From positions 12,231-76,230 of the forward strand of contig JAISXH010000011.1 of assembly GCA_031270825.1 (NCBI GenBank): a DNA stretch of 64,000 nucleotides. Reading direction: 5' to 3'. Position numbers and translations under genes: made by a program. Below, one piece after another: positions 1 to 64,000 of the stretch. The notes beneath the pieces were generated by a model. It saw only the letters and a list, made by a program, of their open reading frames with translations, was not told the origin of the DNA and did no database searches. The DNA comes from Bifidobacteriaceae bacterium (lineage in GTDB: Bacteria > Actinomycetota > Actinomycetes > Actinomycetales > WQXJ01). The stretch's first letter is position 1. The number at the start of each line of letters is the position of its first letter.

Positions 1-1085
1 CCGCCCAGTTCACCCACCGCCTTCGCTCCAAGTTGCTGTCGGTTCGCCTAGACGGGCACCAGCGGCGTTACGAGGCCTGGCGGCGGCGCCAGCCTTGGCG
101 GCGAGAACTGGCCAACGTGGCCGATCTGGACGGGGTCTTCGTCCCCTGGATGATCAAGCTGGAACCGGACTTGCTGCATCTGCATGATGTGCATTTGCTC
201 GAAGCCGGCATCCAGGCCAAGCGGCGCCTGGCGGCCCAGGGCAAGGCGGTCAAAGTGGTCTACGACGCTCATGAATACGTGGCCGGCATGCATGGCGGCA
301 ATCCCTTCTGGGAGGCCGCCTACACCGCCATGGAAAGGGAATTCGCCGCCCAGGCCGACGCCTTCGTGACCGTGTCGGAGCCGATCGCCGACCTGTTGCC
401 CCAGGACCTGGGCCTGGCGACCCGTCCCACCGTGGTCTTGAACACTCCGCTGCTCGGCGCCGGCCAGGGCCAAGCAGACGGACCCGACTTGCGGTCAGTC
501 TTGGGCTTGAGCCCGCAGACCGCGCTGGGTGTGTACGCCGGGGTGTTGCATGCCAACCGTAATCTGAGACCGTTGATTGAGTCAGTGGCGTTGGTTCCCG
601 ATCTGCACCTGGCTTTGGTGTGCGTTCCGAACGCCCACTACTGGGCGGCCGAAGCCCTCCGGCGCCATGCCGCCGACCTGGGTCTTGACGACCGCGTCCA
701 CTTGGTCGAGCCGGTGGCGCCGGAACAGGTGGTGCGGTTCTTGTCGAGCGCGACCTTTGGCGTCCACCCGATGGCCCAGGGCCTGCCCAATCATGAGATG
801 GCGCTGCCGAACAAGCTGTTCGATTACATCTGGGCCGGCCTGCCGGTGGCGGTCAGCCGCGTCAAGGCGATGGCAGAGCTGGTCGAGGAAGCGGGGATCG
901 GCTTCGCCTTCGACCCGGACGACCCGGCCTCGATCGCCCAGGCGATCAGCCAGGTGCTGGACCACCGCAAGGAGCTGGCCGCGGCGGCCCGCGCGCCCGA
1001 ACTCAAAGAACGCTTCGCCTGGGAGGGCCAGGCGGCGAAGCTGGGTCGGCTTTACGATCAGTTGGCTCCCTTGGCGGCCCCGTGA
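1..1085 (+). CDS. Glycosyltransferase, GT-B fold family 4/1 (5' end upstream of window)
   Basis: ORF 33..1085. The frame stays open back to base 3, so the N-terminus lies outside the window. C-terminal GT1/GT4-type motif HEMALPNKLFDYIWAGLPVAVS. Stop overlaps the next start (GTGA at 1082-1085). Confidence 0.75.
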   Translation, partial: AQFTHRLRSKLLSVRLDGHQRRYEAWRRRQPWRRELANVADLDGVFVPWMIKLEPDLLHLHDVHLLEAGIQAKRRLAAQGKAVKVVYDAHEYVAGMHGGNPFWEAAYTAMEREFAAQADAFVTVSEPIADLLPQDLGLATRPTVVLNTPLLGAGQGQADGPDLRSVLGLSPQTALGVYAGVLHANRNLRPLIESVALVPDLHLALVCVPNAHYWAAEALRRHAADLGLDDRVHLVEPVAPEQVVRFLSSATFGVHPMAQGLPNHEMALPNKLFDYIWAGLPVAVSRVKAMAELVEEAGIGFAFDPDDPASIAQAISQVLDHRKELAAAARAPELKERFAWEGQAAKLGRLYDQLAPLAAP

Positions 1086-2863
1086 CCGCATCCGCCCAAG
1101 CGGTCGTCACGACTCCCTGGTATCCCACGCAGGCCAAGCCCTACGCGGGCAGTTTTGTCCGCGACTGGGTGCGGGCGCTGGCCTGGGCGCCGGAAGACTT
1201 GACGGTGGTCCATCTCGAGATGGTGGCGCCGAATGACAGCCGCTCGGCCTCCCGGCGGCCAACTCCTGAGGGCGACGTGGTCTGGATCCCGGTCAAAGTG
1301 GGCCACTCGCTGCCCCGGGCCGAGGCCGCACGGGCCCAGGCCGAGGCCATGACCGGTGCGGCCAGGGACGCCGTGGAGGCGGCAGAGGTGGTGTTCGCCC
1401 ACGTCGGGCTGCCGACGGGATTCGCCGCCGCGCAGGCCGTCCGGCCCGGGCAGCGGCTGGTCTTGGTGGAGCACGCCTCCTACCTGCCGCAGGTGTTGGG
1501 CCAGGCCGCGTCGCGGGCGCTGTACGGCCAGGTGGTGTCCGTGTCCGATGTCGTGTTCACGGCCGGGGAGCACGCCGCCAGCCGGATTCGGCGCACCTTC
1601 CCGGCCGACCGGGCCAAGATCTGGGCCGTCGGCAACCCGGTGGACCCGGCCGATTTCACTTTCCTGGAGCGGTCCGGCGACGCTCCTGTCGACCGTTGGC
1701 TGTATGTCGGCAATCTCGACGCCGCCAAAGGCGTTTTCGCGGTGGTGGCCGGCTTCGCCGCCTATGTCGCGCGGCGTCGCCGGGACGGCTTGCGCTTGGC
1801 GTTGGCGGGTCAAGGGGCGGCCCGTCCCCAGCTGGAGGCTCTGGCCAAGCGGCTGGGGGTGGCGGATCGGGTCGACTTCTTGGGCGCCTTGGACCGGACC
1901 GGGGTTGGCGGCGCCATGGCGGCGGCTGATCTACAGCTTCACCTCTCACCGGCTGAGACCTTCGGTCTGGCCCCGATCGAAGGGCTGCTCAGCGGCTTGC
2001 CGCTGGTGGTGGCGAGCAACCATGGCACGCTCCAGACCATGGGTCCGGCGGTGGCGGCGGGGCGCGCCTGGCTGATCGATCCGCCGTTGGCGCCGGTCCG
2101 GCCCCGCCGGCTGACCGAACAGACCAGGAACGAATCGATCGCGCCGGCTTTGGCGATCGGCGAGGCCGTGGCGGACGCAGTCGCCGGTCTGGAATCCGCG
2201 CTGCGCCAGGGCGCGCCCGGGGCGGCCCGGGAGGTTCGCGATCAGATCGCCCGGCGTTACGGGCCGGCCGGATTCGGTGCCATGCAGCGGCGTGTGGCCG
2301 CCGGGCAGGCGCCATTTGCGGAGGCCGTCCCGCAGACGAACCCGCAGACGAACTCGCAGACGAACCCGCAGACGAACCCGCTGGTGGCGGTGGCGCTGAC
2401 AGAGAATGGCTGGGACGAGCTGTCCGGGCTGGCCGGCCAGGCCTTGTTCGACGGTCGTTCGGTCACGGTCGTGGTGGCGAGCCGGTCGCTGGCGGAAGGA
2501 CTCGACGCCCGGATCGAAGTGGCCTTGCGGCCAGACCCGGCGCCGTGGGCGGCGCCTCTGAGCCGGTTCCTGGGCCGAGCGGCGGTGGCCCCGCTGAAGA
2601 TTTGGTCGCTCTTGAGGCGGCGGATCGGCCGGCAGGCGGGACGCGCCGGCGGGGATTGGCCGCCGCCGCTGGTCGAGCGCGCCCTGGGTGCGGCGCTGCG
2701 CCGCCGCCGGGGCCTCGAAGCCGCCATTCGGCGCCAGACCACGCCCTGGCGCCGGGCCCGGCGTTTCGCTAGAGCTGTGCAAACGGTCCTGGCCGAGCGC
2801 CGGCCCACTCCCGAAGTCAGACGGCCGCCCTCAGAAGGCTGCTTGGCGGTGGACCTGCTGTGA
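1082..2863 (+). CDS. Glycosyltransferase family 4/1 with ~170-aa non-GT C-terminal extension
   Basis: N-terminal ~400 aa look GT-B (LHLSPAETFGLAPIEGLLSGLPLVVASNHG). This is followed by a (PQTN)x4 repeat and an Arg-rich tail. GTG start is coupled to the upstream stop. Confidence 0.7.
   Translation: MTASAQAVVTTPWYPTQAKPYAGSFVRDWVRALAWAPEDLTVVHLEMVAPNDSRSASRRPTPEGDVVWIPVKVGHSLPRAEAARAQAEAMTGAARDAVEAAEVVFAHVGLPTGFAAAQAVRPGQRLVLVEHASYLPQVLGQAASRALYGQVVSVSDVVFTAGEHAASRIRRTFPADRAKIWAVGNPVDPADFTFLERSGDAPVDRWLYVGNLDAAKGVFAVVAGFAAYVARRRRDGLRLALAGQGAARPQLEALAKRLGVADRVDFLGALDRTGVGGAMAAADLQLHLSPAETFGLAPIEGLLSGLPLVVASNHGTLQTMGPAVAAGRAWLIDPPLAPVRPRRLTEQTRNESIAPALAIGEAVADAVAGLESALRQGAPGAAREVRDQIARRYGPAGFGAMQRRVAAGQAPFAEAVPQTNPQTNSQTNPQTNPLVAVALTENGWDELSGLAGQALFDGRSVTVVVASRSLAEGLDARIEVALRPDPAPWAAPLSRFLGRAAVAPLKIWSLLRRRIGRQAGRAGGDWPPPLVERALGAALRRRRGLEAAIRRQTTPWRRARRFARAVQTVLAERRPTPEVRRPPSEGCLAVDLL
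2330..2377 (+). repeat. 12-bp tandem repeat x4 (ccgcagacgaac), in frame, encodes PQTN PQTN SQTN PQTN
   Basis: Read directly: units at 2330-2341, 2342-2353, 2354-2365 (one substitution) and 2366-2377. Confidence 0.9.
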
Positions 2864-2873
2864 GTTGACACCG

Positions 2874-4556
2874 ATGACACGGACGAGTGTGGATGACACA
2901 AGGCACCCGTGGCGGTTGATGGCGGCCTGGGCCAACCGGGCGCGCAGCCCGTTCGCGCTGGTGCTCGGCTTCGGCGCCGCAGCCGCCAGTGTGATCGGCG
3001 TGGGCATCACCGCCCATGGGTCGCTCCGCTGGACGTCGATTTGGCTTTACTTGCTGATTGTGGCGGTGACGCCGGCCTTCGCTGTGCTCTTCGCCCTGCT
3101 CCGGTGGCTGGTGGAGCGACCCAGGCGACGCCCACAACCGGTCTGGCGCAACCGCCCCCGGTCCTTCTTCTTCGATTGGGTTGTCATTTGGGCGGCCTGG
3201 GTTCCGGTTTGGCTCTCTGGCTGGCCGGGATTCTGGTGCTATGACGCCCGAATCGCCTATCAGTCGGCCCGAGAAGGTGTCATTGACACCGCCCTGCCCC
3301 CGCTGCACACATTCTTGGCCACCGGCGTCGAAGCCCAGGTCGCCGCCTGGACCGGTCATCACAACTATGGGATCGCCGCTTGGACTTTGCTGCAATCGCT
3401 GGTGGTGGCGGGTGTGTTCGCCTTCACCTTGCGCCGGTTGCGCGCTTGGCGGGCGCCGCGCGTTGTGCGGTGGGGCTCTCTGGCCTATTTCGCCCTCTTC
3501 CCGACCATCGCCCTGTTCTCGCTCAATTGGGCGCGCAACACCTTGTATTCAGCGTTGGTCCTGGCTCTGGCGGTGTGCGTGGTCGATGCCGTCAAAGACC
3601 CGCGCCGTCGGCGTTGGTGGCTGATCGGGCTGTTGGCCTTGGCGGCCGTCACCATGCGGCGGGATGCGATCTACGTGTTCGCCGTCATCGCGGTGGTGGT
3701 GGCGCTGGCGAGGCAGCCCGCCAGGAAGGCGTTGGCCATCTGTTTCGGCGGCGCCGCGATTGTGGGCGCCCTGATCGACCCGGTTGTCTACCGGGGACTT
3801 CTCGATCTGGCCCCGGGCAGCCAGAGGGTGGCCTATTCGCTGCCGTTGCAGCAACTGGCCCGGGTCTACAACGACACCGCGGACCCCATGACGCCAGACC
3901 AGCGCCGCCTCCTGGAATGGTATGTGTCGACCGAGGCGTTGGAGGCCTACCGGCCGCAACTAGCCGATCCCGTCTTTGTGGGCGCCAGCGACCGCCGCCT
4001 GGAGAGCGGCTCCAAGGGCCTGATCCGGCTCTGGGCCAGGGTCGGATTGGAACATCCCCGGGCCTACGCGGACGCGCTGGCGGCGGCCACGGTGCAAGGC
4101 TGGCTGCCGGGCGCCGTGATCGACGCCTATTCGACGGCTGGGCCGGCAGGGCTCTACCCAACGACCGGAACCAGCTATTTCTGCTACGCCACCGAGAGGC
4201 CTGGAACGGCCACTCCTAAGGGTCCAGCCTTCCTGCACCGGGCCTACGCGGCCTTTTCGCATGAATCGCGGGTTCCTTTTGAGACGCCGATTGTGGCTTG
4301 GCTGTGGTCGCCGGGCACCTATCTGTGGGTCTTCGTCTTCGCCTTTGGGCTCAGCTGGGCCTGGAACCGCCGTGGCCGGCAGACCGCCTTCTGGCCGGTC
4401 GGGATGCTGGTGCTGGCCACCTGCGTTCCAATCTTCGCCGGCCCGGCGATGCTGGTGCGCTACTTCTTGGCCCTGTTCTATTGCCTGCCGCTGGTGGCGG
4501 CGTTCCTGATCGATCCGCGGGTCTACGCGCTCCCGACGGGCGCCGCCGGACGGTAG
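2874..4556 (+). CDS. Polytopic integral membrane protein, possibly GT-C-type glycosyltransferase/polymerase
   Basis: ORF 2688..4556 trimmed to ATG 2874, the first start after the upstream stop at 2863. About a dozen W/F/L-rich hydrophobic segments. Sits directly after two GT genes. Confidence 0.6.
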   Translation: MTRTSVDDTRHPWRLMAAWANRARSPFALVLGFGAAAASVIGVGITAHGSLRWTSIWLYLLIVAVTPAFAVLFALLRWLVERPRRRPQPVWRNRPRSFFFDWVVIWAAWVPVWLSGWPGFWCYDARIAYQSAREGVIDTALPPLHTFLATGVEAQVAAWTGHHNYGIAAWTLLQSLVVAGVFAFTLRRLRAWRAPRVVRWGSLAYFALFPTIALFSLNWARNTLYSALVLALAVCVVDAVKDPRRRRWWLIGLLALAAVTMRRDAIYVFAVIAVVVALARQPARKALAICFGGAAIVGALIDPVVYRGLLDLAPGSQRVAYSLPLQQLARVYNDTADPMTPDQRRLLEWYVSTEALEAYRPQLADPVFVGASDRRLESGSKGLIRLWARVGLEHPRAYADALAAATVQGWLPGAVIDAYSTAGPAGLYPTTGTSYFCYATERPGTATPKGPAFLHRAYAAFSHESRVPFETPIVAWLWSPGTYLWVFVFAFGLSWAWNRRGRQTAFWPVGMLVLATCVPIFAGPAMLVRYFLALFYCLPLVAAFLIDPRVYALPTGAAGR

Positions 4557-5590
4557 CGAGAGCTGCCCGAGTCCTCGTCTTGGACCAAACGGCCCGCTTT
4601 GACCATGGCGCCCACCCGGCGGGCCACCAAACGTTTGGGCGTCGGCGAAAGGATGGACTCGGCATCGTGCAAGGAAAACGAACCATAGTGATCGGCGAAA
4701 GCCAACAAGGCGGCCTCGTCGCGACGCATCGCCGGCCAGGCTTGGGCGAATTCGTCACCGATCTCCAAACTGGCGAACAGAGCCGTCAGCCGGTCGACCT
4801 CGTTGGCCAGGCCGCGCAGGTAGAAAGACAGCCAGGTGTTGCGCGAATTGTGGGAGCGTTCCAGGTAGGAGGCGCCGTTGTCCAAGGCCGCGTAATAGGC
4901 CGACCGGTTGCCCAGGTAGAACGAGCCCAGGGCTAGGCCGTCCTGGAGCGAATAGCCGTGCTGGCCGAGCACGATCCGCGCGGTCAGGCGGGCGATCTGC
5001 CCGGTCGAGAGGTTGAAGGGCCGGATCGAGGCGAGTTCTTGATGGGCGATCCCGGCGGCGATGATCGGGTGGGGATCGCTGCCCGCTGTGGCCAGCCAAC
5101 GCAGCAGCGCCTCCAAGCGGGCTTCGATCACGGCGGCGGGAGGCGCCTTGTACCGGCCCCAGTCCGAGCCGGCGAACTGGTCGCCGATCAGCGCCGGGCC
5201 GGGCCGAAATGTGCCCAGGAGAACATCTGGCACCAGCCCTTGGGCGAAGATGCGGTGCATCTCGACGAGGTCCGCCATGGCGAGCGGAGAGGGGTCCTGT
5301 TGGCGCGCCAAACCCCAACGCATACCCGCGCGGGCATTGTGCACCTCGGTGACCGCGCGGGTGGCCGCGTGGACCTCTTCGCCGGCCAGGATGTCCTCAA
5401 TTTGGGACTGGGTCAGGGAGGTGTCGGACAGGCCGGCCGAGGCGACGGCCATGTCGATCTCGGTTTGGCGGTGCAACGACTCGGCTTGTTCGGAGGTCAG
5501 GCGGGCCGCGTCGATGCGACCGCGGGCCCGCTCGATCAGGGAAATGGTCGCGACCAGCTTCGGAGTCAGGGAATAGAACGGGTCGAACAT
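4523..5590 (-). CDS. Fic/DOC-fold protein with degenerate active-site motif and C-terminal wHTH-like region
   Basis: Fic_N-like N-terminus and Fic core layout. The position of HPFx(D/E)GNGRxxR reads RPFNLSTGQIAR (4988-5023). 3' end overlaps the convergent membrane-protein gene by 34 nt. Confidence 0.7.
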   Translation of the reverse strand: MFDPFYSLTPKLVATISLIERARGRIDAARLTSEQAESLHRQTEIDMAVASAGLSDTSLTQSQIEDILAGEEVHAATRAVTEVHNARAGMRWGLARQQDPSPLAMADLVEMHRIFAQGLVPDVLLGTFRPGPALIGDQFAGSDWGRYKAPPAAVIEARLEALLRWLATAGSDPHPIIAAGIAHQELASIRPFNLSTGQIARLTARIVLGQHGYSLQDGLALGSFYLGNRSAYYAALDNGASYLERSHNSRNTWLSFYLRGLANEVDRLTALFASLEIGDEFAQAWPAMRRDEAALLAFADHYGSFSLHDAESILSPTPKRLVARRVGAMVKAGRLVQDEDSGSSRYRPAAPVGSA

Positions 5591-5647
5591 GCCTACCAGG
5601 CTAGAACCAGCCGGCCCGCCAGGGAAAGGCCATGGCCGGCAATGCGT

Positions 5648-6463
5648 TCAGGATTCGAAAGAATGGGCTGAGTCGGGAAAGGACGTGTCCCGGACAGCCC
5701 GCGCGTAGGCGGCGGCGGCATCCCGCAGAGCCGCTCCGACCTCGCCAAACCGTTTGACGAAACTCGGTTGCCACTCGCCCATCCCGGCCATGTCGGTCCA
5801 GACCAAGACCTGGCCGTCGGTGACGGCCCCGGCGCCGATCCCGATGGTGGGGATCTCCAGGGCGGCGGTGACCTGGGCGGCCAGCGGAACAGGCATCATT
5901 TCCAGGACCACCGCGAAGGCGCCCGCATCCTGGACCGCCTGGGCGTCCACGACCAGACGCCGGGCCGAGGCGGCGTCGCGGCCTTGAACCCGATTGCCGC
6001 CCAGCGCGTGAACGGACTGGGGGGTGAACCCCAGGTGGGCCATGACTGGGATCCCGGCGCCCGAAAGCAGGGCGATCTGGGCCGCCACGCGCGCCCCGCC
6101 CTCAAGTTTGACCGCCTCGGCGCCGACCTTCATCAGGGCCGCCGCCGAATCAAAGCAACGCTCCGGGGAGGCCTCATAGGTTCCGAACGGCAAGTCGGCC
6201 ACCACCAGCGCCCGGGTCGCGCCCGCCGCGACGGCTCGGGTCGCGCGCACGCAATCGTCCAGGGAGACCGGCAGGGTGGTTTCATAGGCCAACACCGCGT
6301 TGCCCATCGAATCGCCGACCAGGAGCAGGTCGATCCCGGCGGCGTCGAAAATGGCCGCTGTCGGCCGGTCATAAGCGGTCAGCATGGTGATCTTCTCGCC
6401 CGCCCGCTTGGCTTGGCCCAAGTGGTGGAGTCGGATCTTCTTGACGTCTTGGAGTCCAGTCAT
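5648..6463 (-). CDS. panB: 3-methyl-2-oxobutanoate hydroxymethyltransferase
   Basis: 271 aa with motifs KITMLTAYD, LLVGDSMGN, VKLEGG. Confidence 0.95.
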   Translation of the reverse strand: MTGLQDVKKIRLHHLGQAKRAGEKITMLTAYDRPTAAIFDAAGIDLLLVGDSMGNAVLAYETTLPVSLDDCVRATRAVAAGATRALVVADLPFGTYEASPERCFDSAAALMKVGAEAVKLEGGARVAAQIALLSGAGIPVMAHLGFTPQSVHALGGNRVQGRDAASARRLVVDAQAVQDAGAFAVVLEMMPVPLAAQVTAALEIPTIGIGAGAVTDGQVLVWTDMAGMGEWQPSFVKRFGEVGAALRDAAAAYARAVRDTSFPDSAHSFES

Positions 6464-6466
6464 TGG

Positions 6467-7069
6467 CTAAGCCCTTCCCTCGATTACCTGTTCGGCCGGC
6501 GCCCCGGCCGTCCACAACATCAGGCCCTCGTGACCGGCTGCGGGCTGGGCGATCAGACGCCCCGACGGGTCGGCGGCATAAGCCAGACCGTCCGCCAAGA
6601 CCAGGATGGCGTCGACCGCTCCGGCCGCCTCCGGGTTTCGCGCCTGGCCAACCGCCACGGCGAAGCGATGGCCGTGGGCCGCGAAGACGGCGCCGGACAG
6701 GGGGCCGGACAGGGGGCCGGCCGCCGTGGTCGCCAACGCCACCTTGCCTTTGTGCAGGACCACAGCGGCGTTGGTCGCCCGGTCCTGCCGACCGGTGCCG
6801 GTTGTGCCCACCACCACGTGGCGCCCGCCCAGGCCCCGGTGGTCGAGGACTTGGGCCAAGCGGGTCAGGGCCTGGTCGGCGCCACGGCGCAAGTCATCGC
6901 CGGCGGCCGGATCGTCCGGCCCGATCCCGGTCAGCATCAACTCCGGAAAGACGGTCACCGCCGCGCCCAGCCGATCGGCGCGCTGGGCGTATTCAAGGAT
7001 CTTGGCGGCGTTGGCCGCCAACTCGCCCGGCCCGGGCCGGGCTCTGATCAGAGCGACCGTGGCTGTCAC
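6467..7069 (-). CDS. Carbon-nitrogen hydrolase-like protein (short, lacks catalytic Cys)
   Basis: N-terminus resembles the CN-hydrolase domain of glutamine-dependent NAD synthetases (GELAANAAKILEYAQRADRLGAAVTVFPELMLTG; VLHKGKV). Only 200 aa, and no Cys anywhere. GTG start; 3 nt gap upstream of panB. Confidence 0.5.
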   Translation of the reverse strand: MTATVALIRARPGPGELAANAAKILEYAQRADRLGAAVTVFPELMLTGIGPDDPAAGDDLRRGADQALTRLAQVLDHRGLGGRHVVVGTTGTGRQDRATNAAVVLHKGKVALATTAAGPLSGPLSGAVFAAHGHRFAVAVGQARNPEAAGAVDAILVLADGLAYAADPSGRLIAQPAAGHEGLMLWTAGAPAEQVIEGRA

Positions 7070-7188
7070 CAGATCAGCCTACCTTTTCCGTCTTTGGAAG
7101 CCGTCGGCGTGCCAGGTAACGTCCGCGACACACGGCCGTGGCAAACTGGCAATGTTGGATTCCGCCTAGACCAAGCAAAGGAACCTGA

Positions 7189-8529
7189 ATGGACAGGCAG
7201 CAGGAATACGTTCTCAGAGCCATGGAGGAACGGGACATCAGCTTCATCCGTCTCTGGTTCACGGATGTGCTGGGAATCCTCAAGTCTGTCGCGATCGCTC
7301 CGGCCGAACTGGAGGGCGCGTTCGCGGAGGGGATCGGTTTTGACGGCTCAGCGATTGAGGGCTTCACCCGCGTCTACGAGGCGGACATGGTCGCCATGCC
7401 GGACCCGACCACCTTCCAATTGCTGCCTTGGCATGGCGACAGGCACGGCACTGCGCGGATGTTCTGCGACATTCTGACGCCGGCTGGCGATCCCTCGCCG
7501 GCCGACCCGCGCTACGTCTTGAAGCGCGCCTTGAAGCGGGCCTCCGACATGGGGTTCAGCTTCTACACCCATCCGGAGATCGAGTTCTATCTGTTCAAAT
7601 CCGGAACCGGGCGGTCGACCAACCCGTTGGTGCCGCTCGATTCGGGCGGTTATTTCGACCACACCGCCCGTGGCACCACCAACGATTTCAGGCGCGTCGC
7701 CATCGAAATGCTGGAGGCCATGGGCATCTCGGTCGAGTTCTCCCACCACGAAGCCGGTCCCGGCCAAAACGAGATCGACTTGCGCTATGCCGACGCCTTG
7801 ACCATGGCGGACAACATCATGACCTTCCGCTCGGTGGTCAAAGAGGCGGCGCTGTCCGAGGGCGTCTTCGCCTCCTTCATGCCCAAGCCGATGGCGCGCT
7901 TCCCCGGCAGTGGCATGCACACCCACTTCTCCTTGTTCGAAGGCGACCGCAACGCTTTCTTCGACGCCGACGCGGAGTACGAGCTGTCGAAGACCGCCCG
8001 CGGTTTCATGGCCGGGGTGCTCCACTATTCGCGCGACATCTGCCTGGTCACGAACCAGTTCGTCAACTCCTACAAGCGGCTGTGGGGTGGCGCGGAGGCC
8101 CCCAACTATGTTTGTTGGGGCCACAACAACCGGTCGGCTTTGCTCCGCGTCCCCATGTACAAGCCCGGCAAGCCGCAAACCGCCCGGGTCGAGTTCCGGG
8201 GCATGGATTCGGCCGTCAACCCGTACCTGGCCTTCGCCGCGATCCTCAGCGCGGGCCTGAAAGGGATCGAGGAAGACTTGCCTTTGCCGGCCGAGGCTGA
8301 AGACGACGTTTGGGCGTTGACCGATGCCGAACGGCGGGCTTTGGGCATCCAGCCGCTGCCGCGCTCGCTGGACGAGGCGGTCCTGATCATGTCTGAATCC
8401 GAACTGGCCGCTGAGACCCTGGGCGAGCACGTCTTCGAATTCGTGCTCCGCAATAAACGCCAGGAATGGAACGAGTACCGGGCGCAGGTCACGGCCTACG
8501 AGCTGGAACGCTTCCTGCCGATCTTGTGA
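7189..8529 (+). CDS. glnA2: Glutamine synthetase, GlnA2-type (446 aa)
   Basis: GS N- and C-domain motifs (IRLWFTDVLG, FSHHEAGPGQNEIDL, NSYKRL). AAAGGAA lies upstream of the ATG. Confidence 0.93.
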   Translation: MDRQQEYVLRAMEERDISFIRLWFTDVLGILKSVAIAPAELEGAFAEGIGFDGSAIEGFTRVYEADMVAMPDPTTFQLLPWHGDRHGTARMFCDILTPAGDPSPADPRYVLKRALKRASDMGFSFYTHPEIEFYLFKSGTGRSTNPLVPLDSGGYFDHTARGTTNDFRRVAIEMLEAMGISVEFSHHEAGPGQNEIDLRYADALTMADNIMTFRSVVKEAALSEGVFASFMPKPMARFPGSGMHTHFSLFEGDRNAFFDADAEYELSKTARGFMAGVLHYSRDICLVTNQFVNSYKRLWGGAEAPNYVCWGHNNRSALLRVPMYKPGKPQTARVEFRGMDSAVNPYLAFAAILSAGLKGIEEDLPLPAEAEDDVWALTDAERRALGIQPLPRSLDEAVLIMSESELAAETLGEHVFEFVLRNKRQEWNEYRAQVTAYELERFLPIL

Positions 8530-11500
8530 TGGCGGCGGCAAACTCGCCCGGTCCTAGAGGTCGGGTCCGTTCGGCCACCGGCGACTTGGTTCGGATCGGT
8601 TTCGCGGACGCCGCCAGGGCCGTCAGGTGCTTGGAGGAACTGGCCGAGGCCGGCCTGGAACTCGACCCGCCGGACCTGGCCGCCGTCGCCGATCCGGACT
8701 TGGCCCTGCTGGCCCTGACCCGCATTGCCGGCGCCCAAGACGGGGGCGCTGCTCTGAAGACCCTGTGGGCGGACCGGCGGGCGGTCCTTCGCTTGCTGGC
8801 GGTGTTGGGCGGATCGGCGGCGCTGGGCGATCATCTGGTGCGGCATCCGGAGCACCTGCGCGCCCTGGCCGAAGCCGACATCCTGGCCGACGCCGACGCC
8901 GACGCCGATGCCGGCGCCCCGGAACCCGGCCCGGAACCGACCAGGCGCCAGCTCGCTTTCCGGTCGGCGCTGTTGGAGGCGGTCGGGGCAGACCCGGCGG
9001 CGGCGGTGCCGGTGGCGGCATCGCCCGAGCCGGAGCCGCTGCGCTTGGCCTACCGCCGGGCCCTTCTCCGAATCGCGGCCGAAGACCTGGCCAGCGCGGC
9101 GCCAGAGCAATTGTTTCCCCGCGTCGCCAGCGACCTGGCCGACTTGGCGACGGCGGTGCTGGAAGGCGCTCTGGCCGTGGCGCGGGCGGGGGTGGACGGC
9201 CATGAGCAGGCTCGGCTGGCGGTCATCGCCATGGGCAAGACCGGCGGGCGCGAACTCAACTACGTCTCCGACGTGGACGTGGTCTATGTGGCGGAGCCCG
9301 CCAGCCCCGCCGTGGCAGAAGCGGATGCCCTGGCCGTGGCCACCCAATTGGCCAGCGGCCTGCAGCGGGTGACCTTCGGGCCGGCGAACGAGCCGGTGAT
9401 CTGGCAAGTCGACCCGAACCTGCGTCCGGAGGGCAAGAACGGGCCGCTGGTGCGAACCTTGGATTCGCATCTGGCCTACTACCGAAAATGGGCCAAGACC
9501 TGGGAATTCCAGGCCCTGCTGAAGGCTCGGCCGGCGGCTGGCGACATGGCTTTGGGGCGGGCGTATCACGACGCCACCAGGAACTTCGTCTGGAACGCGG
9601 TGGAATCTGACAACTTCGTCGAAGACGCCCAGGCGATGCGGCGCCGAGTGGAGGAGAACGTTCCCGCAGCCGAGGCGGAGCGCCAGATCAAACTGGGGCG
9701 CGGTGGCCTGCGGGATGTCGAATTCACGGTCCAACTGCTGCAATTGGTGCACGGCCGGGCCGATCCGTCGATCCGGGCCGCGACCACTTTGACAGCCCTG
9801 GAAGCCTTGCGCGACGGCGGTTACGTGGGCCGCCAGGCGGCGGGACGGCTGGCCGATTGCTACCGGTTGGCCCGCACCTTGGAGCACCGCCTCCAGCTTC
9901 ACCGGCTGAAACGGACGCATCTGATGCCGACCGCCGCGGCGGACCTGACCCGCCTGGCCCGCGCCGCCCGGATTGTTCCCGCCGAAGGCGCCGAACTCGG
10001 CAAGACCTGGCTGGCGACTCGTCGCGAGGTCCGCTCCCTGCACGAGGAGCTGTACTACCGGCCGCTGCTGCCGGCCACCGCCAAGCTCTCAGCCGGAGAG
10101 GCGACCTTGTTGCCAGGTGCGGCGCGGTCGCGTCTGGCCGCTTTGGGCTACCGCCACCCGGACGGCGCCATGCGCCATATCGCGGCCCTGACCAGCGGTG
10201 TGACACGGCAAAGCGCGATCCAGCGGCAGTTGCTGCCGGTCATGCTGGGCTGGTTCGCGGACGGCGCCGACCCAGACGCGGGGCTGCTGTCATTCCGCCA
10301 GTTGTCAGAAGCGCTCGGCTCGACCCATTGGTATCTGCGCCTGCTGAGGGATTCGGCCGGGGCGGCCGAACGGCTATCGCATGCGCTGGCGGCGTCCAAG
10401 TACGTGGCCCAAAACCTGGCTCGTTCGCCGGAATCGGTGCGCTGGCTCGATTCGGACCGCGACTTGGCGCCGCGCGAACCCGACCAACTTCGGGGCGAAC
10501 TGGCCGCGGTGGTCGAACGCCGTGAGTCGGTCGAGGCGGCCGGCACGGCCGTGCGCGGCCTGCGCCGCCGGGAGCTGACCCGCTTGGCGACCGGTATGGC
10601 GTTGGGTTTGTTGGACGATGGCGCCGCCCGCTTCGCCGTCTCCTCCAGCGCCGCGGTGGCGGTCGGGGCGGTCTTGGAACTCGCGGTCAAAGCCCAGATC
10701 AGCGAGGACGGGGAGCAGCTGGCCAACCTGGCGGTGATCGCCATGGGCTCGTTCGGCGGACGCGAAATGGCGATCAGCTCCGATGCCGACGTGCTCTTTG
10801 TCCATCGCCCTAGGCTGGGGGCGGATGAAACAGCCGCCCAAAGCCAAGCCGAGGCCATCGCCAGGCAGGTGCGGGGGCTGGTCGGCGGCATCGGACCCGA
10901 ACCGGGTGTCGAACTCGATGTCGACCTGCGCCCCGAGGGACGGTCTGGGCCGCTCACGCGGTCGGTCGACGCCTATCGTGAGTACTACGCCCGCTGGGCG
11001 CTGACCTGGGAGCGCCAGGCGCTGCTGCGGGCCCGGCCGCTGGCGGGGGACCGCGAGTTGGCCCAGGCCTTCATGGCTGTGGCCGATCCGGTCCGCTACC
11101 GGCCCGGGGGCCTGAGCCAAGGCGAACTCAAGGATTTGCGGCTGCTCAAGGCCCGGATCGAGGGCGAGCGCCTGCCGCGCGGGGTCGAACCCTCACGGCA
11201 CGTCAAACTAGGGCCCGGCGGACTCTTGGACGTCCAGTGGGTGGCCCAGCTATACCAACTTCGCCACGCCGGAGCAACGCCGGCCCTGAGGGTCACCGGG
11301 ACGGTCGAGGCCCTGCAGGCCGCTGCCGCCGCTGAACTGATGGACCCCGCCGACGCGGCCATCTTGGTCGAGTCATGGATGCAGGCGATGTCGATCCGCA
11401 ACGCCAATGTGCTTTGGACCGGCCGGTTGGGGCCCTCCAGCGACGTGGTCCCATCCGATCCGCGTCACTTGCGAGGCGTGGCCGGCCTGATGGGCTATGC

Positions 11501-11588
11501 GCGCGGCGACAGCGCGAACCTGACTGAGGACCGGGCCCGGGTCGCCCGTCGCGCCCGCCAGGTCTTCAACCGTCTCTTCTACACCTGA
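8529..11588 (+). CDS. glnE: Bifunctional glutamine synthetase adenylyltransferase/adenylyl-removing enzyme
   Basis: Two nucleotidyltransferase modules (GKTGGRELNYVSDVDVVYV and GSFGGREMAISSDADVLFV). Start trimmed to ATG 8529, which overlaps the glnA2 stop (TGATG). Confidence 0.92.
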   Translation: MAAANSPGPRGRVRSATGDLVRIGFADAARAVRCLEELAEAGLELDPPDLAAVADPDLALLALTRIAGAQDGGAALKTLWADRRAVLRLLAVLGGSAALGDHLVRHPEHLRALAEADILADADADADAGAPEPGPEPTRRQLAFRSALLEAVGADPAAAVPVAASPEPEPLRLAYRRALLRIAAEDLASAAPEQLFPRVASDLADLATAVLEGALAVARAGVDGHEQARLAVIAMGKTGGRELNYVSDVDVVYVAEPASPAVAEADALAVATQLASGLQRVTFGPANEPVIWQVDPNLRPEGKNGPLVRTLDSHLAYYRKWAKTWEFQALLKARPAAGDMALGRAYHDATRNFVWNAVESDNFVEDAQAMRRRVEENVPAAEAERQIKLGRGGLRDVEFTVQLLQLVHGRADPSIRAATTLTALEALRDGGYVGRQAAGRLADCYRLARTLEHRLQLHRLKRTHLMPTAAADLTRLARAARIVPAEGAELGKTWLATRREVRSLHEELYYRPLLPATAKLSAGEATLLPGAARSRLAALGYRHPDGAMRHIAALTSGVTRQSAIQRQLLPVMLGWFADGADPDAGLLSFRQLSEALGSTHWYLRLLRDSAGAAERLSHALAASKYVAQNLARSPESVRWLDSDRDLAPREPDQLRGELAAVVERRESVEAAGTAVRGLRRRELTRLATGMALGLLDDGAARFAVSSSAAVAVGAVLELAVKAQISEDGEQLANLAVIAMGSFGGREMAISSDADVLFVHRPRLGADETAAQSQAEAIARQVRGLVGGIGPEPGVELDVDLRPEGRSGPLTRSVDAYREYYARWALTWERQALLRARPLAGDRELAQAFMAVADPVRYRPGGLSQGELKDLRLLKARIEGERLPRGVEPSRHVKLGPGGLLDVQWVAQLYQLRHAGATPALRVTGTVEALQAAAAAELMDPADAAILVESWMQAMSIRNANVLWTGRLGPSSDVVPSDPRHLRGVAGLMGYARGDSANLTEDRARVARRARQVFNRLFYT

Positions 11589-11642
11589 GCGCTCTCCCAC
11601 GCCCGAGCGCCTCTTGCGGCGTGCGGGTGACGCCTTCGGCCG

Positions 11643-12725
11643 TTACTGTTCGGGGGCGGTCGGGGATTCGGCCGGGTCTGGCCGCAGGAGGGCGTCGTCC
11701 ACCAGCTCGTAGCGGTGGATGTAGGTGGAGATGACAGCCTGGCAGGTGGCGACCAGGGGGAGCGACAAGAAGGCCCCGATCGGACCCAGAAGAGTGCCCA
11801 TGGCCAGGACCGACACGAAGGCCACGGCGGCGTTGATCTCCATGGTTTTCGACGTCAACTTGGGCGCCAGCAGCAGGTTCTCAACCTGTTGGTAGGCGAT
11901 TATGAAGACCAGCACGCCGACGCCTTTGAGCGGTGATTGCGTCAGCGCCACCAGGACCGGGCCGGCGCCGCCCAAATAGGTGCCGACAGTGGGAACGAAC
12001 TGGGAGACCACGCCCGAGAACAGCGCCAGCGGCAGCGCCGAGTCGATGTGCAGCACGGCCAAGAAAATGTAGGTGGCGGTGGCGTTGATCAGCGCCAGGA
12101 CGACGCGCGAGGAGATGTAACCGGCGGTCTTCTGCTGGGCCGTCGCCCAGACCTTGAGGACCACCCGTTGGTGTTCAGGCGGCAACGGCGAGCACAGCGT
12201 CGCTCGCAGCTTGGGGCCCTGGGCGCAGATGTAGAAGACGAGCATCAGCAGGCCCAAGAAGGAGACCAGGCCGGAGAAGACTTGGCTGCCGACCGCCCAA
12301 GCGTTGGCCGCCAGCGTCGAACCCCACTCCGAGGCCAGTTGCGCCAAGGCCTCATTCCTGGTCGGGATGTGAGCGCCGAACTGGTCGACCAGCCACTTGG
12401 TGACATCCTCGTAGATCTCTGGCACCCGCTCGAACAGGGCGATCGCCTGGCTGACGAACATCGAGCCGAAGGCGGCGACCAGCCCTGCCACCGCCACAGC
12501 GATAATCGCCATGACCGCTCCGGTGGCGAGCCCGCGTTTCCAGCCCTTCTTGACCAGCCAGTCGACCGGCGGCTCCATCGCCAAGGCCACGAACAACGAT
12601 GTCACCACCACCATGATCAGTGATGACAGCTTGCCGATGGCATACCAGGCCAACAACGCCGCCGCCACGATGGCCACGATCTTGACCACCGCCTTGGTCA
12701 GCCAGGGGGGCGCGCTTTGGTTCAT
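11643..12725 (-). CDS. AI-2E family transporter (PerM/UPF0118)
   Basis: 360 aa with about 8 TM segments and a typical AI-2E layout. ATGA overlap with the panD stop. Confidence 0.82.
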   Translation of the reverse strand: MNQSAPPWLTKAVVKIVAIVAAALLAWYAIGKLSSLIMVVVTSLFVALAMEPPVDWLVKKGWKRGLATGAVMAIIAVAVAGLVAAFGSMFVSQAIALFERVPEIYEDVTKWLVDQFGAHIPTRNEALAQLASEWGSTLAANAWAVGSQVFSGLVSFLGLLMLVFYICAQGPKLRATLCSPLPPEHQRVVLKVWATAQQKTAGYISSRVVLALINATATYIFLAVLHIDSALPLALFSGVVSQFVPTVGTYLGGAGPVLVALTQSPLKGVGVLVFIIAYQQVENLLLAPKLTSKTMEINAAVAFVSVLAMGTLLGPIGAFLSLPLVATCQAVISTYIHRYELVDDALLRPDPAESPTAPEQ

Positions 12726-13114
12726 GATGCTGTCCCTGTCCCCAGTTCGGCGGCGCCGGAGACGATGCCGTTGTTCCGGTCCAGGAAAACCACCTTGGGC
12801 CGGTGGTCGTGGACGCCCGCCTCGTCCACCAGTCCGTAGGCGACCACGATCACGATGTCACCGGGGCGGGAGTGATGAGCGGCCGCGCCGTTGACCGTGA
12901 CCGTGCCGGAGGCGGCCGGCCCGGTGATTACGTAAGTCGTCAAACGGCTGCCGTTGGTGACGTTGAGGACATCGACCTGTTGGCCTTCCGCCAGGTCGAC
13001 GGCCGCCATCAAATCGGAGTCGATTGTGATCGAGCCGATGTAATCCAGGTCGGCATCGGTCACGATCGCGCGGTGAATCTTAGACAACAGCATCGTCCGG
13101 CCGACGACCGCCAT
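12722..13114 (-). CDS. panD: Aspartate 1-decarboxylase
   Basis: MLLSKIHRAIVTDADLDYIGSITID. Start set at ATG 13114, 6 nt after GGAGGA (13126-13121). ORF-track start 13141 is less likely. Confidence 0.88.
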   Translation of the reverse strand: MAVVGRTMLLSKIHRAIVTDADLDYIGSITIDSDLMAAVDLAEGQQVDVLNVTNGSRLTTYVITGPAASGTVTVNGAAAHHSRPGDIVIVVAYGLVDEAGVHDHRPKVVFLDRNNGIVSGAAELGTGTAS

Positions 13115-13208
13115 ATTCATTCCTCCAACTATTCGCCCCAAAATCCTGGCTCAGTCTAGCTGGGGCGACCGGACGGCATCGTGCACCGAAAACCCCGGCA
13201 CTACGAAA

Positions 13209-13242
13209 GCCGACCGCCGGGTCTGGGTACCCGACGGCCGGC
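13209..13242 (-). terminator. Stem-loop downstream of glnA1 (candidate intrinsic terminator)
   Basis: gccgaccgccgggt / ctgggt / acccgacggccggc pairs at 12 of 14 positions. On the minus strand it is followed by TTTCG. Confidence 0.4.
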
Positions 13243-13264
13243 TGCTTGGGAGAGGGCGGCCCTG

Positions 13265-14689
13265 CTAGATGTCGTAGTAGAGCTCGAACTCGTGCGGATG
13301 GGGGCGCAGCCGCAGCGGGTCAACCTCGCGGGTGCGCTTGTAATCGATCCAGGTGGAGATCAGGTCGGGTGTGAAGACGTCGCCTTCGGTCAGGAAGTCG
13401 TGATCGGCCTCGAGGGCGTCCAACACTTCCGGCAACGATCCGGGGACCTGCTGGATTTGGGCGTGCTCGGCCGGCGGGAGCTCGTAGAGATCCTTGTCCA
13501 CCGGCTCTGGCGGCTCGATCCGGTTCTTGATGCCGTCCAGGCCGGCCAGAAGCTGGGCCGAGAAGGCCAGATAGGGGTTCGAGGACGGATCCGGCACCCG
13601 GAATTCGATCCGCTTCGCCTTGGGGCTGGACCCCGTCACCGGGATGCGGATGCAGGCCGAGCGGTTGCGCTGCGAATAAACCAAGTTGACGGGCGCCTCG
13701 AAGCCGGGAACCAGCCGGTGATAGGAGTTGACCGTGGGGTTGGTGAAGGCCAGCACCGCCGGAGCGTGGGCCAGCAGGCCGCCGATGTACCAGCGGGCCA
13801 GATCGGACAGGCCGCCATAGCCGCGCTCGTCGAAGAACAAAGACTCGCCGTTCAGCCACAACGATTGGTGGCAGTGCATGCCGGAGCCGTTGTCGCCGAA
13901 GATCGGCTTGGGCATGAACGTGACGGTCTTGCCGGCCTGCCAGGCGGTGTTGCGGATGATGTACTTGAACTTCATCAGATCATCGCCAGCGTGCAGCAGG
14001 GTGGAGAACCGGTAGTTGATCTCCTGCTGGCCGGCGGTGCCGACCTCGTGGTGGGCGCGCTCCATGTCCAAACCAGCCGCGGCCAACAGGTGGACCATTT
14101 CATCGCGCAAATCGGCCATCTGGTCGGAAGGGGAGACCGGGAAGTAGCCGCCCTTGATCCGGGTCTTGTAGGCCTGGTTGCCGCCCTCCTCGTGGCGTCC
14201 CGTGTTCCACCAGGCCTCGTTCGAGTCGATGAAATAGAACGATTCGTGCTCGTTTGTCTCGTAGCGCACGTCGTCGAAGATGTAGAACTCGGCCTCCGGG
14301 GCGAAGAAGGCGGTGTCGGCGATCCCGGTCGAGGCCAGGTACGCCTCGGCTTTGGCGGCCACGTTGCGTGGGTCGCGGGAATACTGCTCGCCGGTGAAGG
14401 GGTCCACGATCGAGAAGTTGACGACCAAGGTCTTGCGGGTCCGGAACGGGTCCACGAAGGCGGTCTTGACATCGGGCATGAGCTTCATGTCAGATTCGTG
14501 GATGGCCTGGAAGCCGCGGATCGACGATCCGTCGAACATCAAACCGTCCGCGAAAGCGTCCTCGGTGAAGGCGGAGGCCGGGATGGTGAAGTGTTGCATG
14601 ATGCCCGGAAGGTCGCAGAACCGGACGTCGACAAACTCCACACCCTCGGAGCGAACGAAGGCCAAGGCCTCCTCAGCGCTGTTGAACAT
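13265..14689 (-). CDS. glnA: Glutamine synthetase type I (GlnA1-type), adenylylation-site Tyr present
   Basis: 474 aa; [29 protein letters not shown]. Adenylylation motif KDLYELPP. Confidence 0.95.
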
Positions 14690-14811
14690 GGGTCTAGCTA
14701 CTCCTTAGAGTTGGTGATCGCTGGAACACCGCCACCCTAGAAGGGCTGAGTGACCCGCCCATGAAGCCTTTGTTACGGGCCGGTTTCGGGGGACAGGTTT
14801 GTGGCGGTCGC

Positions 14812-15621
14812 CTACTTGCCGCGCAGGGCCCGGCGGTCCGGGCGGGCTTTGAACGGATCGACGCCCTTGGGGACCGGCAGTTTCATGCCGCCGATCGACT
14901 GGAGACGGCGGTTGACCTCGGCCAGGGCCGCTTTGTTCAAGGACGGACGCAGGCGCTTGAGCTTGCGTACCAGTTTCGGCAACGGCACCTGGCCCTCGCC
15001 CCGGCCGACGGTCAATTCGTGGATCTTGACGCCCGGCGCAACGCGGGCGACTCGCTGGCGCTCCTTCTTCAACAGGCCCTTGACCCGGCCGGTGGTGCCC
15101 TCGGCGATCAGGACTATGCCGGGCCGCCCGACCACTCTGAAGACCATGTCCATGGAGCGCGGATCGGCCGCGACCGGTTCCTGTTCAATGGTCCAGCCCC
15201 GCCGGATGGTGCCCAGGGCCGAGGCGGTGGCGCCAGGCTGGCCCTCGATTTGGGCGTAGGCGGACGATTCGGCCCGCCGGGCCAGCACCATTGTGCAGGC
15301 CAACAGCGCGACAGGGGCGGCCAGGAAGGCCATATAACCGGCGTGGCCCTTCCAGACGAACAGGCCGAAGAGGACGGCGACAGCTTCCGCGCCGACCATG
15401 ATCGCGACCAGCCAGAGCCAGATCAGCGGCTGTTGCTTGGCCACCATCTGGTAGACCTGCGCGATCTGCTTGTACCAGCGGGTCTTCTTGGTCTTGGCCG
15501 CCTTGGCCTCGGCTTTGGCGGCCTTCTTGGCCGCCCGTCCGGTTAGTTGCGGTCCAGCCCAGGGATCGTCGGAAGGGGATCTTGTAGCCACGACAGACCA
15601 TCTTAACGGCCGGCTGATCAA
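14812..15621 (-). CDS. DUF4191-family membrane protein
   Basis: RWYKQIAQVYQM, two TM segments, AYAQIEGQPGA. Same position as the DUF4191 gene next to glnA1 in other actinobacteria. Start uncertain. Confidence 0.7.
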   Translation of the reverse strand: MISRPLRWSVVATRSPSDDPWAGPQLTGRAAKKAAKAEAKAAKTKKTRWYKQIAQVYQMVAKQQPLIWLWLVAIMVGAEAVAVLFGLFVWKGHAGYMAFLAAPVALLACTMVLARRAESSAYAQIEGQPGATASALGTIRRGWTIEQEPVAADPRSMDMVFRVVGRPGIVLIAEGTTGRVKGLLKKERQRVARVAPGVKIHELTVGRGEGQVPLPKLVRKLKRLRPSLNKAALAEVNRRLQSIGGMKLPVPKGVDPFKARPDRRALRGK

Positions 15622-15631
15622 CTCCGGTCGG

Positions 15632-17035
15632 TCACAGGCTCAGCTCCGCCTCGAAGTTTCCGGTCTCAAGGCGGGTCTTGATGGCGGCCAGGAACTTGGC
15701 CGCGTCCGAGGGCGTGACCAAGCGCGAGTCGTAGGACAACGCCAAGTAGCTGGTCGAACGCACGGCTATGCCTTCGCCGACCACCACCGGCCGGCGCGTC
15801 ACGGCGCCGACTGACAGCACCGCCACCTGCGGGGGATCGATGGTCGGGAAGTCCAGCATCAGGTCCGGCCCGGCCGGAGCGGTCAGGGTGAAGGTCCCGG
15901 CCGCCAGGTCGGACGGAAGCAGCGCGCCGCCGGCCGCCCGGGCCTTGACCGCCGCGATGGCGCGCGCGAAGCCGACCAGACCCAGCGATCCCGCATCTGC
16001 GATGACGGGAACCAGCGGCCCTGATGGCGTGAACACCGTCAGGCCGAGGTTCTCTTGGGCGTAGTAGGTCACATCTCCGTCCGCAATGGCCGCGTTGAAG
16101 ACCGGATGGGCCTTCAGCGCCTCGACTGTGGCCCGCGCGAAGAACGGGTCGGCGGTGAGCTCGATTCCCTCGCGTTCCAAGAAGCGCTGGCTGCCGCGGG
16201 CGATCAGGCGCACGACTTCGGTGACGTCCACCTCGGCCACAGACGTTAGCTGGGCTGGCTGGTAGACCTCGTGCAGTTGGCGTTCGATCGCCCTGAGGCG
16301 AGGCAGCCGATCCTCCTCGCCGGGCACCGACGAAGAGGTCGGAATGGCAGGCGGTGGCGGCACGGCCGCGAGCACGTCTTCACGGCGAATCCGGCCCCCC
16401 ACGCCGCTGCCTCGGACGGTCGCCAGATCGACTCCGACTTCGTGTGCCAGCTTGCGCACCAGCGGGGTGATGTAGGGGGCCATGGCCTCCGATGCCGTCC
16501 CGGTCGCCGGTGGGGGCGGCACGGCGGGGGCCGCGTGGGCCGCGTGGGCCGCGTGGGCCGGTGCGTGGGCCGCCCGGGTTGGCGGGGCGGGGGCCGGATC
16601 GGCGGGCGCTGGGCCCGGGGGTGGCGCGACTGGGCGCGTCTGGACTGGGGATGTCGGCACTGGGAGTGTCGGCACTGGAACGGGCGCGGCGGGTGTCGGG
16701 GCTGGGGCCGGCGGGGCGGCATCGGGCGCCCCGGCCGGGGCGGCGGCGGCTGTGGCGGGCGGCGAGGTCGCCGGGTCGACTCCAGGCACCGCGCCGGGTT
16801 CTCCCAACGTGGCCAAAATGGCGCCCACCTCGACCGTCTGGTCTTCGGGGACCAGGATTTCAAGCAGGACACCGGCGAAGGGGGAGGGGATTTCGGTGTC
16901 GACCTTGTCGGTGGAGATCTCGACCAACGGCTCGTCGACCGCGACGGCGTCTCCGACCGCCTTGAGCCATCGGGTGACAGTTCCTTCTGTCACCGATTCG
17001 CCGAGGGCTGGCATTGGTACTGGTTGAGACATCAT
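15632..17035 (-). CDS. sucB: Dihydrolipoamide acyltransferase (E2)-like protein with degenerate catalytic motifs
   Basis: One lipoyl domain (EISTDKVDTEIPSP), Pro/Ala linker, E3-binding domain (ITPLVRKLAHEVGVDLATVRGSGVGGRIRREDV) and a catalytic-domain fold. The DHRxxDG motif reads DSRLVTP. Lies 21 nt downstream of lpdA. Confidence 0.85.
   Translation of the reverse strand: MMSQPVPMPALGESVTEGTVTRWLKAVGDAVAVDEPLVEISTDKVDTEIPSPFAGVLLEILVPEDQTVEVGAILATLGEPGAVPGVDPATSPPATAAAAPAGAPDAAPPAPAPTPAAPVPVPTLPVPTSPVQTRPVAPPPGPAPADPAPAPPTRAAHAPAHAAHAAHAAPAVPPPPATGTASEAMAPYITPLVRKLAHEVGVDLATVRGSGVGGRIRREDVLAAVPPPPAIPTSSSVPGEEDRLPRLRAIERQLHEVYQPAQLTSVAEVDVTEVVRLIARGSQRFLEREGIELTADPFFARATVEALKAHPVFNAAIADGDVTYYAQENLGLTVFTPSGPLVPVIADAGSLGLVGFARAIAAVKARAAGGALLPSDLAAGTFTLTAPAGPDLMLDFPTIDPPQVAVLSVGAVTRRPVVVGEGIAVRSTSYLALSYDSRLVTPSDAAKFLAAIKTRLETGNFEAELSL
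16530..16556 (-). repeat. 9-bp tandem repeat x3 (gccgcgtgg on + strand) in the E2 linker, encodes HAA repeats
   Basis: Read directly; a diverged 12-bp unit follows at 16557-16568. Confidence 0.85.
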
Positions 17036-17056
17036 TGCTCCAATTCTTGTTCGCAG

Positions 17057-18436
17057 TCAGGCGTGAGCGTGCAAGGGTTTGCCGGCCAGAGCCAGGAAGG
17101 CCTCGCCGATGGCCTCGTCTTGGGTGGGGTGAGCGTGGATCAACTCGGCCACGTCTTCGGGATAGGCCTCCCAGTTGACGATCAGCTGGGCCTCTCCGAC
17201 CAGTTCGCCGATCCGGGTGCCCACCATGTGCACGCCAAGCGTCGGGCCGCCGGCGAGGCGGACAAGCTTGACGAAACCCTGGGTTCCCAGGACCTGGCTC
17301 TTGCCGTTGCCGGCCAGGTTGTATTCGACGGTCTCGATGGCGTCTTCGCCGTGCGCCGACTTGGCGGCGGCCTCGGTCAGGCCGACGGAAGCGATTTCCG
17401 GTTCGCAGTAGGTGACGCGAGGGATCCCGGATTCGACGAGGGGGGCGGGGGTCATGCCGGCGATGCGTTCGGCCACGGCGATGCCCTGGGCGAAGCCGCG
17501 GTGGGCGAGTTGCAGGCCGGGCACAATGTCTCCCACGGCCCAAACCCGGTCGAGGTTGGTGCGTAGCTGTTCGTCGGTGGGGACGAAGCCCCGGTCCATG
17601 TCCAGGCCGATTCGCTCGAAGCCGACTCCGGCGGTGTTCGGTCCGCGGCCCACCGCCACCAGCAGCGCATCGCCGCTGAGGGCATCGCCGTTCTCAAGGC
17701 GGATGGTGACCTGGTGGTCGTCTTGGCTCACGTCTGCGACCTTGACTCCCAGGTTGAAGCCGATCCCGCGCCGCCTGAAGGAGCGTTCGATCAGCTTCGA
17801 GACGGTCAGGTCCTCGTTCGGGGCGAGATGGTCCAAGGCCTCCACGATCACCGGCTTGGCGCCGAAGGACGCCCACAGCGAGGCGAACTCAAGGCCGATC
17901 ACCCCGCCGCCAAGCACAATCGGGTTCTGCGGAATCCAGTCCAGGTTCAGCGCCTGGTCCGAGGTCATGACCCGGCCTTCGACGCTCACGCCTGGTAGGG
18001 AGCGAGCGTAAGAGCCGGTGCCGAGGACCAGATGGTGGCCTTCGACGACCTCGCCGCCCACAGAAATCCGGGTGTTCGACTGGACCTCGCCGCGCCCCTG
18101 GATGAGATGGACCCCGCGGCCGGAGACCAGGCCCTGCAGACCTTTGTAGAGCCGGTCGATCACGCCCTGCTTGAAGGCGTTGACTGCGCCCATGTCGATG
18201 CCGTTGAGCTGCGAGTGGACGCCATACTTAGCCGACTCGCGGATCTGGTCTGCGATTTCAGCGGAGTGGAGCATCGCCTTGGTCGGGATGCAGCCTCGGT
18301 GCAGGCAGGTGCCGCCGACTTTGTCGGCTTCGATCAAGGCAACGTTCAAACCCAACTGGGCGGCGCGCAGGGCGGCGGCATAGCCGCCACTTCCCGCGCC
18401 TAGGATGACGACGTCGTACACGGCTGATTCGGCCAC
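17057..18436 (-). CDS. lpdA: Dihydrolipoyl dehydrogenase (E3)
   Basis: VILGAGSGGY FAD motif and redox-active disulfide GGTCLHRGCIPTK. GTG start. Confidence 0.93.
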   Translation of the reverse strand: MAESAVYDVVILGAGSGGYAAALRAAQLGLNVALIEADKVGGTCLHRGCIPTKAMLHSAEIADQIRESAKYGVHSQLNGIDMGAVNAFKQGVIDRLYKGLQGLVSGRGVHLIQGRGEVQSNTRISVGGEVVEGHHLVLGTGSYARSLPGVSVEGRVMTSDQALNLDWIPQNPIVLGGGVIGLEFASLWASFGAKPVIVEALDHLAPNEDLTVSKLIERSFRRRGIGFNLGVKVADVSQDDHQVTIRLENGDALSGDALLVAVGRGPNTAGVGFERIGLDMDRGFVPTDEQLRTNLDRVWAVGDIVPGLQLAHRGFAQGIAVAERIAGMTPAPLVESGIPRVTYCEPEIASVGLTEAAAKSAHGEDAIETVEYNLAGNGKSQVLGTQGFVKLVRLAGGPTLGVHMVGTRIGELVGEAQLIVNWEAYPEDVAELIHAHPTQDEAIGEAFLALAGKPLHAHA

Positions 18437-18657
18437 TGAGATGGCACCTTTCTTCGTTATGTCTGCTGCTGGTGGTGTGGGTGTGCTGGTTGTTGTTCGG
18501 TTGTCGGCGCGTTCGCTCCCGCCGGCGGGACTGAGGCGGGGTGTGTCTCGCCGCCGGGCAGGGCCGAAGTCCTATATCAATTTTGACACGAGTTCGCCGA
18601 CGCCTTGCCCCTGCGGGTGTGCTTTCCCTCACAGTCGCCTTGCTAGGCTCTGAGGCT

Positions 18658-19056
18658 GTGAGTTGGCGCCCATTTGGCAGACGCAAGCGCGACGGGGCGG
18701 ACGGGGCCGGGGCCGCGCCCGCTGATTCGAAGCGAGAGACCCTGGAGCACCTGCAGGCGTTCGTCGCCTCCCGAGTCGGGGTGGAGGCCTATATCGAGCC
18801 CCCGAACTCGCAGATTCAGACCACCTTGTTGCTAGTGGCCACGACCGGAGAGTGGACCCGGCGCAAGGTGCCGGATCCGGCCACGGCCCGCACGGTGGCG
18901 ATTTCGCTCGGCATCCCGGTCTACGACGTCAACTTCACCGGCTACCCGCAGCGGATGCGGGACTGGAACGCGGCCCAGCGGGCCGCTCAGCGCCAGGGGC
19001 GCCAGGGCAGCCAAACCGGCCGGGGCCAAGCGGGAGGCGGCGCTGCCGATTCCTAG
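18658..19056 (+). CDS. Hypothetical protein (conserved-looking, ~132 aa)
   Basis: ORF 18541..19056 trimmed to GTG 18658 (VSWRPFGRRKR...). A TAGGCT -10-like hexamer ends 8 nt upstream, so the mRNA may be leaderless. No recognisable family. Confidence 0.45.
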   Translation: MSWRPFGRRKRDGADGAGAAPADSKRETLEHLQAFVASRVGVEAYIEPPNSQIQTTLLLVATTGEWTRRKVPDPATARTVAISLGIPVYDVNFTGYPQRMRDWNAAQRAAQRQGRQGSQTGRGQAGGGAADS

Positions 19057-19061
19057 CCTGG

Positions 19062-20915
19062 TCAGTCCAGGCGGTCGGCCGGCACTTGGTATACCAGCCC
19101 CAGAGGTGTTCTGATGGTGGTCTCGCCGGTTTCCACATCGCGGTGGTACTCCCAACCGAAGCGGGTCTTCAGTTCGTGGCAGCCTTTCGACAGATGTTGA
19201 AGGTTGGATCCTTTGGTCTGCTGGTCGGCCGGTTGGCCCGGGTTGTAGGGGTCGAGGTGGTCGACCTCGCAGCCTTGACGGCAACGTCCGCAGGTAGGAT
19301 TCGCGCACTTGGATTGCCGGACAGCGAGCAGGCGTCGCACCCTGAGGCTGGGTTGATACGAATTGTTCGATGCCGTCTCCATAGGCCAGTCCTCAGGCTC
19401 GCCCCAAGGATTGACGCACGCCTCCGCGAGGCCAATTCCCGGCGGTCCGGCGCCGGAACCGTCTTGGCTCCGCTCGCTCCCGTCACCCGCAGCGCGCCCG
19501 GCACTCATGGCGCCCCTGTCGCCACGGTCACCCCCACCGGTCGCCGGCAGGCTGTTCTCACCGTCCCCGGCCGAACCGCGTCCCGAACTGCCGTCTTCGC
19601 GATCCGGCGGCCCGGCGCCGCGGGTTTCTTCGTAGCGACCAGCGCCTTCTTGCCGTGAGTCGCCGCCCGAACCTCCGCCGCCCGAACCTCCGCCGTCCGA
19701 ACCTCCGCCGCCTGGGCCACCCGGCGGCCTGGCGCGGGCGCCGAACACCATCCCGGCCGAAAACGCCTTGTCCGACACCCATACCGGGCGTCCGGACGCC
19801 GGGTCGACGAAGAGAGCGCGCCAGGTCGCATCCACGGCTATCGCCCGTCCGACTTCCGCCGGGATGGGTCCGGCGCCCAGGATCAGGCCGGGCTTGTCGT
19901 CCAGTCCCAGGAGCGTGGTCGCGTCCATTCGCACCAGCAGCCCGCACTTGGGGAAAGGCGGCCCGGGCCGCCGTGCTCCCCGTTCCGAGACCTCGGAACC
20001 GGAGCCGGCGCTGTCGGGGCCGGCCACACCGTCATGCGGTGCTGGGCCGCCGTCATAGGGTGTGTGGTCGAGCAAGGCAATGAGCGCGTCATAGCGCCGT
20101 TGGCCTGCAGTCCGCAGGTCCTTGGGATGGCCCCTCTGGGATGCCGTTTCGACCAGATCGGTGATGCGCGCTAGTTCGTGGGCGGCGCCGAAGACGGTCA
20201 GCGTGGCCATGGCGGCCGAACGTGATCGGTAATGGATGCTGCGTTCCTCATAGGCCACCTGGTGGGCGTGTGAGCATCCGGCCGGATCTTGATCGGCCGC
20301 CAGTTTCTCGCAACCGTCTTGGATTCGCGGCCGGGTCTGGCCCAGCTTGGCCAACCGGATTCCGTGGCTCAAGACCAGCCGGCGGCTTTCCGGGTCCTCG
20401 AGCCGCCCGGCCGCCCGCAGGATCACGTCCCCAGTTGAAACCCCCAGAACGCCGTCCATCATCGCCTCAGCGAGAATTGGTTCATTCAATCCGGCTGCGC
20501 CGACCCGGGCCAGAGCGTGAGCCGAATACGAGGTCTTTCCGCAAGCCAAGGCCGCCTCGGCGATCAAAGACCGAGCCGGACTGACTGATGGATCATCGGC
20601 CTGCTCCTCGGCCTGCGCGCAGGCGGCGGCCAGCGTCAAACCGGCCTGGCACTGCGACCATTTCGACTGGGCGTCCCACAGTCCTACCAGGCGGATCTGG
20701 TCACGTTGAGTGACCTCATCCATGTCCGCCACTCGACAGAGCATGGCAGCGGTTCGCGGCCCTGGCCCCAGGGATGCGGCCAAGTCCAGTAGTTCGTCGG
20801 CCTTCATCCCGTCCCACCAACAAGAACACCAGCCCAGCTGGTGATCCTCGCACAGGCTCGCCGGAGCGTCCTCGCCGCTGCCAGCGGCTGGTCGGAGAAC
20901 CTCGGTGACTGCCAT
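19062..20915 (-). CDS. DUF222/HNH endonuclease (13E12-type), likely selfish gene
   Basis: C-terminal HNH region CEVDHLDPYNPG...NLQHLSKGCHELKTRFGW. Start trimmed to ATG 20915, because the upstream W/G-rich 59 aa only translate the repeat array. Gly-rich insert before the HNH domain. Confidence 0.8.
   Translation of the reverse strand: MAVTEVLRPAAGSGEDAPASLCEDHQLGWCSCWWDGMKADELLDLAASLGPGPRTAAMLCRVADMDEVTQRDQIRLVGLWDAQSKWSQCQAGLTLAAACAQAEEQADDPSVSPARSLIAEAALACGKTSYSAHALARVGAAGLNEPILAEAMMDGVLGVSTGDVILRAAGRLEDPESRRLVLSHGIRLAKLGQTRPRIQDGCEKLAADQDPAGCSHAHQVAYEERSIHYRSRSAAMATLTVFGAAHELARITDLVETASQRGHPKDLRTAGQRRYDALIALLDHTPYDGGPAPHDGVAGPDSAGSGSEVSERGARRPGPPFPKCGLLVRMDATTLLGLDDKPGLILGAGPIPAEVGRAIAVDATWRALFVDPASGRPVWVSDKAFSAGMVFGARARPPGGPGGGGSDGGGSGGGGSGGDSRQEGAGRYEETRGAGPPDREDGSSGRGSAGDGENSLPATGGGDRGDRGAMSAGRAAGDGSERSQDGSGAGPPGIGLAEACVNPWGEPEDWPMETASNNSYQPSLRVRRLLAVRQSKCANPTCGRCRQGCEVDHLDPYNPGQPADQQTKGSNLQHLSKGCHELKTRFGWEYHRDVETGETTIRTPLGLVYQVPADRLD
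19661..19705 (-). repeat. 15-bp tandem repeat x3 (cgccgcccgaacctc on + strand) inside the HNH gene, encodes a Gly/Ser-rich insert
   Basis: Units at 19661-19675, 19676-19690 and 19691-19705, with a degenerate fourth unit to 19720. Confidence 0.85.
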
Positions 20916-20998
20916 GACAACCACCCTAGAACCGAGCTCTGACACTGAGATGACCAGCCAAAACGCTCCTCCAAGCGAGTGTTCGCGCCACCGCCCTT

Positions 20999-21119
20999 CG
21001 ACCCAGCGACCCAGCCACCCGGCGACCCAGCCACCCAGCCACCCGGCGACCCAGCGACCCAGCCACCCAGCGACCCAGCCACCCGGCCACACAGCGACCC
21101 AGCCACCCAGCGACCCCGG
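20999..21119. repeat. 8-bp (c[g/c]acccag) / 24-bp periodic repeat array, ~5 x 24 bp
   Basis: Read directly: cgacccagcgacccagccacccgg and four variants. Lies between the HNH gene start and the pepA stop, and is open in several frames on both strands. Confidence 0.9.
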
Positions 21120-21175
21120 TAGCGGTTCCCGCGCCCGCCCGTCGCACCAGGACCCGTCCGAGAGGGCGGCCCCCC

Positions 21176-22618
21176 TCAGCCCAGGGAAGAGTCCTCGAGA
21201 TACCGCACCAACGTGCGCACGCCGTAGCCGGTGCCGCCCTTGGGCGTGTAGCCGAAGGGCTCGCCGGTGTTGAAGGCGGGCCCGGCGCAGTCGATGTGCG
21301 CCCAGGGGGTGTCGCCCGTGAACTGGCGTAGGAAGAGGCCCGCGCTGAGCATCCCCGCCGCCGGGTCGGTCAAGTTGGCGTTGGTGAAATCCGCCACCTC
21401 AGACTTGAACACCTCCATCAGTTCGGGCGGCAGCGGCATGGCCCATGCGTCCTCGCCCGCGGCCAGGGCGGCCGCCACCACCTGGTCTCGCAGCGCCTCC
21501 GTCCCCATGACCCCGGCGATGCGCTTGCCCAGGGCTGTGATCTGGGCTCCCGTCAGCGTAGCGATGTCGATGATGGCGTCGGGCCGATCCTGGCGGGCCC
21601 AAGCGATCCCGTCCGCCAGGACCAGTCGGCCCTCGGCGTCGGTATTCATGACCTCGACCGCGTGTCCGTCCTTCAGGACGATCACGTCGCCGGGTCGCTG
21701 AGCCGACCCGGACGGCAGGTTCTCCGCCAAGCACAGATACGCCGTCACCTTGGTTTTCAGTTTGAGGTCCGATGCCGCTCGCACCGCTCCCAGCACCGCC
21801 GCCGCCCCAGCCATGTCGCTTTTCATAGTCGCCATGGCGCCTCGGGGCTTGAGCGAGAGCCCGCCCGAATCGAAGGTGATGCCCTTGCCGACCAAGGCCA
21901 CAAGGCGGCGCGCCCTGGGCGGCGCATAGGTCAGTTTGACCAGGCGGGGAGGGTGGATTGAGCCTTGGCCCACGGCCACCAGGCCGCCGAAGCCGCCTTT
22001 GGCCAGATCGGCCTCGTCAAGAACTTGCACACGGATGGGGGAGTCCTTGACGGCGGCGGCGGCCTGGTCGGCGAAGGTGGCCGGGTAGAGCCGATTCGGC
22101 GGTTCATTGGTCAACCGGCGCGCTAGCTTGACGCCGTCCACCACGGCCTGGGCCCGGGCCACGACGTGCCGGGCGCTTGACGCGACCCCGTCCGGACCGC
22201 CGGGCACGGCCAAAATCAACTCGGCGGCATCGGCGGCCCCCAACAACGCCCCCTCGGCGATGGCGGCCAGATAGGCGGGATCAGCCGTGACGGGAGGGTG
22301 GTCCGGGCCGGCGTCGAAGGCCAAGGCGACGCGAGTGGCGTCGAGTTGTCTGAGCGCGGCGCCCACGGCCCGGCGAAGGTCTTCTGGCTGGTGGGAGTCG
22401 CCCAGGCCGACAACAGCCAAGACCGGGGCCGCCAGATCGCCGGCCACGGACGCGGCGGGCAGGCGGGTCAACTCGCCGTTCTTGCCGGTGAAGCCGAGCG
22501 CGGTCAACAACTCGGCGCTGGCCAAGCCGGGGACCGCGCCCCCTAGATGAGCTCCGGTTAGAACCACGGGAGCCTCGAGCGTCCTGAGATTGGCGTCGGT
22601 GAGAGTCAAACTGGTCAC
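21176..22618 (-). CDS. pepA: Leucyl aminopeptidase (M17)
   Basis: NTDAEGRLVLAD signature; 480 aa; GTG start. Confidence 0.93.
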   Translation of the reverse strand: MTSLTLTDANLRTLEAPVVLTGAHLGGAVPGLASAELLTALGFTGKNGELTRLPAASVAGDLAAPVLAVVGLGDSHQPEDLRRAVGAALRQLDATRVALAFDAGPDHPPVTADPAYLAAIAEGALLGAADAAELILAVPGGPDGVASSARHVVARAQAVVDGVKLARRLTNEPPNRLYPATFADQAAAAVKDSPIRVQVLDEADLAKGGFGGLVAVGQGSIHPPRLVKLTYAPPRARRLVALVGKGITFDSGGLSLKPRGAMATMKSDMAGAAAVLGAVRAASDLKLKTKVTAYLCLAENLPSGSAQRPGDVIVLKDGHAVEVMNTDAEGRLVLADGIAWARQDRPDAIIDIATLTGAQITALGKRIAGVMGTEALRDQVVAAALAAGEDAWAMPLPPELMEVFKSEVADFTNANLTDPAAGMLSAGLFLRQFTGDTPWAHIDCAGPAFNTGEPFGYTPKGGTGYGVRTLVRYLEDSSLG

Positions 22619-22624
22619 CGGGCA

Positions 22625-23728
22625 ATGCTAATTCAGATCCAGCCGGTAACCTGGGAGATTGTGTATCGCCTGATCTTCAACTTGTTTTTCCGGGGTATGG
22701 ATCCGGAGCGAGCGCACAAGCTGGCGTTGGTGATGATCACGGCGATGGGGGAGTTCCCGCCGGCCCGTGGGCTGGTCGGCCTGCTGTTCGGAGCCAAGCG
22801 CCGGCCCGGCCCCACGGGCCCGGACGGCAACAGGCTGTTCGGGCGCGACTTGACTGGGCCGCTCGGGCTCGCGGCCGGCTTCGACAAGGACGCCAAAGCG
22901 GTCAAAGGCCTGACCGCGCTGGGCTTCAGCTTTGTCGAGGTCGGCACGGTCACGCGCTTCCCGCAGCCGGGCAATCAGCGCCCGCGGCTGTGGCGGTTGC
23001 TGGAACAGCGGGCCTTGCGGAACGCCATGGGCTTCAACAACGCCGGCTCCACAGCCGTGGCGCGAACGCTGCGCGAATTGCGGCGTTCGCCCGGCGGACG
23101 CGATTACGTGGTCGGCGTCAACATCGGCAAGTCGAAGGTGACCGCGGTGCCCGAGGCGGCGGCGGACTATTTCGTCTCGGCGCGGCGTCTGGCCCGCTAC
23201 GCCGACTACCTGGTGGTCAACGTCTCCTCGCCGAACACCCCTGGGCTGCGCGACTTGCAGGCGGTCAGCCAGCTGAGGCCCGTCTTGTTGGCCGCGCGGG
23301 CGGGCGCCGCCCAGTCGCTGGCCAAAGACGGGCGCCCGGGGAACTTGCCCCTGCTGGTCAAGATCGCCCCGGACTTGTCGGATGAGGACATCGACGCCAT
23401 CGCCGACCTGGTCGAGGAGCTGGATCTGGACGGCGTGGTGGCGGTCAACACCACGGTGGCCCATGACCTGGGCGCGGGCGGGTTGTCGGGTCCGCCGCTG
23501 CGTGAACGCGGCCTGGAAGTGGTGCGCCGCCTGCGCCAGCGCCTCGGCCGCGAACGGACCATCATCGGGGCGGGCGGAGTCACTTGCGGCCTCGACGTGG
23601 AGGCCTACCAGGCCGCCGGGGCCAATGTGGTCCAGGCCTACACGGCCTTCATCTATGAGGGCCCCGCTTGGCCCGGGCGCGTTCAGCGCCGAGCCGCCCG
23701 GTCGATGGCCGGGGCCGGCCGGAGTTGA
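22625..23728 (+). CDS. pyrD: Dihydroorotate dehydrogenase (quinone), class 2
   Basis: Motifs GFNNAG, VNIGKSK, LVVNVSSPNTPGLRDLQ. Alternative start GTG 22661 (VYRLIFNLFF) is possible. Confidence 0.9.
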   Translation: MLIQIQPVTWEIVYRLIFNLFFRGMDPERAHKLALVMITAMGEFPPARGLVGLLFGAKRRPGPTGPDGNRLFGRDLTGPLGLAAGFDKDAKAVKGLTALGFSFVEVGTVTRFPQPGNQRPRLWRLLEQRALRNAMGFNNAGSTAVARTLRELRRSPGGRDYVVGVNIGKSKVTAVPEAAADYFVSARRLARYADYLVVNVSSPNTPGLRDLQAVSQLRPVLLAARAGAAQSLAKDGRPGNLPLLVKIAPDLSDEDIDAIADLVEELDLDGVVAVNTTVAHDLGAGGLSGPPLRERGLEVVRRLRQRLGRERTIIGAGGVTCGLDVEAYQAAGANVVQAYTAFIYEGPAWPGRVQRRAARSMAGAGRS

Positions 23729-23773
23729 CGCCCGCCGGGACTGACGCCGGCCGGGACTGACGCCGGCCGGGAC
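23726..23773. repeat. 16-bp tandem repeat x3 (tgacgcc[c/g]gccgggac), begins with the pyrD stop codon
   Basis: Units at 23726-23741, 23742-23757 and 23758-23773. Each starts with TGA and contains the ccggccgg palindrome. Confidence 0.9.
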
Positions 23774-23809
23774 CGAATGTCTGCCGGGGCGGGCATCCGC
23801 CGGGTACTG

Positions 23810-24421
23810 CTACCCGGGCAATTCACCCCGTTTGACCTGCGGATTCGGCATGCGGGTGCGGCGCATCTGGAGTGACCGGTTGATGCCGTACCAGACTGAG
23901 CCCTTGGGCAGTTTGTCGGCGCCGAACCTGGCGATCAGCTCCCGCTTGAGCCTGCGGCCGCGGATGGTGGCGTCGACAATCACCGCGATCAGGATGACGT
24001 ACATCGACAGCATCACGTAGGAGGCGACCACCGGCGCCCACTGGATCAGGAAGAAGAGCAGAATCAGCGATCCCAGGGCCAAGAACACAATGTATTCGCC
24101 GACCGAGCGCTGCGAGTCGATGTAATCCCGCGTCCACCGGCGCACCGGCCCCTTGTCGCGGGCGGGCAGGTAGCGCTCGTCCCCGGTTTTCATCGCCAGG
24201 TCGAAACGCTCGCGGGCCTTGGCCCGTTCGGCCTTCTGTTGTTCCTTTGTCAGCGGCCTGGCTTGGGCCTTGGTCCCGGCGCCGCCAAGGGGGCGCTTGT
24301 GGACGGCTTCAGCCTCCTTGCGTTTCGGGGTGGGGCGGCCCTTGCCCTCAGACTTGGGTTCAGGGGCCGTTGAAGGCCGGCCGGACGCCTTGGTTTGGTT
24401 CTTGCCAGACAGGATTGACAC
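23810..24421 (-). CDS. DUF3043-family membrane protein
   Basis: Lys/Arg-rich N-terminus (GKGRPTPKRKEAEA), GDERYLPARDKGPVRRW, and two TM segments. Confidence 0.75.
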   Translation of the reverse strand: MSILSGKNQTKASGRPSTAPEPKSEGKGRPTPKRKEAEAVHKRPLGGAGTKAQARPLTKEQQKAERAKARERFDLAMKTGDERYLPARDKGPVRRWTRDYIDSQRSVGEYIVFLALGSLILLFFLIQWAPVVASYVMLSMYVILIAVIVDATIRGRRLKRELIARFGADKLPKGSVWYGINRSLQMRRTRMPNPQVKRGELPG

Positions 24422-24452
24422 GCTGTCAAGTCTATGGGGTTACCGTTGAGGG

Positions 24453-25874
24453 ATGGTTAGTCCTTCCGCTCTGAGGGGGCGCGTCGACGCCCAGTTCGCG
24501 CACGCCGTGGCTGATCTGGAGCGTTTGGTCCGGATTCCGTCCTATCTGGCGCCATCAGCCCCACCAGGGGTTTTGCACCGCTCTGCGGCCGAGGTGGCCG
24601 AGTTGCTGAATGACGTCGGCGTGCGCGACGTGGCGGTGGTGAGCGCCGGGGGCGGCCCGGGCGTCATCGGGCAAATCACGGTTTCCGATGCCGTGCCGAC
24701 CGTATTGTTGTACGCCCACCACGACGTTCAGCCGGTCGCGAACGACTGGTCGACCGACCCCTTCGAACCTGTGGTCAAAGGCGGGCGTCTGTACGGACGG
24801 GGTTCGGCCGACGATGGCGCCGGCGTGGTGGTTCACTTGGGGGCGTTGCGCGCCTTGGGCGGCGACTTGGGCGTGAACGTGCGCGTGTTCATCGAGGGCG
24901 AGGAGGAGGCGGGCTCGCCGACCTTTGGTCGCTTGTTGCGGGAGCACCGGGATCAGCTCGCCGCTGATGTGATCGTGATCGCGGATTGCGAGAATCCAGC
25001 GCCGGACGTGCCGGGGCTGACGGTGTCGCTGCGTGGGATCGCCGATTTGACGGTGACCCTGCGAGTGGCCGACCACGCCGTCCATTCCGGCGCCTTCGGC
25101 GGCGCCTTCCTGGACGCGCCGACCTTGTTGGCCAGGCTGATCGCCACTTTGCATGATTCGTCCGGCGCGGTGGCGGTGGCTGGGCTGGCGCCGACCGGGC
25201 ACAGCCTGGAGACGGTCGACGAGACGGAATTCCGCCGCGCCGCCGCCCTGGTTCCGGGACTGGAGTTGGCGGGTCGAGGCTCGCTGGCGGATCGGCTGTG
25301 GTGGAGTCCGGCGATCGACCTGATCGGCTTCGACTCGACTTCGGTCGAAGAGTCCTCCAACACGATCCAGGCCCTGGCCCGAGCCCGGCTGTCCCTGAGG
25401 GTGCCTCCAGGCATGGACGCCGCCCGCGCGCAGGCGCTGGTGGGACAGCATTTGCGTGAGCGGGTCGAATTCGGGGCCGAGTTGGTGATCGAGGACGGGG
25501 TGGCCGCCGGCGGCTTTGTGGCCGACACTTCGGGGCCGGCGTTCGCGGCCGCATGCCAGGCCCTGGGCGAGGCCTACGGCCACCCGGTGGTGTTCACCGG
25601 CCAGGGCGGATCGATCCCGTTGGCCCTGGATGTGGGCGAGGTCTTCCCCGGGATCGAGGTCTTGTTGACCGGTGTCGAGGACCATGATTCACGGGCGCAT
25701 TCGGGTGACGAATCGGTGTCGCTGCCGATGCTGCGCCGGGCGATCCTGGCCGAAGCGTTGCTGCTTGATCGCCTGGCGACGCGAGCCAGCGCATCCGGAG
25801 CGCGCGCGTCGGGAGCGAGCGCAACAGGGGCGAGCGCGACCGGCGCGACCGGCGAGAGCGGCGTTGGGGGCTAG
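24453..25874 (+). CDS. M20-family dipeptidase/metallohydrolase
   Basis: LYAHHDVQP and GRGSADDGAG motifs. C-terminal Ala/Ser/Gly repeat tail. Confidence 0.85.
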   Translation: MVSPSALRGRVDAQFAHAVADLERLVRIPSYLAPSAPPGVLHRSAAEVAELLNDVGVRDVAVVSAGGGPGVIGQITVSDAVPTVLLYAHHDVQPVANDWSTDPFEPVVKGGRLYGRGSADDGAGVVVHLGALRALGGDLGVNVRVFIEGEEEAGSPTFGRLLREHRDQLAADVIVIADCENPAPDVPGLTVSLRGIADLTVTLRVADHAVHSGAFGGAFLDAPTLLARLIATLHDSSGAVAVAGLAPTGHSLETVDETEFRRAAALVPGLELAGRGSLADRLWWSPAIDLIGFDSTSVEESSNTIQALARARLSLRVPPGMDAARAQALVGQHLRERVEFGAELVIEDGVAAGGFVADTSGPAFAAACQALGEAYGHPVVFTGQGGSIPLALDVGEVFPGIEVLLTGVEDHDSRAHSGDESVSLPMLRRAILAEALLLDRLATRASASGARASGASATGASATGATGESGVGG

Positions 25875-26588
25875 ATGATTCTGGGAGGGCTGAGCGCCGT
25901 GGTCGACGGCGCCGGGCCGCCGGTGGTGTTGCTGCACGGCAATTCGGAAGACTGCTCGGTGTTCGAGCCGCTGCGTCCCTATCTAGGCGGATTCACGACT
26001 ATCGCGCTGGATGCCCGCGGGCATGGCGCCACGCCCATCGGCGAGGCGCCGATGACCATCACACAACTGGCGATCGATTGTTGCCACGCCCTGGCCGACT
26101 ATCGCGTCCGGTACCGCTACCAAGGCAGGTTCGGTCTGATCGGATTCTCGGACGGCGCCAATGTCGGCCTGGAGTTGGCGATTCATCGGCCCGAGCTCCT
26201 GGCCGCCCAGGTGTTGATGGGCGGCAACACCACCCAGGGCGCCCTCAGACCGTTCACCAACTTGGGCGTGACCGTGGGCTACTGGGCCATGCGCCTGGCC
26301 GGGCTGGTCTCGGCGGCGGCGCGGCGCCGAGCGGCGGTCTGGGGGCTGATGATCGGACAGCCCAATCACACCAAGGCGATGCTCGAATCGGTGCGGGTGC
26401 CGACTTTGATCGTGGTTGGCGAACGCGACATTGTGCCCCGGCGTGAATCGCTGCGGACCGCCCGGCTGATACCAGGCGCCGAATGGGTTGAGATCGCCGG
26501 CCAGGGGCACAATCTGCCGCTGCGCGCGGCCGGGGTGGCCGGTCCGCTGGCGGCGGACTTTCTGGCGCGCTTCTTGCCCGCCAGGTAA
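25875..26588 (+). CDS. Alpha/beta hydrolase
   Basis: VVLLHGNSED and nucleophile elbow GFSDG. ATG directly follows the upstream TAG. Confidence 0.8.
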   Translation: MILGGLSAVVDGAGPPVVLLHGNSEDCSVFEPLRPYLGGFTTIALDARGHGATPIGEAPMTITQLAIDCCHALADYRVRYRYQGRFGLIGFSDGANVGLELAIHRPELLAAQVLMGGNTTQGALRPFTNLGVTVGYWAMRLAGLVSAAARRRAAVWGLMIGQPNHTKAMLESVRVPTLIVVGERDIVPRRESLRTARLIPGAEWVEIAGQGHNLPLRAAGVAGPLAADFLARFLPAR

Positions 26589-26600
26589 GGTTGGCCTGAC

Positions 26601-26636
26601 CAAGAGGCCAAGAGGCCAAGAGGCCAAGAGGCCCGA
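26601..26636. repeat. 9-bp tandem repeat x4 (caagaggcc) in the erpA upstream region
   Basis: Four perfect units read directly. Confidence 0.9.
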
Positions 26637-26675
26637 ACTGATGAGGAATCGATTGACGAAGGAATGGAGTCCCAG

Positions 26676-27026
26676 ATGACGACCGCCGCTTCCGAGAAGA
26701 CCCATGGCGTCCAGTTGACACCGGCTGCGGCCGCGAAGGTCAAAGAGTTGTTGGACCGTGAAGGCAAGCCGGACTTGCGTTTGCGTTTGGCGGTTGAACC
26801 CGGCGGCTGCGCTGGCATGCAGTACGACTTGGGCTTTGACGACGCTCTGGTGGAGGGTGACGCGCTGGTCCTGTTCGACGGCGTGCCCCTGGTAGTGGAT
26901 CAGCTGTCCGCCCCAATGGTGGACGGCGCCGTGATCGACTTCGAGGACTCGATCTCCAGTCAGGGCTTCTCAATCGACAACCCCAACGCGACCCAGGGCT
27001 GCGCCTGCGGCAATTCCTTCTGCTAG
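26676..27026 (+). CDS. erpA: Iron-sulfur cluster insertion protein (HesB/IscA/ErpA family)
   Basis: LRLAVEPGGCAGMQY and C-terminal GCACGNSF. Start set at ATG 26676, 6 nt after GGAG. ORF-track start is 26664. Confidence 0.88.
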   Translation: MTTAASEKTHGVQLTPAAAAKVKELLDREGKPDLRLRLAVEPGGCAGMQYDLGFDDALVEGDALVLFDGVPLVVDQLSAPMVDGAVIDFEDSISSQGFSIDNPNATQGCACGNSFC

Positions 27027-27074
27027 CCGTGCCCCAGGCGCCCCCGATCTGGGTCGCCCCATACCCCCAGAGCG

Positions 27075-27605
27075 CTACTTGACCTGGTAGGTCGGCACGA
27101 TCAGGGCCCGCGCCAGGGTGTGGAAAAGGGCGTTGAAAGCGGCTGCGGTTGGTGTCGCGCCCGGGCTGATCGGCAGCGTCTCGACGTCGAGCGCGTGGAC
27201 CGCGAAATAGTAGCGGTGCGGATAGTCGCCTGGCGGCGGCGCGGCGCCGGCGTAGCCGATGGCGCCGCCGTCGTTGCGGAGTTGGAAAACCGGGTCTTGA
27301 TAGGCCCCGTCTGGAGCACCGGCGTCTTGATCCAGCTCGGTGACTGATGCGGGCAGGTTCACCAGCGTCCAGTGCCAGAAGCCGGCCGGGGTCGGCGCGT
27401 CCGGGTCGAAGCAATTGACCAGGAAGCTTTTGGTTGCCGTCGGGAAGCCGCTCCACGCCAGCTGCGGCGAGAAGTTGCCGCCCGCTTGGATGAAGGCGCT
27501 GTCCAACTGGGTGTCAGAGGCGACGTCCAAACTGGTGAGCGTGAATGAGGCGACCTTCGGAAGGAGTGAATACTGATCGGGTGGGATCGGGCGCGTTAGG
27601 TCCAT
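27075..27605 (-). CDS. YbhB/YbcL-family PEBP (Raf kinase inhibitor-like) protein
   Basis: Motifs [23 protein letters not shown] and [11 protein letters not shown]. Confidence 0.85.
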
Positions 27606-27690
27606 AGGGAGAGTTTATCGGCGGAAAGCGCGGCTGGCCTGCGCGCTAGCGCTCCGCGCGGAGAGCGGACATTTTTGGCCTCAATCCGGC

Positions 27691-27720
27691 TTGACACAAA
27701 TGTACGAAGCGAGTTAGATA
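27691..27720 (+). promoter_or_regulatory. Sigma70-like promoter for imuA'-imuB-dnaE2 (TTGACA-18 nt-TAGATA)
   Basis: TTGACA at 27691-27696, an 18-nt spacer, then TAGATA at 27715-27720. Confidence 0.55.
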
Positions 27721-27725
27721 GGTAG

Positions 27726-27741
27726 TCGAACAGGCGTTGTA
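27726..27741 (+). promoter_or_regulatory. Candidate LexA/SOS box TCGAACAGGCGTTGTA
   Basis: Matches actinobacterial TCGAAC-N4-GTTCGA with a perfect left half and 2 mismatches in the right half. Lies 5 nt downstream of the -10, just upstream of imuA'. Confidence 0.55.
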
Positions 27742-27750
27742 GGCAGGGAG

Positions 27751-28584
27751 GTGATTGCTGTGGCGACGGTTGTCTCTTCTTTGCCTGCGCGAGTAGCCCC
27801 CGCATCGGTACTGGACAAGGCCCGGCAAACGCTCCGGTTGGCGGAGGCGAAGACCGGAGCGCGGCCGGTTGGCGCCAATCCGGAGTTCCGCCCGCAGGTT
27901 TCCAGAGCGGTTTCCGGAGCGGTCTCCGGAGCGGTCACCGGAGCGGTCTCCGGAGCGGTCTCCGGGGCCATCTCCACAGCGGTCCCCAACCGGACGATGC
28001 CGTCTGGTCGCCCTGGGCCCGGCGGCCTCAGTGGCGCCGACCCGGCTATCCAGAAGGCGCCAGCTGACAGCCTGCGGACCTACTGGCGGCAACTCAGCCC
28101 GGCAGAACTGGCCGAATTGGCCGGGCCGCATTTCTTGCCGGGGACGGTGGTCCAGGTCAGTGGTTCGTTGGCGTCCTTTTGGGCGGTAGCCGCGACCGGC
28201 ATGGGGGAAGAGGACTGGGCGGGGATCGCCGGCTTGCCGGAGGCGGGCCTGCTGGCGGCGGCTGAGGCCGGTCTTGTTCTCAGCCGCACGGTGGTGGTTC
28301 CCAACCTGGGCCAGCAGCCGCTTCGAGTTTTGGCCGCCCTGGTGGACGCCTACGGCTTGGTGATGGCCGGCGGATTGGAACTGGGCGCGGGCGACCGCCG
28401 CCGGATTGAAGCACGGCTGCGCTTCACCGGCGGAAGGTTGGTCACCACCGGAGAATGGGGTGGCGCCAAGTTGATTGTCAGGGTTAAAGCGACGCATAAT
28501 CTGCCTTTGGGGGAAGGCCAAATCGCCGCCGGCCAGCCGCGCCTTGATTTTGAAATGGTCTGCAAGGGCGGCTTCGAGTCCTGA
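27751..28584 (+). CDS. imuA: ImuA'-like mutasome accessory protein
   Basis: First gene of the imuA'-imuB-dnaE2 arrangement, ~275 aa, with a RecA-fold-like core lacking a Walker A motif. Alternative start GTG 27760 has better SD spacing. Confidence 0.65.
   Translation: MIAVATVVSSLPARVAPASVLDKARQTLRLAEAKTGARPVGANPEFRPQVSRAVSGAVSGAVTGAVSGAVSGAISTAVPNRTMPSGRPGPGGLSGADPAIQKAPADSLRTYWRQLSPAELAELAGPHFLPGTVVQVSGSLASFWAVAATGMGEEDWAGIAGLPEAGLLAAAEAGLVLSRTVVVPNLGQQPLRVLAALVDAYGLVMAGGLELGAGDRRRIEARLRFTGGRLVTTGEWGGAKLIVRVKATHNLPLGEGQIAAGQPRLDFEMVCKGGFES
27904..27975 (+). repeat. 12-bp tandem repeat x6 (ggagcggtctcc), in frame in imuA', encodes (SGAV)n
   Basis: Units read directly at 27904, 27916, 27928, 27940, 27952 and 27964. 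Confidence 0.9.
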
Positions 28585-28586
28585 TC

Positions 28587-30185
28587 ATGAGCAGTGATGC
28601 TGTGGCGGCTATGGCGGCTGAGGCGCGGGTGGCTCGCCGGTTGGCGGCTATCTGGATTCCCGATTGGCCGGTGGTGGCGGCGATCGAGGCCGGGGCGGCG
28701 CCAGCGGAGCAGCCGATCATGGTGGCGGACGCCCATCGCGTCAAAGCGGTTAGCGCGGCGGCCAGGGCGGCCGGGGTCCGGCGCGGCATGAAACGGCGCA
28801 CAGCCGCCGCGCTCTGTCCCCAGGCCCAGATAGTGCCGGCTGACCAGGTGCGTGACAGTCGTGGCTTTGAAAGATTGGCCATGGTGGTGCACACCCTGGC
28901 GCCAGGGGTTGAATTGTTGCGGCCGGGCTTGATGATCTGCCCGGCCGCGGGCGCCAGCCGCTACTACGGCGGCGACGAGACCTTCGCCGAACACCTTCTG
29001 ACCGAGGTGGCGGCTCAGGTCGGCACCGAAGCCTGGGTCGGCGTGGCGGACGGCTTATTGGCCGCGATTCTGGCGGCCCGCGATGGCCGGGTGGTGGCGA
29101 GGGGAGAATCGCGCCGCTACCTGGCGCCCAGGCCGCTGAGCGACCTGGGGGTGGCTTTGGGCGGCACCGGGGCCGGCGAAAATCTGGGCGCGCTGATGGA
29201 TTTGTTGACAAGGTTGGGCGTCACAACCTTGGGCGGTCTGGCCCAGCTGCCGACCCGCAACGTGACCGAACGGTTCGGGGCGGTGGGGGTTTGGGCGCAG
29301 CGACTGGCCAGAGCCGAAGACGTGCTGACGGCCTTGGAACACAAGCTGCCCCGGCGGTTCGTGGCCGTCATAGAAGCCGATCCGCCCATGACACGGGTCG
29401 GCCAAGCCATCGTGGCGGCCCGGCAACTGGCAGCGGACCTCCACACCCAGTTGACCCAGCACGGCCGAACCTATGATCGGCTGCGTGTCAGCGCCATCAC
29501 CGAAACCGGCGAAGAACTGGAACGGACCTGGCGCCTGGATGGAGTCGACGCCGCCGGCGTCCAAGATCGGGTCCGCTGGCAACTCGAAGGCTGGCTGACC
29601 GGACGCAGCGGCCTGCTGCCGACAGGCGCGCTGATTCGGCTCAGCTTGGAGGCTGAGGAAGTGCGCCCGGCCGGGGCGGGCTCAGCCCGGTTGTGGGGGA
29701 CCAACGGCTACGCCGCGGCTAGGGCGGTGCGCGGCGCCGAACGGATTCACACCATGCTGGGAGGGCGTGGCGTCTATCAACCCGTGCTACAGGGTGGCCG
29801 CGAGCCCAGAGGCCGTGTCCGGCTGGTCGAATGGGGTGAGGACACCATTGCGCTCCGGCCGATCGAGCGGCCGTGGCCGGGCGCCGTGCCGGCGCCGTCC
29901 CCAAGTTTGATGCCGCCGAAACCGCTGCCGGTGGAATTGTCCGATTCGAACGGCCAGACCATCGCAGTCGGCTCCGCCCTGGAGTTGAGCGCCGAACCGG
30001 CCAGTTTGGACAAAGCCGCCGTCACCGGGTGGGCGGGTCCCTGGCCGGTGGTGGAGCAGTGGTGGGGGCTGGAGTCGAAACGACGTGTCTACCTTCAGGT
30101 CCAGGTGGAACGCGGCGGCAAAGAGCAGACCACCTTGTTGGCTTGCGAGTCCGGCCAATGGCGTTTGGAGGGCGTTTATGACTGA
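28587..30185 (+). CDS. imuB: ImuB, Y-family polymerase-like mutasome subunit
   Basis: N-terminus IWIPDWPVVAA is typical of ImuB. 532 aa, located between imuA' and dnaE2. Confidence 0.85.
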   Translation: MSSDAVAAMAAEARVARRLAAIWIPDWPVVAAIEAGAAPAEQPIMVADAHRVKAVSAAARAAGVRRGMKRRTAAALCPQAQIVPADQVRDSRGFERLAMVVHTLAPGVELLRPGLMICPAAGASRYYGGDETFAEHLLTEVAAQVGTEAWVGVADGLLAAILAARDGRVVARGESRRYLAPRPLSDLGVALGGTGAGENLGALMDLLTRLGVTTLGGLAQLPTRNVTERFGAVGVWAQRLARAEDVLTALEHKLPRRFVAVIEADPPMTRVGQAIVAARQLAADLHTQLTQHGRTYDRLRVSAITETGEELERTWRLDGVDAAGVQDRVRWQLEGWLTGRSGLLPTGALIRLSLEAEEVRPAGAGSARLWGTNGYAAARAVRGAERIHTMLGGRGVYQPVLQGGREPRGRVRLVEWGEDTIALRPIERPWPGAVPAPSPSLMPPKPLPVELSDSNGQTIAVGSALELSAEPASLDKAAVTGWAGPWPVVEQWWGLESKRRVYLQVQVERGGKEQTTLLACESGQWRLEGVYD

Positions 30186-33100
30186 TTACGCCGAACTCCA
30201 CGCCCACAGCGCTTTCAGTTTTCTGGACGGCTGCAGCCAGCCGGCGGACCTGGCCTACCAGGCGGCGAGGCTAGGGCTCAGCGCCATGGCCATAACCGAT
30301 CACGACGGGCTTTACGGCGTGGTGCAGTTCGCCGAGGCGGCTCGCGAGGTGGGCCTGCCGACCGTTTTCGGGGCTGAATTGACTTTGGACGGCGGCCCCG
30401 AGACGCCGGGCGCCAGCGATCCTCCTGGCACTCATCTGCTGGTGTTGGCGCGCGGGCCGGAAGGATATAAGCGCCTCAGCCGGTCGATCGCGCAAGCCTA
30501 TCTGGCCGTCCGCCATAAAGGGCCGCCGCGCTATGACCTGGACGCTTTGGCCGCCGCCAGCGGCGGCCAGTGGCTGATCTTGACAGGATGTCGCAAGGGC
30601 GCGGTTCGACGGGCGCTAGCTCAAGGTGGCGCCAAAACGGAACTGGACCAGTTAGTCCGCCTGTTCGGCCGCGACAACGTGGCGGTCGAGATCACCGATT
30701 CGGACAGCCCCGAGGATCCAGCCGTGATCGCGGCCCTGATGGAATTGGCCGCAGACGCCCGCCTGGCGCTGGTGGCCACCGGCAACGTCCATTACGCCCA
30801 GACCAGTCAGTTCGCCATGGCCGCCGCCATGGCGGCGATCCGCGGGCGTCGCAGCCTGGAGGAAATGGACGGATATCTGCCCGCCGGTCCCACGGCGGCG
30901 TTGCGTTCGGCAGGGCAGATGATCTCGCGCCTGGCCCGTCACGGCCCGGCGGCGGCCGCCGCCGTCGCCACCGCCGCCGAACTGGCCGCCGAATGCGCCT
31001 TCGATCTCAAGCTGGTCGCGCCCAAACTGCCGCCGGCCTATGTTCCCAAGGGCCACAACGAGGACAGCTGGTTGGAGCAGTTGACTTGGCGCGGCGCCGA
31101 ACGGCGCTACGGCCCGCGCCGCCCTGACAGCGCCAAGGCGTACCAGACCCTGGAGCGCGAGCTCACAGTCATCAAGGAGCTTGGATTCGCGGGCTACTTC
31201 CTGATCATGTATGAGATCGTCGAGTTCTGCGAAGAGCAGGGGATTCTCTGCCAGGGCAGGGGTTCGGCCGCCAACTCGGCCGTTTGCTACGCGCTCGGCA
31301 TCACCGCTGTCGACGCGGTCCGTTACGGCCTGCTGTTCGAACGCTTCTTGGCGCCGGAACGCGAGGGTTACCCCGACATCGACCTGGACATCGAGTCGGG
31401 CCGCCGCGAAGAGGTGATCCAGCACGTCTACCAGCGTTATGGCCGCGAACGGGCGGCGTTGGTCGGCGCGGTGATCTCTTATCGGCCGAAGCTGGCTTTG
31501 CGGGACGCGGCCCGCGCCCTTGGCCACGGCACGGGCCAGCAGGACGCCTGGTCCAAGCAGGTCGAACGCTGGGGCCATCTACATAGGGGCAAGGTCCGCT
31601 ATGTCCCCTGGGGACGCGGCGGCGCCGAGCCGGTCGACGCCGATGACGACCTGTCCGCCATCCCCGCCGATGTCCTGGCCCTGGCGGAATCGTTCATGCA
31701 TCTGCCGCGGCACCTGGGCATTCACCCCGGCGGCATGGTTTTGGCGGACCAGCCCGTGATCGAGGTCTGCCCCGTCCAGTGGGGGCGCATGGAGGACCGT
31801 TCGGTGTTGCAGTGGGACAAGGACGATGCCGCCAGCGCCGGCTTGGTCAAATTCGACCTGCTCGGCCTGGGCATGTTGGGCGCCATCCGGCTGGCGTTCG
31901 AGGAGATCGAGCGCAGCGAGGGTCGGCGTTGGCGAATGCACACCATCCCGCCGGAATGCCCGGAGGTCTATGACTTGTTGTGCGCGGCGGACACGGTGGG
32001 CGTTTTCCAGGTCGAGTCCAGAGCCCAGATCGCCACTTTGCCTCGCCTCAGGCCGCGGCGGTTTTACGACATCGTGGTGGAGGTGGCTTTGATCCGTCCG
32101 GGGCCAATCCAGGGCGGCTCGGTCCACCCCTACATCGAGCGGGTTCGGGGACGCGAACCCGTCACCTATGACCACGAGTTGGTGCGTCCGGCCTTGGAGC
32201 GAACCTTGGGTGTGCCGCTGTTCCAAGAGCAACTCATGCAAATGGCCATTTCAGCGGCGGGATTCAGCGCCGGTCAGGCCGACCAGTTGAGAAGGGCCAT
32301 GGGCTCGAAACGGTCGACCGAGCGGATGGAAGCGCTCAAAGAAGCTCTCCTGGCGGGGATGCGAGAACGTGGCGTGCCCGCCGCCGCGCGGTCCAAGATC
32401 TACGACCAATTGAAGGCCTTCTCGGATTTCGGTTTCCCCGAATCGCATTCGTTTTCCTTCGCCCTGATCGTCTACGTGTCCGCCTGGTTGAAGGTGTTCC
32501 ATCCGGCGGCCTTCTACGCCGCCATCTTGGCCTCGCAGCCGATGGGCTTCTATTCGCCGCAGTCGCTGGTGGCGGACGCCCGTCGCCACGGTTTGGCCGT
32601 GCGTGGGCCAGACATCCAGCGCTCAGCCGCGCAGGCTCGGGTCGAACGCGCCGGGCCAGGCGACCGGCCCTATTCGAAACTGCTCAAAGGCGACCCGGAA
32701 CTGGGCGTCAGACTGGGCTTGGCGGCGGTCCGCGGGATCGGCGCGAAGAAAGCGGAGGCCATCTGGACCGAACGCGACCAGGGCGGCCCCTTCCAATCGC
32801 TGACTGATTTGGCCCATCGCTGTGACCTCGCGCCGCGTCAAATGGAGGCCTTGGCCACGGCTGGGGCGCTGAGCGGTTTGGAGCCGGATCGCCGCAAGGC
32901 GCTGTGGGCGGCCGGGGCGACCGGCGCGGCCGCCCAATTGCCGGGCACCACTCCGGGCCTGCGGGCGCCGGCCTTGCCGGGCATGTCGGCTGAGGAGTTG
33001 GCCATAGCCGACATGTGGGCCACCGGCGTCACCCTGAGCGAATATCCAACCGTCCATGTCCGCAAAGAATTGACCGCCGCCGAGGTCGTTCCCAATAACC

Positions 33101-33396
33101 AGGTCGCGGACCACCCGAACGGCGAATGGATCAAAGTGGCCGGCGTGGTGACGCACCGTCAGCGTCCCGGCACCGCCGGGGGAGTGACCTTCCTCAATCT
33201 GGAGGACGAGACCGGCCAAGTCAACATAATCTGCACCGCCGACGTCTGGAACCGGTTCCGAAGAATCGGCCGCACGGCATCGGCCATGGTGGTGACGGGG
33301 AGATTGGAAAACCGCGACGGGACGGTCGGCGTCAAAGCCGGCCACTTGCATCCGCTTTATCTCAAGGTGCCGACCAAATCCCGCGATTTCCACTGA
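30178..33396 (+). CDS. dnaE2: Error-prone DNA polymerase III alpha homologue DnaE2 (ImuC)
   Basis: MTDYAELHAHSAFSFLDG PHP domain, ~1070 aa. Start trimmed to ATG 30178, overlapping the imuB stop by 8 nt. Confidence 0.93.
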   Translation: MTDYAELHAHSAFSFLDGCSQPADLAYQAARLGLSAMAITDHDGLYGVVQFAEAAREVGLPTVFGAELTLDGGPETPGASDPPGTHLLVLARGPEGYKRLSRSIAQAYLAVRHKGPPRYDLDALAAASGGQWLILTGCRKGAVRRALAQGGAKTELDQLVRLFGRDNVAVEITDSDSPEDPAVIAALMELAADARLALVATGNVHYAQTSQFAMAAAMAAIRGRRSLEEMDGYLPAGPTAALRSAGQMISRLARHGPAAAAAVATAAELAAECAFDLKLVAPKLPPAYVPKGHNEDSWLEQLTWRGAERRYGPRRPDSAKAYQTLERELTVIKELGFAGYFLIMYEIVEFCEEQGILCQGRGSAANSAVCYALGITAVDAVRYGLLFERFLAPEREGYPDIDLDIESGRREEVIQHVYQRYGRERAALVGAVISYRPKLALRDAARALGHGTGQQDAWSKQVERWGHLHRGKVRYVPWGRGGAEPVDADDDLSAIPADVLALAESFMHLPRHLGIHPGGMVLADQPVIEVCPVQWGRMEDRSVLQWDKDDAASAGLVKFDLLGLGMLGAIRLAFEEIERSEGRRWRMHTIPPECPEVYDLLCAADTVGVFQVESRAQIATLPRLRPRRFYDIVVEVALIRPGPIQGGSVHPYIERVRGREPVTYDHELVRPALERTLGVPLFQEQLMQMAISAAGFSAGQADQLRRAMGSKRSTERMEALKEALLAGMRERGVPAAARSKIYDQLKAFSDFGFPESHSFSFALIVYVSAWLKVFHPAAFYAAILASQPMGFYSPQSLVADARRHGLAVRGPDIQRSAAQARVERAGPGDRPYSKLLKGDPELGVRLGLAAVRGIGAKKAEAIWTERDQGGPFQSLTDLAHRCDLAPRQMEALATAGALSGLEPDRRKALWAAGATGAAAQLPGTTPGLRAPALPGMSAEELAIADMWATGVTLSEYPTVHVRKELTAAEVVPNNQVADHPNGEWIKVAGVVTHRQRPGTAGGVTFLNLEDETGQVNIICTADVWNRFRRIGRTASAMVVTGRLENRDGTVGVKAGHLHPLYLKVPTKSRDFH

Positions 33397-33432
33397 GTGT
33401 GATTTCCGGCGCTGATGTGGTAAAGCTGACGG

Positions 33433-34194
33433 GTGAGTCCGAACAGCGCGGAACCCCTAACGCGGCTGCAGGCGATGGTCGACGCCTCGAGCCGGATCGT
33501 CTTCTTCGGCGGCGCCGGCGTGTCGACCGAATCGGGGATTCCCGATTTTCGATCGGCCGAGGGCCTCTACACCGCCGGTGGCCCGATCCCGCCCGAAGTG
33601 ATCCTCTCGCGCAGCTTCTTTGAATCCCATCCCAGCGAGTTCTTCGACTTCCACCGCCGCAGCGTCCTGCACCCAGACGCCCAACCGAACGCCGCCCATC
33701 GCAAACTGGCCGAACTGGAACGAGCCGGACGCCTGTATGCGGTGGTGACGCAGAACATCGACGGCCTGCACCAAGCCGCCGGCTCGGTCAATGTGATCGA
33801 GTTGCACGGCTCGGCGCATCGCAACCACTGCCGCGATTGCGGCCGCCAATATTCCCTGGCCACCGTCTACGACGCCGCCGGGATCCCGCGCTGCGACTGC
33901 GGCGGCGTGATCGCCCCGGCGGTGGTGCTGTACGGGGACCCGCTCGACCACCATGTGATCTCCGCCGCGGTCGAGGCGATCGCGGCAGCCGACATGCTGA
34001 TCATCGGAGGCACCTCTTTGGTGGTCTACCCCGCCGCCGGCCTGGTGGACTACTTCGACGGCGACCGCTTGGTCGTCATCAACAAGGACGCCTCAGCGGG
34101 CTCGGGTCGCCTGGGCGGCCGGGCGCTGATCATCAACCAGGCGATCGGCGGCGTGCTGGGCCGAATCGAGGCCAAGCCGGTGGCTGTTGACTGA
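33433..34194 (+). CDS. cobB: NAD-dependent protein deacylase (sirtuin, CobB type)
   Basis: GAGVSTESGIPDFRS, TQNIDGLH, and Zn ribbon CRDCG...CDCGG. Confidence 0.9.
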   Translation: MSPNSAEPLTRLQAMVDASSRIVFFGGAGVSTESGIPDFRSAEGLYTAGGPIPPEVILSRSFFESHPSEFFDFHRRSVLHPDAQPNAAHRKLAELERAGRLYAVVTQNIDGLHQAAGSVNVIELHGSAHRNHCRDCGRQYSLATVYDAAGIPRCDCGGVIAPAVVLYGDPLDHHVISAAVEAIAAADMLIIGGTSLVVYPAAGLVDYFDGDRLVVINKDASAGSGRLGGRALIINQAIGGVLGRIEAKPVAVD

Positions 34195-35161
34195 GCGCGG
34201 GGCCCGGCCGGCCCGGCCGGGCGCCCGAACCGGACCGGTCCTGGGGGTTGGCGCCTACCTGCTGTGGGGTTTGCTGCCGCTGTATCTGCTGGCGGCCGAG
34301 CCGGCCGGAGCCCTCGAGGTGATCGCCCATCGCATCATTTGGTCGGCCCTCCTGCTGGCGCCGATCGCGGCGATGACCAAGCAGTGGGCCTCGCTGCGGC
34401 GGGCCCTGGCGAATCCCCGCGTGCTGGCGGTGCTGGCGTTGGCCGGGGTGGCGCTGACAGTCAATTGGCTGGTCTTTGTCTGGGCCGTGTATCACCATCA
34501 GTTGGTTGACGCGGCTCTCGGCTACTTCATAAACCCGCTGGTCAGCGTGCTCTTGGGGGTGGCTTTTCTAGGTGAGCGGTTGCGGGCGGCGCAATGGGCG
34601 GCGGTCGCGGTCGGGGCCGTGGCGGTGGTGGTGGTCGCGTTCGGCGCCTCCTCGTTTCCGGTGGTGGCCTTGGCCCTGGCGGGGAGTTTTGGCCTCTACG
34701 GGTACATCGAGAAGCGGGTTGGCGCCGGCCTGTCGGCGGTGGCGTCCCTGAGTGTGGAGACCTTGGTCGTGTTCCCGGTGGCGGCAATCTACGCGGGAGT
34801 GCTGGTGGCCCGGGGCGAGGGGGCGTTCTTAGCCCATGGCGCCGGGCACGCGCTGGTGATGGTGGGACTGGGCGCGGCCACGTTGGCGCCGTTGCTGTTG
34901 TTCAACGGCGCCGCCAGACGCATGCCGCTGTCGGTGCTGGGGTTGATCCAATACTTATGCCCGGTGATGCAGTTCATCACCGGCGTGCTGTTCCTGCGCG
35001 AGCCCATGCCGCCCGTCCGTTGGGCCGGATTCGCGCTTGTCTGGGTGGCGTTGACCATTCTTTCCGCCGATGCCGTCTGGCGCGCCCGGCGCACCGTCTC
35101 GCGTCGGCGGGCGGCCGCCTTGGCACAGGTATCGGCTAGGTCGCCTCGACCAGGGCTTTGA
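34187..35161 (+). CDS. rarD: RarD/EamA-family transporter
   Basis: GAYLLWGLLPLY, about 10 TM segments. TTG start overlaps the cobB stop. Confidence 0.82.
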   Translation: MTERGARPARPGARTGPVLGVGAYLLWGLLPLYLLAAEPAGALEVIAHRIIWSALLLAPIAAMTKQWASLRRALANPRVLAVLALAGVALTVNWLVFVWAVYHHQLVDAALGYFINPLVSVLLGVAFLGERLRAAQWAAVAVGAVAVVVVAFGASSFPVVALALAGSFGLYGYIEKRVGAGLSAVASLSVETLVVFPVAAIYAGVLVARGEGAFLAHGAGHALVMVGLGAATLAPLLLFNGAARRMPLSVLGLIQYLCPVMQFITGVLFLREPMPPVRWAGFALVWVALTILSADAVWRARRTVSRRRAAALAQVSARSPRPGL

Positions 35162-35759
35162 GATTGATCAGTTGACGGCGCGTGACCCAGAACCAGAGCC
35201 AGTTGGTGAAGGCGGTGACGAAACCGACCCATTTGAGGGTCCAATAGGACCGCTCGCGCACCAGCAGGCGGGTGGCGCCTCCCTCGATCGGCTTGATCAC
35301 GAAAGTCCATGACTTGACCCAGGGTTGGAGGGGTAGCTGGTGTTCGTCCGCCAGCAGGACGATCGCCCGATTGGGCTCGATCTCGTGGACATGGAAGACC
35401 ATTGAGTCGATCAGGTCGATCACGTCGTCGGCCTTGAGATCTTGGAAGTCTTGGATGATCGTGGAGGCGGAGATGGTCGGAGCGGAGGAGAATTGGGAAA
35501 TCAAGGCGTCATAGGAATACCAGCCGGCCCGGCCGGTGCCCATCTGGACCAGCCACGGCCAGACCGATTCGGGTGGCGCTTGAATGGTTATAGCTCTGGT
35601 GGAATGGAAGACCGGGCTTGGCACCAGCTCGTCACCGGGAAGTGGCGCACTGCGTTCGTGCGGAGTAGCTCCCCAGCCGCTGTGCAGCCGGGGTCCCACA
35701 ATCGCTATCCCGGCCGTCGCCAGTCCGGCCCCAAGGGCCAAGGCGCCGCGCAGCTTCAT
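35136..35759 (-). CDS. SRPBCC-family protein with N-terminal signal/anchor
   Basis: Trimmed to ATG 35759 (MKLRGALALGAGLATAGIA). Contains ITIQAPPESVWPWLVQMGTGRAGWYSYD. Confidence 0.62.
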   Translation of the reverse strand: MKLRGALALGAGLATAGIAIVGPRLHSGWGATPHERSAPLPGDELVPSPVFHSTRAITIQAPPESVWPWLVQMGTGRAGWYSYDALISQFSSAPTISASTIIQDFQDLKADDVIDLIDSMVFHVHEIEPNRAIVLLADEHQLPLQPWVKSWTFVIKPIEGGATRLLVRERSYWTLKWVGFVTAFTNWLWFWVTRRQLINLKALVEAT

Positions 35760-35805
35760 TTGACAATCATGGCACAAGGTTGACTCAGGTGTGATCTGGG
35801 TCACA

Positions 35806-36927
35806 TTAGGTTGAGACTTCGGCGGCGTCGGCGTCATCCAGTGTTCCGCTGAATTCAGCGCTCATCGCGCGCAGGCGCGAGAAGACCGCCCAACAGACGG
35901 CCACCACCGGCACCGCCACGATGGCGCCGACAACACCGGCGGTCAGCGCGCCGGCCACCACCGCCACGGCCACGGCCACGGGATGGAGTTGGACCTGTTT
36001 GGACATGATCAGCGGCTGCAACAGGTGGCCTTCGATCTGCCCGATCAGCGCCACCAGCGCCACCACCGCCAGTGCCCACCACGGCCCTTTGGCGGCCAGG
36101 GCCACCACTATGGCCACTGTCATGGCGATGGCGGAGCCGACGTAGGGGATGAATGTTCCCATCGAGACCAGCACGCCGATCGGGGTGGCCAGCGGTATCC
36201 CCATGAAGGCCAGGGCCAGGCCGGCGAACAGGCCGTTGGTGACTCCCACGATCACGATTCCGCGGGTGTAACCGGAGAAGGTGGTCCAGGCGGCCTGGCC
36301 GGCGGCGTCGATCCGACGGGCGGTGTCGCTGCGGAATTGGCCCAGCAGCCAGCGCCAGATCGAACTGCCGGAGTTGATGAAGAAGACCGAGCAGAACAGC
36401 GCCAGAATGAGCGCGGTCAGAACTTCGGCGACCAGTCCGAACCGGTTGATGACTTCGCCCACCAGGGTGGAGGAGTTGCGCCGGATCCAGTCGGCCAAGT
36501 TGTCGCCCAGGGTGCCCAGATCGAGGTCGTCGAGGGGCGCCGGCAGCCGGGAGAGCATGTCGTTGATGGTGTCGATGCCGTTGATCAACTCGTCGGTCAG
36601 GCGGGGGATCTGGTTGGCGACGCTGACGCCCACAAACGTGCCGATGCCGCCAATCGCCGCCACCGCGACAATGAACGCGATGGCCGTGGCCAATTGCCGG
36701 GGCATCCAGGCGATGCGGTCGATCAGATTGACCAGCGGCCTCAGCACCGAGGTGATGACCAAAGCCACGAACAGCGCCACGGCCACCAGCTCGACTTGCA
36801 TGATCCCGCGCACGGCGATGTAGGTGGCCGCGACCAGCACCAGTAGACGCCAGGCGTTGCCGGCGCCGACCTGGAGCCAACGGGGCACGCCATCGGCTCG
36901 ATCTGCCAGGGGGGACGCCTTTTTCAT
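35806..36927 (-). CDS. AI-2E family transporter (second copy)
   Basis: Trimmed to ATG 36927, preceded by AGGAG. Multi-TM with an AI-2E-like layout. Confidence 0.8.
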   Translation of the reverse strand: MKKASPLADRADGVPRWLQVGAGNAWRLLVLVAATYIAVRGIMQVELVAVALFVALVITSVLRPLVNLIDRIAWMPRQLATAIAFIVAVAAIGGIGTFVGVSVANQIPRLTDELINGIDTINDMLSRLPAPLDDLDLGTLGDNLADWIRRNSSTLVGEVINRFGLVAEVLTALILALFCSVFFINSGSSIWRWLLGQFRSDTARRIDAAGQAAWTTFSGYTRGIVIVGVTNGLFAGLALAFMGIPLATPIGVLVSMGTFIPYVGSAIAMTVAIVVALAAKGPWWALAVVALVALIGQIEGHLLQPLIMSKQVQLHPVAVAVAVVAGALTAGVVGAIVAVPVVAVCWAVFSRLRAMSAEFSGTLDDADAAEVST

Positions 36928-36996
36928 GCTCCTAGTCTGGCCCGACCCGGGCCATCGGTCGAACCGAGGGGCCATGGTATCTTGTCTTCGCGTCCA

Positions 36997-37082
36997 GTCC
37001 GAGTGGCGGAATAGGCAGACGCGCTAGCTTGAGGTGCTAGTGCCCTTTACGGGGCGTGGGGGTTCAAGTCCCCCCTCGGACA
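36997..37082 (+). tRNA. tRNA-Leu (anticodon GAG)
   Basis: Acceptor GTCCGAG/CTCGGAC. Anticodon stem CTAGC/GCTAG with loop TTGAGGT. Long variable arm and T-arm GGGGG-TTCAAGT-CCCCC. No encoded CCA. Confidence 0.9.
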
Positions 37083-37155
37083 CTGCAAACCAACAGGTCA
37101 GAAGGTCTCACCTAACTGGCGCCAGGCTCTGCCCGGCGGAGTCGCGGCCAAGCCT

Positions 37156-37539
37156 TCAATTGGAGGGGCGCCCGCGCAGGCGGTCGAGTTGACGGCGTTC
37201 GGCCTTGGTCGGGCGTCCCGAGCCGCGCTCGCGCAGGGCCAGCGGGACGGCTGCGGCCGCCTTCGGCGGCGGCGGCGGCGAATGGTCCTCGTAAGCCTCT
37301 GCCGCCAAGATCGCGCTAACGCGCTTGACCAGCGGTTTGACCACAATCACAATGCGTTCGCGAGGACCGCCGCGAACATGGACCTCGTCGCCCGGGCCGA
37401 CCAAGTGGGAGGGCTTGGCCTTCTCGCCGCGCACCCGGACATGTCCGGCCTTGCAGGCCGCCGCCGCCAGCGAACGGGACTTGAACAGCCTGGCCGCCCA
37501 CAGCCAAGAGTCCACTCGCGCCTTGTCCACGCGGTCCAT
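37156..37539 (-). CDS. RNA-binding S4-domain protein (Hsp15-like)
   Basis: RVDSWLWAARLFKSRSLAAAACKAGHVRVRGEKAKPS. Trimmed to ATG 37539. Confidence 0.8.
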   Translation of the reverse strand: MDRVDKARVDSWLWAARLFKSRSLAAAACKAGHVRVRGEKAKPSHLVGPGDEVHVRGGPRERIVIVVKPLVKRVSAILAAEAYEDHSPPPPPKAAAAVPLALRERGSGRPTKAERRQLDRLRGRPSN

Positions 37540-37613
37540 TTCACCACATTCAGATGCGACGCATGGTCGGGCCATGACCCCGGCCACCTTGGCTGGGAAG
37601 CTAACCTGGGACC

Positions 37614-38420
37614 ATGAAGATCGGCTTTATCGGCGCTGGAAACATGGCCGGCGCCATCATCGACGGGATTGTCGCCAGCGGTCTAGTCGGGGCTGGCGAC
37701 ATCGTGACGCATGATCCTGATAGTTCCAAAGCGGCCGGCCTGGCCCACCGGACCGGGATCGCGGCCTGCGCCGGCAACGAAGAGGTGGTGGCGGCATCGG
37801 ACATCGTGGTCTTGGCGGTCAAACCACAGCAACTGCCGGGCGTGCTGGAACAGGTGGCGGGGCAGATCGTGGCCAAGGCGCCGCTGGTGGTCTCGATCGC
37901 GGCGGGCGTCACGCTCAAGCACCTGGACGGCTGGCTGGGGCCGAATGTGCCGGTGGTGCGGGTGATGCCGAACATCAACGCGACCGTCGGCCAAGGCATG
38001 GCGGCCGTGGCCGGCAACGATGTAGCGACCGACTCCCAAGTCGACTCGGTGGCGCAGTTGTTCGCGGCCGCGGGCAAGGCGATCCAGCTGGAGGAGCGCC
38101 TGTTCCCGGCCTTCACGGCGGTGGCCGGCTCCTCGCCGGCCTGGGTCTTCTTGTTCGTCGACGCGCTGGCACGCGGCGGGCTGGCGGCCGGGATGACCAA
38201 ACATCAGGCGCGCGAAGCGGCCACCCAGGCGGTCCTCGGTTCGGCGGCCCTGCTGCAGCAGTCGGGCGAACATCCCTGGCAGCTGATCGACAAGGTGTCC
38301 TCGCCGGGCGGCACCACGGTGGCGGGCATGAATGTGCTGGAGGACAGGGGTTTCTCGGCCGCGGTGGTGGCCGCGGTGGCGGCCACGATCGAGCGCGAGG
38401 CCGAATTGGCCGGCGGCTGA
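37614..38420 (+). CDS. proC: Pyrroline-5-carboxylate reductase
   Basis: IGFIGAGNMAGAI and SSPGGTT motifs. Confidence 0.92.
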   Translation: MKIGFIGAGNMAGAIIDGIVASGLVGAGDIVTHDPDSSKAAGLAHRTGIAACAGNEEVVAASDIVVLAVKPQQLPGVLEQVAGQIVAKAPLVVSIAAGVTLKHLDGWLGPNVPVVRVMPNINATVGQGMAAVAGNDVATDSQVDSVAQLFAAAGKAIQLEERLFPAFTAVAGSSPAWVFLFVDALARGGLAAGMTKHQAREAATQAVLGSAALLQQSGEHPWQLIDKVSSPGGTTVAGMNVLEDRGFSAAVVAAVAATIEREAELAGG

Positions 38421-38421
38421 C

Positions 38422-39462
38422 TCAGTTCTTCAGCGCCGCTGTCAGCTTGACCGGGTTGTGGTCGGCGAACTCGAAGTCGGCGTCCACGGTCTGGACGGTT
38501 TTGACCTCGACATTGGGCGAGGTGATGAAGCCGTCAATGCCGAAGAGTTGGTTGTCACCATCCCAAGGCGCGTCGTTCAGGCGCGAAGTCGGCGTGGCGG
38601 CGTCATGGGCCACGGTCCAGCCGGGCGCGAAGACCGAGGCGTCGAAATCGCCAGGCACCCAGTTGTCGGAGACCTTGGGGTACTGGACCCCCGGAAAGGT
38701 CTGGTTGAAATCGCCGCCCGCGATCACATAGTTGCCTTTGGCGTATTCGTCCTGCAGCAGTTTGACCAGGTCGTTCATCTGCTCGGCGCGCCCGGCGCCG
38801 TCCTCGTAGGCCTCCAGGTGCAGATTCACCAACACCAGGTCCTTGCCGCCCTCAACCGGGACCCGTTCGACCAGGAGGCAACGTTTGAGGTTGAACATGC
38901 GCACCGGCCAGCTGAAGGGCACCGGCAGGGAGACGCGGGAGGCGCTGGCGGCGGCCAGGCCGGTCACCGTGACCAGGCCAGAGTCGACTTGTCCGATGGG
39001 CGGCCAAGGGTAGGGGGTGAACATCGACTTGAAGTTGCGGGCGTAGGCGGCGGTTCCTCCTAGCACCTCGCCCAGGAGCGCGACCTCGTCGATGCCGTAA
39101 GAGCGGCGGGAATCGGCGTCTACTTCCTGGAGGAAGTAGACATCGGCCGGGTGGCCCTGGAGTTCAGCCACGATCCCGTCCAGATTGGCCTGGACGACGG
39201 GTCGGTCGCCTGGGCGCACCATCGCGCCGCCGTCCATGAAGAAGTCTTGCCCTTTGCCCAGGCCGCCGTAGCCGATGTTGAAGCTCAACAGCGTCAATTC
39301 GGCGCCCGGCGTCAGCGCCGGCAAGGTCGCCTGGCCCTCTATGGTGATGGTTTCGGTGGCTTTGGGCCGGTATTCGGTGACGGTCGCGACCGCGAAGAAG
39401 CCCACCCCGGCCAGCACTAGGACCAGGACGAGCGTGCCGATGACTTTGAGCGCCCTACGCAT
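38422..39462 (-). CDS. Endonuclease/exonuclease/phosphatase (EEP) family protein, membrane-anchored
   Basis: Trimmed to ATG 39462 (MRRALKVIGTLVLVLVLAGVGFF). Contains YFLQEVD, IAGGDFN and FADHNP. Confidence 0.75.
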   Translation of the reverse strand: MRRALKVIGTLVLVLVLAGVGFFAVATVTEYRPKATETITIEGQATLPALTPGAELTLLSFNIGYGGLGKGQDFFMDGGAMVRPGDRPVVQANLDGIVAELQGHPADVYFLQEVDADSRRSYGIDEVALLGEVLGGTAAYARNFKSMFTPYPWPPIGQVDSGLVTVTGLAAASASRVSLPVPFSWPVRMFNLKRCLLVERVPVEGGKDLVLVNLHLEAYEDGAGRAEQMNDLVKLLQDEYAKGNYVIAGGDFNQTFPGVQYPKVSDNWVPGDFDASVFAPGWTVAHDAATPTSRLNDAPWDGDNQLFGIDGFITSPNVEVKTVQTVDADFEFADHNPVKLTAALKN

Positions 39463-39474
39463 AGGATCGAGTCT

Positions 39475-39972
39475 ATGTCCGGATCGCCTTTCACCATTCA
39501 GACTGTCTGCACCGGCAACATTTGCCGCTCGCCGATGGCCGCCCAGGTGTTGCGCGATTGGTTCGCCGATGCCGACTTGTCCAGTTCGGTGGTGGTCGGC
39601 TCGTCGGGCGTTTCGGCTGAGGAAGACGGTAATCCGATCGACCGGCGGGCCGCGCGGGCGTTGCGAGCGCGTGGTTACACCCCGGACCCGAGGCACCGCG
39701 CGCACCGCATCTCGGCTGAGGAGCTTGAGACCACGGATCTGATTCTGCCGGCGACCTTCAACCACTACCGCGTGTTGGCCAGCCGCGGCGCCGACCCGGC
39801 CGGCCTGCGCATGATGCGCCAATTCGATCCCGAGCTGGCCGATCAGCCGGCGGGCTTCGCCCTGGACATCGAGGACCCGTGGTACGGCGGCGAGCAGGAT
39901 TTCGAATTGGCCTTGGATCAGATCGAGGCGGCCGCGGCGGGGGTGGTCGAATATGTCCGAGGACGGCTCTGA
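39475..39972 (+). CDS. Low-molecular-weight protein-tyrosine phosphatase
   Basis: CX5R(S) P-loop VCTGNICRSPMA and a DPWYG Asp loop. Confidence 0.9.
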   Translation: MSGSPFTIQTVCTGNICRSPMAAQVLRDWFADADLSSSVVVGSSGVSAEEDGNPIDRRAARALRARGYTPDPRHRAHRISAEELETTDLILPATFNHYRVLASRGADPAGLRMMRQFDPELADQPAGFALDIEDPWYGGEQDFELALDQIEAAAAGVVEYVRGRL

Positions 39973-40870
39973 TCAGTGGTTTGAATGCCGCTGTGGACAT
40001 GATCACTGGGGCCGGTTCGGCGCCGCCGGCCTGCTGGTCTACCGGGGCGAAGAGGTCTTGCTGCAGCTACGAGGCAGCCGCACGCATCATGGGGACACCT
40101 GGGGGCTGCCCGGCGGCGCCCGCAAGCGGGGCGAGAAGGCGCTGGCCGCCGCCCTGAGGGAGGGGCGCGAAGAGGCCGGACTGGCCGTGGAACTGTTGAG
40201 GCCGCGGTGGTGGTTCATCGCCGACCATTGCCCTTGGACGTACACCACGATTGCCGTCCAGGCGCCTGGCGCCGACGACTCGGCGGCTGGCGACTCGGCC
40301 GCTGGCGGCCTGTTCGCTGGCGGCCTGTTCGCGGGGGAGGCCAACTGGGAGACCGCAGAACTGGCCTGGGCGCCGCGCGACCAAGCGTCCGGCGCCGACC
40401 TTCATCCCGGTTTGGCCCAGGCCTGGCCGGCCCTGGCCCCGCTGGTCGGCGAGCGCCTGACGCTGATCGTCGACGCCGCCAATGTGGTCGGGTCGCGGCC
40501 GGACGGCTGGTGGCGTGACCGGGCCGGCGCGGCCAAGCGCCTGCGCGGAGAACTGGGGGTGTTGGCCGCCGTCGGCCTGGCCAACACCTGGACCGAGGCG
40601 CCCAACGGCTGGTATCCGGAAATCGTGATGGTGGTGGAAGGCCAGGCGCGCGGCATCGGGCCAGGCGAAGGCGTGCGGGTGGTGGACGCGCCGGGCGAGG
40701 GCGATGACGAAATCGTGGCCCAGGCCGGCCGGGCGGTGGCCACCGGACGCGGACCGGTTCTGGTGGCGACGGCGGATCGCGGCCTGATCGCGCGCCTGCC
40801 ACGGGGTGGCCACCGGCCTTGTCAGGTGCTCGCGCCGGCGCGCCTGCGGTCGCTCTTGACCGGCGGCTAG
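39953..40870 (+). CDS. NUDIX hydrolase fused to an NYN/YacP-like C-terminal domain
   Basis: Nudix box GARKRGEKALAAALREGREEAGL. C-terminal LTLIVDAANVVGSRPDGWWRDRAGAAKRL. Overlaps the phosphatase gene by 20 nt. Confidence 0.7.
   Translation: MSEDGSDQWFECRCGHDHWGRFGAAGLLVYRGEEVLLQLRGSRTHHGDTWGLPGGARKRGEKALAAALREGREEAGLAVELLRPRWWFIADHCPWTYTTIAVQAPGADDSAAGDSAAGGLFAGGLFAGEANWETAELAWAPRDQASGADLHPGLAQAWPALAPLVGERLTLIVDAANVVGSRPDGWWRDRAGAAKRLRGELGVLAAVGLANTWTEAPNGWYPEIVMVVEGQARGIGPGEGVRVVDAPGEGDDEIVAQAGRAVATGRGPVLVATADRGLIARLPRGGHRPCQVLAPARLRSLLTGG
40277..40336 (+). repeat. Two adjacent 15-bp duplications, in frame (DSAAG x2, GLFAG x2)
   Basis: gactcggcggctggc/gactcggccgctggc followed by ggcctgttcgctggc/ggcctgttcgcgggg. 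Confidence 0.85.
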
Positions 40871-40948
40871 GCTCGGCGGCCTCAGCGCTGAACGGGCCAA
40901 ACCTTACCGTGGCCGGCCGCGCCGGCAGGCGTGGGCTAGCTTTGGGGG

Positions 40949-42259
40949 ATGGAGATTTCCCTGGCTGACGATGCCGTCCGGATAGCCCGCGACCTGATCC
41001 GGTTTGACACCACCAACACCGGCGACGAACGCTCGGCTGGCGAGCGCCAGGCCGCAGAGTATGTTGTTGGCCTGCTGCAGGATTGGGGCTATCAGCCATC
41101 GTACTTCGAGTCGGAGCGGAAACGCGGTTCGGTTGTGCTGCGTCTGGAAGGCCAAGACCAGCAGCGGCCGGCGCTGGTCTTACATGGCCACTTGGATGTG
41201 GTGCCGGCCAATGCCTCCGAATGGAGCGCGGACCCGTTCGGGGCCGAGATCCGCGATGGCGAGCTCTGGGGCCGCGGAGCGGTCGACATGAAGGACATGG
41301 ACGGCATGATCCTGGCGGTGATCGGTTGGTGGCGACGCCAGGGGATCAAACCGCCTCGGGACATCGTCCTCTGCTTCTTCGCGGACGAGGAGGCGGGCGG
41401 GCGCCTCGGCAGCCACTGGCTGGTGCGGCATCATCCCAAGTTGTTCGCCGGCGCCACCGAGGCGGTCAGCGAGGTGGGTGGTTTCTCGGTCGACCTGGCC
41501 GGCCAGCGGGCCTACCTGGTCCAGACCGCCGAAAAGGGAATTGCCTGGCTAAAACTGGTCGCCCAGGGCACGGCCGGCCATGGCAGCGCCGTCAACCGCG
41601 ACAACGCGGTGGGCCACCTGGTCGAAGCTTTGGCGCGCATCGCCGCCCAGCCTTGGCCGCTGCGACTGACCGCGACCGTGCAGGCGCTGTTCGCCGGCGC
41701 CGCCGAGTTGGCGGGCTTGCCCTTCGACCCCGCCGATCCCCGATCAATCGAAGCCATTGTCGAAGCTTTTGGCCCGGCCAAGCGATTCATCGCCGCTTCG
41801 ACTGCCAGCGCCTTGAATCTGACTTCGCTGGCGGCCGGCGGCAAGGTGAATGTGGTGCCCAGCACCGCGACCGCGACTGTCGATCTGCGACCGCTGCCCG
41901 GCGACGCCGATTCGGCCTTGGCTCTGGTAGAGCAGCTGGCCGGCCGATCAGTGCGGGTGGAACCGATCAACCTGGACATCGCGCTGGAAGCGCCCCTTGA
42001 CGTCCCCTTGGTGGCGGCGATGAAGGCGGCGCTGACGCAGGCCGATCCGGGCGCGGCCGTGCTGCCATACATGCTCGCCGGCGGGACCGACGGGAAGGCG
42101 CTGGCCCGGCTGGGGATCGCCTCATATGGCTTTGTGCCGCTGCGGCTGCCGGCCGGCTTCGACTTCACGGCCATGTTCCACGGCGTTGACGAGCGCGTGC
42201 CGGTCGAGTCGCTGCGCTGGGGCGCGGGCGTGCTAGCGGACTTCTTGGCCCACGTTTGA
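40949..42259 (+). CDS. M20/M25/M40 family metallohydrolase
   Basis: [12 protein letters not shown] and WGRGAVDMK motifs. Confidence 0.85.
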
Positions 42260-42366
42260 AGGCGGGTGGGCGCCTCAGGCCGCCTGGGCGCGGGCGCCCG
42301 TCCGATCCGTGAGCGGCCTGGCGCCGGACCAGCACGGCCCGGCGGCGCGGCCTAGCCTTCAATGTC

Positions 42367-42984
42367 ATGACTAGCTTCCCGCCGCGCGATCCGGCCCAGG
42401 ATCGATTGCTCAGCCCGTCGAATGCCGCCCTGTTGATCATCGACTATCAGCCGACCCAGCTCCAATCGCTGCAGTCCCATCCTCAGGAGACCATCATCGA
42501 GAAGGTGGTGGCGCTGGCCCGCACCGGCGTGATCTACGGCCTGCCGATTGTTCTGAGCACGGTCAACGTCGCCTCCGGCCGCGAGCAGGCCACCATTGAG
42601 CGTCTGGCGTCGGTGTTGCAGGGAGTCACCAGCTATGACCGCAGCTCAATCAACGCCTGGGAGGACCAGCAGTTCAAACAGGCCGTCGAGGCGACGGGTC
42701 GCAAGAAGCTGATCATCGCGGCCTTGTGGACCGAAGCCTGTCTGACTTTCCCGTCAATCGACGCGATGGCCGAGGGCTACGAGGTCTATCCGGTGGCCGA
42801 TGCCGTGGCGGGGACCTCGCGGCTGGCCCACGACACCGCGTTGAGGCGAATCGAGCACGCCGGGGCGCAGCTAACCTCGGTGGTGCAGTTGCTGTGCGAG
42901 CTCCAGCGCGACTGGAATCGAACGGACACCGTCCAGGCCTTCGTCGAGGAGATGCTCGCCACCCACGCCTTCCCGCAGTACTGA
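42367..42984 (+). CDS. Isochorismatase-family cysteine hydrolase
   Basis: ALLIIDYQ and LIIAALWTEACL, which holds the candidate catalytic Cys. Confidence 0.8.
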   Translation: MTSFPPRDPAQDRLLSPSNAALLIIDYQPTQLQSLQSHPQETIIEKVVALARTGVIYGLPIVLSTVNVASGREQATIERLASVLQGVTSYDRSSINAWEDQQFKQAVEATGRKKLIIAALWTEACLTFPSIDAMAEGYEVYPVADAVAGTSRLAHDTALRRIEHAGAQLTSVVQLLCELQRDWNRTDTVQAFVEEMLATHAFPQY

Positions 42985-43071
42985 GGCCCGGCCACCCCGG
43001 TTTGGGCCGCAGTCTGATCGTTGGCCGGCCCGGGCGGCCGCTTGGGCGGAGGAGAGGTTTATGGTGAAGGC

Positions 43072-43869
43072 ATGACGATTCCCACTTTTCGGCTCAACTC
43101 CGGATATGGCATACCCGCACTTGGGCTCGGCACCTACAAACTTGAGCCGTCGCTGACGGCGAACGTGGTCGAACGCGCTCTCCAACTGGGCTATCGCCAC
43201 ATCGACACGGCCGCGCTGTACGGCAACGAAGCCGAGGTGGGCCAGGGGCTGCGAGGCTCAGGGGTGCCCCGGGAGGAAGTTTTCGTCACCACCAAGCTTT
43301 GGAACGACCGCCACAGGCACGATGACGCACTGAGGGCGTTCGATCAGTCGCTCAGTTTGCTCGGGCTGGACTATGTGGACCTTTACCTGATCCATTGGCC
43401 GGTGCCGGCGGACGGCCTGATGGTGGAAGCCTGGCAGGCGCTGATCGACATCGCCGCGACCGGCCGGGCCCGTTCGATCGGCGTGTCCAATTTCCAGTCC
43501 GAGGACCTGGCCGCCGTGATCGACGCCACCGGCGTGGTGCCGGCGGTCAACCAGATCGAATTGCATCCGCTCCACCAGCAGCGCGACCTGCGCTCGGTTG
43601 ACACCGACCTGGGGATTGTGACCGAGGCCTGGAGTCCGCTCGGGCGCGGCGCCGATCTGGGCAACGACACAGTCCGCGCCTTGGCCGCTGAAACGGGCCG
43701 GAGCGCCGCTCAGGTGGTCTTGCGCTGGCTGATCCAGCTCGGAATCGTGGCCTTCCCCAAGACTTCCCGGCCGGAGCGCCTGGCCGAGAACTTGGCGATC
43801 GGCGATTTCGAATTGAGGACGGACCAAATGGAACGGCTGAACTCCATCGCCGAGCCCGCCAGCGCCTGA
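43072..43869 (+). CDS. Aldo/keto reductase
   Basis: Trimmed to ATG 43072 (MTIPTFRLNSGYGIPALGLGTYKL). Contains HIDTAALYGNE and LYLIHWP. Confidence 0.88.
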   Translation: MTIPTFRLNSGYGIPALGLGTYKLEPSLTANVVERALQLGYRHIDTAALYGNEAEVGQGLRGSGVPREEVFVTTKLWNDRHRHDDALRAFDQSLSLLGLDYVDLYLIHWPVPADGLMVEAWQALIDIAATGRARSIGVSNFQSEDLAAVIDATGVVPAVNQIELHPLHQQRDLRSVDTDLGIVTEAWSPLGRGADLGNDTVRALAAETGRSAAQVVLRWLIQLGIVAFPKTSRPERLAENLAIGDFELRTDQMERLNSIAEPASA

Positions 43870-44000
43870 TAACTGACCCGCACGTCCACAAAGTGAACTG
43901 ATGTGTCCATAGGGTGAGATTCGGGTAAACTTCTGCGAGTAATGCCCGTGCAGCAGGCCTTGTTGCTCGGCTTCGCCCAACCAGAGAGGTAAACAGACTA

Positions 44001-45044
44001 GTGAAAACACGCTCTCGTTTAGCAGGCATGGCTTTGATCGCCGTTGCCGCGTTGGCGCTGGCCGGCTGCGGTGACAATGGATCCAGCGGCGATGGGTCCA
44101 GCACTCCCGGCGGTTCTAAAGGGTCCGGTGGCCAGGAAAGCAAGGCCGCCTCGTACAACATCGCCATCACGCAGTACCTGGCTCACCCGTCGCTGGACCT
44201 GATCACCCAAGGGTTCAAGGACGGCCTGGCGGAAAAGAACGTGGAAGTGGATTACACGTACGATGACGCTCAGGGCGACCAGGCGAACACTGCCACTATC
44301 GCTGGCAAGTACGCCGCCGATTCGTCATTGGACCTGGTCCTGGCGGTGGCGACGCCTTCAGCCCAGGCGGTGGTCAATCAAATCGCCGACCGTCCGGTGC
44401 TCTTCGCGGGGGTGACCGATCCGGTCGAGGCCGGTCTGGTGCCTTCGTGGGACCCGTCCGGCACGAACGTCACGGGGACCTCGGACCTGAACCCCGAGGG
44501 CTTCCCGGCGGCCTTGATGCAGGAGATCCTAGGCGCCGACAAAGTCAAGACGGTGGGCTACCTCTACTCGCTGGGCGAGAAGAACTCAGTGGTGCAGCTT
44601 GACCTGTTGAAGGCGGAAGCCGAGCCGCTGGGCATCACGGTCAAAGAATCCGGGATCGCCAACTCGTCCGAGTTGACCGCCGGCGTGCAGGCGCTGGACG
44701 GTGTCGACGCCATCTACGTGGGCACCGACAACACCGTGGTCGAAGGGATCGAGCAGGTGGTCGCCTTCGGCGAGGAGAAGCAGATCCCGGTGTTCGTGGC
44801 GGACGCGTCCTCAGTTGAGCGCGGCGCCATCGCGACCCGCGGCATCGACTATTACGAACTCGGCAAGCGGACCGCCGACCAGGCCTATGAGATCCTGGTG
44901 AACGGCGCCGATCCCGGCGGCATCGCCCCGTTGCAGGTCACGGACACTGAGATCGTGGTGAACGTGGGCGCGGCCGAAGCGTTCGGCGTGACCATCCCCG
45001 CGGCCGTGCTGGAGGAGGCCACCCAAGTCGAAACGAGCGGCTGA
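44001..45044 (+). CDS. ABC transporter substrate-binding lipoprotein (ABC_sub_bind/COG2984 type)
   Basis: Lipobox LALAGCGD. GTG start. Followed by a cognate permease and ATPase. Confidence 0.85.
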   Translation: MKTRSRLAGMALIAVAALALAGCGDNGSSGDGSSTPGGSKGSGGQESKAASYNIAITQYLAHPSLDLITQGFKDGLAEKNVEVDYTYDDAQGDQANTATIAGKYAADSSLDLVLAVATPSAQAVVNQIADRPVLFAGVTDPVEAGLVPSWDPSGTNVTGTSDLNPEGFPAALMQEILGADKVKTVGYLYSLGEKNSVVQLDLLKAEAEPLGITVKESGIANSSELTAGVQALDGVDAIYVGTDNTVVEGIEQVVAFGEEKQIPVFVADASSVERGAIATRGIDYYELGKRTADQAYEILVNGADPGGIAPLQVTDTEIVVNVGAAEAFGVTIPAAVLEEATQVETSG

Positions 45045-45217
45045 ACCGGTCGGCATCGGACTTGGTGAATAGATAGACAGGCGGACTGGCCGGTCCCGGT
45101 GGGCCGGGGAAACGCCTTCGCGTCGCGGAGGCTTTCCCGGCGGGCTGGGGCCGGTTAGGCTGTCTCGGCAGTAATCCCCTCGCCGAAGGGCCATCTCGCA
45201 AGCCAAGGAAGTCGCCG

Positions 45218-46210
45218 TTGGAAGCCGCAATCGAACAAGGTCTGATCTTTGCCCTGCTGGCGCTGGGCGTCTTTCTGACCTACCGGATTCTGAATTTCGC
45301 GGACCTGACTGTGGACGGGTCGTTCACCACCGGGGGCGGCACGGCGGCGATCCTGATGTACAACGGGGTGGATCCCTACCTGGGAACGCTTGCGGGCTTG
45401 GCGGCCGGCGCGGCGGCGGGGCTGATCACGGGGCTGTTGCACACCAAGCTCAGGATCGACCCGCTGTTGGCCTCGATCCTGACCATGATCGGCCTGTACT
45501 CCATCAACCTGAGGATCATGCGCGGGCCGAACGTTGGCCTGAACATGCGCGACGGCCAGGTCATCGAGACAATCTTCACGCCCCTCAAACAGGCCAAGCT
45601 GATGGCCTCCTGGCAGACTGTGGCCATCTTGGCGGCCGTGGCGCTGGCTTTCACGGCGGCGATCATCTGGTTCCTGGCCACCAACTTCGGCTTGGCCACC
45701 CAGGCCACCGGCGACAATCCCCAAATGGCGGTGGCCGGGGGAATCTCGACCGACTGGACCAAGATTGTCACACTGATGATTTCCAATGGCCTGGTGGGAT
45801 TGTCGGGTGCCATCTACGCGCAATTCCAGGGCTTTGCGGACGTCCAGATGGGAATCGGGCTGATCCTGGTCGGCTTGGCCTCGGTGATTGTGGGGAACGC
45901 GATCCTGGGCACCCGCTATATGGCTTTGGCCGTGCTCGGCGTGGTGGTCGGGTCGGTGGTCTACCGGCTGATCCTGTCCTACGCCATCGCTTGGGAGATC
46001 GCCGCAGCCGGCGACATGAAGCTGATCTCGGCGTTGCTGGTGGTGGTGGCCCTGGTGATCTCCCAAAATGAAACCATCCGCGGCTGGGTCGGCAAGATTT
46101 CGGCCTCCAAGTCGCCGGAGGCGCCAGAGCCGCTGACCGCCCCTGAACTGAGCGCGCAGCCGGCCGAGGGCCCCACGCCCCTGGATCCCTCCTCAGCCAA
46201 GGGGGCCTGA
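45218..46210 (+). CDS. ABC transporter permease (COG4120 type)
   Basis: 330 aa, multi-TM, with a C-terminal Pro/Ala tail. Confidence 0.83.
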   Translation: MEAAIEQGLIFALLALGVFLTYRILNFADLTVDGSFTTGGGTAAILMYNGVDPYLGTLAGLAAGAAAGLITGLLHTKLRIDPLLASILTMIGLYSINLRIMRGPNVGLNMRDGQVIETIFTPLKQAKLMASWQTVAILAAVALAFTAAIIWFLATNFGLATQATGDNPQMAVAGGISTDWTKIVTLMISNGLVGLSGAIYAQFQGFADVQMGIGLILVGLASVIVGNAILGTRYMALAVLGVVVGSVVYRLILSYAIAWEIAAAGDMKLISALLVVVALVISQNETIRGWVGKISASKSPEAPEPLTAPELSAQPAEGPTPLDPSSAKGA

Positions 46211-46213
46211 ACC

Positions 46214-47002
46214 GTGCTCAGCCTCACAGGAGTCTCGAAGACGTTCTTTCCCGGCACCGCCAACGAGCGGCGCGCGCTGAGGAACATTTGGCTGGAATTG
46301 GCCGAAGGCGATTTCGCCACTGTGATCGGATCCAACGGCGCCGGCAAGTCGACGCTGTTGAATGTGATCGCCGGCTCGCTGTCCACTGACGACGGCGCCA
46401 TTGTGATCGACGACCGCGACGTGACCAAACTGCCCGCTCACCGGCGGGCCGGCCTGCTGGCGCGAGTCTTCCAGGACCCGCAAGCGGGCACCTCGCCGCA
46501 TCTGACCATTGAGCAGAACATGGCCATCGCTCTGACCAGGGGCGCCCGTCGGGGGCTGGGGGTGGGCGTGGGCCGCAAGCGCCGCTCCGCCTTTCGTGAG
46601 GAACTCGAGGTGCTCGGCCTGGGCCTGGAAAGCCGGCTCAAGACCCGGGTGGGGATGCTCTCCGGCGGCCAGCGCCAAGCGTTGTCCCTGCTGATGGCCT
46701 CGTTCACGCACCCGCGCCTGCTGCTCTTGGACGAGCACACCGCCGCCTTGGACCCGGCCCGGGCCGAATTGGTCACCGAGCTGACCGTCAAAGTGGTGGC
46801 GGAGACCAACCTGACCGCCTTGATGGTGACCCACAACATGGCCCAGGCTTTGCGGGTGGGCAACCGCCTGCTGATGATGCATGAGGGCGAGATCATTCTC
46901 GAATTGGACGCCGCCCAGAAGCGCCGCACCACGGTGGCGGACCTGATGGATCGCTTCACCTCGGTCCGGGGCCAGTTGGCCGACCGCTCCCTGCTCAGCT
47001 AG
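46214..47002 (+). CDS. ABC transporter ATP-binding protein (COG1101 type)
   Basis: Walker A GSNGAGKST, signature LSGGQRQ, Walker B LLLLDEHTAALD. Confidence 0.9.
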   Translation: MLSLTGVSKTFFPGTANERRALRNIWLELAEGDFATVIGSNGAGKSTLLNVIAGSLSTDDGAIVIDDRDVTKLPAHRRAGLLARVFQDPQAGTSPHLTIEQNMAIALTRGARRGLGVGVGRKRRSAFREELEVLGLGLESRLKTRVGMLSGGQRQALSLLMASFTHPRLLLLDEHTAALDPARAELVTELTVKVVAETNLTALMVTHNMAQALRVGNRLLMMHEGEIILELDAAQKRRTTVADLMDRFTSVRGQLADRSLLS

Positions 47003-47043
47003 TCGGCCCGAAACCGGAGGTCGCGGGCGTCTAGGCTGGTGGG

Positions 47044-47892
47044 ATGACCGCGAGCCTGGCCAGCGCCGTGCGCATCCTGGATGAGTTGTATCCGCCGGCG
47101 CTAAAGGAGGAATGGGACCGCATCGGATTGGTCTGCGGGGATCCGCAGGCCAGTGTCGCCAAGATCGCGTTCGCCGTCGACCCGACCTTGCGGTCGGTCC
47201 GCCAGGCCCTCGACTGGGGCGCCGATCTGTTCGTGGTGCATCACCCGTTGCTGCTCCGGCCGGTCTCATCAGTCGCCGCCACCACCTTCAAGGGCGCCAT
47301 CATCCACCACCTGGTCAAAGCCGGCTGCGCTCTGTACACCGCCCACACCAACGCCGACGCGGCACATGGGGGAGTGGCCGACGCCCTGGCCGGGGCGATT
47401 GGGCTGCACAGCCTGACGCCCTTGGTGCCGGACCAGGCCGACCCGACGGTCGGCATCGGCAGGGTGGGCGTTCTGTCACAACCCGCCAAACTGGGCGACT
47501 TGGCCCAGCGGCTGGCCGACGCGCTGCCGCCGAACCGTCACGGCGTGCGGATCGCCGGGCCGGTCGACGCCGAGGTCGAAACCGCCGCGGTGGTCGGCGG
47601 GGCGGGTGACTCGTTGTTCGGCGCCGTCCGGGCGGCCGGCATCGACGCCTACGTGACCGCCGACCTGCGCCACCATCCCGCGCTCGAGGCCCGCGAGGAA
47701 GCGGAGTTCGCGGGCCGGGGGAAGCCCTATCTGTTAGACGTGTCCCACGCCGCCTCGGAATGGGGCTGGCTGGCGCGGGCGGCGCGGGAACTGGCCGGCG
47801 CCTTGGCGGCGCAGGGCGATAGGGTTGTGACCTGGGTGAATCCCGAGGTGGCCGATCCCTGGACGGCCCGCGTGGAAAGGACGGACGCTTGA
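47044..47892 (+). CDS. Nif3-like dinuclear metal centre protein
   Basis: FVVHHPLL and YTAHTNAD motifs. Confidence 0.85.
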   Translation: MTASLASAVRILDELYPPALKEEWDRIGLVCGDPQASVAKIAFAVDPTLRSVRQALDWGADLFVVHHPLLLRPVSSVAATTFKGAIIHHLVKAGCALYTAHTNADAAHGGVADALAGAIGLHSLTPLVPDQADPTVGIGRVGVLSQPAKLGDLAQRLADALPPNRHGVRIAGPVDAEVETAAVVGGAGDSLFGAVRAAGIDAYVTADLRHHPALEAREEAEFAGRGKPYLLDVSHAASEWGWLARAARELAGALAAQGDRVVTWVNPEVADPWTARVERTDA

Positions 47893-48629
47893 AAGCCCCA
47901 GCCGCTGATCAACAGCGATTATTGGTTGTGCAGTCCCACGACACACAACTGCACCGTCTGGCCCATCGACGCGCCAACTTGCCGGTCAAAGCTGAAATGG
48001 CGCTGGCCCAAGACCAGGAGCAGTTGGCGGGTGAAGAACTCGAGATCGCCAAAGCCAAGGCCGGCGACATCCGGCGCGACCTGACCCGGGTGGAGGACGA
48101 ACTCTCGAAGGTGGCCGGCCGCCACCGCCGCGACCGCGAGAGGCTGGAATCCGGGGGCGGCCAGTCGCGCGAGCTGCTGTCCCTGCAACAAGACCTGGAG
48201 CTGCTGGAACGCCGTCGCGACCGGCTCGAAGAAGAGGCGCTCGAGGTGATGGAAGTGCTCGAGGAGGCGCAGGCGGCGGTGGTGGGGCTGGAGGCGACCT
48301 TGAAGCGCCTGGGCGCGTTGAGCGCTGACTTGAGAGGGCGTCTGGACGGGCAACTGGCTGAGATCGCGTCTGCGGAGGCGGTCGAGCAGGCCGCCCGGGC
48401 GGCGGCCGCCGAAGGCCTGGACGAGGCCCTGGTCAAGCTCTATGAGCGACTGCGTGAGCGCTTGGGCGGGGTCGGGGCCGCCGCTTTGATCCGCCGGCGC
48501 TGCGAGGGCTGCGGCATGGACGTGAGCAGTTCTGACTTGGACGCGATTCGCGCCCTGGCCGCAGATGACGTGGCCCGCTGCGAGGAATGCGGCCGGATTC
48601 TGGTCCGGGGCGAGGACTCCGGCTTGTGA
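47889..48629 (+). CDS. Zinc-ribbon/coiled-coil protein (DUF164 family)
   Basis: Long coiled coil followed by CEGCGM...CEECGRIL. TTGA overlap with the nif3 stop. Confidence 0.8.
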   Translation: MKAPAADQQRLLVVQSHDTQLHRLAHRRANLPVKAEMALAQDQEQLAGEELEIAKAKAGDIRRDLTRVEDELSKVAGRHRRDRERLESGGGQSRELLSLQQDLELLERRRDRLEEEALEVMEVLEEAQAAVVGLEATLKRLGALSADLRGRLDGQLAEIASAEAVEQAARAAAAEGLDEALVKLYERLRERLGGVGAAALIRRRCEGCGMDVSSSDLDAIRALAADDVARCEECGRILVRGEDSGL

Positions 48630-49912
48630 AGCTGATTGTCGAAGCGGACGGGGGCTCGCGGGGCAATCCGGGGGTGGCGGGGTTCGGCGCCGTGGTTCGC
48701 GAGGCCGGGACCGGGCGCGTGCTGGCCGAGCGAGCCGCCTACCTGGGCGACGCGGTCACCAACAACGTCGCCGAATACTCCGGTCTGATCGCGGGCCTGC
48801 GCGCGGCCGGCGAAGTCGATCCGGCGGCGGCGGTGGAAGTCCGTATGGACTCCAAACTGGTCGTCTCGCAGATGTCGGGGGTCTGGAAGATCAAGAACCC
48901 GCAGTTGGCCAAGCTCGCCGCTGAGGCCCGCCGATTGATCGGCCGGCGGACAGTGGTGTTCAAATGGGTCCCGCGCGCCTCCAACCAGGCCGCTGACGCG
49001 CTGGCCAACCAGGTCATGGATTCGCGCGGCGCCATCGCCAATGGCGAAGATTCGCCGCTGGCCGCCGCGGCGGGTTCGCCAGCGGGTTCGGCTGGGGTTG
49101 CGGCGGTGGGTTCGCCAGTGGCAGCGGCGCCGGGTTCGCCAGCGGGTTCGGCCGGGGGCCCGGTGGCCGCCCGCCGCCCGGACCGGCCGGGGAATCCGAG
49201 GGCTTTGGACGATGCCGTGCGCCTGGCCCAAGCGGTCAGTTCCGGCGCCCAGCGTCATCCGGGGACGCCTGGCCCGATCACGACCGTGATCTTGATTCGC
49301 CATGGCATGTCGGTCGACACCGATCGGGATGTGTTCGCCGGCGGGGCGGTGCCCGGGCCGCCGCTTTCCGAAGCCGGGGCGCTTCAGGCCGTCGCGGCCG
49401 CCGACGAGTTGACACGCATGCTGGAAGCCCCCTGGTTCGCCTTGGAGCGGCCGTCGGTGCTGGTGTCTTCACCGACCAGGCGGGCCATGCAGACGGCCGA
49501 ACCGGTGGCGCGAGCCCTGGGCCTGACGGTCCACATCGACAGCGGCTTCGTCGAGGAGGACTTCGGGTTGTGGGATGGTCTGACCAAGGACCGGGTGGAG
49601 GCGCGCTGGCCGGGCGGCGTCGAGGCCTGGGCGGCGGACGCGGACTACGAGCCGGGCGGCGGCGAGTCGCGCCGCCAGGTCGGTGTGAGAGTCCAGGCGG
49701 CCTTGGCCCGCGTCGCCAGAGCCAACCTGGGCAAGACCATTGTGATCGCCTCCCATGCGATGGTGACCAGGGCCGCGATTGGCGCGGCCTTGGGCGCCTC
49801 GGCGCAGGCCTGGTTCGGAATCAGGATCGCGCCCGGATCGATCAGCGCGCTGCGGCTGTGGCCCCAGGGCCTGACCGAGGTGGTCTGCACGAACCGAACC
49901 GCCGCCAGGTAG
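48626..49912 (+). CDS. Bifunctional RNase H / histidine (CobC-like) phosphatase
   Basis: RNase HI part: IVEADGGSRGNPG, NNVAEYSGLIAGL. Phosphatase part: ILIRHGMS, ASHAMVTRA. GTG 48626 overlaps the upstream stop (GTGA). Repeat-rich linker. Confidence 0.85.
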   Translation: MKLIVEADGGSRGNPGVAGFGAVVREAGTGRVLAERAAYLGDAVTNNVAEYSGLIAGLRAAGEVDPAAAVEVRMDSKLVVSQMSGVWKIKNPQLAKLAAEARRLIGRRTVVFKWVPRASNQAADALANQVMDSRGAIANGEDSPLAAAAGSPAGSAGVAAVGSPVAAAPGSPAGSAGGPVAARRPDRPGNPRALDDAVRLAQAVSSGAQRHPGTPGPITTVILIRHGMSVDTDRDVFAGGAVPGPPLSEAGALQAVAAADELTRMLEAPWFALERPSVLVSSPTRRAMQTAEPVARALGLTVHIDSGFVEEDFGLWDGLTKDRVEARWPGGVEAWAADADYEPGGGESRRQVGVRVQAALARVARANLGKTIVIASHAMVTRAAIGAALGASAQAWFGIRIAPGSISALRLWPQGLTEVVCTNRTAAR

Positions 49913-49920
49913 GGTGGATG

Positions 49921-50307
49921 CCGGATGAGTCGGCTGGACGGCCGCGTCGGGCATCGCGCCTCTTCTTAGGGGGACGCCGGTCCCGCCGAGGAAAGTCCGG
50001 GCTCCGCAGAGCAGGGCGGTGGGCAACACCCACCCGGGGCGACCCGCGGGAAAGTGCCACAGAAATCAGACCGCCGGGGCGCCGCATGGCGCCGCGGTAA
50101 GGGTGAAACGGTGGTGTAAGAGACCACCAGCGCCCAGGGTGACCTGGGCGGCTCGGTAAACCCCGCCCGGAGCAAGGCCAGACAGGTGGCGTTCGAGGGC
50201 TGCTCGCCCGAGCCACCGGGTAGGCCGCTGGAGGCCCGCGGCAACGCAGGTCCTAGATGGATGGCCGTCTTCAATGACAGAACCCGGCTTACAGGCCGGC
50301 TCATCCG
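49921..50307 (+). ncRNA. rnpB: RNase P RNA, bacterial type A
   Basis: GAGGAAAGTCCGGGCTCC and ACAGAACCCGGCTTA universally conserved blocks. P1 pairing cggatgag...ctcatccg. Confidence 0.9.
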
Positions 50308-50389
50308 CCCTCGTCCCGCCCCGTCCGCTGTTCGCGACCGGGCCGTCGCGGACGGCGGGTCGCGGCGGGGAGATCGCTGGCCGGGATGA

Positions 50390-51238
50390 TCAGGCGTTGA
50401 GCGATGGCGGGGCGGCAGGCGGGGCGGGGGTGGCGGCCGTGGCCGGCGTGGTGCGCAGCGCCGGGGTCGCCGCCGCCTGCGCGCTGGCCGCGTCCTGCCA
50501 GGCCAGGACGGCCGCGCCGACAATCCCGGCGCTGTTGCGCAGGGCGGCGGGGACAATCTTGGGCCGGAGGTGTAGCAGGGGCAGGAACTTGTCATGTTTG
50601 CGCGAGATGCCGCCGCCCACCACGATCAGGTCGGGCCAGAGCAGGCGGTCGATCTCGGTGAAGTAGCGTTGCAACCGCCGCGCCCACTTAGCCCAGGTCA
50701 GCGACTCTCTTTCTTTGGCCGATGCCGCCGCCCACTTTTCGGCGTCCTTGCCGTTGATGGTGAGGTGCCCCAGTTCGGCGTTGGGCCAGAGCTTGCCGGC
50801 GGTGATCAGGGCCACGCCGATGCCCGTCCCCAGCGTCATGACCGCGACCGTGCCGGGGTGATCTTTGGCCACGCCGAAGGCGACTTCGGCATAGCCGGCC
50901 GCGTCAGCGTCGTTGACCACGGTGGTGTTGCGCCCGGTGCCCCGGCGAACCGCCTCGGCCAGGTTGACACCAACCCAGGATTGGTCCAGGTTGGCCATCC
51001 ACGGCACCACGCCGCTCAGAATCGGGGCCGGGAAGGACACGCCGACCGGCACTGACTGGTCAAGGTCGAAGTGGTCTAAGAGTTCCGCGATCACACCGAC
51101 CACCGCTTCGGGGGTGGCGGGCTGCGGAGTCAGGATCTTGAAGCGCTCCTCGGTCAGTTCGCCGGTGTCGAGATCGACCGGCGCGCCCTTGATCCCGGAA
51201 CCGCCGACGTCCACGCCAAAGGCTGTCTTTGCGGGCAT
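50390..51238 (-). CDS. ppgK: Polyphosphate glucokinase (ROK family)
   Basis: [20 protein letters not shown] layout with a C-terminal Ala/Pro tail. Confidence 0.86.
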
Positions 51239-51387
51239 AGTGATCCTCCTCGGCCTGACCTAAACGATACTTCCCCAATCTTCGCACACGGGCCTTTGCC
51301 TGGGCTGGGCCGCTTTCCCGCGGTCTCGTGGCGGCCGCTGGCGCCGGCCTGAGCTCCGGCCTGGTTCGCGCCGCAGGGTAGCCTGGG

Positions 51388-52200
51388 TTGGTGCTGGTGC
51401 CAGTGACCGACCCGGCAGACCCGCGACTGGAGCTGTATTTCCATCTCACCGACGTGTCGCTGAGAACCCGATTCGAACCGGAACGGGGCCTGTTCATGGC
51501 TGAATCGGCCCAGGTGATCGGCCGGGCCCTGGACGCGGGCGTGGAGCCCTATTCAGTGCTGATGACGCCGAAATGGGTTGAGCCATTGGACGGGCTGATC
51601 GGGCGCTTGGCGCCCGGCGTGCCGGTCTATGTCGGCGTGGACGAGTTGCTCCACCAGGTGACCGGGTTCCACGTCCACCGGGGCGCGGTGGCGGCGATGC
51701 GCCGCCCGGCCCTGCCCACCTGGGAGGTGGTGGTGGGCGGCGCGCGCCGCCTGTGTGTGATCGAAGACGTGGTCGACCACACCAACCTGGGCGCGATCTT
51801 CCGTTCGGCGGCGGTCTTGGGCGTCGATGCGGTCCTGGTGACGCCGCGCGGCGCCGATCCGCTCTACCGCCGTTCGGTCCGGGTCTCGATGGGCACGGTC
51901 TTCCAGGTCCCGTGGGCCCGCATCGATCCCTGGCCGGGCGCTTTGGTGGGGCTGAAGGGCGACGGTTGGCATGTCGCCGCCTTGGCGCCGGACGGTGACA
52001 GGTACGATGCCGTGCCCCTCGACAGATTCGCCTCCCACCTCCCGGCCCGCTTGGCTTTGCTGGTGGGAACTGAGGGCGATGGCCTGACGGCGGATGCGCT
52101 GGCGCTGGCCGATTCGGTGGTCGCCATACCGATGGCGGCGGGGGTGGACTCGCTGAATGTGGCGGCGGCATCGGCGGTGGCGTTCTGGGCCACTCGCTGA
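51388..52200 (+). CDS. TrmH/SpoU-family RNA 2'-O-methyltransferase
   Basis: NLGAIFRSAAVLGVD, LLVGTEGDGL and IPMAAGVDSLNVAAASAV motifs. Confidence 0.85.
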   Translation: MVLVPVTDPADPRLELYFHLTDVSLRTRFEPERGLFMAESAQVIGRALDAGVEPYSVLMTPKWVEPLDGLIGRLAPGVPVYVGVDELLHQVTGFHVHRGAVAAMRRPALPTWEVVVGGARRLCVIEDVVDHTNLGAIFRSAAVLGVDAVLVTPRGADPLYRRSVRVSMGTVFQVPWARIDPWPGALVGLKGDGWHVAALAPDGDRYDAVPLDRFASHLPARLALLVGTEGDGLTADALALADSVVAIPMAAGVDSLNVAAASAVAFWATR

Positions 52201-52220
52201 CCGAGCCGTTCGGGGCGCCC
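52142..52220 (+). repeat. Left copy of island-flanking direct repeat (3' end of the TrmH-family gene plus ~20 nt)
   Basis: Hand-aligns to 58051-58126 with 68 of 76 aligned positions identical and one 3-nt indel. Includes perfect runs of 15 and 21 nt. Confidence 0.85.
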
Positions 52221-52883
52221 GGGGCCAGGATCGCCCACCCGGAGCCGCGCCGCCCAAGACAAGCGCGCCGCATCCCCTCTGGCCCTGGCCGCGAAGCTCG
52301 CAATGCCAAAGTGCTGACAAGCGCAGCCCGATGTGGCCGCCCGCCCGCGCGACCTGGTGGCTAGGCATCTGCCGACGCGCCGGCGTCCTGGCCGCCTGTC
52401 AGCGATAGCGGTCCCTCATCGAAGCGACGCAGGGCAAGGGGTACCGCCTCGCTTCCCCGCGCGACGAGCGTTGACGACCCCGACCAGCGGTTTTGTACGG
52501 GCCGACCGCCTGACCAGCACCAATGCCCAAAGCCAGGCCTGCGCCGCGCGCCCTCGCGGGTGGGCGCGTCATGAGGCTGGTCGGCGCGGGGGCCGCGGCT
52601 CTGGCCGGGCTGCGGCGCGTCCTGGGGGCCCGGGCCGGTCTGCTCGACGCACCCGGGAGGCCTGTCCGTCAGCGCGATCACCGGCCTGAAACGGGCCGGT
52701 GGTCCGCGTTGGGGTAGCCTTTCGCCGGGCAGCCGGTTTGACCGGTGACGGGGGGGCGAATATTGTGTGGCAAGCTGACGGGAGCAGAAATGGCTTATCG
52801 CGTGCCTCTCCTGGCGCAAACAGGGTGCGCTCACTATTCAGGACGGATGTGAGAAGTCGATGGCAAATACGGGTATTCGCTAA

Positions 52884-52961
52884 ATGATAGTGATCGGTGC
52901 GTGCAGCGCTCTCGCGGGGATTGGCCTGTTGGTGGCACCTGCTCTGTGGCAGTGCAACTGA
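52884..52961 (+). CDS. Candidate small ORF, 25-aa hydrophobic peptide MIVIGACSALAGIGLLVAPALWQCN
   Basis: ATG..TGA read directly in the lower-GC leader of the island. No clear SD. Not in the ORF track because it is too short. Confidence 0.2.
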   Translation: MIVIGACSALAGIGLLVAPALWQCN

Positions 52962-52978
52962 CGGGCCCGGTCTCGCCG

Positions 52979-53095
52979 ATGGGGACGAAATACACCGGGA
53001 CCTATGCTGCGTCTACAGGGCCGACGAATCAGACTACTTACTTCAGGCCGGTTGGGGCACGGCACTGGTCCGGCGGCACAATGAAGACCACCTGA
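52979..53095 (+). CDS. Candidate small ORF, 38-aa Thr/Gly-rich peptide (GTG 52901 would give 64 aa)
   Basis: MGTKYTGTYAASTGPTNQTTYFRPVGARHWSGGTMKTT. The stop lies 3 nt before, and in the same frame as, the lipoprotein ATG at 53099. Confidence 0.25.
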   Translation: MGTKYTGTYAASTGPTNQTTYFRPVGARHWSGGTMKTT

Positions 53096-53098
53096 CGC

Positions 53099-53743
53099 AT
53101 GGTGGCGGCAAGAAGACGCGCCGCGCGGCCCGCGATCTTGGCCGGCCTGGCGCTGACGGCTTCGGCGCTGGCCGGCTGCGCTGGTGACGCTGGCGAGGCG
53201 CCCGCTCCGACCACCTTCGAAGGCGTTCTGGCGGAGGCGACAGAACGTGGCTATTGGGCGCTGGACAGACTCGAGGACGGCGAGGTCACCTTTGACGAGC
53301 TGGAGTGGGCGCACGACCAATGGGAGGGCTGCGTCAATCAGATCGGTTACAACGTGATCGCCCTTGATTCATGGCGCAGCCCCGTGGACGGAACCCTGGG
53401 CGGCCTCTGGTATGACTGGAACGGTCAGGAGCCGGCGCCGGATCAAGACGACCCGGTGCTGGGGGAGAAGATTGAGGCCTGCTTCGCCGACTTCGACTTG
53501 GAGCTACTGTCTTTGGCCTACTCCGTGGGCCACGAACAGGTGATGGATGAGCCGCTGCGGCAATACACGCTTGAGTGCTTGGGGGAGGCCGATTTGAAGC
53601 CAGATCCGAGCGACCAGTCCGTGCCGGACCTGATGGCGGACCCGGGCGTGGGTGAGGGCGCCTTCTACCTTGTTGAGGCTTGCGTCACCAAGGGCGTTGA
53701 GGAGCTCTATCCCGAAGTCCTACAAGTGTCAGTGGGCTACTGA
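53099..53743 (+). CDS. Acidic lipoprotein, unknown function
   Basis: Signal peptide plus lipobox LALTASALAGCAGD. Four further Cys. No recognisable family. Confidence 0.6.
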   Translation: MVAARRRAARPAILAGLALTASALAGCAGDAGEAPAPTTFEGVLAEATERGYWALDRLEDGEVTFDELEWAHDQWEGCVNQIGYNVIALDSWRSPVDGTLGGLWYDWNGQEPAPDQDDPVLGEKIEACFADFDLELLSLAYSVGHEQVMDEPLRQYTLECLGEADLKPDPSDQSVPDLMADPGVGEGAFYLVEACVTKGVEELYPEVLQVSVGY

Positions 53744-53745
53744 GA

Positions 53746-54846
53746 GTGGGTCGATTACTCCAGGGAACAGCGGTCGTCGGGCTGCTGGTATGGGTCGCGG
53801 CGCCGTTGGCGGGTTTGGCGTTGCTGGAACGCCAGGACGGTGAGGCCGTCTTCGCGGAGGTCGAGCCAGTCTTTGTGCCCGTCCAGCCGGCGCCGGACAC
53901 AGAGGTGCGCGAGGTCGGCTTAGCGTTGAATTGGTCCGATCCCGCCCAACTCGTCGCTCCGGCTTGGCAGGGAGTGGTGGATCGGGTGTTGGTGGCGCCC
54001 GGGGATCGGGTGGCGCACGGGTCGGCGTTGCTCAGCCTGGACGGGATCGAGCGCATAGCCTGGGCCACGTCGGGCGCCTTCTACCGGCAATTGGCACTGC
54101 GGGACAAAGGGCCTGATGTCGAATGGCTAAACCAGGCGCTGGCAGCCGCGGGACTGCGCCACGCCGCCGGCGCCGAGTTCACGGCCGAGACCGCGGCCGG
54201 GGTCAAAGAGTTCGCAGCGTCCATCGGGGCGCCTGCGAACAATGGAGTGTTCGACCCCGGCTGGGTGGTGTTTCTGCCGATCGCGGAATTGGTGATCAAA
54301 GAGGTGGCTGTCAGCGCCGGCTTGCCGGCGCCGCCGCCCGGATCGGTTCTGCTCCAAGCGCAAGTCCAACTGGTGTCAGCCGTCCTGATCGGCCTGGACG
54401 TCTTGGAACGCCGTGAGTCTGAAGCGAACGACCAGGCAGGCGCGGTTGATCCGGTGGCCCCCGCCGACGAGGTGTTGGCGGTGGACGAGACCTTGTTGGT
54501 GGACGGCCTAGACCTGGCGCTGAACGATGCTCGGGACGGTCTGGGGCCGCAGGCCCTGGCCACCTTAGATGGCAGGGTGCAGCCTGGTCTGGCCAGTCTG
54601 CGCGCGCAGGTGCGGCGGCCCAGCGGCGCCGATGCCGTCAGGGTGCCTACCGCTGCCGTCTTTGACTCGGGCGGCGGTTCCGCGTGCGTGGTTGTGGCGG
54701 CTGGAGCGGGTGACCCGGGCGTCGTCGAGGTCGAGTTGATCTGGGACGACTCGGGCTTCAGCGTTGTTCGCCCGCTCCTGGAGGGCGCTTTGGACGGGGC
54801 CAAGGTGCGCCTGCCCGGCGGTGGTCCGGCCGCGGTGTGCGGGTGA
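53746..54846 (+). CDS. Membrane-fusion (HlyD/MacA-like) adaptor with peptidoglycan-binding domain
   Basis: N-terminal TM segment. Barrel-sandwich-like GVVDRVLVAPGDRVAHGSALLSLD. PG_binding_1-like VEWLNQALAAAGL...TAAGVKEFAASIG. Confidence 0.68.
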   Translation: MGRLLQGTAVVGLLVWVAAPLAGLALLERQDGEAVFAEVEPVFVPVQPAPDTEVREVGLALNWSDPAQLVAPAWQGVVDRVLVAPGDRVAHGSALLSLDGIERIAWATSGAFYRQLALRDKGPDVEWLNQALAAAGLRHAAGAEFTAETAAGVKEFAASIGAPANNGVFDPGWVVFLPIAELVIKEVAVSAGLPAPPPGSVLLQAQVQLVSAVLIGLDVLERRESEANDQAGAVDPVAPADEVLAVDETLLVDGLDLALNDARDGLGPQALATLDGRVQPGLASLRAQVRRPSGADAVRVPTAAVFDSGGGSACVVVAAGAGDPGVVEVELIWDDSGFSVVRPLLEGALDGAKVRLPGGGPAAVCG

Positions 54847-55457
54847 CAGCCGTGGCGGCCGGCGTTGAAGTGGTCGGGTTGACGCATGGGTTCGAGGATC
54901 GGGTGCTGTTCGCGGACTTGTCCTGGTCGGTGCCAGGCGGGTCGATCACAGCGGTGATGGGTCCCTCAGGCGTGGGTAAGTCAACCCTGTTGGCGTTGAT
55001 CGCTGGGCACTTGACCCCATGGCAGGGGCAGATCCGAACGGCCGGAGCGGTGGAATGGATCGTCCAGTCGGTGCCTATGCTGGAGCGCCGCAGCGCGCTC
55101 GACAACGCCGCCATGGGGCTGATCGCCCAGCGCGTCAAGTGGGAAGAGGCGCGCCAGCGCGCCCAAACCGCTCTGGAAAACTTCGCGCTGGGCGCTTCGG
55201 CTGCCACGCGCGTGGCAGAATTGTCCGGCGGCGAGCGGCAACGGGTGGCCGTGGTCCGGTCGGTCTTGAGGGGCGCGCCGGTGCTACTGGCCGACGAACC
55301 GACGGCCTCACTCGACCCGGCCACCTGCGAGTCGATCTGCGACGCGCTGGTGGCCAGCGCCCGCGCCGGGGCGTCGGTGCTGGTGGCGACCCACGATCCG
55401 GCGGTCGCGGCCCGCTGCGAGAAGGTCTTGGATCTTTCGGTATGCGCTCGCGCCTGA
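54837..55457 (+). CDS. ABC transporter ATP-binding protein (MacB/LolD-like)
   Basis: Walker A GPSGVGKST, signature LSGGERQRVAVVRS, Walker B VLLADEPTASLD. GTG start overlaps the upstream stop. Confidence 0.88.
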   Translation: MRVTAVAAGVEVVGLTHGFEDRVLFADLSWSVPGGSITAVMGPSGVGKSTLLALIAGHLTPWQGQIRTAGAVEWIVQSVPMLERRSALDNAAMGLIAQRVKWEEARQRAQTALENFALGASAATRVAELSGGERQRVAVVRSVLRGAPVLLADEPTASLDPATCESICDALVASARAGASVLVATHDPAVAARCEKVLDLSVCARA

Positions 55458-56542
55458 ACCGACCGGTCCGGCCGCCGGCCGGGATCGGGGCCGCCCAAGC
55501 CGCGGCTGAGACTCTCAGGAATCTGGCGGCGGCGTTCTGGAGGGCGACTCTGACCGCTGTCGCGGCCGCTGTCTTTGGGATTGGGATTGTCACGGCGACG
55601 GTGCTAGACACATCCGCAATCGAGCGCCAGTACCTGACCGAGCGGGACAAGGGGGCCTATGTTTTCGAGGCCCGCTCTGGCAACACCGACGGCTTGGACG
55701 GCGCGCGCTGTTCGCAATTCGCGCGTGTCGACGGGACGCTGGCGGCGGGAGCCGCGCTGTCTGAGGAAACGGTGGCTCTAGCCTCGGCCCCGGGCCAAGC
55801 AATCAGACTGGTCAGAGCCACACTGGGGACGGCCCAGGTGGCCTGGCCAGGTCAGGCGGACCTGGCGCGTTCCTCGACGGTGGTGGGCCAGGATCTGGCG
55901 GAGAAGTTCGGGTTGGCCGTCGGCCAAGAGGTCGCTCTAGCCAACGGCGGAACACTGACGGTGGACGCCATCGGGGCTGGGGAGGCGCGAATTGGCGGCT
56001 ATTCCTTGGCAATCGTTGTCGCGGCGGTGCCGCGGTCCGGCGAGCGATCGGCCAGTTGTGTGATCGAAGCCCGCCCCGGCCACCAGGCGGCCATCCGGCA
56101 GGCTCTGAGCGGCTGGTTCGACCCGGCCGACAAGGTGGTCGTGTTCGAGTTGTTCGAGCGCAGCGCCGGAGCCGAGGATCCGGCGACGCGCCTGCGCGGC
56201 CGGGTGTCGGCCCGGATCGCGGCCGGGCTGGGCGCTGTTGCTCTGGTCGGGTCGTGCGCTGGGTGGTGGGCGCGGCGGCGCGATGTGTCGCTGTACAGGA
56301 TGCTCGGCGCCCGGTCATGCGACCTGCTGGCCATGGCAACGACCGAATGCCTGGTTGTTTTGGTGCTGCCAGCCATGACGGGCGCGGGTTTGGCGGTCTT
56401 CGCAATGGCGCCAGAAGGATTGGTGGCGGCGGCGGTGTCGCGCGATCTGTTGCGCTTCCTGGCGTTCGGGGCCTTGGCGCCGGTGGCGGCGGTCCTGTTG
56501 TTGGGTCGGGTGCGGCCGTGGGACGGGGTCCGCGGCGTTTGA
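55442..56542 (+). CDS. FtsX/MacB-type ABC permease
   Basis: Trimmed to ATG 55442, a 16-nt overlap with the ATPase gene. TM1, a ~200-aa extracytoplasmic domain, then three C-terminal TM segments (FtsX-like). Confidence 0.75.
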   Translation: MRSRLNRPVRPPAGIGAAQAAAETLRNLAAAFWRATLTAVAAAVFGIGIVTATVLDTSAIERQYLTERDKGAYVFEARSGNTDGLDGARCSQFARVDGTLAAGAALSEETVALASAPGQAIRLVRATLGTAQVAWPGQADLARSSTVVGQDLAEKFGLAVGQEVALANGGTLTVDAIGAGEARIGGYSLAIVVAAVPRSGERSASCVIEARPGHQAAIRQALSGWFDPADKVVVFELFERSAGAEDPATRLRGRVSARIAAGLGAVALVGSCAGWWARRRDVSLYRMLGARSCDLLAMATTECLVVLVLPAMTGAGLAVFAMAPEGLVAAAVSRDLLRFLAFGALAPVAAVLLLGRVRPWDGVRGV

Positions 56543-56759
56543 GCCAACCCGGGCGGGCGAGCTCGGCAAGACTAAGCCCGCCGTGGATTCGCGTTGACCA
56601 CGAGCCCCCCGGCTCACTGGTGGGAGCCCAATGGGGTCGTGGTGGGGTCTTGGCGGGGTCTTGGCCCTATGGGCGCCGAAACATCGGAGGTGCCGGGGGC
56701 TCCAGAGTTCGGGATCCGACCGACGCCGACTCTAGGGCGGGGGAATTGTTCATGCACCC

Positions 56760-57476
56760 TTGGGTAAGTGGGGGACGCGTCCGGTAACCGCAGGTGTGGC
56801 TGTGGCCATCGCGGTGCCAAGTTACGCTGATGCCCCGCAAGGAGAGCCCGGGGCTGGTCTCGAACTCGCTCAGAATGTCGCCACCGGCACGGTCGTGGGG
56901 GCCGACCAAGTGCCGTTGCAGAGGGCTGGTCCTAGCGGGTTCTTCCCGGTCGACACGGACTGCCTCTCCTTCGACGAGTACGGCTACCAGACTTGGAGCG
57001 GCGGTTTTGCGCCGGGCGTGAGCGAGCTGGGCGACGAGTTGTCGGCCATCGTGGACGCCAACAACTCGTTCGCGGCGGGAGTGGCGATCTGTTCGAACCG
57101 TGCCGGGTTGGCGGTCTTCGTCGCGGAACGGGATCCTGAGTTGATTGCCCAGATCGACGCGGCGGCCGCGAAGCACCCTTCACTGCCAGTGTCGATCGAG
57201 GACGTCGCCGTTGGAGCCGGCACGGCCGAGGCGGTGGCCCTACGGCTGCGGGATGCGGACTTCGGCTCCACCATCACGGCTGTCGGGGTGGACGTGCACA
57301 CCGGTGGCCTGTTGGTCTCGGTCCTGCCCGAGGCCATGTCGCGGGAGGCGGACCCGGTCACGGCGGAATCGATCCACTCATATGTGCTCGCCGTGGAGGG
57401 TTTGGAGCTCCCGGTGGCGCTTGAGCCGGTCCCCGCGGGGGAGGACTCGAGCGGCCTGGCCGACTCCGCCGCATAG
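56760..57476 (+). CDS. Secreted protein, unknown function
   Basis: Signal-like N-terminus ending AVPSYA/DAP. Two segments faintly reminiscent of alpha-lytic-protease pro-domains. TTG start uncertain. Confidence 0.5.
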   Translation: MGKWGTRPVTAGVAVAIAVPSYADAPQGEPGAGLELAQNVATGTVVGADQVPLQRAGPSGFFPVDTDCLSFDEYGYQTWSGGFAPGVSELGDELSAIVDANNSFAAGVAICSNRAGLAVFVAERDPELIAQIDAAAAKHPSLPVSIEDVAVGAGTAEAVALRLRDADFGSTITAVGVDVHTGGLLVSVLPEAMSREADPVTAESIHSYVLAVEGLELPVALEPVPAGEDSSGLADSAA

Positions 57477-57510
57477 TCGTGGGGTTCGTCGGTGACCCAC
57501 AGCCTTAACG

Positions 57511-58020
57511 ATGTGGTTCAAGGTATCTAATTCGACAGGAGTGGCTTTGAAGATCAAGGGGGCGACGCGCCTGCGGACCGCAGGCTTGGCTGTGGCGGCA
57601 GCAGTCCTGGTGGCAGCGCTGATGGGATCATGTGTGGTTGGCGGCAAGACCGGCCCGGGGTCCGCCACGCCGGTCCAAAGCAGTCCGGAGGCGCCCCAAG
57701 ACGACCCGGGCGCATGCCCGGCGGAAGGCTCCGACTCACCGCTGCTGACAACGTCGATAGCGGAGGCTCACGCCGAGGACGCGCTGCCCGCCTGCGGGCC
57801 TGGTGATTCCGAGCCGAGGCCGGGAGTGCTGGGGGAGGCGCGCGTCCAGATTTACGCCACCGACGGGATCGACCTGCCTGCCGAGGTCAACCTGGAGCCG
57901 GAACTAGGCCTGACCAACCTGGCGGAGTGCCAAGAGCGACCGGGTTCGGCCACCTTCTTCGTAGACGGCCAGTGGCATATCGGCCGAAACGTGGTCTGCT
58001 CGCAGCTCGACGGCCTGTGA
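57511..58020 (+). CDS. Putative lipoprotein, unknown function
   Basis: Lipobox-like AALMGSC and four further Cys. Alternative starts at GTG 57541 or TTG 57547, after AGGAG. Confidence 0.5.
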   Translation: MWFKVSNSTGVALKIKGATRLRTAGLAVAAAVLVAALMGSCVVGGKTGPGSATPVQSSPEAPQDDPGACPAEGSDSPLLTTSIAEAHAEDALPACGPGDSEPRPGVLGEARVQIYATDGIDLPAEVNLEPELGLTNLAECQERPGSATFFVDGQWHIGRNVVCSQLDGL

Positions 58021-58050
58021 GGCGCCCAAGCCCGCGCCCGGGCCGCCGGC

Positions 58051-58142
58051 GGGTGGACTCGCTGATGGCGGCGGCATCGGCGGTGGGGGTCTGGGCCGCC
58101 GGCCGACCGAGGCGCTCGGGGCGCCCAGGCGAGCCGGCTTAG
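58051..58142 (+). pseudogene. Displaced 3' remnant of the TrmH-family gene (right copy of the direct repeat)
   Basis: Translates in frame as VDSLMAAASAVGVWAAG..., compared with the live C-terminus VDSLNVAAASAVAFWATR*. TGA is changed to CGA and the frame runs to TAG 58140-58142. Confidence 0.6.
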
Positions 58143-58163
58143 CGGCGGCCCGGTGAAAGATGG

Positions 58164-58781
58164 CTAGATCAGGCCGGCGGTGCCGAGGCGGGCGCGGGCG
58201 AAGCGAGCCGCGACGTCATCCCAGTTGACAATGTTCCAGAAAGCGGCCACGTAGTCGGCCTTGACGTTCAGGTAGTCCAGGTAGAAGGCGTGCTCCCACA
58301 TGTCGAGGACCAGCAACGGAACCAGACCGGCGGAGAGGTTGGACTGATGGTCGTAGAGCTGGTTGACCAACAGTTGGCCGGCCAGCGGCTCCCAGGTCAG
58401 GATCGCCCAGCCGGAGCCCTGGATGGAGGTGGCGGCGGCGGAGAACTGCGCCTTGAAGGCATCGAAGGAGCCGAAGGCGCCGGTGATCGCGTCCGCCAGT
58501 TCGCCCTGCGGCGCCAGCGACGAATCCGGGGTCAGGTTCTGCCAGAAGACGGAGTGATTGACGTGGCCGGCCAGGTTGAAGGCGAGGTCTTTCTCCAACT
58601 TCGGCAGGATGGCGAAACTGCCCGAATCCCGGGCGGCGGCCAACTGCTCAAGGGCGGTGTTGAGGCCGGCCACGTAGGCGGCGTGGTGCTTGTCGTGGTG
58701 CAGTTCCATGATGCGGCCGGAGATGTAGGGCTCCAGGGCGGAATAGTCGTAAGGCAGATCGGGCAAGGCATACAGAGCCAT
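58164..58781 (-). CDS. sodA: Fe/Mn superoxide dismutase
   Basis: [28 protein letters not shown] and [11 protein letters not shown]. Confidence 0.95.
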
Positions 58782-58865
58782 TGGTCCTCTTTCATTCTCG
58801 ATGAACGTGTGCTAGGTCCCTCTCATTACATCACTAGTTCGGCGGCGCCCGGTACCATTTTTGCT

Positions 58866-59300
58866 ATGACCGTTAGCGTTCCCGCATCGACCGAGATCGA
58901 AACCAGTTCCGCAAAGCCCATCAGCATCCTCGTCTACAGTGACAACGCGCGCGTCCGGGCCGAGGTGAGGGAGGACCTGGGCGACACGCTCGGGGCGCCG
59001 GCTCAGCCGATCGAGTGGACCGAGGTGGCCACCCATGAAATGGCCATGCTGTTGTGCCACGAGAGCACCTTCGACCTGGTGATCATGGACAACGAGGCGA
59101 ATCGGCTGGGCGGAGTGGGTTTGACCACCCAGATGCGCAACGAACTCGACTGGCAGCCGACGGTGCTGCTGTTGTTGGCCCGTCAGCAGGACGCTTGGCT
59201 GGGCGCTTGGTCGGGCGCCGACGCGGCTCTGCTCCAACCGATCGATCCAGTCAAGTTGGCCGCCACGGTGGCCGAGCTGGTGGGCCTGCCGCAGGGCTAA
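58866..59300 (+). CDS. Stand-alone receiver-like (CheY-fold) domain protein, atypical
   Basis: ORF 58290..59300 trimmed to ATG 58866. ISILVYSDN...[10 protein letters not shown] keeps the phospho-Asp position, but the conserved KP reads QP. Confidence 0.55.
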
Positions 59301-59316
59301 CCCCCCTGCCCAAATC

Positions 59317-60381
59317 ATGACCGACAACCGCTCCGAGGCGACCTGGCCCGGCCTGATCGCCGCCCTGATCCAGGGCCAGAACCTGTCTGCGGCCGATGCG
59401 GCCTGGGCCATGGACGAGGTCATGTCCGGCAACGCCTCAGCCGTTCAGCTGGCCGGCTTGCTGGTGGCCCTGCGGGCCAAAGGCGAAACCGTCGAGGAGC
59501 TGGCCGGTCTGGCGGGGTCGATGCTGGAGCACGCGCGACCGGTTGACTTGCCGCAGGACGCCATCGACATTGTCGGGACCGGCGGCGACCGGGCCTTCAC
59601 CGTCAACGTCTCGACCATGGCGGCGCTGGTGATCGCCGGCGTCGGGGCGCGGGTGGTGAAACACGGCAACCGGGCGGCCAGCTCCAAATCCGGATCGGCT
59701 GACGTGCTTGAAGCCTTGGGCGTCAACCTGAACATGTCGGCTGAACGCATCCGCGAGGTCTTCGACGAAGTCGGCATCGCGTTCCTGTTCGCGCAGGCAT
59801 TCCATCCGTCGATGCGGCACGCGGCGGTGGCCCGCCGCGAACTGGGCGTGGCGACGGTTTTCAACTTTCTCGGCCCGCTGACCAATCCGGCCCGGCCGCG
59901 GGCCTCCGCCATCGGCTGCACCGACCTGGCCATGGCCCCGCTGATGGCAGGCGTGCTGGCGGCGCGCGGCGGCTCGGCCCTGGTGTTCAGGGGCCGCGAC
60001 GACGGCCTCGACGAAATGGCCGCGACCGGGCCGATCCAAGTCTGGGAGGCCCGTGGCGGCACAGTCGAGGCGAGCGTGTTGGACCCGGTGGCGGACTTGG
60101 GCCTGGAACCTATCTCTTTGGCGGACATCAGAGGGGCCGATGCCGCCGCCAACGCCGCCGTCGCCAGCCAGGTCTTGGCCGGGCGCGAAGGGCCGATCAG
60201 ACAAACTGTGCTGCTGAACGCCGCCGCCGGCTTGGCGGCGGCGGGCCAGCACGCCGGACTGATCCACGGCCCGCTGGCATCCCGACTGCGGGCGGGGATG
60301 GACTTGGCGGCGCAGGCGGTCGATTCCGGCGCCGCCGCCCGGGTGCTGGACCGCTGGATCGAGGCCTCCGCCCAGGATTAA
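59317..60381 (+). CDS. trpD: Anthranilate phosphoribosyltransferase
   Basis: DIVGTGGD and [21 protein letters not shown]. Confidence 0.93.
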
Positions 60382-60408
60382 GCGATAGAGAACCGCTTCG
60401 GTTCTGGG

Positions 60409-60690
60409 CTAGTCGTCTAAGCCCAGGTCATAGGCCTGGTCCAAGTCGCGGGCGGAGTAAGTCTGGAAGGCGATGAAGGTCTGGGTGGAGACCACGCCGG
60501 CGGTCTTGGAGACCCGTTCGGCGATCACCCCGGCCAGGTCCTCGTGGCGGCGCACCTTGGCGATGGCGATCAGATTGACCTCGCCGGTGACCGAGTAGAC
60601 CGCGGCGATCCCGGGGATGTCGGCGATGGCCTGGGCGGCCTCTGGGATGAGGTGGACGTCGGTGGTGATCAACACGACCGCGGTGATCAT
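60409..60690 (-). CDS. Lrp/AsnC ligand-binding (RAM) domain protein, no HTH
   Basis: 93 aa. VYSVTGEVNLIAIAKV is typical of AsnC_trans_reg. Confidence 0.78.
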   Translation of the reverse strand: MITAVVLITTDVHLIPEAAQAIADIPGIAAVYSVTGEVNLIAIAKVRRHEDLAGVIAERVSKTAGVVSTQTFIAFQTYSARDLDQAYDLGLDD

Positions 60691-61295
60691 GGCGACTCCT
60701 CGGTTTCGGGCTCCTGGTTCTCGGAGTCAGCAGACGGCTCCGTTGACGCCTCCTCGCCGTCCTGGCCGCCGTCTCCGGGCAGTGGGACCTCATCCCAGAC
60801 GAAATCCTGGTACGGCGTCTGCAGGCCGACATGCACCAATTCGCGATCCCCCAGCGGCTTCGCCAGTTTGACCGTCCCCCACTTGAACGCCCGGGCGGGA
60901 TTGGCCGGGCAGTCGGTGGCGTCCGGAACCTTGAGGACATAGACGCCCACGGTCACCTTGGAATCGGCTTCATCGAGCGAGAATCCGGCGTGGCCATAGC
61001 AGACGGTGTCGCCATCGACGTAGTAGATCTGCAATTCCTGACTGTCTGGATCGGGCTTGGTGACATTGCCCCAGGGGGCGGAAATCCAGCCCTCTTCAAC
61101 CTTGTCGGCTATAGGCAGTTCCTCGTCCAATTGGTCCAGGGCCTTAGGATCGCCGACCACCACGGTGCCGTCGTCAACTTTCGGCTCGTTAGTCTCGGTC
61201 TCATCTCCTCCACTGGAACCGCAACCGCTGAGGGCGGTGGCGAGACCGAGACAGGTTAGGGCGATAAGGAGTCGTTTGCGCATGGGGACAACCAT
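60687..61295 (-). CDS. Lipoprotein, unknown function
   Basis: Lipobox LATALSGCGSSGG. 4-nt overlap with the downstream RAM-domain gene. Confidence 0.65.
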   Translation of the reverse strand: MVVPMRKRLLIALTCLGLATALSGCGSSGGDETETNEPKVDDGTVVVGDPKALDQLDEELPIADKVEEGWISAPWGNVTKPDPDSQELQIYYVDGDTVCYGHAGFSLDEADSKVTVGVYVLKVPDATDCPANPARAFKWGTVKLAKPLGDRELVHVGLQTPYQDFVWDEVPLPGDGGQDGEEASTEPSADSENQEPETEESP

Positions 61296-61310
61296 ACCGA
61301 AGTCGAATCC

Positions 61311-63155
61311 TCAGACCGTCGGCATACTGTGCCCGTTCTTGGCGTCGGTGCCGTAGAGCTGATCGATTTGGGCGGCGAAGTCGCGCAGGACCTTGCTGCG
61401 CTTGACTTTGAGAGATGGCGTCAGATAGCCGTTGAGTTCGGTGAAATCGCCCTCCAGGATGGCGAACTTGCGAATCGACTCCGCCCGCGAGACCGCCTGG
61501 TTGGTTCGCTCGACGGCTCGCTCGAGCGATGCCCAAACGTCCGGGTCGGTGCGGGCGTCCGCGAGCGGCATCGGCGGCTTGCCGTGGTTGGCCAACCAAC
61601 CGGGCAACATTTCCTCGTCCAAGGTGACCAAAGCGCCGATGAAGGGCCGGCCGTCGCCGACCACCACGACCTGTGAGACCAGCGGATGTCCCCGCAGCCG
61701 GTCTTCCAGTAGGGCCGGCGCGACGTTCTTGCCCCCGGCGGTGACGAGGATTTCTTTCTTCCGGCCGGTGATGAAAAGGTATTTGTCGGGGTCCAGGTAG
61801 CCCATGTCGCCGGTGTGGAACCAGCCGCCGCGCAACGCCTCGGCCGTGGCTTCGGGGTTGTCGTGGTACTGGTCGAAGACGTTGACGCCTTGGAGCAGGA
61901 TTTCGCCGTCTGGCGCGATCTGGACCGCGCAGCCCGGGAAAGGCAGTCCCACCGAGCCGATCTTCTGGCGGCTGGGGCGGTTGACGGTGATCGGGGCGGT
62001 GGTCTCGGTCAGGCCGTAGCCCTCCAGGACCGTCAGGCCGATGCCGCGGTAGAAGTGTCCCAGCCGTTCGCCCAGCGGCGCGCCGCCGCTGACCGCGTAC
62101 TTGACTTGGCCGCCGATGGCGTCACGGAGCGAGCCGTAGACCAGTTTGTTGGCGATGGAGTGCTGGCGCTTAAGCCACCACGACGGCCCCCGTTTGGTGT
62201 CCAAAGCCCGGGAGTAGACGATCGCCACCTTGGCCGACCAGCGGAAAATCTTCAGTTTCAACCCGGATCCGGCCTTCTGTTCGGCGGCGTTGTAGACCTT
62301 CTCCAGCACCCGCGGCACCGCCAGCAGGTAGGTGGGCCTGAACGAGGCCAGAGCCGGGACCAAGTTCTTGACGTCTGGACAATGGCCGATCACGCTCTTG
62401 GAGGAGATCCCCACCACTTGGATGAAGCGGGCGAAGACGTGCGCCAGCGGCAGGAACAGGATTGTCCGGCAGCCCTCGCGCGCGATCACGTCGACCACGG
62501 AGGTCTCAGATTCGTCGAACTGGGTGTTGTCGGTCAGGCGCACAAAGTGCCCGTGGGTCAACTCCGTCCCCTTGGGGCGCCCGGTGGTGCCGGAGGTGTA
62601 GATGATGGTGGCCAGGTCTTTGCCGACGATGCCGCGCCAGCGCCGCGCCAGTTCGGCGTCCGCCACGCTGGCGCCGACTTCCGCCAGCGCCGCGATGGCG
62701 CCTTGGTTGAGTTGCCAGACTTGGCGCAGACCGGGCAAGTTGCCCCGAACGGCCTCCAGAATCAGTCCGTGGGCCGGCGTCTCCGCGAAGGCGCCGCTGA
62801 TGGCCGCGTCCGAGCAGATCCATTCGGCCTGTTCGACTGAGCTGGTCTCATAGATCGGGACCGAGACGGCCCCGGCCGACCAAATGGCGTAGTCGAGCAC
62901 CGCCCACTGGTAGGAGGTGCGCGACATGATGGCGATCTTGTCGCCGGTCTGCACGCCCAGGGCGATCAGGCCTTTGGCGACCTCAGCCACATCATGATAG
63001 AACTGCTGGACGGTTACAGGCGACCAACTGCCGTCGGCCTGCTGGACCTCGAAGAGGGTCACGCCAGGTTCGGTTTCAAGGCGGCGCTGGAAGAGATCGA
63101 TGATGCTGAGGCCGGGGTCGACTGCGACGCTCGCCGGCATGGCGATGGTGTCCAC
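61311..63155 (-). CDS. fadD: Long-chain fatty acid-CoA ligase (AMP-forming)
   Basis: AMP-binding signature IIYTSGTTGRPKG, plus GWFHTGD. Confidence 0.9.
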   Translation of the reverse strand: MDTIAMPASVAVDPGLSIIDLFQRRLETEPGVTLFEVQQADGSWSPVTVQQFYHDVAEVAKGLIALGVQTGDKIAIMSRTSYQWAVLDYAIWSAGAVSVPIYETSSVEQAEWICSDAAISGAFAETPAHGLILEAVRGNLPGLRQVWQLNQGAIAALAEVGASVADAELARRWRGIVGKDLATIIYTSGTTGRPKGTELTHGHFVRLTDNTQFDESETSVVDVIAREGCRTILFLPLAHVFARFIQVVGISSKSVIGHCPDVKNLVPALASFRPTYLLAVPRVLEKVYNAAEQKAGSGLKLKIFRWSAKVAIVYSRALDTKRGPSWWLKRQHSIANKLVYGSLRDAIGGQVKYAVSGGAPLGERLGHFYRGIGLTVLEGYGLTETTAPITVNRPSRQKIGSVGLPFPGCAVQIAPDGEILLQGVNVFDQYHDNPEATAEALRGGWFHTGDMGYLDPDKYLFITGRKKEILVTAGGKNVAPALLEDRLRGHPLVSQVVVVGDGRPFIGALVTLDEEMLPGWLANHGKPPMPLADARTDPDVWASLERAVERTNQAVSRAESIRKFAILEGDFTELNGYLTPSLKVKRSKVLRDFAAQIDQLYGTDAKNGHSMPTV

Positions 63156-63225
63156 GAAGGGAGTTTACAGGCAACCTACGGTCGCGTAACTGAGCACTCG
63201 GCGGTGTGCTGGAACAATTGTCGCC

Positions 63226-64000
63226 ATGGCCACTTTTCGGGACGCCGGCATTGTGCTGCGGACCCACAAACTGGCCGAGGCGGACCGCATCATCACTCTG
63301 CTCACCCGTGACCACGGCAAGGTCCGGGCGGTGGCCAAGTCGGTGCGGCGGACGAGATCTCGCTTCGGCGCCCGTCTGGAGCCGTTCATGCACGTCGACC
63401 TGCAGCTTTACGAAGGGCGGTCGTTGGACGCAATCACCCAGGCGGTGACCTTGGCGGCCTATGGCGGACCGATAGCGGCCAGTTATCCGGCCTTCACCGC
63501 CGCCAGCGCGGTGGTCGAGGCGGCCGACAAGCTCAGCCCGGTGGAGCACCTGGCCACCCGGCCGTTGTATCGGCTGACCCTGGGGGCGGTGGCGGCGCTG
63601 GCGCGAGGCGCGGCCGAGTCATGGAACCAAGCCGATGGGCTGATGGACGAGGGCCGGGTTGGACCGCCCGGCCCGGGGGCCGTGGTCGATTCCTATCTGC
63701 TACGGGCTTTGGCGCTGTCTGGTTATGCGCCGTCCCTGGCCGCCTGCGCCCAGTGCGGCGCGCCGGGACCGCACCGGGCCTTTTCCGCTGCCGCAGGCGG
63801 GATGGTCTGCCCGAATTGCCGTCCGCCGGGGGCGGCGGCGCCTTCGGCGGCGACGGTGACCTTGCTGGGCGCCCTGTTGGAAGGCGATTGGACGGCGGTC
63901 GCGGCCGCCTCGGCCGGCGATTCGGTTGCGCCGGAGCAAGCCGCCGCGCTGGTGCGATCCTTCGCCGAGTTCCATATGGAGCGAGCGGTGCTGGCGCTGC
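63226..64000 (+). CDS. recO: DNA repair protein RecO (3' end beyond window)
   Basis: Own translation from ATG 63226: MATFRDAGIVLRTHKLAEADRIITLLTRDHGKVRAVAKSVRR... with Zn finger CAQCG...CPNC. Open to the window end, so it is absent from the ORF track. Confidence 0.88.
   Translation, partial: MATFRDAGIVLRTHKLAEADRIITLLTRDHGKVRAVAKSVRRTRSRFGARLEPFMHVDLQLYEGRSLDAITQAVTLAAYGGPIAASYPAFTAASAVVEAADKLSPVEHLATRPLYRLTLGAVAALARGAAESWNQADGLMDEGRVGPPGPGAVVDSYLLRALALSGYAPSLAACAQCGAPGPHRAFSAAAGGMVCPNCRPPGAAAPSAATVTLLGALLEGDWTAVAAASAGDSVAPEQAAALVRSFAEFHMERAVLAL

Follow-up and report, generated by a model that had tools for sequence, protein, structure and literature searches.

The main finding of this study is that an E2 homologue lacking the active-site His, encoded in the 64-kb stretch of DNA that we analysed as a whole (hereafter the window), is held under purifying selection, with a dN/dS similar to that of the adjacent lpdA. 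Textbook E2s are the core and the acyltransferase of the PDH and ODH complexes in one, and eukaryotic E3BP is to our knowledge the sole accepted noncatalytic E2 paralogue. We consider that the window protein is probably a trimer that carries a lipoyl arm and docks E3, with no catalytic activity of its own or a weak one at most. This lipoyl-carrier/E3-tethering scaffold was one of two readings offered in the original prediction, and it fits all the sequence evidence: the active-site lesions, the kept lipoyl domain, peripheral-subunit (E3/E1) binding domain (PSBD), trimer-type C terminus and Lpd, and the purifying selection. We infer that the protein is lipoylated and binds Lpd, and we approach the identity of its partner in the same way below.

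The gene (15632-17035, minus strand) is an intact ORF for 467 aa with a GGAG ribosome-binding site 6 nt 5' of the ATG. As had been read from the sequence, it encodes a lipoyl domain, a PSBD and a full catalytic-domain fold; the first two are joined by a Pro/Ala linker. There are Pfam matches to Biotin_lipoyl (PF00364, residues 6-77), E3_binding (PF02817, residues 187-222) and 2-oxoacid_dh (PF00198, residues 248-458). The lipoyl domain (residues 6-77; 16805-17020, minus strand; E = 1.2e-22; pLDDT ~90) displays the N-terminal DK(A/V) turn of E2s, with the lipoyl-lysine, Lys44, in ISTDKVDTE (codon 16904-16906, minus strand). The flexible linker (residues 80-185; 16481-16798, minus strand; pLDDT <50) contains 34 Pro and 34 Ala in 106 residues. 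In the PSBD (residues 187-222; 16370-16477, minus strand; E = 2.2e-14), R194, G209, G211 and G213-R217 are invariant in His-less and canonical sequences alike, as expected of an E2. The catalytic-domain fold (residues 248-467; 15635-16294, minus strand; E = 3.5e-41) has an AF2 pLDDT of 85-95 and a Foldseek TM of 0.81 to both DlaT (9y6t) and CgE2p (6zzi), and the model confirms that a CAT-like fold is retained. The protein also has the C-terminal insertion of three residues, bearing a conserved Phe, that is typical of actinobacterial trimeric E2p: Phe461 (15653-15655, minus strand), which lies within RLETGNFEAELSL in an invariant column, is the equivalent of CgE2p Phe669, and this "phenylalanine-containing insertion" holds E2p trimeric in actinobacteria (PMC10415282; bioRxiv 10.1101/2020.07.24.212647). 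Against the NCBIfam equivalog model TIGR02927 (SucB_Actino), the protein scores 418.1 bits, just below the cut-off of 423.45. Several homologues in the databases (P0004, P0013, P0016 and others) are shorter, and a distinct lipoyl-less architecture was considered for them and rejected: a lipoyl domain is encoded in frame upstream in loci L002 and L003, and the Pro/Ala-rich linker leads gene callers to begin at Met184, with loss of the lipoyl domain (P0004, P0013, P0016).

The active centre is dismantled. To set the register, we aligned the protein with HMMER against the solved DlaT of M. tuberculosis (9y7v) and AceF of C. glutamicum (6zzl), which pairs YDSRLVTPSDAA with YDHRLIDGADAG and TFTLTAPAGPDLMLDFP with TFTITNIGSQGALFDTP; because both motif segments are paired in this way, the register originally proposed is right, and these alignments reveal no His/Asp pair near DSRLVTP. 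This segment (15710-15730, minus strand) replaces the canonical DHRxxDG, with Ser437 for His, Thr441 for Asp and Pro442 for Gly, and both alignment and codon (15725-15727, CGA on the plus strand and TCG on the minus strand) agree with what had been predicted. The protein is thus without the active-site His and the Asp/Asn partner four residues on that mark an E2. The substrate/oxyanion loop, also predicted to be lost, is rebuilt as AGTFTLTAPAGPDLMLDF (residues 379-396; 15848-15901, minus strand) in place of the canonical GGTFTxTNTGSxGALFDT; its TNxGS reads TAPAGP, Thr385 (equivalent to E. coli E2o Thr323) is retained, and residues 388-392 have a pLDDT <50. A third lesion, beyond these two motif changes, is Ile278 (16202-16204, minus strand), which, when mapped on 6zzl_A (with 365 added to the chain index), occupies the position of CgE2p Arg480 and AvE2p Arg450. 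Arg480 of CgE2p binds the CoA 3'-phosphate (bioRxiv 10.1101/2020.07.24.212647), and an E2 would have this residue. The column holds Arg in 70/70 canonical sequences, whereas each His-less one has Ile, Val or Thr there. Likewise, the motif columns read H, D-G and T-N-T-G-S in every one of the 70 canonical E2s retrieved from actinobacteria, and the differences in the window protein are therefore far beyond chance. However, E. coli E2o variants at His375 retain 0.5-60% activity (Trp ~50%, Gly ~20%, Ala 2%, Asn 0.5%) and Asp379Ala entails a loss of only 11-fold (PMC5986005), so the missing His alone is no proof of inactivity, and full loss of acyl-transfer activity in the His-less E2 is an inference.

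The original prediction had used the lost His to liken the protein to E3BP (protein X, PDHX). As a classification this stands, since a missing transferase His is the criterion that separates E3BP from E2 (PMC10156792) and the window protein has an E2-like topology without it; as a sign of inactivity it is weakened by the E. coli variants. The likeness extends to the lipoyl domain, the PSBD and the acyltransferase-like core. It does not reflect common descent with the eukaryotic protein, as the match to E3BP in the PDB (6h60) has an E value of 1.6e-19 versus 1e-119 for DlaT, and the resemblance is functional only, having arisen independently from a bacterial E2 lineage. E3BP also differs in its core, a 60-mer in contrast to the trimeric or hexameric core of actinobacteria. 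With these differences in mind, the window protein is presumed to be a noncatalytic E3 tether like E3BP, a protein for which the reason for inactivity is itself still debated (PMC10156792).

The locus places the protein among actinobacterial E2s. The typical order is pepA-lpd-E2-(lipB-lipA)-DUF4191-glnA1-glnE-glnA2, and judging by gene order the window E2 is the syntenic orthologue of DlaT/AceF/SucB. Actinobacterial E2p/DlaT/AceF proteins (Rv2215; C. glutamicum AceF) are its best matches in sequence and fold, and they share its synteny, domain order and C-terminal Phe insertion; compared with CgE2p, however, His645, Asp649 and Arg480 are replaced and the TN-TGS loop is rebuilt, and there is one lipoyl domain where actinobacterial E2p has two to three. 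Immediately upstream, at a distance of 21 nt, is lpdA (17057-18436, minus strand; TIGR01350 score 449.6, above the cut-off of 408.8), encoding dihydrolipoyl dehydrogenase (E3), in which the motifs C44-x4-C49 and HAHPTQDE (HAHPTxxE) are intact. The lpdA product is apparently intact, and the two genes are probably cotranscribed. Directly downstream is a gene for a DUF4191 membrane protein (14812-15621, minus strand; PF13829, E = 4.7e-73). The 10-nt gap originally reported between it and the E2 gene holds if translation begins at TTG 15621, but becomes ~40 nt with GTG 15591, which is likely the true start and is also where the gene was called to begin in a relative; neither gap leaves space for lipB-lipA. 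That these genes are absent from the locus, as originally stated, is correct, and 25 canonical loci (including those of Rhodoluna, Planktophila and Buchananella) do have lipB and lipA between E2 and DUF4191. As evidence for a pseudo-E2, however, their absence was rejected, since Actinomycetaceae with a canonical E2—Schaalia, Actinomyces and Pauljensenia—also lack lipB-lipA between E2 and DUF4191. The order lpd-E2'-DUF4191 is shared by His-less relatives wherever context is available, and a small divergent ORF 5' of lpdA (18541-19056, plus strand), detected by tblastn, is conserved with 70-82% identity inside the His-less clade and 44-48% at the same position in Nakamurella loci. A superoxide dismutase gene in the conserved neighbourhood suggests oxygen exposure. 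E. coli tblastn probes for AceE, SucA (through which odhA/kgd was sought), AhpC, AhpF, LipA, LipB and LplA gave no match in any His-less locus, that is, in the 64-kb window, which was also annotated with Pfam on self-called ORFs, and, for each of 12 relatives, in the surrounding ~20 kb. Neither the window nor the relatives' loci contained a second E2, with only one lpd-E2 locus seen.

The altered protein is not confined to a single genome. When we checked close relatives, the same lesions were present in 8/8 GTDB species-level MAG loci and in 12 close homologues, with 70/70 other actinobacterial loci being canonical; in all, at least 8 species-level MAGs from termite guts carry them, as do ~30 metagenome clusters. 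The hosts are termite-gut Actinomycetales with MAGs labelled "Bifidobacteriaceae bacterium" or "Micrococcales bacterium", and, going by isolate names, the variant is seen in MAGs of several termite hosts; at least one further set of MAGs (WRIK01) has it too. Of the 150 database representatives nearest to the protein, 13 are His-less, which suggests that pseudo-E2s may be a recurrent, overlooked class in Actinobacteria. Farther relatives without His have Ser with the DG kept (P0132-134, P0136 and P0155), Ser with the Gly lost (P0138), Pro (P0135 and P0137) or Arg (P0129), and the motif columns vary across the wider His-less clade (S/P/R, DG/DS/TA/TP/SG and TN/TS/TA). Because Ser, Pro or Arg is found there in more distant relatives, the His position does not seem to have been recruited for new chemistry. 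In the closest sub-clade (9 sequences), the replaced residues are 89-100% conserved, which could reflect a new constraint instead of mere scaffolding.

The catalytic domain has a dN/dS of ~0.12 (range 0.05-0.25) and Lpd one of 0.08-0.29, at dS values of 0.4-2, with synonymous sites near saturation across the His-less clade. Divergence from canonical E2 is restricted to the catalytic domain, which is 44% identical to canonical sequences, a figure that stands at 67% when these are compared with one another; the lipoyl domain (~71% versus 72% among canonical actinobacterial domains), the PSBD (74% versus 77%) and Lpd (62% versus 65%) have diverged at ordinary rates. The active site is relaxed: for positions that canonical E2s keep invariant, the active-site segments have an entropy of 0.80 bits in the His-less clade versus 0.02 in canonical E2, and the rest of the catalytic domain 0.46 versus 0.05 bits.

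We propose the following history. The clade ancestor would have surrendered the acyl-CoA-forming centre through replacement of His by Ser, Pro or Arg and of the CoA 3'-phosphate-binding Arg by Ile or Val, and the Asp-Gly pair and the Thr-Asn-x-Gly-Ser loop would have eroded afterwards. The rest—a single lipoyl domain, the linker, the E3/E1-binding domain, a CAT-like trimer fold with its C-terminal Phe insertion, and the adjacent lpdA—would have remained under selection. The scaffold would dock Lpd via the PSBD, and its lipoyl arm would be oxidised or reduced by Lpd with NAD(H), acyl transfer to CoA being no longer done by the scaffold protein itself. As to the partner, we tentatively rank first an OdhA/Kgd-type E1o-E2o fusion, a possible candidate rather than a favoured one. 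OdhA/Kgd would supply its own succinyltransferase domain and take lipoyl groups in trans from E2p, and OdhA is known to require a lipoyl-Lys in trans from E2p (PMC10415282). If the partner is of this kind, loss of PDH would lift selection from the active site of E2p and from nothing else in it. Absence of PDH, together with an incomplete TCA cycle, has been reported for low-GC endosymbiont termite Bifidobacteriaceae genera, a report that does not cover the high-GC MAGs considered here (PMC11707648). The precedent is the PDH/ODH supercomplex of C. glutamicum and mycobacteria, in which OdhA reportedly needs what the window locus offers, namely a lipoyl domain, a PSBD and Lpd (PMC10415282, and Hoffelder 2010 as cited there). 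It differs in that E2p there is also catalytically active for PDH, and odhA/kgd was not found in the window or in the ~20 kb around the 12 relatives. Moreover, OdhA is absent from Bifidobacteriales according to Bruch et al., which disfavours this partner if the lineage truly belongs there.

The main alternative to an OdhA partner for such a scaffold is an E1-independent redox relay running from NADH through Lpd and the lipoyl arm to a thiol peroxidase, which we place second among the partners and regard as rather unlikely in its own right. Lpd with NADH would reduce the lipoyl arm, which would pass electrons to a thioredoxin-like protein and a peroxiredoxin, making up an NADH peroxidase, independent of acyl transfer, for an oxygen-exposed gut bacterium, in keeping with the superoxide dismutase gene nearby. 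The M. tuberculosis Lpd-DlaT-AhpD-AhpC system offers a parallel, in that Lpd and a lipoylated E2 act together there without acyl transfer to CoA: DlaT is the core of a peroxynitrite reductase/peroxidase, and E3 and NADH can reduce its lipoate directly, driving AhpD/AhpC, in work that does not extend to this high-GC lineage (PMC12995895). However, this relay has been shown in mycobacteria only, M. tuberculosis DlaT stays a functional acetyltransferase, a search of the window and the relatives' loci gave no ahpC, and strong selection on the whole catalytic-domain fold is not obviously explained. A third and improbable partner for the scaffold would be a second, catalytic E2 elsewhere in the genome, in a pairing like that of E3BP.

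It is less probable still than the relay, and in our view doubtful, that the protein, with its unusual active site, still works as a slower acyltransferase within PDH or ODH. The tolerance of E. coli E2o to substitutions of His375, the purifying selection on the catalytic domain and the retention of Thr385, Asp436 and Arg438—three of the five active-site residues probed in PMC5986005—are all compatible with a working enzyme. Yet four separate elements are altered (the His, the Asp-Gly pair, the CoA-phosphate Arg and the TN-TGS loop), the residue at the His site differs across the clade, the faster divergence affects the catalytic domain only, and the score falls below the equivalog cut-off. 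The conservation of the replaced residues in the closest sub-clade might instead point to a neofunctionalised enzyme with a rebuilt pocket (TAPAGPDLMLDFP and DSRLxTPSDAA) and a new substrate, but the same positions are variable in the wider His-less clade, no new invariant polar triad was seen and the model has low confidence in the rebuilt loop, making this very improbable. Finally, the other reading in the original prediction, that of a relic of a lost 2-oxoacid dehydrogenase complex decaying toward a pseudogene, has in its favour the lost catalytic residues, the single lipoyl domain, the locus without lipB-lipA and the published Bifidobacteriaceae without PDH, but it can hardly be maintained when the ORF is intact in every clade member examined, catalytic-domain dN/dS equals that of lpdA in a clade with near-saturated synonymous sites, conservation of the lipoyl domain and PSBD matches that in functional E2s, and the variant persists clade-wide, in several termite hosts and in WRIK01.

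A literature search for earlier reports of bacterial E2s without catalytic residues gave only work on eukaryotic E3BP, and, as a tentative claim, the window protein might be the first case of a bacterial E3BP counterpart, in which an E2 has long survived with no role but to carry a lipoyl arm and dock E3. If the scaffold serves OdhA, it would be a natural experiment in which an actinobacterial OdhA-type 2-oxoglutarate dehydrogenase runs on a dead E2p, with the carrier role split from the enzyme role, and it could be used to test directly whether OdhA/Kgd needs just lipoyl groups from E2p. If there is no E1 in these genomes, Lpd and the lipoyl scaffold would form a free-standing NADH-driven redox module without any 2-oxoacid dehydrogenase, which could reveal an Lpd-lipoyl antioxidant relay beyond mycobacteria. 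As the only visible E2 of its lineage, one that has lost its catalytic residues and is nonetheless selected alongside Lpd, it would in either case be a simple system in which to study the roles of the lipoyl arm, PSBD and trimer core. There are also consequences for annotation. The lipoyl domain is omitted in many gene calls, and reconstructions from termite-gut MAGs may falsely infer PDH or ODH activity owing to the JGI label of such proteins, "dihydrolipoamide succinyltransferase"; NCBI names the relatives only "2-oxo acid dehydrogenase subunit E2".

The E2 gene adjoining lpdA encodes an intact protein of 467 aa (15632..17035, minus strand; hereafter E2'), starts 21 nt after the lpdA stop codon and has a GGAG ribosome-binding site 6 nt ahead of its ATG. 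The lipoyl domain, peripheral-subunit-binding domain (PSBD) and acyltransferase domain of the original prediction are all present: Pfam assigns the lipoyl domain to residues 6-77, with Lys44 as the lipoyl lysine, the PSBD to 187-222, and the 2-oxoacid dehydrogenase acyltransferase domain to 248-458. The first two are joined by a linker of 106 residues (80-185) with 34 Pro and 34 Ala. Because this linker misleads gene callers, deposited E2' proteins often lack the lipoyl domain: the public gene calls P0004, P0013, P0016, P0027, P0121 and others start at an internal Met past it. The DNA of two homologous loci, L002 and L003, encodes the lipoyl domain in frame upstream of the called start, and the P0004 sequence equals that of the window protein from Met184 on (100% identity). 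The upstream lpdA (17057..18436, minus strand) encodes a dihydrolipoyl dehydrogenase (Lpd) that scores above the TIGR01350 cut-off and preserves the HAHPTxxE motif as well as the Cys44-Cys49 redox disulfide; an M17 aminopeptidase gene and pyrD lie on that side. Downstream of E2' come DUF4191, glnA1, panD, an AI-2E transporter gene, glnE and glnA2. The 10-nt gap described between E2 and DUF4191 (14812-15621, minus strand) stands only with the mechanical TTG start at 15621, which is probably wrong; the start residue of the DUF4191 relative in L003 corresponds to the window GTG at 15591, and the gap would then be ~40 nt.

By descent, E2' is an actinobacterial orthologue of DlaT/AceF/SucB, but it fails the catalytic criteria of the family, and its score against the NCBIfam equivalog for actinobacterial SucB/DlaT (418.1 bits) falls slightly under the cut-off (423.45). 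HMMER alignments to the solved structures of M. tuberculosis DlaT and C. glutamicum AceF (CgE2p) bear out the replacement of the catalytic motif and oxyanion loop, YDSRLVTPSDAA being aligned to canonical YDHRLIDGADAG and TFTLTAPAGPDLMLDFP to canonical TFTITNIGSQGALFDTP. The Ser codon had been correctly placed at 15725-15727, where plus-strand CGA reads TCG on the minus strand. A third loss concerns Arg480 of CgE2p, which binds the CoA 3'-phosphate (Bruch et al., bioRxiv 10.1101/2020.07.24.212647) and is Arg in 70/70 canonical actinobacterial E2s fetched: E2' has Ile278 at this position, and all members of the His-less clade have Ile, Val or Thr (6zzl_A alignment, chain index + 365 giving the CgE2p residue number; offset checked on His645). 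E2' keeps Asp436, Arg438 and Thr385, which correspond to Asp374, Arg376 and Thr323 tested in E. coli E2o, as well as Phe461, the equivalent of CgE2p Phe669 in the actinobacterial C-terminal insertion. An AlphaFold model superposes on DlaT and CgE2p at TM 0.81, with pLDDT of 85-95 in the catalytic domain except for the rebuilt loop 388-392.

These changes are not peculiar to one protein. All twelve closest database homologues (64-89% identity) share the DSR variant, with YDSRL[IV]TPSDAA and T[AS]P[AP]GP in 12/12. With one genome scanned per GTDB species, it turned up in eight MAGs, each titled 'Bifidobacteriaceae bacterium' (isolates Gsp477_bin170, Gsp477_bin37, Ct408_bin70, Pcl387_bin30, Pcl387_bin33, Pcl387_bin9, Cd354_bin95 and Md513_bin16) and named in the style of the termite-gut MAGs of Mies et al. 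on which Kästle Silva et al. drew (PMC11707648). The other loci among the matches listed—including Schaalia, Actinomyces, Varibaculum, Micrococcales, Nanopelagicales and most Nakamurella loci—are canonical (70/70). The order lpd-E2'-DUF4191 is common to the loci with context (L001, L003, L084, L086, L091), and only two clusters among 1.84 billion representative proteins separate from canonical E2s (452 and 298 bits vs <=252 bits for the rest). Remoter relatives without the His emerged when only the catalytic domain served as query. The His site is Ser in P0132, P0133, P0134, P0136 and P0155 (the last encoded by the 'Micrococcales bacterium' MAG GCA_009782755.1), where Asp-Gly and Thr-Asn are still there, and in P0138, which retains Asp and Thr-Asn and has lost Gly (DS); it is Pro in P0135 and P0137 and Arg in P0129. 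A position occupied by Ser, Pro or Arg has therefore not been recruited for a new catalytic role. The simplest history has the His and the CoA-binding Arg disappear once, in an ancestor, after which the remaining active-site elements eroded step by step. One MAG, Pcl387_bin33, has two His-less E2 copies in differing contexts, L002 (JAITJZ010000062.1) and L009 (JAITJZ010000013.1), with 85% and 78% identity to the window protein, respectively; they could reflect a paralogue or a mixed bin. The gene after the L002 copy encodes a 670-aa Oxidored_FMN/Pyr_redox_2 protein, not DUF4191.

Divergence of the His-less E2s from canonical E2s is confined to the catalytic domain, where identity is 44% between the two groups vs 67% among canonical E2s; the corresponding values are 71% and 72% for the lipoyl domain, 74% and 77% for the PSBD, and 62% and 65% for Lpd. 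At sites invariant in canonical E2s, the His-less clade as a whole has an entropy of 0.80 bits in the active-site segments (0.02 bits in canonical E2s) and of 0.46 bits in the rest of the catalytic domain (0.05 bits); it is thus chiefly the catalytic apparatus that was freed from constraint, the fold having stayed constrained. Because four altered elements combine with this domain-specific acceleration, loss of acyltransferase function is likely, although not certain. A missing His alone is no proof of inactivity, since E. coli E2o tolerates changes of His375 and Asp379: catalytic efficiency is lowered only 54-fold in His375Ala, about 2-fold in His375Trp, about 5-fold in His375Gly, 178-fold in His375Asn and 11-fold in Asp379Ala (PMC5986005). 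E2' might thus still be a slow acyltransferase, but the number of altered elements and the restriction of the acceleration to the catalytic domain make this improbable. The decaying 2-oxoacid dehydrogenase system of the original prediction is rejected because pairwise Nei-Gojobori dN/dS is low at dS 0.4-2, at 0.05-0.25 (median about 0.12) for the E2' catalytic domain and 0.02-0.2 for its lipoyl domain, with 0.08-0.29 for Lpd, 0.11-0.31 for DUF4191 and 0.04-0.09 for GlnA1.

We lean towards E2' being a non-catalytic protein that carries lipoyl groups and docks E3, because its lipoylatable swinging arm, E3/E1-binding domain and trimer-forming core are still canonical, an intact Lpd is tightly linked, and the parts forming acyl-CoA have been dismantled. 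The predicted scaffold resembling eukaryotic E3-binding protein (E3BP, protein X), of which a missing His is the accepted marker (PMC10156792), fits the retained domains and lost catalytic elements; the parallel, however, is one of presumed function, E2' having arisen independently. No bacterial E2 without catalytic residues came up in our literature searches. The evidence from sequence is solid, and researchers of 2-oxoacid dehydrogenase complexes should find it of genuine interest. By analogy, two documented actinobacterial systems offer precedents for E2p as a lipoyl carrier. First, OdhA/Kgd has its own succinyltransferase domain fused to E1o and needs lipoyl-lysine in trans from E2p, as stated in the part of PMC10415282 citing Hoffelder 2010; loss of PDH from the lineage would free E2p from the need for its active site and nothing else, which fits what is seen. 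Second, M. tuberculosis Lpd and NADH directly reduce DlaT lipoate, which then drives AhpD and AhpC (PMC12995895). No aceE-, sucA/kgd-, ahpC-, lipA-, lipB- or lplA-like sequence was found in the 64-kb window or the ~20-kb loci of twelve relatives, and OdhA is reported to be absent from Bifidobacteriales (Bruch et al., bioRxiv 10.1101/2020.07.24.212647). The window lineage, at 68% GC, is not among the low-GC endosymbiont genera of PMC11707648. Since, in addition, relatives' contigs carry fumC (L084, 21102-21278), hydrogenase-maturation genes hypA/hypB/hypC (L086, 1-1216) and superoxide dismutase, its physiology is not to be assumed. The window pyrD (22625-23728, plus strand) encodes a 70-residue N-terminal extension ahead of the DHO_dh domain, as is usual in quinone-linked class 2 enzymes; together with fumC and hypA/hypB/hypC, this hints that the lineage, unlike Bifidobacterium, does not live by fermentation alone. 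About 17 kb away from E2' the window also has a gene for a Sir2-family deacylase (33433-34194, plus strand); some bacterial sirtuins remove lipoyl groups.

The absence of lipB-lipA, originally offered as support, is real in the His-less loci, none of which has these genes between E2 and DUF4191 when probed with E. coli LipA and LipB, but it makes a weak argument. While 25 canonical loci have lipB-lipA there (e.g., Rhodoluna L019, Planktophila L011, Buchananella L059), Schaalia, Actinomyces and Pauljensenia, whose E2 is canonical, carry a kinase-like gene in their place, so the absence is not specific to His-less E2s.

Pseudo-E2s may recur in Actinobacteria, judging from the nearest 50%-identity representative clusters (best 150), 13 of which lack the His, including a Nakamurella-type His to Gln variant and a family without a complete lipoyl domain. 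The Gln variant, FDQRFVDG together with TLTVSNAGSPGALIDTP, is found in representative P0244 and at the orthologous pepA-lpd-E2 locus of Nakamurella sp. MAG cluster2_bin.113 (L032:9625-11538), apparently a second, independent His-less E2; the other Nakamurella loci are canonical. P0342, P0357, P0360 and P0367 form the separate E2-like family, with a RHRHSPRVRRLA-type PSBD and with Pro, Gln or Arg replacing the catalytic His.

Elsewhere in the window, four consecutive ORFs (214, 366, 507 and 238 aa; 53099-57476, plus strand) match no Pfam family at E <= 1e-5. Between pepA and a small ORF upstream of lpdA lies a 676-aa ORF (19062-21092, minus strand) that matches DUF222 weakly and has repeated GWVAGWLG(R/G)W units at its N-terminus; no DUF222 gene occurs at this position in the relatives' locus gene tables (L001 has MerR and MFS genes), and the ORF may be a mobile insertion. 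Finally, 27751-33396 (plus strand) looks like an ImuA'-ImuB-DnaE2-type mutagenesis cassette, comprising a 277-aa ORF without a Pfam match, an IMS-family protein and a 1103-aa DNA polymerase III alpha paralogue.

Follow-up and report, generated by a model that had tools for sequence, protein, structure and literature searches.

An accessory islet bounded by a duplicated TrmH gene end in an uncultured actinobacterial lineage

The 3′ end of a TrmH/SpoU-family RNA 2′-O-methyltransferase gene occurs twice in the window, the 64-kb stretch of DNA analysed here: once in its place and once just before the convergent gene sodA, with a set of six genes in between. We asked how these genes came to lie there and what they encode. 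The methyltransferase gene (51388–52200, plus strand; 270 amino acids) is intact, matches Pfam PF00588 (E 2.5e-31) and has a product that agrees at every residue with the JGI-called protein P0001 (100% identity). The orthologues L081, L082 and L087 end in the same C-terminus, ...VDSLNVAAASAVAFWATR*. Alignment and a motif scan place the left, attL-like repeat copy at 52142–52223 (plus strand), comprising the last 59 nt of the gene, including its stop codon, and 23 nt downstream. The right, attR-like copy, located by alignment at 58051–58129 in the same orientation, consists of a non-functional TrmH 3′ end and the post-stop block. It starts 30 nt past the stop of the last of the six ORFs and ends 34 nt short of the stop of sodA (58164–58781, minus strand), which encodes an Fe/Mn superoxide dismutase (PF02777, PF00081); the dead gene end lies 57 nt from that stop codon. 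The first-pass annotation had described the interval between the copies as six ORFs plus about 0.9 kb without a convincing gene, and the six-frame Pfam, Rfam and frame-plot analyses of the gap (52224–53098) bear this out.

That annotation had also reported that positions 52142–52220 recur at 58051–58126, with 68 of 76 aligned positions identical. The recurrence is confirmed and the copies are slightly longer than described, with local alignment reaching out to 52136/58044; the high identity stands, and the count is now slightly better at 70 of 79, plus a 3-nt indel (ATG, in the left copy only). Depending on the boundaries, the copies span 79–82 nt at 87–89% identity. They align as 15/15 identical positions, the 3-nt gap, 21/21 identical positions and then 34/43, so that the 36-nt perfect crossover core proposed earlier resolves into two non-contiguous blocks of 15 and 21 nt with the indel between them. 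As had been claimed, the right copy still reads in frame, as ...VDSLMAAASAVGVW... (ORF 57927–58142), with the TGA stop of the left copy (52198–52200) replaced by CGA (58104–58106); relative to the gene end it carries the 3-nt deletion and five amino-acid changes, and the coding differences are all non-synonymous. All nine substitutions are confined to the last 43 of the 79 aligned positions (P = 0.0027), an odd pattern that uniform decay from identical copies fails to account for and that speaks against the single-crossover reading given below. L082 and L087 carry the same 21-mer. The duplication also takes in 23–26 nt past the TrmH stop codon, a stretch that is not conserved in relatives; among those compared, the post-stop block is present only in the window genome.

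Could such a match arise by chance in GC-rich DNA, or through misassembly? The window is 68% GC and holds many imperfect 25–40-nt repeats elsewhere. However, the repeat pair scores 106 in local alignment, whereas 828 other 300-nt windows from the same 64 kb, both strands, reach 38 at most (mean 20.4, s.d. 3.6). The 21-mer core and a 22-nt post-stop block each occur at exactly two sites in the window at ≤3 mismatches, where 0.00–0.01 would be expected, and the right copy both retains the TrmH frame and shares the post-stop block. The earlier claim that the repeat is real thus held on this background, and on the sequence evidence we regard chance or artefact as effectively refuted and next to impossible.

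The search for an empty site found the methyltransferase gene directly convergent on sodA in two related 'Bifidobacteriaceae' metagenome-assembled genomes (MAGs), neither of which has the islet. In one (L081), 22 bp separate the two stop codons; in the other (L086), the two genes overlap. Both keep the order RNaseH/PGM, RNase P RNA, ppgK, TrmH and sodA, followed past sodA by a response-regulator-like ORF, trpD, AsnC and a lipoprotein gene. Because these genomes carry an empty site with the same flanking genes, the block of about 5.9 kb between the repeat copies appears to be an insertion, and sodA appears to be the ancestral neighbour of TrmH. The segment had been called accessory from the repeat structure, and the empty sites agree.

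A reversed history, in which the islet is ancestral, was deleted in the L081 and L086 lineages and lies by coincidence beside an unrelated local duplication, would fit a composition that barely differs from that of the flanks. The islet has a GC content of 0.685 compared with 0.677 for the host, and its tetranucleotide distance ranks 9 of 117 in the window (z about 1.5), both inside the spread seen across the window; the slightly lower GC3 of its genes, 0.795 compared with 0.829 ± 0.042 for 50 other genes (one-sided Mann–Whitney p = 0.018), leans the other way, towards insertion. The first-pass annotation had named a composition like that of the flanks as one half of a condition that would tell against an insertion; the composition is indeed near-identical, but the empty sites outweigh it. 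In favour of an ancestral islet, too, the region 3′ of TrmH varies among relatives and no close relative polarises the event: the nearest TrmH found by protein search is 82% identical to that of the window, and the best contig among the matches listed in a scan for relatives reached 66% identity. Yet none of the six relatives examined has any islet gene beside TrmH, homologous modules lie at unrelated loci, and two independent precise deletions would be needed. Relative to the empty sites, the repeat brackets the indel with a precision of about 60 nt; a duplication there by coincidence would not fit so closely. We consider an ancestral islet highly improbable.

How, then, would the block have entered? 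We consider it probable that the segment from about 52224 to 58129 (5,906–5,909 bp) is a genomic islet that arose when a circle integrated by a single crossover at the TrmH gene end. In the Campbell-type entry that we infer, circular DNA would recombine somewhere in the final ~80 nt of the TrmH locus; the crossover would duplicate that stretch at both junctions, keeping an intact TrmH at the left junction and leaving a dead gene end at the right. Because the duplication extends over the post-stop 26 nt, which relatives do not conserve, a crossover past the stop codon, with the native TrmH end untouched, would fit equally well. These 26 nt are not required for restoring the gene, a point against a single-crossover islet.

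The islet was reported to lack a recombinase, and domain searches of its ORFs and of the gap are in agreement: neither the six ORFs nor 52190–53110 translated in all six frames gave a domain of an integrase, a resolvase or a transposase, and so we found no recombinase of its own near either end of a segment that otherwise has the flanking direct repeat and the empty site in relatives of a mobile element. The islet had no match to the serine integrase of L085, a phage genome described below, and contains no conjugation or phage genes. Around the reconstructed attP there were no arm-type repeats beyond shuffle expectation. Searches for similar DNA matched only the ABC signature region in plasmid collections and nothing in phage collections. 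With no recombinase, relic, conjugation or phage genes, the islet has no link to any known element family, and this too counts against a single-crossover islet. Its integrase would have been lost, through deletion of the integration module, or supplied in trans to an element that never had one.

The gap between the left copy and the first islet gene is the place where a remnant might be sought. Its first ~500 nt are very GC-rich, and a hairpin (52679–52701) is followed by a lower-GC stretch (52740–52900); a promoter scan found a single promoter-like site, at 52738–52766, and the frame plot is ambiguous. Six-frame translations searched against Pfam at E ≤ 10 gave no match except one by chance (E 0.2), and hence no sign of an integrase remnant. 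A structured RNA was also considered and rejected: the lone Rfam match was a chance hit to a microRNA model far below threshold, and the fold z-scores were −1.9 and −1.0. A small bacteriocin-like gene upstream of the first islet gene, like that for a 118-amino-acid secreted protein in the related module L092, was discarded for want of homology and of a clean ORF.

TrmH genes serve as targets in other genomes as well. In a Cellulomonas MAG (L026), a duplicated 310-nt 3′ part of TrmH brackets a 2.8-kb insert; the functional copy there has a foreign GC3 of 0.73, whereas the displaced copy has 0.94–0.97, compared with 0.95 for the remainder of the gene. The codon evidence for an element-supplied 3′ end and a displaced original, as read from these sequences, is clear in L026. 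In the phage genome L085, a large serine integrase (phrog_95, E 9e-92) is encoded directly beside a TrmH C-terminal fragment, and a Mycobacterium abscessus prophage has its attB within a SpoU-like methyltransferase gene (PMC10654092). When 83 TrmH loci were scanned for a second copy of the 3′ end, only L026 was convincing; a match in L042 (score 53) was a chance similarity inside another gene. Searches for the 15+21-nt core as an att site in metagenome and viral collections returned two contigs only, from an unrelated lower-GC organism, and these represent motif conservation, not an att site, because TrmH there shares the GVDSLNVAAASAVAFW codons. Taken with the window, L026 and L085 suggest that mobile DNA in high-GC Gram-positives lands repeatedly at the TrmH 3′ end.

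These parallels bear on two further accounts of entry. A RecA-dependent single crossover, by a non-replicating circle (such as a piece excised, or taken up by transformation, from a related strain) carrying about 80 nt or more of TrmH 3′ homology and with no site-specific recombinase, would duplicate the homologous stretch at both ends and leave the same footprint as site-specific integration; hence, of the earlier claim of site-specific integration into a gene 3′ end, the Campbell-type footprint stands, and it fits either route. The RecA route accounts for the missing integrase and relics at no extra cost. Both repeat copies are of the lineage's own sequence type, with the 21-mer shared with L082 and L087, the host-like composition fits a donor from a close relative, and the 15+21 nt of identity could be a tract of exchange or heteroduplex repair. 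However, RecA works poorly on a stretch of about 80 nt with 87% identity, the route gives no reason for a circle to carry exactly the TrmH 3′ end, and the L026 and L085 parallels point to dedicated TrmH-targeting elements. We regard RecA-mediated entry as unlikely, if still to be reckoned with. A further reading, decidedly doubtful, makes the TrmH 3′ end a recurrent att site in Actinomycetota, shared by several unrelated elements that bring a replacement gene end, namely those of the window, L026 and L085. The islet would then still be a functional non-autonomous element, moved in and out by a TrmH-specific recombinase whose gene lies elsewhere in the genome or on a visiting element, and the 15- and 21-nt blocks would be the putative recognition sequence of that recombinase. 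The first-pass annotation had further proposed that the element supplied a replacement gene end and displaced the original. The L026 codon pattern offers a parallel for this; in the window, either copy may be the original.

Among known elements, integration of a circle by single crossover finds its closest counterpart in CIMEs, which have lost integration and transfer genes and kept attL and attR (PMC5704250), and which in streptococci occur as decayed ICE/IME remnants in the 3′ end of protein-coding genes (PMC5704250, PMC7563491). An att-like structure without an integrase had been called unusual; it belongs instead to this described class. Like a CIME, the islet lies between attL/attR-like direct repeats containing the 3′ end of the target gene, leaves that gene intact and carries only cargo, with no integration or transfer genes; its repeat copies are imperfect, as given above. 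Unlike a CIME, it has no sequence relic of an ICE, IME or prophage and no known cognate integrase, it sits in an uncultured high-GC actinobacterium that bears the label Bifidobacteriaceae, and its repeats are longer and more diverged than typical att cores. Neither relics of ICEs or IMEs nor related intact elements were found in the gap, in the plasmid and phage DNA searches, or around the modules L091 and L092. The best reading is that the islet is like a CIME or a decayed integrative element; as a genomic islet that has decayed or is non-autonomous, it is commonplace and not a new kind of element.

Two other comparisons are instructive. SCC and pseudo-SCC elements occupy the 3′ end of rlmH (orfX) in staphylococci (PMC9728531). 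The islet resembles them in lying, between direct repeats, at the 3′ end of a SPOUT-superfamily RNA methyltransferase gene that is not inactivated, but its target is SpoU/TrmH-family (PF00588) and not rlmH, it has no ccr serine recombinase, its phylum differs, and its repeat is ~80 nt where SCC direct repeats are 15 bp. SCC-type variants without recombinase genes exist. Identity as an SCC-like cassette is ruled out by the PF00588 target, the absence of a serine recombinase and the ~80-nt repeat. Elements at tRNA genes can carry replacement 3′ ends, as in mv4 (doi 10.1101/2023.11.06.565760) and at a tRNA-Arg site (PMC10654092), and the islet shares with them a Campbell-type footprint with a functional end at one junction and a pseudo-end at the other. 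It differs from L026, where the duplication is 310 nt, the differences mostly synonymous and GC3 contrasting, in having an 80-nt duplication, only non-synonymous coding differences and no compositional contrast, and from L085 in lacking the integrase present there.

The islet cargo is one co-oriented operon on the plus strand, encoding a lipoprotein, an adaptor, an ABC ATPase, a putative permease and then two secreted proteins or lipoproteins. The first product (i1, 53099–53743; 214 amino acids) has a signal peptide with the lipobox LAGC, read directly from the sequence, and is 35% identical to a 203-amino-acid protein in the same slot of the L092 module. The second (i2, 53746–54846; 366 amino acids) has an N-terminal transmembrane helix and a peptidoglycan-binding-like insert. 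Its AlphaFold model (pLDDT 89.5) retrieved CusB, MexA, AcrA, BesA and MacA in Foldseek (best E 3.5e-9, probability 1.0), with low TM-scores (0.3) and differently arranged domains, and the protein matches TIGR01730 (RND_mfp) weakly; modelling thus puts i2 among predicted membrane-fusion (periplasmic adaptor) proteins. An exhaustive HMMER search found a large family for i2, with 1,023 representatives at E ≤ 1e-3, where a word-based homologue search had returned only i2 itself. The third product (i3, 54837–55457; 206 amino acids) is an ABC transporter ATPase (PF00005, E 9.8e-27), and among NCBIfam models it comes closest to those of the lactococcin-972-type exporter, FtsE, LolD and MacB kinds. 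The fourth (i4, 55442–56542; ~366 amino acids) is a putative MacB/FtsX-like permease whose own matches are below cut-offs (PF12704 MacB_PCD, E 0.01; PF02687 FtsX, E 0.074); its L092 orthologue (33% identity) passes for FtsX with 30.9 bits against a cut-off of 25.5, and it is 52% identical to its counterpart in L091. Sequence and domain searches gave no family for i5 (56760–57476; 238 amino acids), which has an N-terminal signal-like segment, or for the probable lipoprotein i6 (57511–58020; 169 amino acids). For i5 there was no counterpart in the L091 or L092 modules.

The unit i1–i4 recurs in other actinobacteria, beside typA (L091) and between metB-like and msrA genes (L092), and because these loci are unrelated, i1–i4 is a transferable cassette. 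Both recurrences are in non-mobile contexts. We infer that i1–i4 form a predicted MacAB-like envelope exporter or extruder. As in MacAB-type (type VII ABC) exporters, the adaptor, ABC ATPase and putative MacB/FtsX-like permease are encoded together. However, the host is Gram-positive and hence has no TolC partner, the adaptor has the peptidoglycan-binding-like insert in place of the α-hairpin, and modules of the islet type always encode an extra lipoprotein upstream.

The locus thus presents a small accessory islet at the 3′ end of a conserved RNA methyltransferase gene in an uncultured actinobacterial lineage. TrmH as a landing site would be comparable to tRNA genes or rlmH elsewhere and changes no concept, but it may be of use in annotating genomic islands in MAGs and in finding new integrase/att pairs. 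The family of adaptor/ABC/MacB-like modules from which the cargo comes is widespread but unannotated, has an obligatory lipoprotein and may merit a study of its own.

The last 59 nt of TrmH, a TrmH/SpoU-family methyltransferase gene (51388-52200, plus strand), recur together with 23 nt of downstream DNA in front of the convergent superoxide dismutase gene sodA (58164-58781, minus strand). We aligned the left copy (52142-52223) with the right copy (58051-58129) and found, from left to right, 15 of 15 identical positions, a 3-nt gap, 21 of 21 and 34 of 43. The local score of 106 compares with a best of 38 (mean 20.4, s.d. 3.6) among 828 other 300-nt windows on both strands, confirming the duplication proposed in the first-pass annotation; the 36-nt core described there as contiguous is two blocks with the indel between them. 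The 21-mer and a 22-nt post-stop block each occur only at these two places (≤3 mismatches; about 0 expected). Where TrmH has its TGA stop (52198-52200), the right copy has CGA (58104-58106) and its reading frame remains open (...VDSLMAAASAVGVW...).

Between the two copies lies an islet consisting of a 0.9-kb gap (52224-53098) and six co-oriented ORFs (i1-i6; 53099-58020, plus strand). The surrounding sequence is actinobacterial DNA (GC 67.7%). Upstream of TrmH are an RNase H/phosphoglycerate-mutase fusion gene (48587-49912, plus strand), a bacterial class A RNase P RNA (49926-50307, plus strand; 298 bits) and the ROK-family glucokinase gene ppgK (50390-51238, minus strand), and beyond sodA come an Rv3143-like response-regulator ORF and then trpD. 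Part of the RNase P RNA sequence, between the fusion gene and ppgK, can be read on either strand as long ORFs that are spurious.

Relatives carry the locus without the islet. A JGI metagenome protein, encoded on a 158.7-kb contig, has exactly the sequence of the window's TrmH, and the nearest relatives of TrmH (74-82% identity) come from metagenome-assembled genomes (MAGs) labelled Bifidobacteriaceae. Two of these loci keep the entire flanking gene order with TrmH directly next to sodA: 22 bp separate the two stop codons in L081 (GCA_031281585.1), and the two genes overlap in L086 (GCA_031257375.1). No islet genes adjoin TrmH in four further relatives (L082, whose contig stops 426 bp past TrmH, L083, L087 and L088). 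Where sequence runs on, TrmH is otherwise followed by GH127, by an aldo-keto reductase with an unrelated ABC system, or by a PBP gene and then imuA'-imuB-dnaE2. We conclude that the two repeat copies enclose roughly 5.9 kb of accessory DNA, as had been proposed, and that the site behind TrmH varies in content within this lineage. The region has also been occupied repeatedly by the mutagenesis cassette imuA'-imuB-dnaE2, which lies about 3 kb or less downstream of TrmH behind the PBP gene in L083 (1936-8102) and behind an alpha-amylase gene in L042 (13998-16217). Separately, L082 (GCA_031268215.1) carries about 7 kb with seven co-oriented ORFs between the RNase P RNA and ppgK (1773-9007), where the window has nothing inserted; these ORFs matched no Pfam family and we found no direct repeat flanking them. 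Past its TrmH stop, L082 has lower GC.

Composition is weak evidence for insertion. The islet has a GC of 0.685 against 0.677 for the window, its tetranucleotide distance ranks 9 of 117 equal-sized windows (z about 1.5), and its genes have a GC3 of 0.795 against 0.829 ± 0.042 in 50 other genes (one-sided p = 0.018). Either the donor was compositionally similar or the integration event is old.

The repeat copies bracket the insertion, and the Campbell-type footprint read from them earlier was judged right; the site-specific mode of integration and the displaced right copy that the first-pass annotation also proposed are candidate readings. Homology of about 80 nt fits a tyrosine-integrase att region, and we found no arm-type repeats around a reconstructed attP; it also fits a serine-integrase element that brings a replacement gene end, or simple RecA-dependent integration of a circular DNA homologous to TrmH. 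The right copy could be the displaced, decaying original, in keeping with its five coding differences, all non-synonymous, its lost stop and 3-nt deletion, and with a left copy whose protein sequence is that of the orthologues. However, all nine substitutions are confined to the final 43 of the 79 aligned positions (P = 0.0027), which uniform decay of identical copies does not explain, and 26 post-stop nt, conserved in no relative, are duplicated too. If the crossover instead took place past the stop, for example in the shared TCGGGGCGCCC, the native gene end would have stayed on the left and the degenerate copy would be the element's own. In L086 (4700-4810), TrmH lacks the usual stop after ...FWATR and its frame continues into sodA, overlapping the 3' end of that convergent gene, so the C-terminal tail of TrmH apparently tolerates extension, which is relevant to whether the right copy (ending in …GVWAAGRPRRSGRPGEPA and a stop) was once functional.

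Two independent loci show TrmH used as an integration target. In L026 (10508-13934), from the Cellulomonas sp. MAG JAPSIR010000045, the last 310 nt of TrmH are repeated 3.1 kb downstream at 73-79% identity. GC3 is 0.95 in the 5' part of the gene and 0.73 in the functional 3' part, and a host-like 0.94-0.97 in the displaced, frameshifted copy, a contrast that is direct evidence there that the element supplied a replacement TrmH end and displaced the original. The 2.8-kb insert (GC 0.69 against 0.74-0.755 in the flanks) holds small unannotated ORFs and no integrase; this is textbook replacement-end integration. On the viral contig L085 (IMGVR_UViG_2974781296_000001, 8504-10447), a C-terminal TrmH fragment (residues 118-270; 63% identity to TrmH of the window) sits immediately beside a large serine integrase encoded on the minus strand (phrog_95, E = 9e-92). 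Phage genes flank the pair: to one side Lsr2-like, ribonucleotide reductase, sigma factor, exonuclease, primase and DnaB genes, to the other ThyX and dNMP kinase genes. This looks like the arrangement expected for an attP that carries 153 codons as a replacement for the 3' end of the host's TrmH; such a feature would be out of the ordinary in a phage with a serine integrase. In Mycobacterium abscessus, a prophage attB lies in a SpoU-like methyltransferase gene, at codon 6 (PMC10654092). In L089 (1849-1900) and L090 (1458-1508), about 50 nt of the TrmH 3' end match the window's with one base different (GGGGTGGACTCGCTGAACGTGGCGGCGGCATCGGCGGTGGCGTTCTGGG). These loci belong to an unrelated, lower-GC organism whose TrmH is 48-49% identical and followed by an AT-rich terminator; the near-identity probably reflects coincident codon choice for a conserved motif, striking nonetheless.

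Consistent with the first-pass annotation, neither the islet ORFs nor a six-frame translation of the gap matched an integrase, resolvase, transposase or relaxase. Its view that an integrase-less att-like island is unusual was overstated: decayed elements retaining attL and attR without an integrase are a described class, cis-mobilizable elements (CIMEs; PMC5704250), so the missing integrase alone is not surprising. The islet matches CIMEs in structure, with attL/attR-like repeats and no integrase, and departs from them in that descent from an ICE or IME is not demonstrable. It also recalls SCC and pseudo-SCC cassettes, which sit at rlmH, a SPOUT methyltransferase gene (PMC9728531); it is excluded from that group because its target family is different, it has no ccr gene and its repeats are much longer. 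Having no recombinase, it is not an autonomous element. We conclude that it behaves as a CIME or a decayed integrative element would when placed in the 3' end of a protein-coding gene.

The gap matched no Rfam family and folded into nothing unusual; it contains a single hairpin (52679-52701) and a sigma-70-like site (52738-52766), the only one in the region, situated where GC is lower. Three ORFs were noted upstream of i1 (52885-53187). One, of 25 codons, resembles a signal peptide (MIVIGACSALAGIGLLVAPALWQCN and a stop), a second encodes 64 aa in a different frame, and a third, Cys-rich and 96 aa long (52897-53187), runs into the start of i1; its GC by codon position is the most gene-like. None of them resembles the 118-aa secreted protein encoded at the matching position in L092, one of two unrelated loci at which the i1-i4 module recurs whole. 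The modules are 49-60% identical in L091, adjoining typA, and 33-54% identical in L092, flanked by a Cys/Met-metabolism gene and msrA. The i1 product is a lipoprotein (lipobox LAGC). The model of i2 (pLDDT 89.5) matched CusB, MexA, AcrA, BesA and MacA in Foldseek (best E = 3.5e-9), predicting a membrane-fusion/periplasmic-adaptor fold, in which weak profile matches suggest a peptidoglycan-binding-like insert; its family has 1,023 representatives at E ≤ 1e-3. The i3 product is an ABC ATPase of the FtsE/LolD/MacB/lactococcin-972-exporter kind, i4 a MacB/FtsX-like permease (its own score is weak; the L092 orthologue is above the FtsX cut-off), and i5 and i6 are secreted proteins or lipoproteins with no family match. 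A second ABC ATPase, P0151, 48% identical to i3, is encoded outside the window on the same 158.7-kb contig, so the genome probably holds a paralogous adaptor/ABC/permease module. The families of i1-i4 and their recurrence as a unit thus point to a cargo that, judged from fold and family, would be a MacAB-like envelope exporter cassette.

Follow-up and report, generated by a model that had tools for sequence, protein, structure and literature searches.

A divergent MacB-type ABC cassette with a wall-binding-like adaptor and an acidic lipoprotein in a Bifidobacteriaceae genome, possibly for immunity against a small secreted protein

The window, by which we mean the whole stretch of 64,000 nucleotides that was analyzed, comes from a contig of a Bifidobacteriaceae MAG, and the host is a monoderm. 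ORF calling on the window confirmed four tightly coupled ORFs on the + strand (53099-56542), which are separated first by a gap of 2 nt and then by overlaps of 10 nt and 16 nt, the coordinates and spacings being those already given in the initial annotation. The 10-nt overlap between the adaptor and ATPase genes is also present in related loci, and the start codons chosen for these two genes are thereby supported. Homologues of each of the four genes occur, with their order conserved, in over 20 other loci; therefore, as judged from sequence, the four ORFs are genuine genes, as opposed to ORFs that arise by chance at high GC. Public records annotate every part except the ATPase as "hypothetical protein," and the cassette is unannotated in Actinobacteria. 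The features of the locus are listed in Table 1.

Table 1. Features of the cassette and of its surroundings, in window coordinates.
Feature	Position	Strand	Remarks
Direct repeat, left copy (~83 nt)	52143..52225		3' end of SpoU-family methylase gene (51388-52200) plus about 25 nt
Promoter-like site	52738..52766	+	TTGACC, 17-nt spacer, TATTGT; consensus match only
Doubtful remnant of small secreted protein gene	52853..53095	+	Small-protein HMM; weak evidence
Acidic lipoprotein gene	53099..53743	+	214 aa; unnamed family
Adaptor gene	53746..54846	+	366 aa, GTG start; membrane-anchored membrane-fusion (periplasmic adaptor) protein
ABC ATPase gene	54837..55457	+	206 aa, GTG start
Permease gene	55442..56542	+	366 aa, ATG start inside longer mechanical ORF; FtsX/MacB-type, divergent
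Secreted protein, no known function assigned	56760..57476	+	Inside repeat-bounded segment; outside conserved cassette
Putative lipoprotein or secreted protein	57511..58020	+	NCBI: hypothetical protein LBS27_01920; inside repeat-bounded segment; outside conserved cassette
Direct repeat, right copy	58050..58129		Non-coding remnant of methylase 3' end, reads ..VDSLMAAASAVGVWAAGR..

The ATPase is strongly supported as one with intact catalytic motifs, which were read from the sequence as Walker A (GPSGVGKST), signature (LSGGERQRV), Walker B (LLADEPT), and H-loop (ATHD), and it matched Pfam ABC_tran with 94.7 bits (cut-off 25; 9.8e-27). Its relatives form a family of actinobacterial proteins of ~200 aa, and its best NCBIfam matches were L_ocin_972_ABC, FtsE, and LolD, all below their cut-offs (for TIGR03608, 139 bits against a model cut-off of 254.85). 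The top curated match was the lactococcin-972-group bacteriocin ABC family, an observation counted in favor of the immunity reading presented below. A hydropathy scan of the permease indicated four TM segments (~37-55, 255-273, 303-321, and 336-354) and, in the TM1-TM2 loop, an outer domain of ~200 aa, the latter as had been described for it, and two of its Cys residues, C90 and C206, are invariant. The window permease scored 13.6 bits for FtsX (PF02687; cut-off 25.5) and 16.6 bits for MacB_PCD (PF12704; cut-off 27). At the family level, FtsX matched 9 of 13 members (best 5e-7) and MacB_PCD 3 of 13, and the family profile searched against PDB gave BceB (2.7e-3), followed by PsdB, LolF, and LolC. 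A permease with four helices and a large outer domain is strongly supported, and it is probably a divergent type VII ABC (MacB/FtsX-type) protein.

The AF2 model of the adaptor (pLDDT 94.4, pTM 0.80) consists of an N-terminal TM helix (residues 2-33), beta strands (42-106), helices (123-159), further beta strands (174-215), and then the barrel and MP strands; because of this order of elements, the helical insert is predicted to sit between the two lipoyl halves. The best solved matches in a Foldseek search with this model were all membrane-fusion proteins (CusB, MexA, AcrA, BesA, and MacA; E 7e-9 to 1e-4), the MacA structures being 5nik and 9qgy. The window adaptor gave weak RND_mfp and type_I_hlyD matches in NCBIfam, and HlyD_3 and Biotin_lipoyl_2 matches were found in members of its family, which comprises 1023 cluster representatives. 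An adaptor with one N-terminal TM anchor and the beta-barrel, split lipoyl, and membrane-proximal domains of membrane-fusion proteins is strongly supported as a prediction, these domains being present in a model and not in a solved structure.

An alpha-helical coiled-coil hairpin was not found between the lipoyl halves of the adaptor model, which has two short helices (123-134 and 147-159) instead. These helices belong to a PG_binding_1-like module (residues ~115-170) at the alpha-hairpin position, and the sequence pattern of the module is canonical for PG_binding_1 (G-x-D-V-x-x-L-x-x-L...F-T-x-x-T-x-x-G-V-x-x-F). A module profile of 40 sequences gave consistent but weak matches in PDB to 5nm7 (7e-4), SleB 6tci (8e-4), 4fet, the endolysins 7rum and gp144, 4xxt, and 4lpq, and 9 of its 10 best matches were peptidoglycan-binding or wall-lytic proteins. 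The PG_binding_1 (PF01471) gathering score of 23 bits was not reached by the window adaptor, either whole (14.3 bits) or as the excised module (18.8 bits), and Pfam PG_binding_1 matched 10 of 40 adaptor family members. It is well supported that the module stands where Gram-negative adaptors have the TolC-docking hairpin, and the adaptor would probably bind peptidoglycan. The initial description of a MacB/FtsX-type ABC set and a membrane-fusion adaptor with a PG_binding_1-like module in a monoderm was thus borne out by the predicted structure and family-level profiles, on which the assignments rest; in the HMM check that it had called for, the domain matches of the window adaptor and permease were all below the curated cut-offs.

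The N-terminus of the lipoprotein (MVAARRRAARPAILAGLALTASALAGC27) consists of a charged start, a hydrophobic stretch, and the lipobox LAGC27, in line with the bacterial lipoprotein signature (lipobox [LVI][ASTVI][GAS]C ending the signal peptide), and the mature protein has a pI of 4.05, 41 D+E versus 7 K+R, and four further Cys, which are conserved. Among the 18 homologues screened, 17 have a lipobox, the Cys column of which is nearly invariant; D60, C78, G83, C128, C160, and C195 are invariant in the family alignment, and the net charge of all the lipoproteins is strongly acidic (-8 to -34). Profile searches of Pfam, NCBIfam, and PDB found no relative, in agreement with the earlier statement that this acidic Cys-containing lipoprotein belongs to no recognizable family. 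Its predicted structure is of low confidence (pLDDT 54), which was counted against the immunity reading together with the scores of the window proteins below the Pfam cut-offs for PG_binding_1 and FtsX/MacB_PCD.

The earlier term "orphan" for the lipoprotein, however, does not hold. Although the first homologue search gave two matches, this small count was ascribed to search sensitivity, and of the 20 non-redundant loci of other Actinobacteria that could be evaluated, 18 have a homologue next to the adaptor. It is strongly supported that the lipoprotein, a member of a conserved unnamed family, is a regular fourth component of the cassette, very acidic and disulfide-rich; the four genes co-occur widely outside this genome, so that the refuting condition named in the initial annotation does not apply and the cassette is a self-contained module, as had been proposed. 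One locus (L001) has a lone lipoprotein homologue with a TM anchor and without a pump, which was counted in favor of the immunity reading.

In at least 12 of the 18 lipoprotein-adaptor loci (L003/4, L005/6, L009, L011, L012, L014, L015, L017, L018, L020 [twice], L024/25, and L027-29), the lipoprotein gene has as its neighbor a gene for a small Sec-secreted, Cys-containing protein, and the two genes overlap by 4 nt in some of these (L006 and L009). Three lipoprotein paralogues lie beside one pump in L020, two of them with their own small protein, and at least two unrelated types of small protein fill the same slot beside the lipoprotein gene. The small proteins are of 7-10 kDa and mostly mildly basic, in contrast to the strongly acidic lipoproteins, and they carry Sec signal peptides, so that the pump is not needed for their crossing of the membrane and they could serve a non-toxic role, which was counted against the immunity reading. 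They matched neither Lactococcin_972 nor any other Pfam family even at E <= 1-10, no PDB relative was found, and no known bacteriocin family was matched; this, too, was counted against that reading. Also counted against it was the mean identity of the small proteins (24.5%), which indicates that they diverge only slightly faster than the permease (26.9%) and the lipoprotein (28.7%). The lipoprotein and the pump are kept in L008 and L022, where a small protein was not detected, and two-component systems adjoin the cassette in L003/4 and L008.

In the window itself, the small-protein gene appears to be absent or decayed, the sole trace being a doubtful remnant. Although this ORF ranked first among 1311 window ORFs against the small-protein HMM, its E value was just 0.09-0.16, and the lack of a convincing small-protein gene in the window was counted against the immunity reading. 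The remnant is without a signal peptide, its first start codon is GTG at 52901, its stop codon is 3 nt upstream of the ATG of the lipoprotein gene, and its C-terminus (..VGARHWSGGTMKTT) weakly resembles those of the small proteins of L015 (..GGRHHWGGAVGTT) and L012 (..YHRWGTAVGTT). A scan for promoter-like sites in the 875 bp that precede the lipoprotein gene found one against 0.3 expected; this spacer has no coding remnant detectable with Pfam in a six-frame scan and no credible Rfam match.

The cassette lies in a 5.9-kb segment bracketed by direct repeats, which align over 64 nt without gaps at 86% identity and extend to ~83 nt with one 3-nt indel; the ungapped score was 37, compared with 13.9 ± 1.0 (maximum 16) in 25 shuffles. 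The secreted protein encoded downstream of the permease within the segment had no family match and no homologue in 29 related loci. The initial annotation had regarded the genes as island cargo, a reading that has real support because the 83-nt direct repeat flanks the segment. No integrase or transposase was found in the 37-64 kb of the window or in a six-frame scan of the spacer, and there is no composition shift, the GC content being 0.67-0.69 both inside and outside the segment. The only tRNA lies 15 kb away.

The reading that we prefer, and put forward tentatively, is that the cassette serves in immunity against a small secreted protein toxin, comparable to NisI with NisFEG or to YknWXYZ, here without the toxin gene. 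Because the genes adjoin in most related loci and several pairs can occur at one pump, the small protein would be a secreted bacteriocin-like toxin, and the lipoprotein would bind that toxin, or give immunity to it, as its cognate partner on the membrane surface. The adaptor ring would be seated on the permease and grip the peptidoglycan layer with its tip, without an outer-membrane duct, and ATP-driven movement of the outer domain of the permease would push the substrate from the outer membrane face into or through the wall. The pump would thereby clear toxin that reaches the membrane, as NisI does with NisFEG or YknWXYZ does against SDP, and in the window, where a 5.9-kb segment inserted at the methylase 3' end would carry them, the four genes may provide immunity or resistance as an orphan cassette. 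The list of roles left open in the initial annotation is in this way narrowed towards toxin handling or immunity by the small secreted Cys protein of other genomes, a context that it had missed. It is also possible, although we hold this with less confidence, that the cassette belongs to an unrecognized actinobacterial system in which several unrelated types of Sec-secreted, disulfide-bonded toxin, each with a cognate acidic lipoprotein as the immunity protein, share a MacB-type pump, in the adaptor of which a peptidoglycan-binding domain has replaced the TolC-docking hairpin. If this is true, the adaptor would show directly what such adaptors do without an outer membrane, which is to dock the pump to the wall.

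The same linkage of small protein, lipoprotein, and pump genes could also reflect export or wall transit, which we consider unlikely. The lipoprotein would, as a chaperone or receptor, capture the Sec-exported and disulfide-formed small protein, whether this is a toxin, a signal, or a surface protein, and the pump would drive it along the channel of the peptidoglycan-anchored adaptor until it leaves the wall, on the model of MacAB-TolC handling enterotoxin STII in the periplasm. MacB-type pumps load substrate from the extracytoplasmic side (PMC5985334), and the nanotube formed by a Gram-positive adaptor has been suggested to carry substrate into the peptidoglycan layer (PMC5768738). However, proteins of 7-10 kDa should pass peptidoglycan unaided, and a dedicated exporter is harder to reconcile than immunity with the retention of the lipoprotein and pump in the window, L008, and L022, where no convincing small protein was detected, and of the lipoprotein alone in L001.

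Somewhat less likely still is a general resistance pump against foreign antimicrobial peptides or antibiotics, like Spr0693-0695 or YknXYZ, with the lipoprotein as an accessory and the small protein as just a frequent neighbor. Characterized Gram-positive MacAB-like pumps do give resistance to LL-37 and antibiotics (PMC5768738, PMC5985334), and the two-component systems beside the cassette recall Bce-type resistance modules, but this leaves unexplained both the small-protein genes directly beside lipoprotein genes, with their 4-nt overlaps, and the repeated pairs in L020. An FtsEX-like mechanotransmitter, in which ATP hydrolysis would move the permease outer domain and the peptidoglycan-bound adaptor and switch a wall-acting lipoprotein or small protein without any transport, seems improbable. 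FtsX-type permeases regulate the wall hydrolases PcsB, RipC, and EnvC (PMC6355983, PMC7668044), and the adaptor has a wall-binding-like module; however, known FtsEX systems are without a membrane-fusion adaptor, the lipoprotein invariants (one Asp, one Gly, and four Cys) form no recognizable catalytic set, and no hydrolase domain was found in any cassette part by Pfam, NCBIfam, and PDB profile searches. Least of all do we expect that the pump, in a Lol-like manner, extracts or releases the acidic lipoprotein itself from the membrane. Lipoproteins are extracted by LolCDE, which is a MacB-type machine, LolD ranks with the best curated matches of the ATPase, and the permease profile touches LolF and LolC, but these matches are weak and common to the whole superfamily, LolCDE is without a membrane-fusion adaptor, there is no outer membrane to target in a monoderm, and the homologue in L001 has a TM anchor and no pump.

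The immunity cassette that we favor can be set beside several known systems. FtsEX (PcsB/RipC/EnvC) shares the permease fold and mechanotransmission towards a wall-associated partner; unlike the cassette, it is a housekeeping division system without an adaptor, and its partners are peptidoglycan hydrolase regulators. As is proposed for the cassette, the lactococcin 972 cluster links a small protein bacteriocin, here Sec-dependent and unmodified, to an ABC system. The permease of Lcn972 has 7 TM segments and is not accompanied by an adaptor. Membership in the lactococcin 972 family was rejected on the ATPase score for TIGR03608 (139 vs 254.85 bits) and on the small proteins being without a Pfam Lactococcin_972 match. 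Unlike the small Cys proteins linked to the cassette, Lcn972 is without cysteines (PMC8538875).

Closer in its proposed logic is LanI with LanFEG (NisI/NisFEG, SpaI/SpaFEG), in which the toxin is captured by a lipoprotein at the cell surface while an ABC transporter drives it out of the membrane; the NisI lipoprotein and the NisFEG transporter cooperate in immunity (PMC8538875). LanFEG differs in being not of the MacB/FtsX type and without an adaptor, its toxins are lanthipeptides, and no sequence or detectable fold relation was found between LanI and the window lipoprotein. A MacB-type permease is used by AS-48EFGH (PMC5985334).

Like MacAB-TolC, the cassette encodes a type VII ABC pump whose 4-TM permease has a large outer domain and whose adaptor is held in the membrane by an N-terminal TM helix, and it would likewise draw its substrate from outside the cytoplasmic membrane. 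It differs in having no outer-membrane duct, a wall-binding-like module in place of the hairpin, a permease very divergent from MacB (below the Pfam cut-offs), and an ATPase that is a separate polypeptide, whereas the NBD of MacB is fused. Spr0693-0694-0695 of Streptococcus pneumoniae is also Gram-positive and MacAB-like, with an adaptor nanotube proposed to span the membrane-peptidoglycan space (PMC5768738), but it is without a lipoprotein or small-protein partner, and Spr0693 keeps the alpha-helical hairpin barrel and was a very weak Foldseek match (E 0.034). A precedent for a membrane-fusion adaptor without an alpha-hairpin is BesA of Borrelia burgdorferi (PMC4446572), one of the structural matches obtained here, and the hairpin is therefore not universal in the adaptor family. 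BesA is partnered by an RND pump and an outer-membrane channel, and its hairpin is simply missing, whereas in the window adaptor another domain fills the hairpin position.

YknWXYZ of Bacillus subtilis and B. amyloliquefaciens is Gram-positive, as is the cassette, and comprises an adaptor (YknX), a separate ATPase (YknY), an FtsX-type permease (YknZ), and a system-specific fourth envelope protein. No family membership was detected between the two at the sequence level; YknW is an integral membrane protein, in contrast to the acidic lipoprotein here, and YknX has a prominent alpha-hairpin and is without a PG_binding_1 module (PMC4446572). YknXYZ gives protection from SDP, a toxin that is secreted and disulfide-bonded, and purified YknX binds peptidoglycan (PMC5985334).

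The window belongs to a 158.7-kb contig of a Bifidobacteriaceae MAG (locus tags LBS27_), and ORF calling placed the four genes proposed in the initial annotation, which encode an acidic lipoprotein, a membrane-anchored adaptor, a short ABC ATPase, and a permease, at exactly the coordinates claimed there, with intergenic spacings of +2, -10, and -16 nt. The -10 overlap of the adaptor and ATPase genes recurs in related loci, and the adaptor residues M1, W16, and P20 hardly vary in an 81-sequence alignment of the family, thus supporting the longer start codons. The related loci (L001-L029, from other actinobacterial genomes and metagenomes) were collected around the closest ATPases and around adaptor relatives in metagenomes and were then analyzed by local HMM searches. 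The four genes were found to co-occur outside the source genome, and neither the lipoprotein nor the adaptor matched any well-characterized family, so that neither of the two outcomes that would have refuted the initial annotation was observed. In other genomes, the cassette occupies different chromosomal contexts, and, beyond the limits of the window, its contig also encodes a second ATPase, P0033, 48% identical to that in the window. An accessory, mobile cassette fits these varied contexts and the paralogous ATPase, which indicates that the source genome may hold a second cassette. Two-component genes (a HisKA_3 kinase and a GerE-type response regulator) adjoin the cassette in some genomes (L003/L004, 8135-10161; L008, 933-1598), a hint that its expression is regulated.

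Table. Coordinates of the cassette, its candidate partner remnant, and neighboring features in the window
Feature	Position	Strand	Remark
tRNA-Leu(GAG)	36997-37083	+	
RNase P RNA, bacterial class A	49926-50307	+	298 bits
Left direct-repeat copy	52143-52225		Functional 3' end of SpoU-family methylase gene (ending GVDSLNVAAASAVAFWATR, then stop)
Possible small-protein remnant ORF	52853-53095	+	Small-protein HMM; stop 3 nt before lipoprotein ATG
Lipoprotein gene	53099-53743	+	ORF call
Adaptor gene	53746-54846	+	ORF call
ATPase gene	54837-55457	+	ORF call
Permease gene	55442-56542	+	ORF call
Secreted protein	56760-57476		Within repeat-bounded segment
Putative lipoprotein	57511-58020		Within repeat-bounded segment
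Right direct-repeat copy	58050-58129		Non-coding remnant of methylase 3' end

The window ATPase has all catalytic motifs and falls into a well-populated group of actinobacterial proteins of ~200 aa (Microbacterium, Sinomonas, Modestobacter, Cryobacterium, and Bifidobacteriaceae MAGs); its top curated match was a lactococcin-972-group bacteriocin ABC model, at a score far under that model's cut-off. Because the window's own adaptor and permease gave only sub-threshold matches to the curated library, each assignment was tested at the family level. The permease has four hydrophobic segments, with a loop of ~200 aa between segments 1 and 2, and scored 16.6 bits for MacB_PCD and 13.6 bits for FtsX, both sub-threshold. 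Of 13 family members, nine matched FtsX (best 5e-7) and three matched MacB_PCD, the family profile retrieved from the PDB only type VII ABC permeases (BceB, PsdB, LolF, and LolC), and two cysteines of the outer domain are invariant. The proposed FtsX-type permease is supported at the level of its family, with the window protein alone below threshold. These results and the adaptor analysis strongly support a MacB/FtsX-type ABC set that includes an adaptor of the membrane-fusion type. Conserved cysteines, even in number, were also observed in each extracytoplasmic component (adaptor C314/C365; permease C90/C206; lipoprotein C78/C128/C160/C195), and this pattern suggests disulfide-stabilized domains that would depend on the actinobacterial oxidative folding system.

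The window adaptor scored 14.3 bits for PG_binding_1 and 22.6 bits for RND_mfp, both sub-threshold. It appeared to be a near-orphan in a word-indexed search, which returned only itself, but a full HMMER scan revealed this to be a sensitivity artefact, in that it detected 1023 cluster representatives at E <= 1e-3, of which 524 reached E <= 1e-10; the top 150 listed matches were mostly of 330-400 aa and aligned almost end to end. An AlphaFold model based on the 81-sequence alignment (pLDDT 94.4, pTM 0.80) had as its best solved matches membrane-fusion proteins throughout, namely, CusB, MexA, AcrA, BesA, and MacA (E from 7e-9 to 1e-4), and showed, in order, a transmembrane helix (2-33), strands (42-106), helices (123-134 and 147-159), strands (174-215), a barrel helix (217-229), and further strands. 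In known adaptors, a coiled-coil hairpin normally lies between the two lipoyl halves (PMC4446572). The modeled topology is alike, but a helical insert takes the place of the hairpin. When a profile of this insert (residues 112-176, 40 sequences) was run against all PDB sequences, nine of the ten best matches were peptidoglycan-binding or wall-lytic proteins (E from 7e-4), and the matches included 5nm7, SleB, the phiKZ gp144 endolysin, and an L,D-transpeptidase-type protein. Pfam PG_binding_1 was matched by 10 of the 40 insert-family members, and the sequence pattern of the insert is canonical for that domain. We conclude from the model and the family profile that the adaptor is predicted to lack the hairpin and to carry a PG_binding_1-like module at its tip, through which it may bind the wall. 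The earlier assignment of a HlyD/MacA-like adaptor with such a module is supported by profile and model, with the domain scores of the window protein itself remaining sub-threshold.

The mature lipoprotein is highly acidic (pI 4.05; 41 D+E vs 7 K+R), with a canonical lipobox (LAGC27) and four more cysteines. It had been described as an orphan, and a word-indexed search indeed returned only itself and one 54% relative. This result was also a sensitivity artefact, because local HMMs detected homologues adjoining the adaptor in 18 of the 20 non-redundant loci that could be evaluated, and the orphan status was abandoned. The gene lies mostly directly upstream on the same strand, is divergent in three loci (L003/4, L015, and L018), and is downstream of the permease in one (L012). 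No homologue was found in the sequence covered for L013 and L016; both loci end inside the adaptor gene, so that a downstream copy is possible in each. A lipobox was present in 17 of the 18 homologues screened, D60, C78, G83, C128, C160, and C195 are invariant, and every copy carries a strong negative net charge (-8 to -34). These data strongly support the conserved acidic lipoprotein as a component of the ABC set. Searches of Pfam, NCBIfam, and the PDB found no relative of the family, a first scan of metagenomes with its alignment gave no match, and the cassette proteins of Microbacterium phyllosphaerae are entered as "hypothetical protein" in NCBI and UniProt. Structure prediction from a 2-sequence alignment reached a pLDDT of 54, too low for a fold search. 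A lone homologue (39% identical), with a transmembrane anchor instead of the lipobox, was observed in another Bifidobacteriaceae MAG (L001, 4867-5598), flanked by an AEC-type transporter and a ribokinase-like gene, with no ABC set within its 14.6-kb contig. Synteny between L001 and the window through a PEPCK gene was rejected, since tblastn found only the lipoprotein in common and the window gene encodes an AMP-binding enzyme.

In most related loci, the lipoprotein gene is directly adjoined by a gene for a small secreted protein, the two overlapping by 4 nt in L006 and L009. The precursor has ~90-140 aa and a typical Sec signal peptide, and Gly, Ser, Thr, and Tyr are abundant in the mature product, which has 2-4 cysteines. 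A statistically supported core type (L003/4, L005/6, L009, L011, L012, L014, L015, L017, and L018, to which L024/25 links) has in common a GC...C pair and, at the C-terminus, the motif GG-x-H-x-(W)-G; L020 (twice) and L027-29 have a second type unrelated to it. In L020 (630-4781), three lipoprotein paralogues stand beside one adaptor/ATPase/permease set, with a separate small secreted Cys protein encoded ahead of each of two paralogues; small HTH genes were also seen between the paralogues. The small proteins matched neither known families, including lactococcin 972, nor solved structures. Across the seven loci holding all five parts, mean pairwise identity was 24.5% for the small protein, 26.9% for the permease, 28.7% for the lipoprotein, 32.2% for the adaptor, and 44.4% for the ATPase. 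A variable small secreted Cys protein as the usual neighbor of the cassette is strongly supported.

In the window, the 875-bp spacer ahead of the lipoprotein gene yielded no intact small-protein gene. When the 1311 ORFs of the window were searched with the small-protein HMM, one ORF in this spacer scored best, with an E value of only 0.09-0.16, and its C-terminus (ending VGARHWSGGTMKTT) is similar to those of the L015 and L012 small proteins; it has no signal peptide and no start codon before a GTG at 52901. It is possibly a decayed small-protein remnant. An overlapping frame (52884-52958) reads MIVIGACSALAGIGLLVAPALWQCN, then stop. Joining this signal-peptide-like frame to the ORF by a frameshift was rejected, as the score was at noise level and the conserved Cys region of the other frame would be lost; the pair could have arisen by gene decay, by a frameshift in the assembly, or by chance.

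The cassette had been assigned to an island, and it does lie in a 5.9-kb segment bracketed by a direct repeat of ~83 nt with one 3-nt indel (best ungapped stretch 64 nt, 86% identity), which scored 37 compared with 13.9 +/- 1.0 (maximum 16) in 25 shuffles. The other expected marks were missing: no integrase or transposase was found between 37 and 64 kb of the window, and GC is flat across the island and its flanks. The 875-bp spacer yielded no integrase remnant and no RNA element, and the sole tRNA found is 15 kb off. Housekeeping genes flank the segment upstream (NIF3, a CT398-type zinc-ribbon protein, RNase H/phosphatase, RNase P RNA, ROK kinase, and a SpoU-family methylase) and downstream (sodA, trpD, and an AMP-binding enzyme), the order of NIF3, zinc-ribbon protein, RNase H/phosphatase, and rnpB being an ordinary actinobacterial housekeeping context. 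A duplicated gene 3' end is a classic scar of site-specific insertion. Because the methylase 3' end is duplicated at its borders, the segment is probably an old insertion whose mobility genes were lost or never carried; the repeat pair resembles an att-type scar without any integrase. Besides the spacer and the four genes, it contains two unrelated secreted proteins, for which no family match and no homologue in related loci were found; the signal-peptide DNA of their genes has a common 41-nt repeat (56766-56806 and 57556-57596, 78% identity). Just past the left repeat, 24 nt (52223-52246) match an internal sodA segment (58395-58418) at 22 of 24 positions, both reading GSGWAIL on the minus strand; the match is borderline above chance (about 0.006 by a rough estimate) and may be left over from an earlier methylase/sodA junction. 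Between sodA and trpD, the C-terminal part of 58290-59300 (+) encodes a ~140-aa product of receiver-domain-like look, with no Pfam match at E <= 1e-5.

By analogy with the adaptor-permease mechanotransmission of type VII ABC systems (PMC5985334, PMC5768738), an adaptor oligomer would be seated on the permease outer domain, ATP-driven mechanotransmission would expel a substrate located at the membrane's outer face, and the adaptor tip would be attached to the wall in place of TolC. Gene context and precedents suggest that the small protein may be a secreted toxin, that the lipoprotein may be its cognate binder or immunity protein, and that the pump would rid the membrane of the toxin; the window would have lost the toxin gene and kept an orphan immunity cassette. 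The precedents are NisI with NisFEG for immunity (PMC8538875) and YknWXYZ against SDP, the binding of peptidoglycan by YknX, and AS-48EFGH (PMC5985334). As a whole, an orphan immunity cassette against a small secreted protein toxin is the reading that we tentatively favor, although it could well prove wrong. Export or wall transit of the small protein is unlikely, and a general antimicrobial-peptide resistance pump is somewhat less likely again. That the set would be an FtsEX-like regulator of a wall-active partner seems improbable, and Lol-like handling of the lipoprotein is very improbable.

A constant acidic lipoprotein paired with a variable small secreted protein could represent a new class of actinobacterial protein bacteriocins and immunity proteins, in hosts that include gut Bifidobacteriaceae and plant-associated Microbacterium. 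It has been asked since 2000, and is still asked in reviews (PMC5985334, PMC4446572), why "periplasmic" adaptors persist in bacteria that lack an outer membrane. The adaptor family comprises ~1000 clusters at the 50% identity level, nearly all of them entered as "hypothetical protein", as are all non-ATPase cassette parts in public annotation. It offers a natural experiment on this question, in that the TolC-contacting hairpin of Gram-negative adaptors is swapped for a module resembling peptidoglycan-binding domains, so that a single protein allows a direct test of wall docking. The finding overturns nothing; it provides a direct handle on the adaptor role in monoderms and a candidate new actinobacterial toxin/immunity family. 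A literature search, with most subscription journals outside its reach, retrieved no paper on a PG_binding_1/adaptor fusion, the lipoprotein family, or its coupling to small proteins. Gram-positive MacB-type pumps with an adaptor (YknXYZ, Spr0693-0695, and AS-48EFGH) and an adaptor without the hairpin (BesA) are already known, whereas the peptidoglycan-binding-like domain in place of the hairpin, the 4-Cys family of dedicated acidic lipoproteins, and the coupling of this family to small secreted Cys proteins appear to be new.
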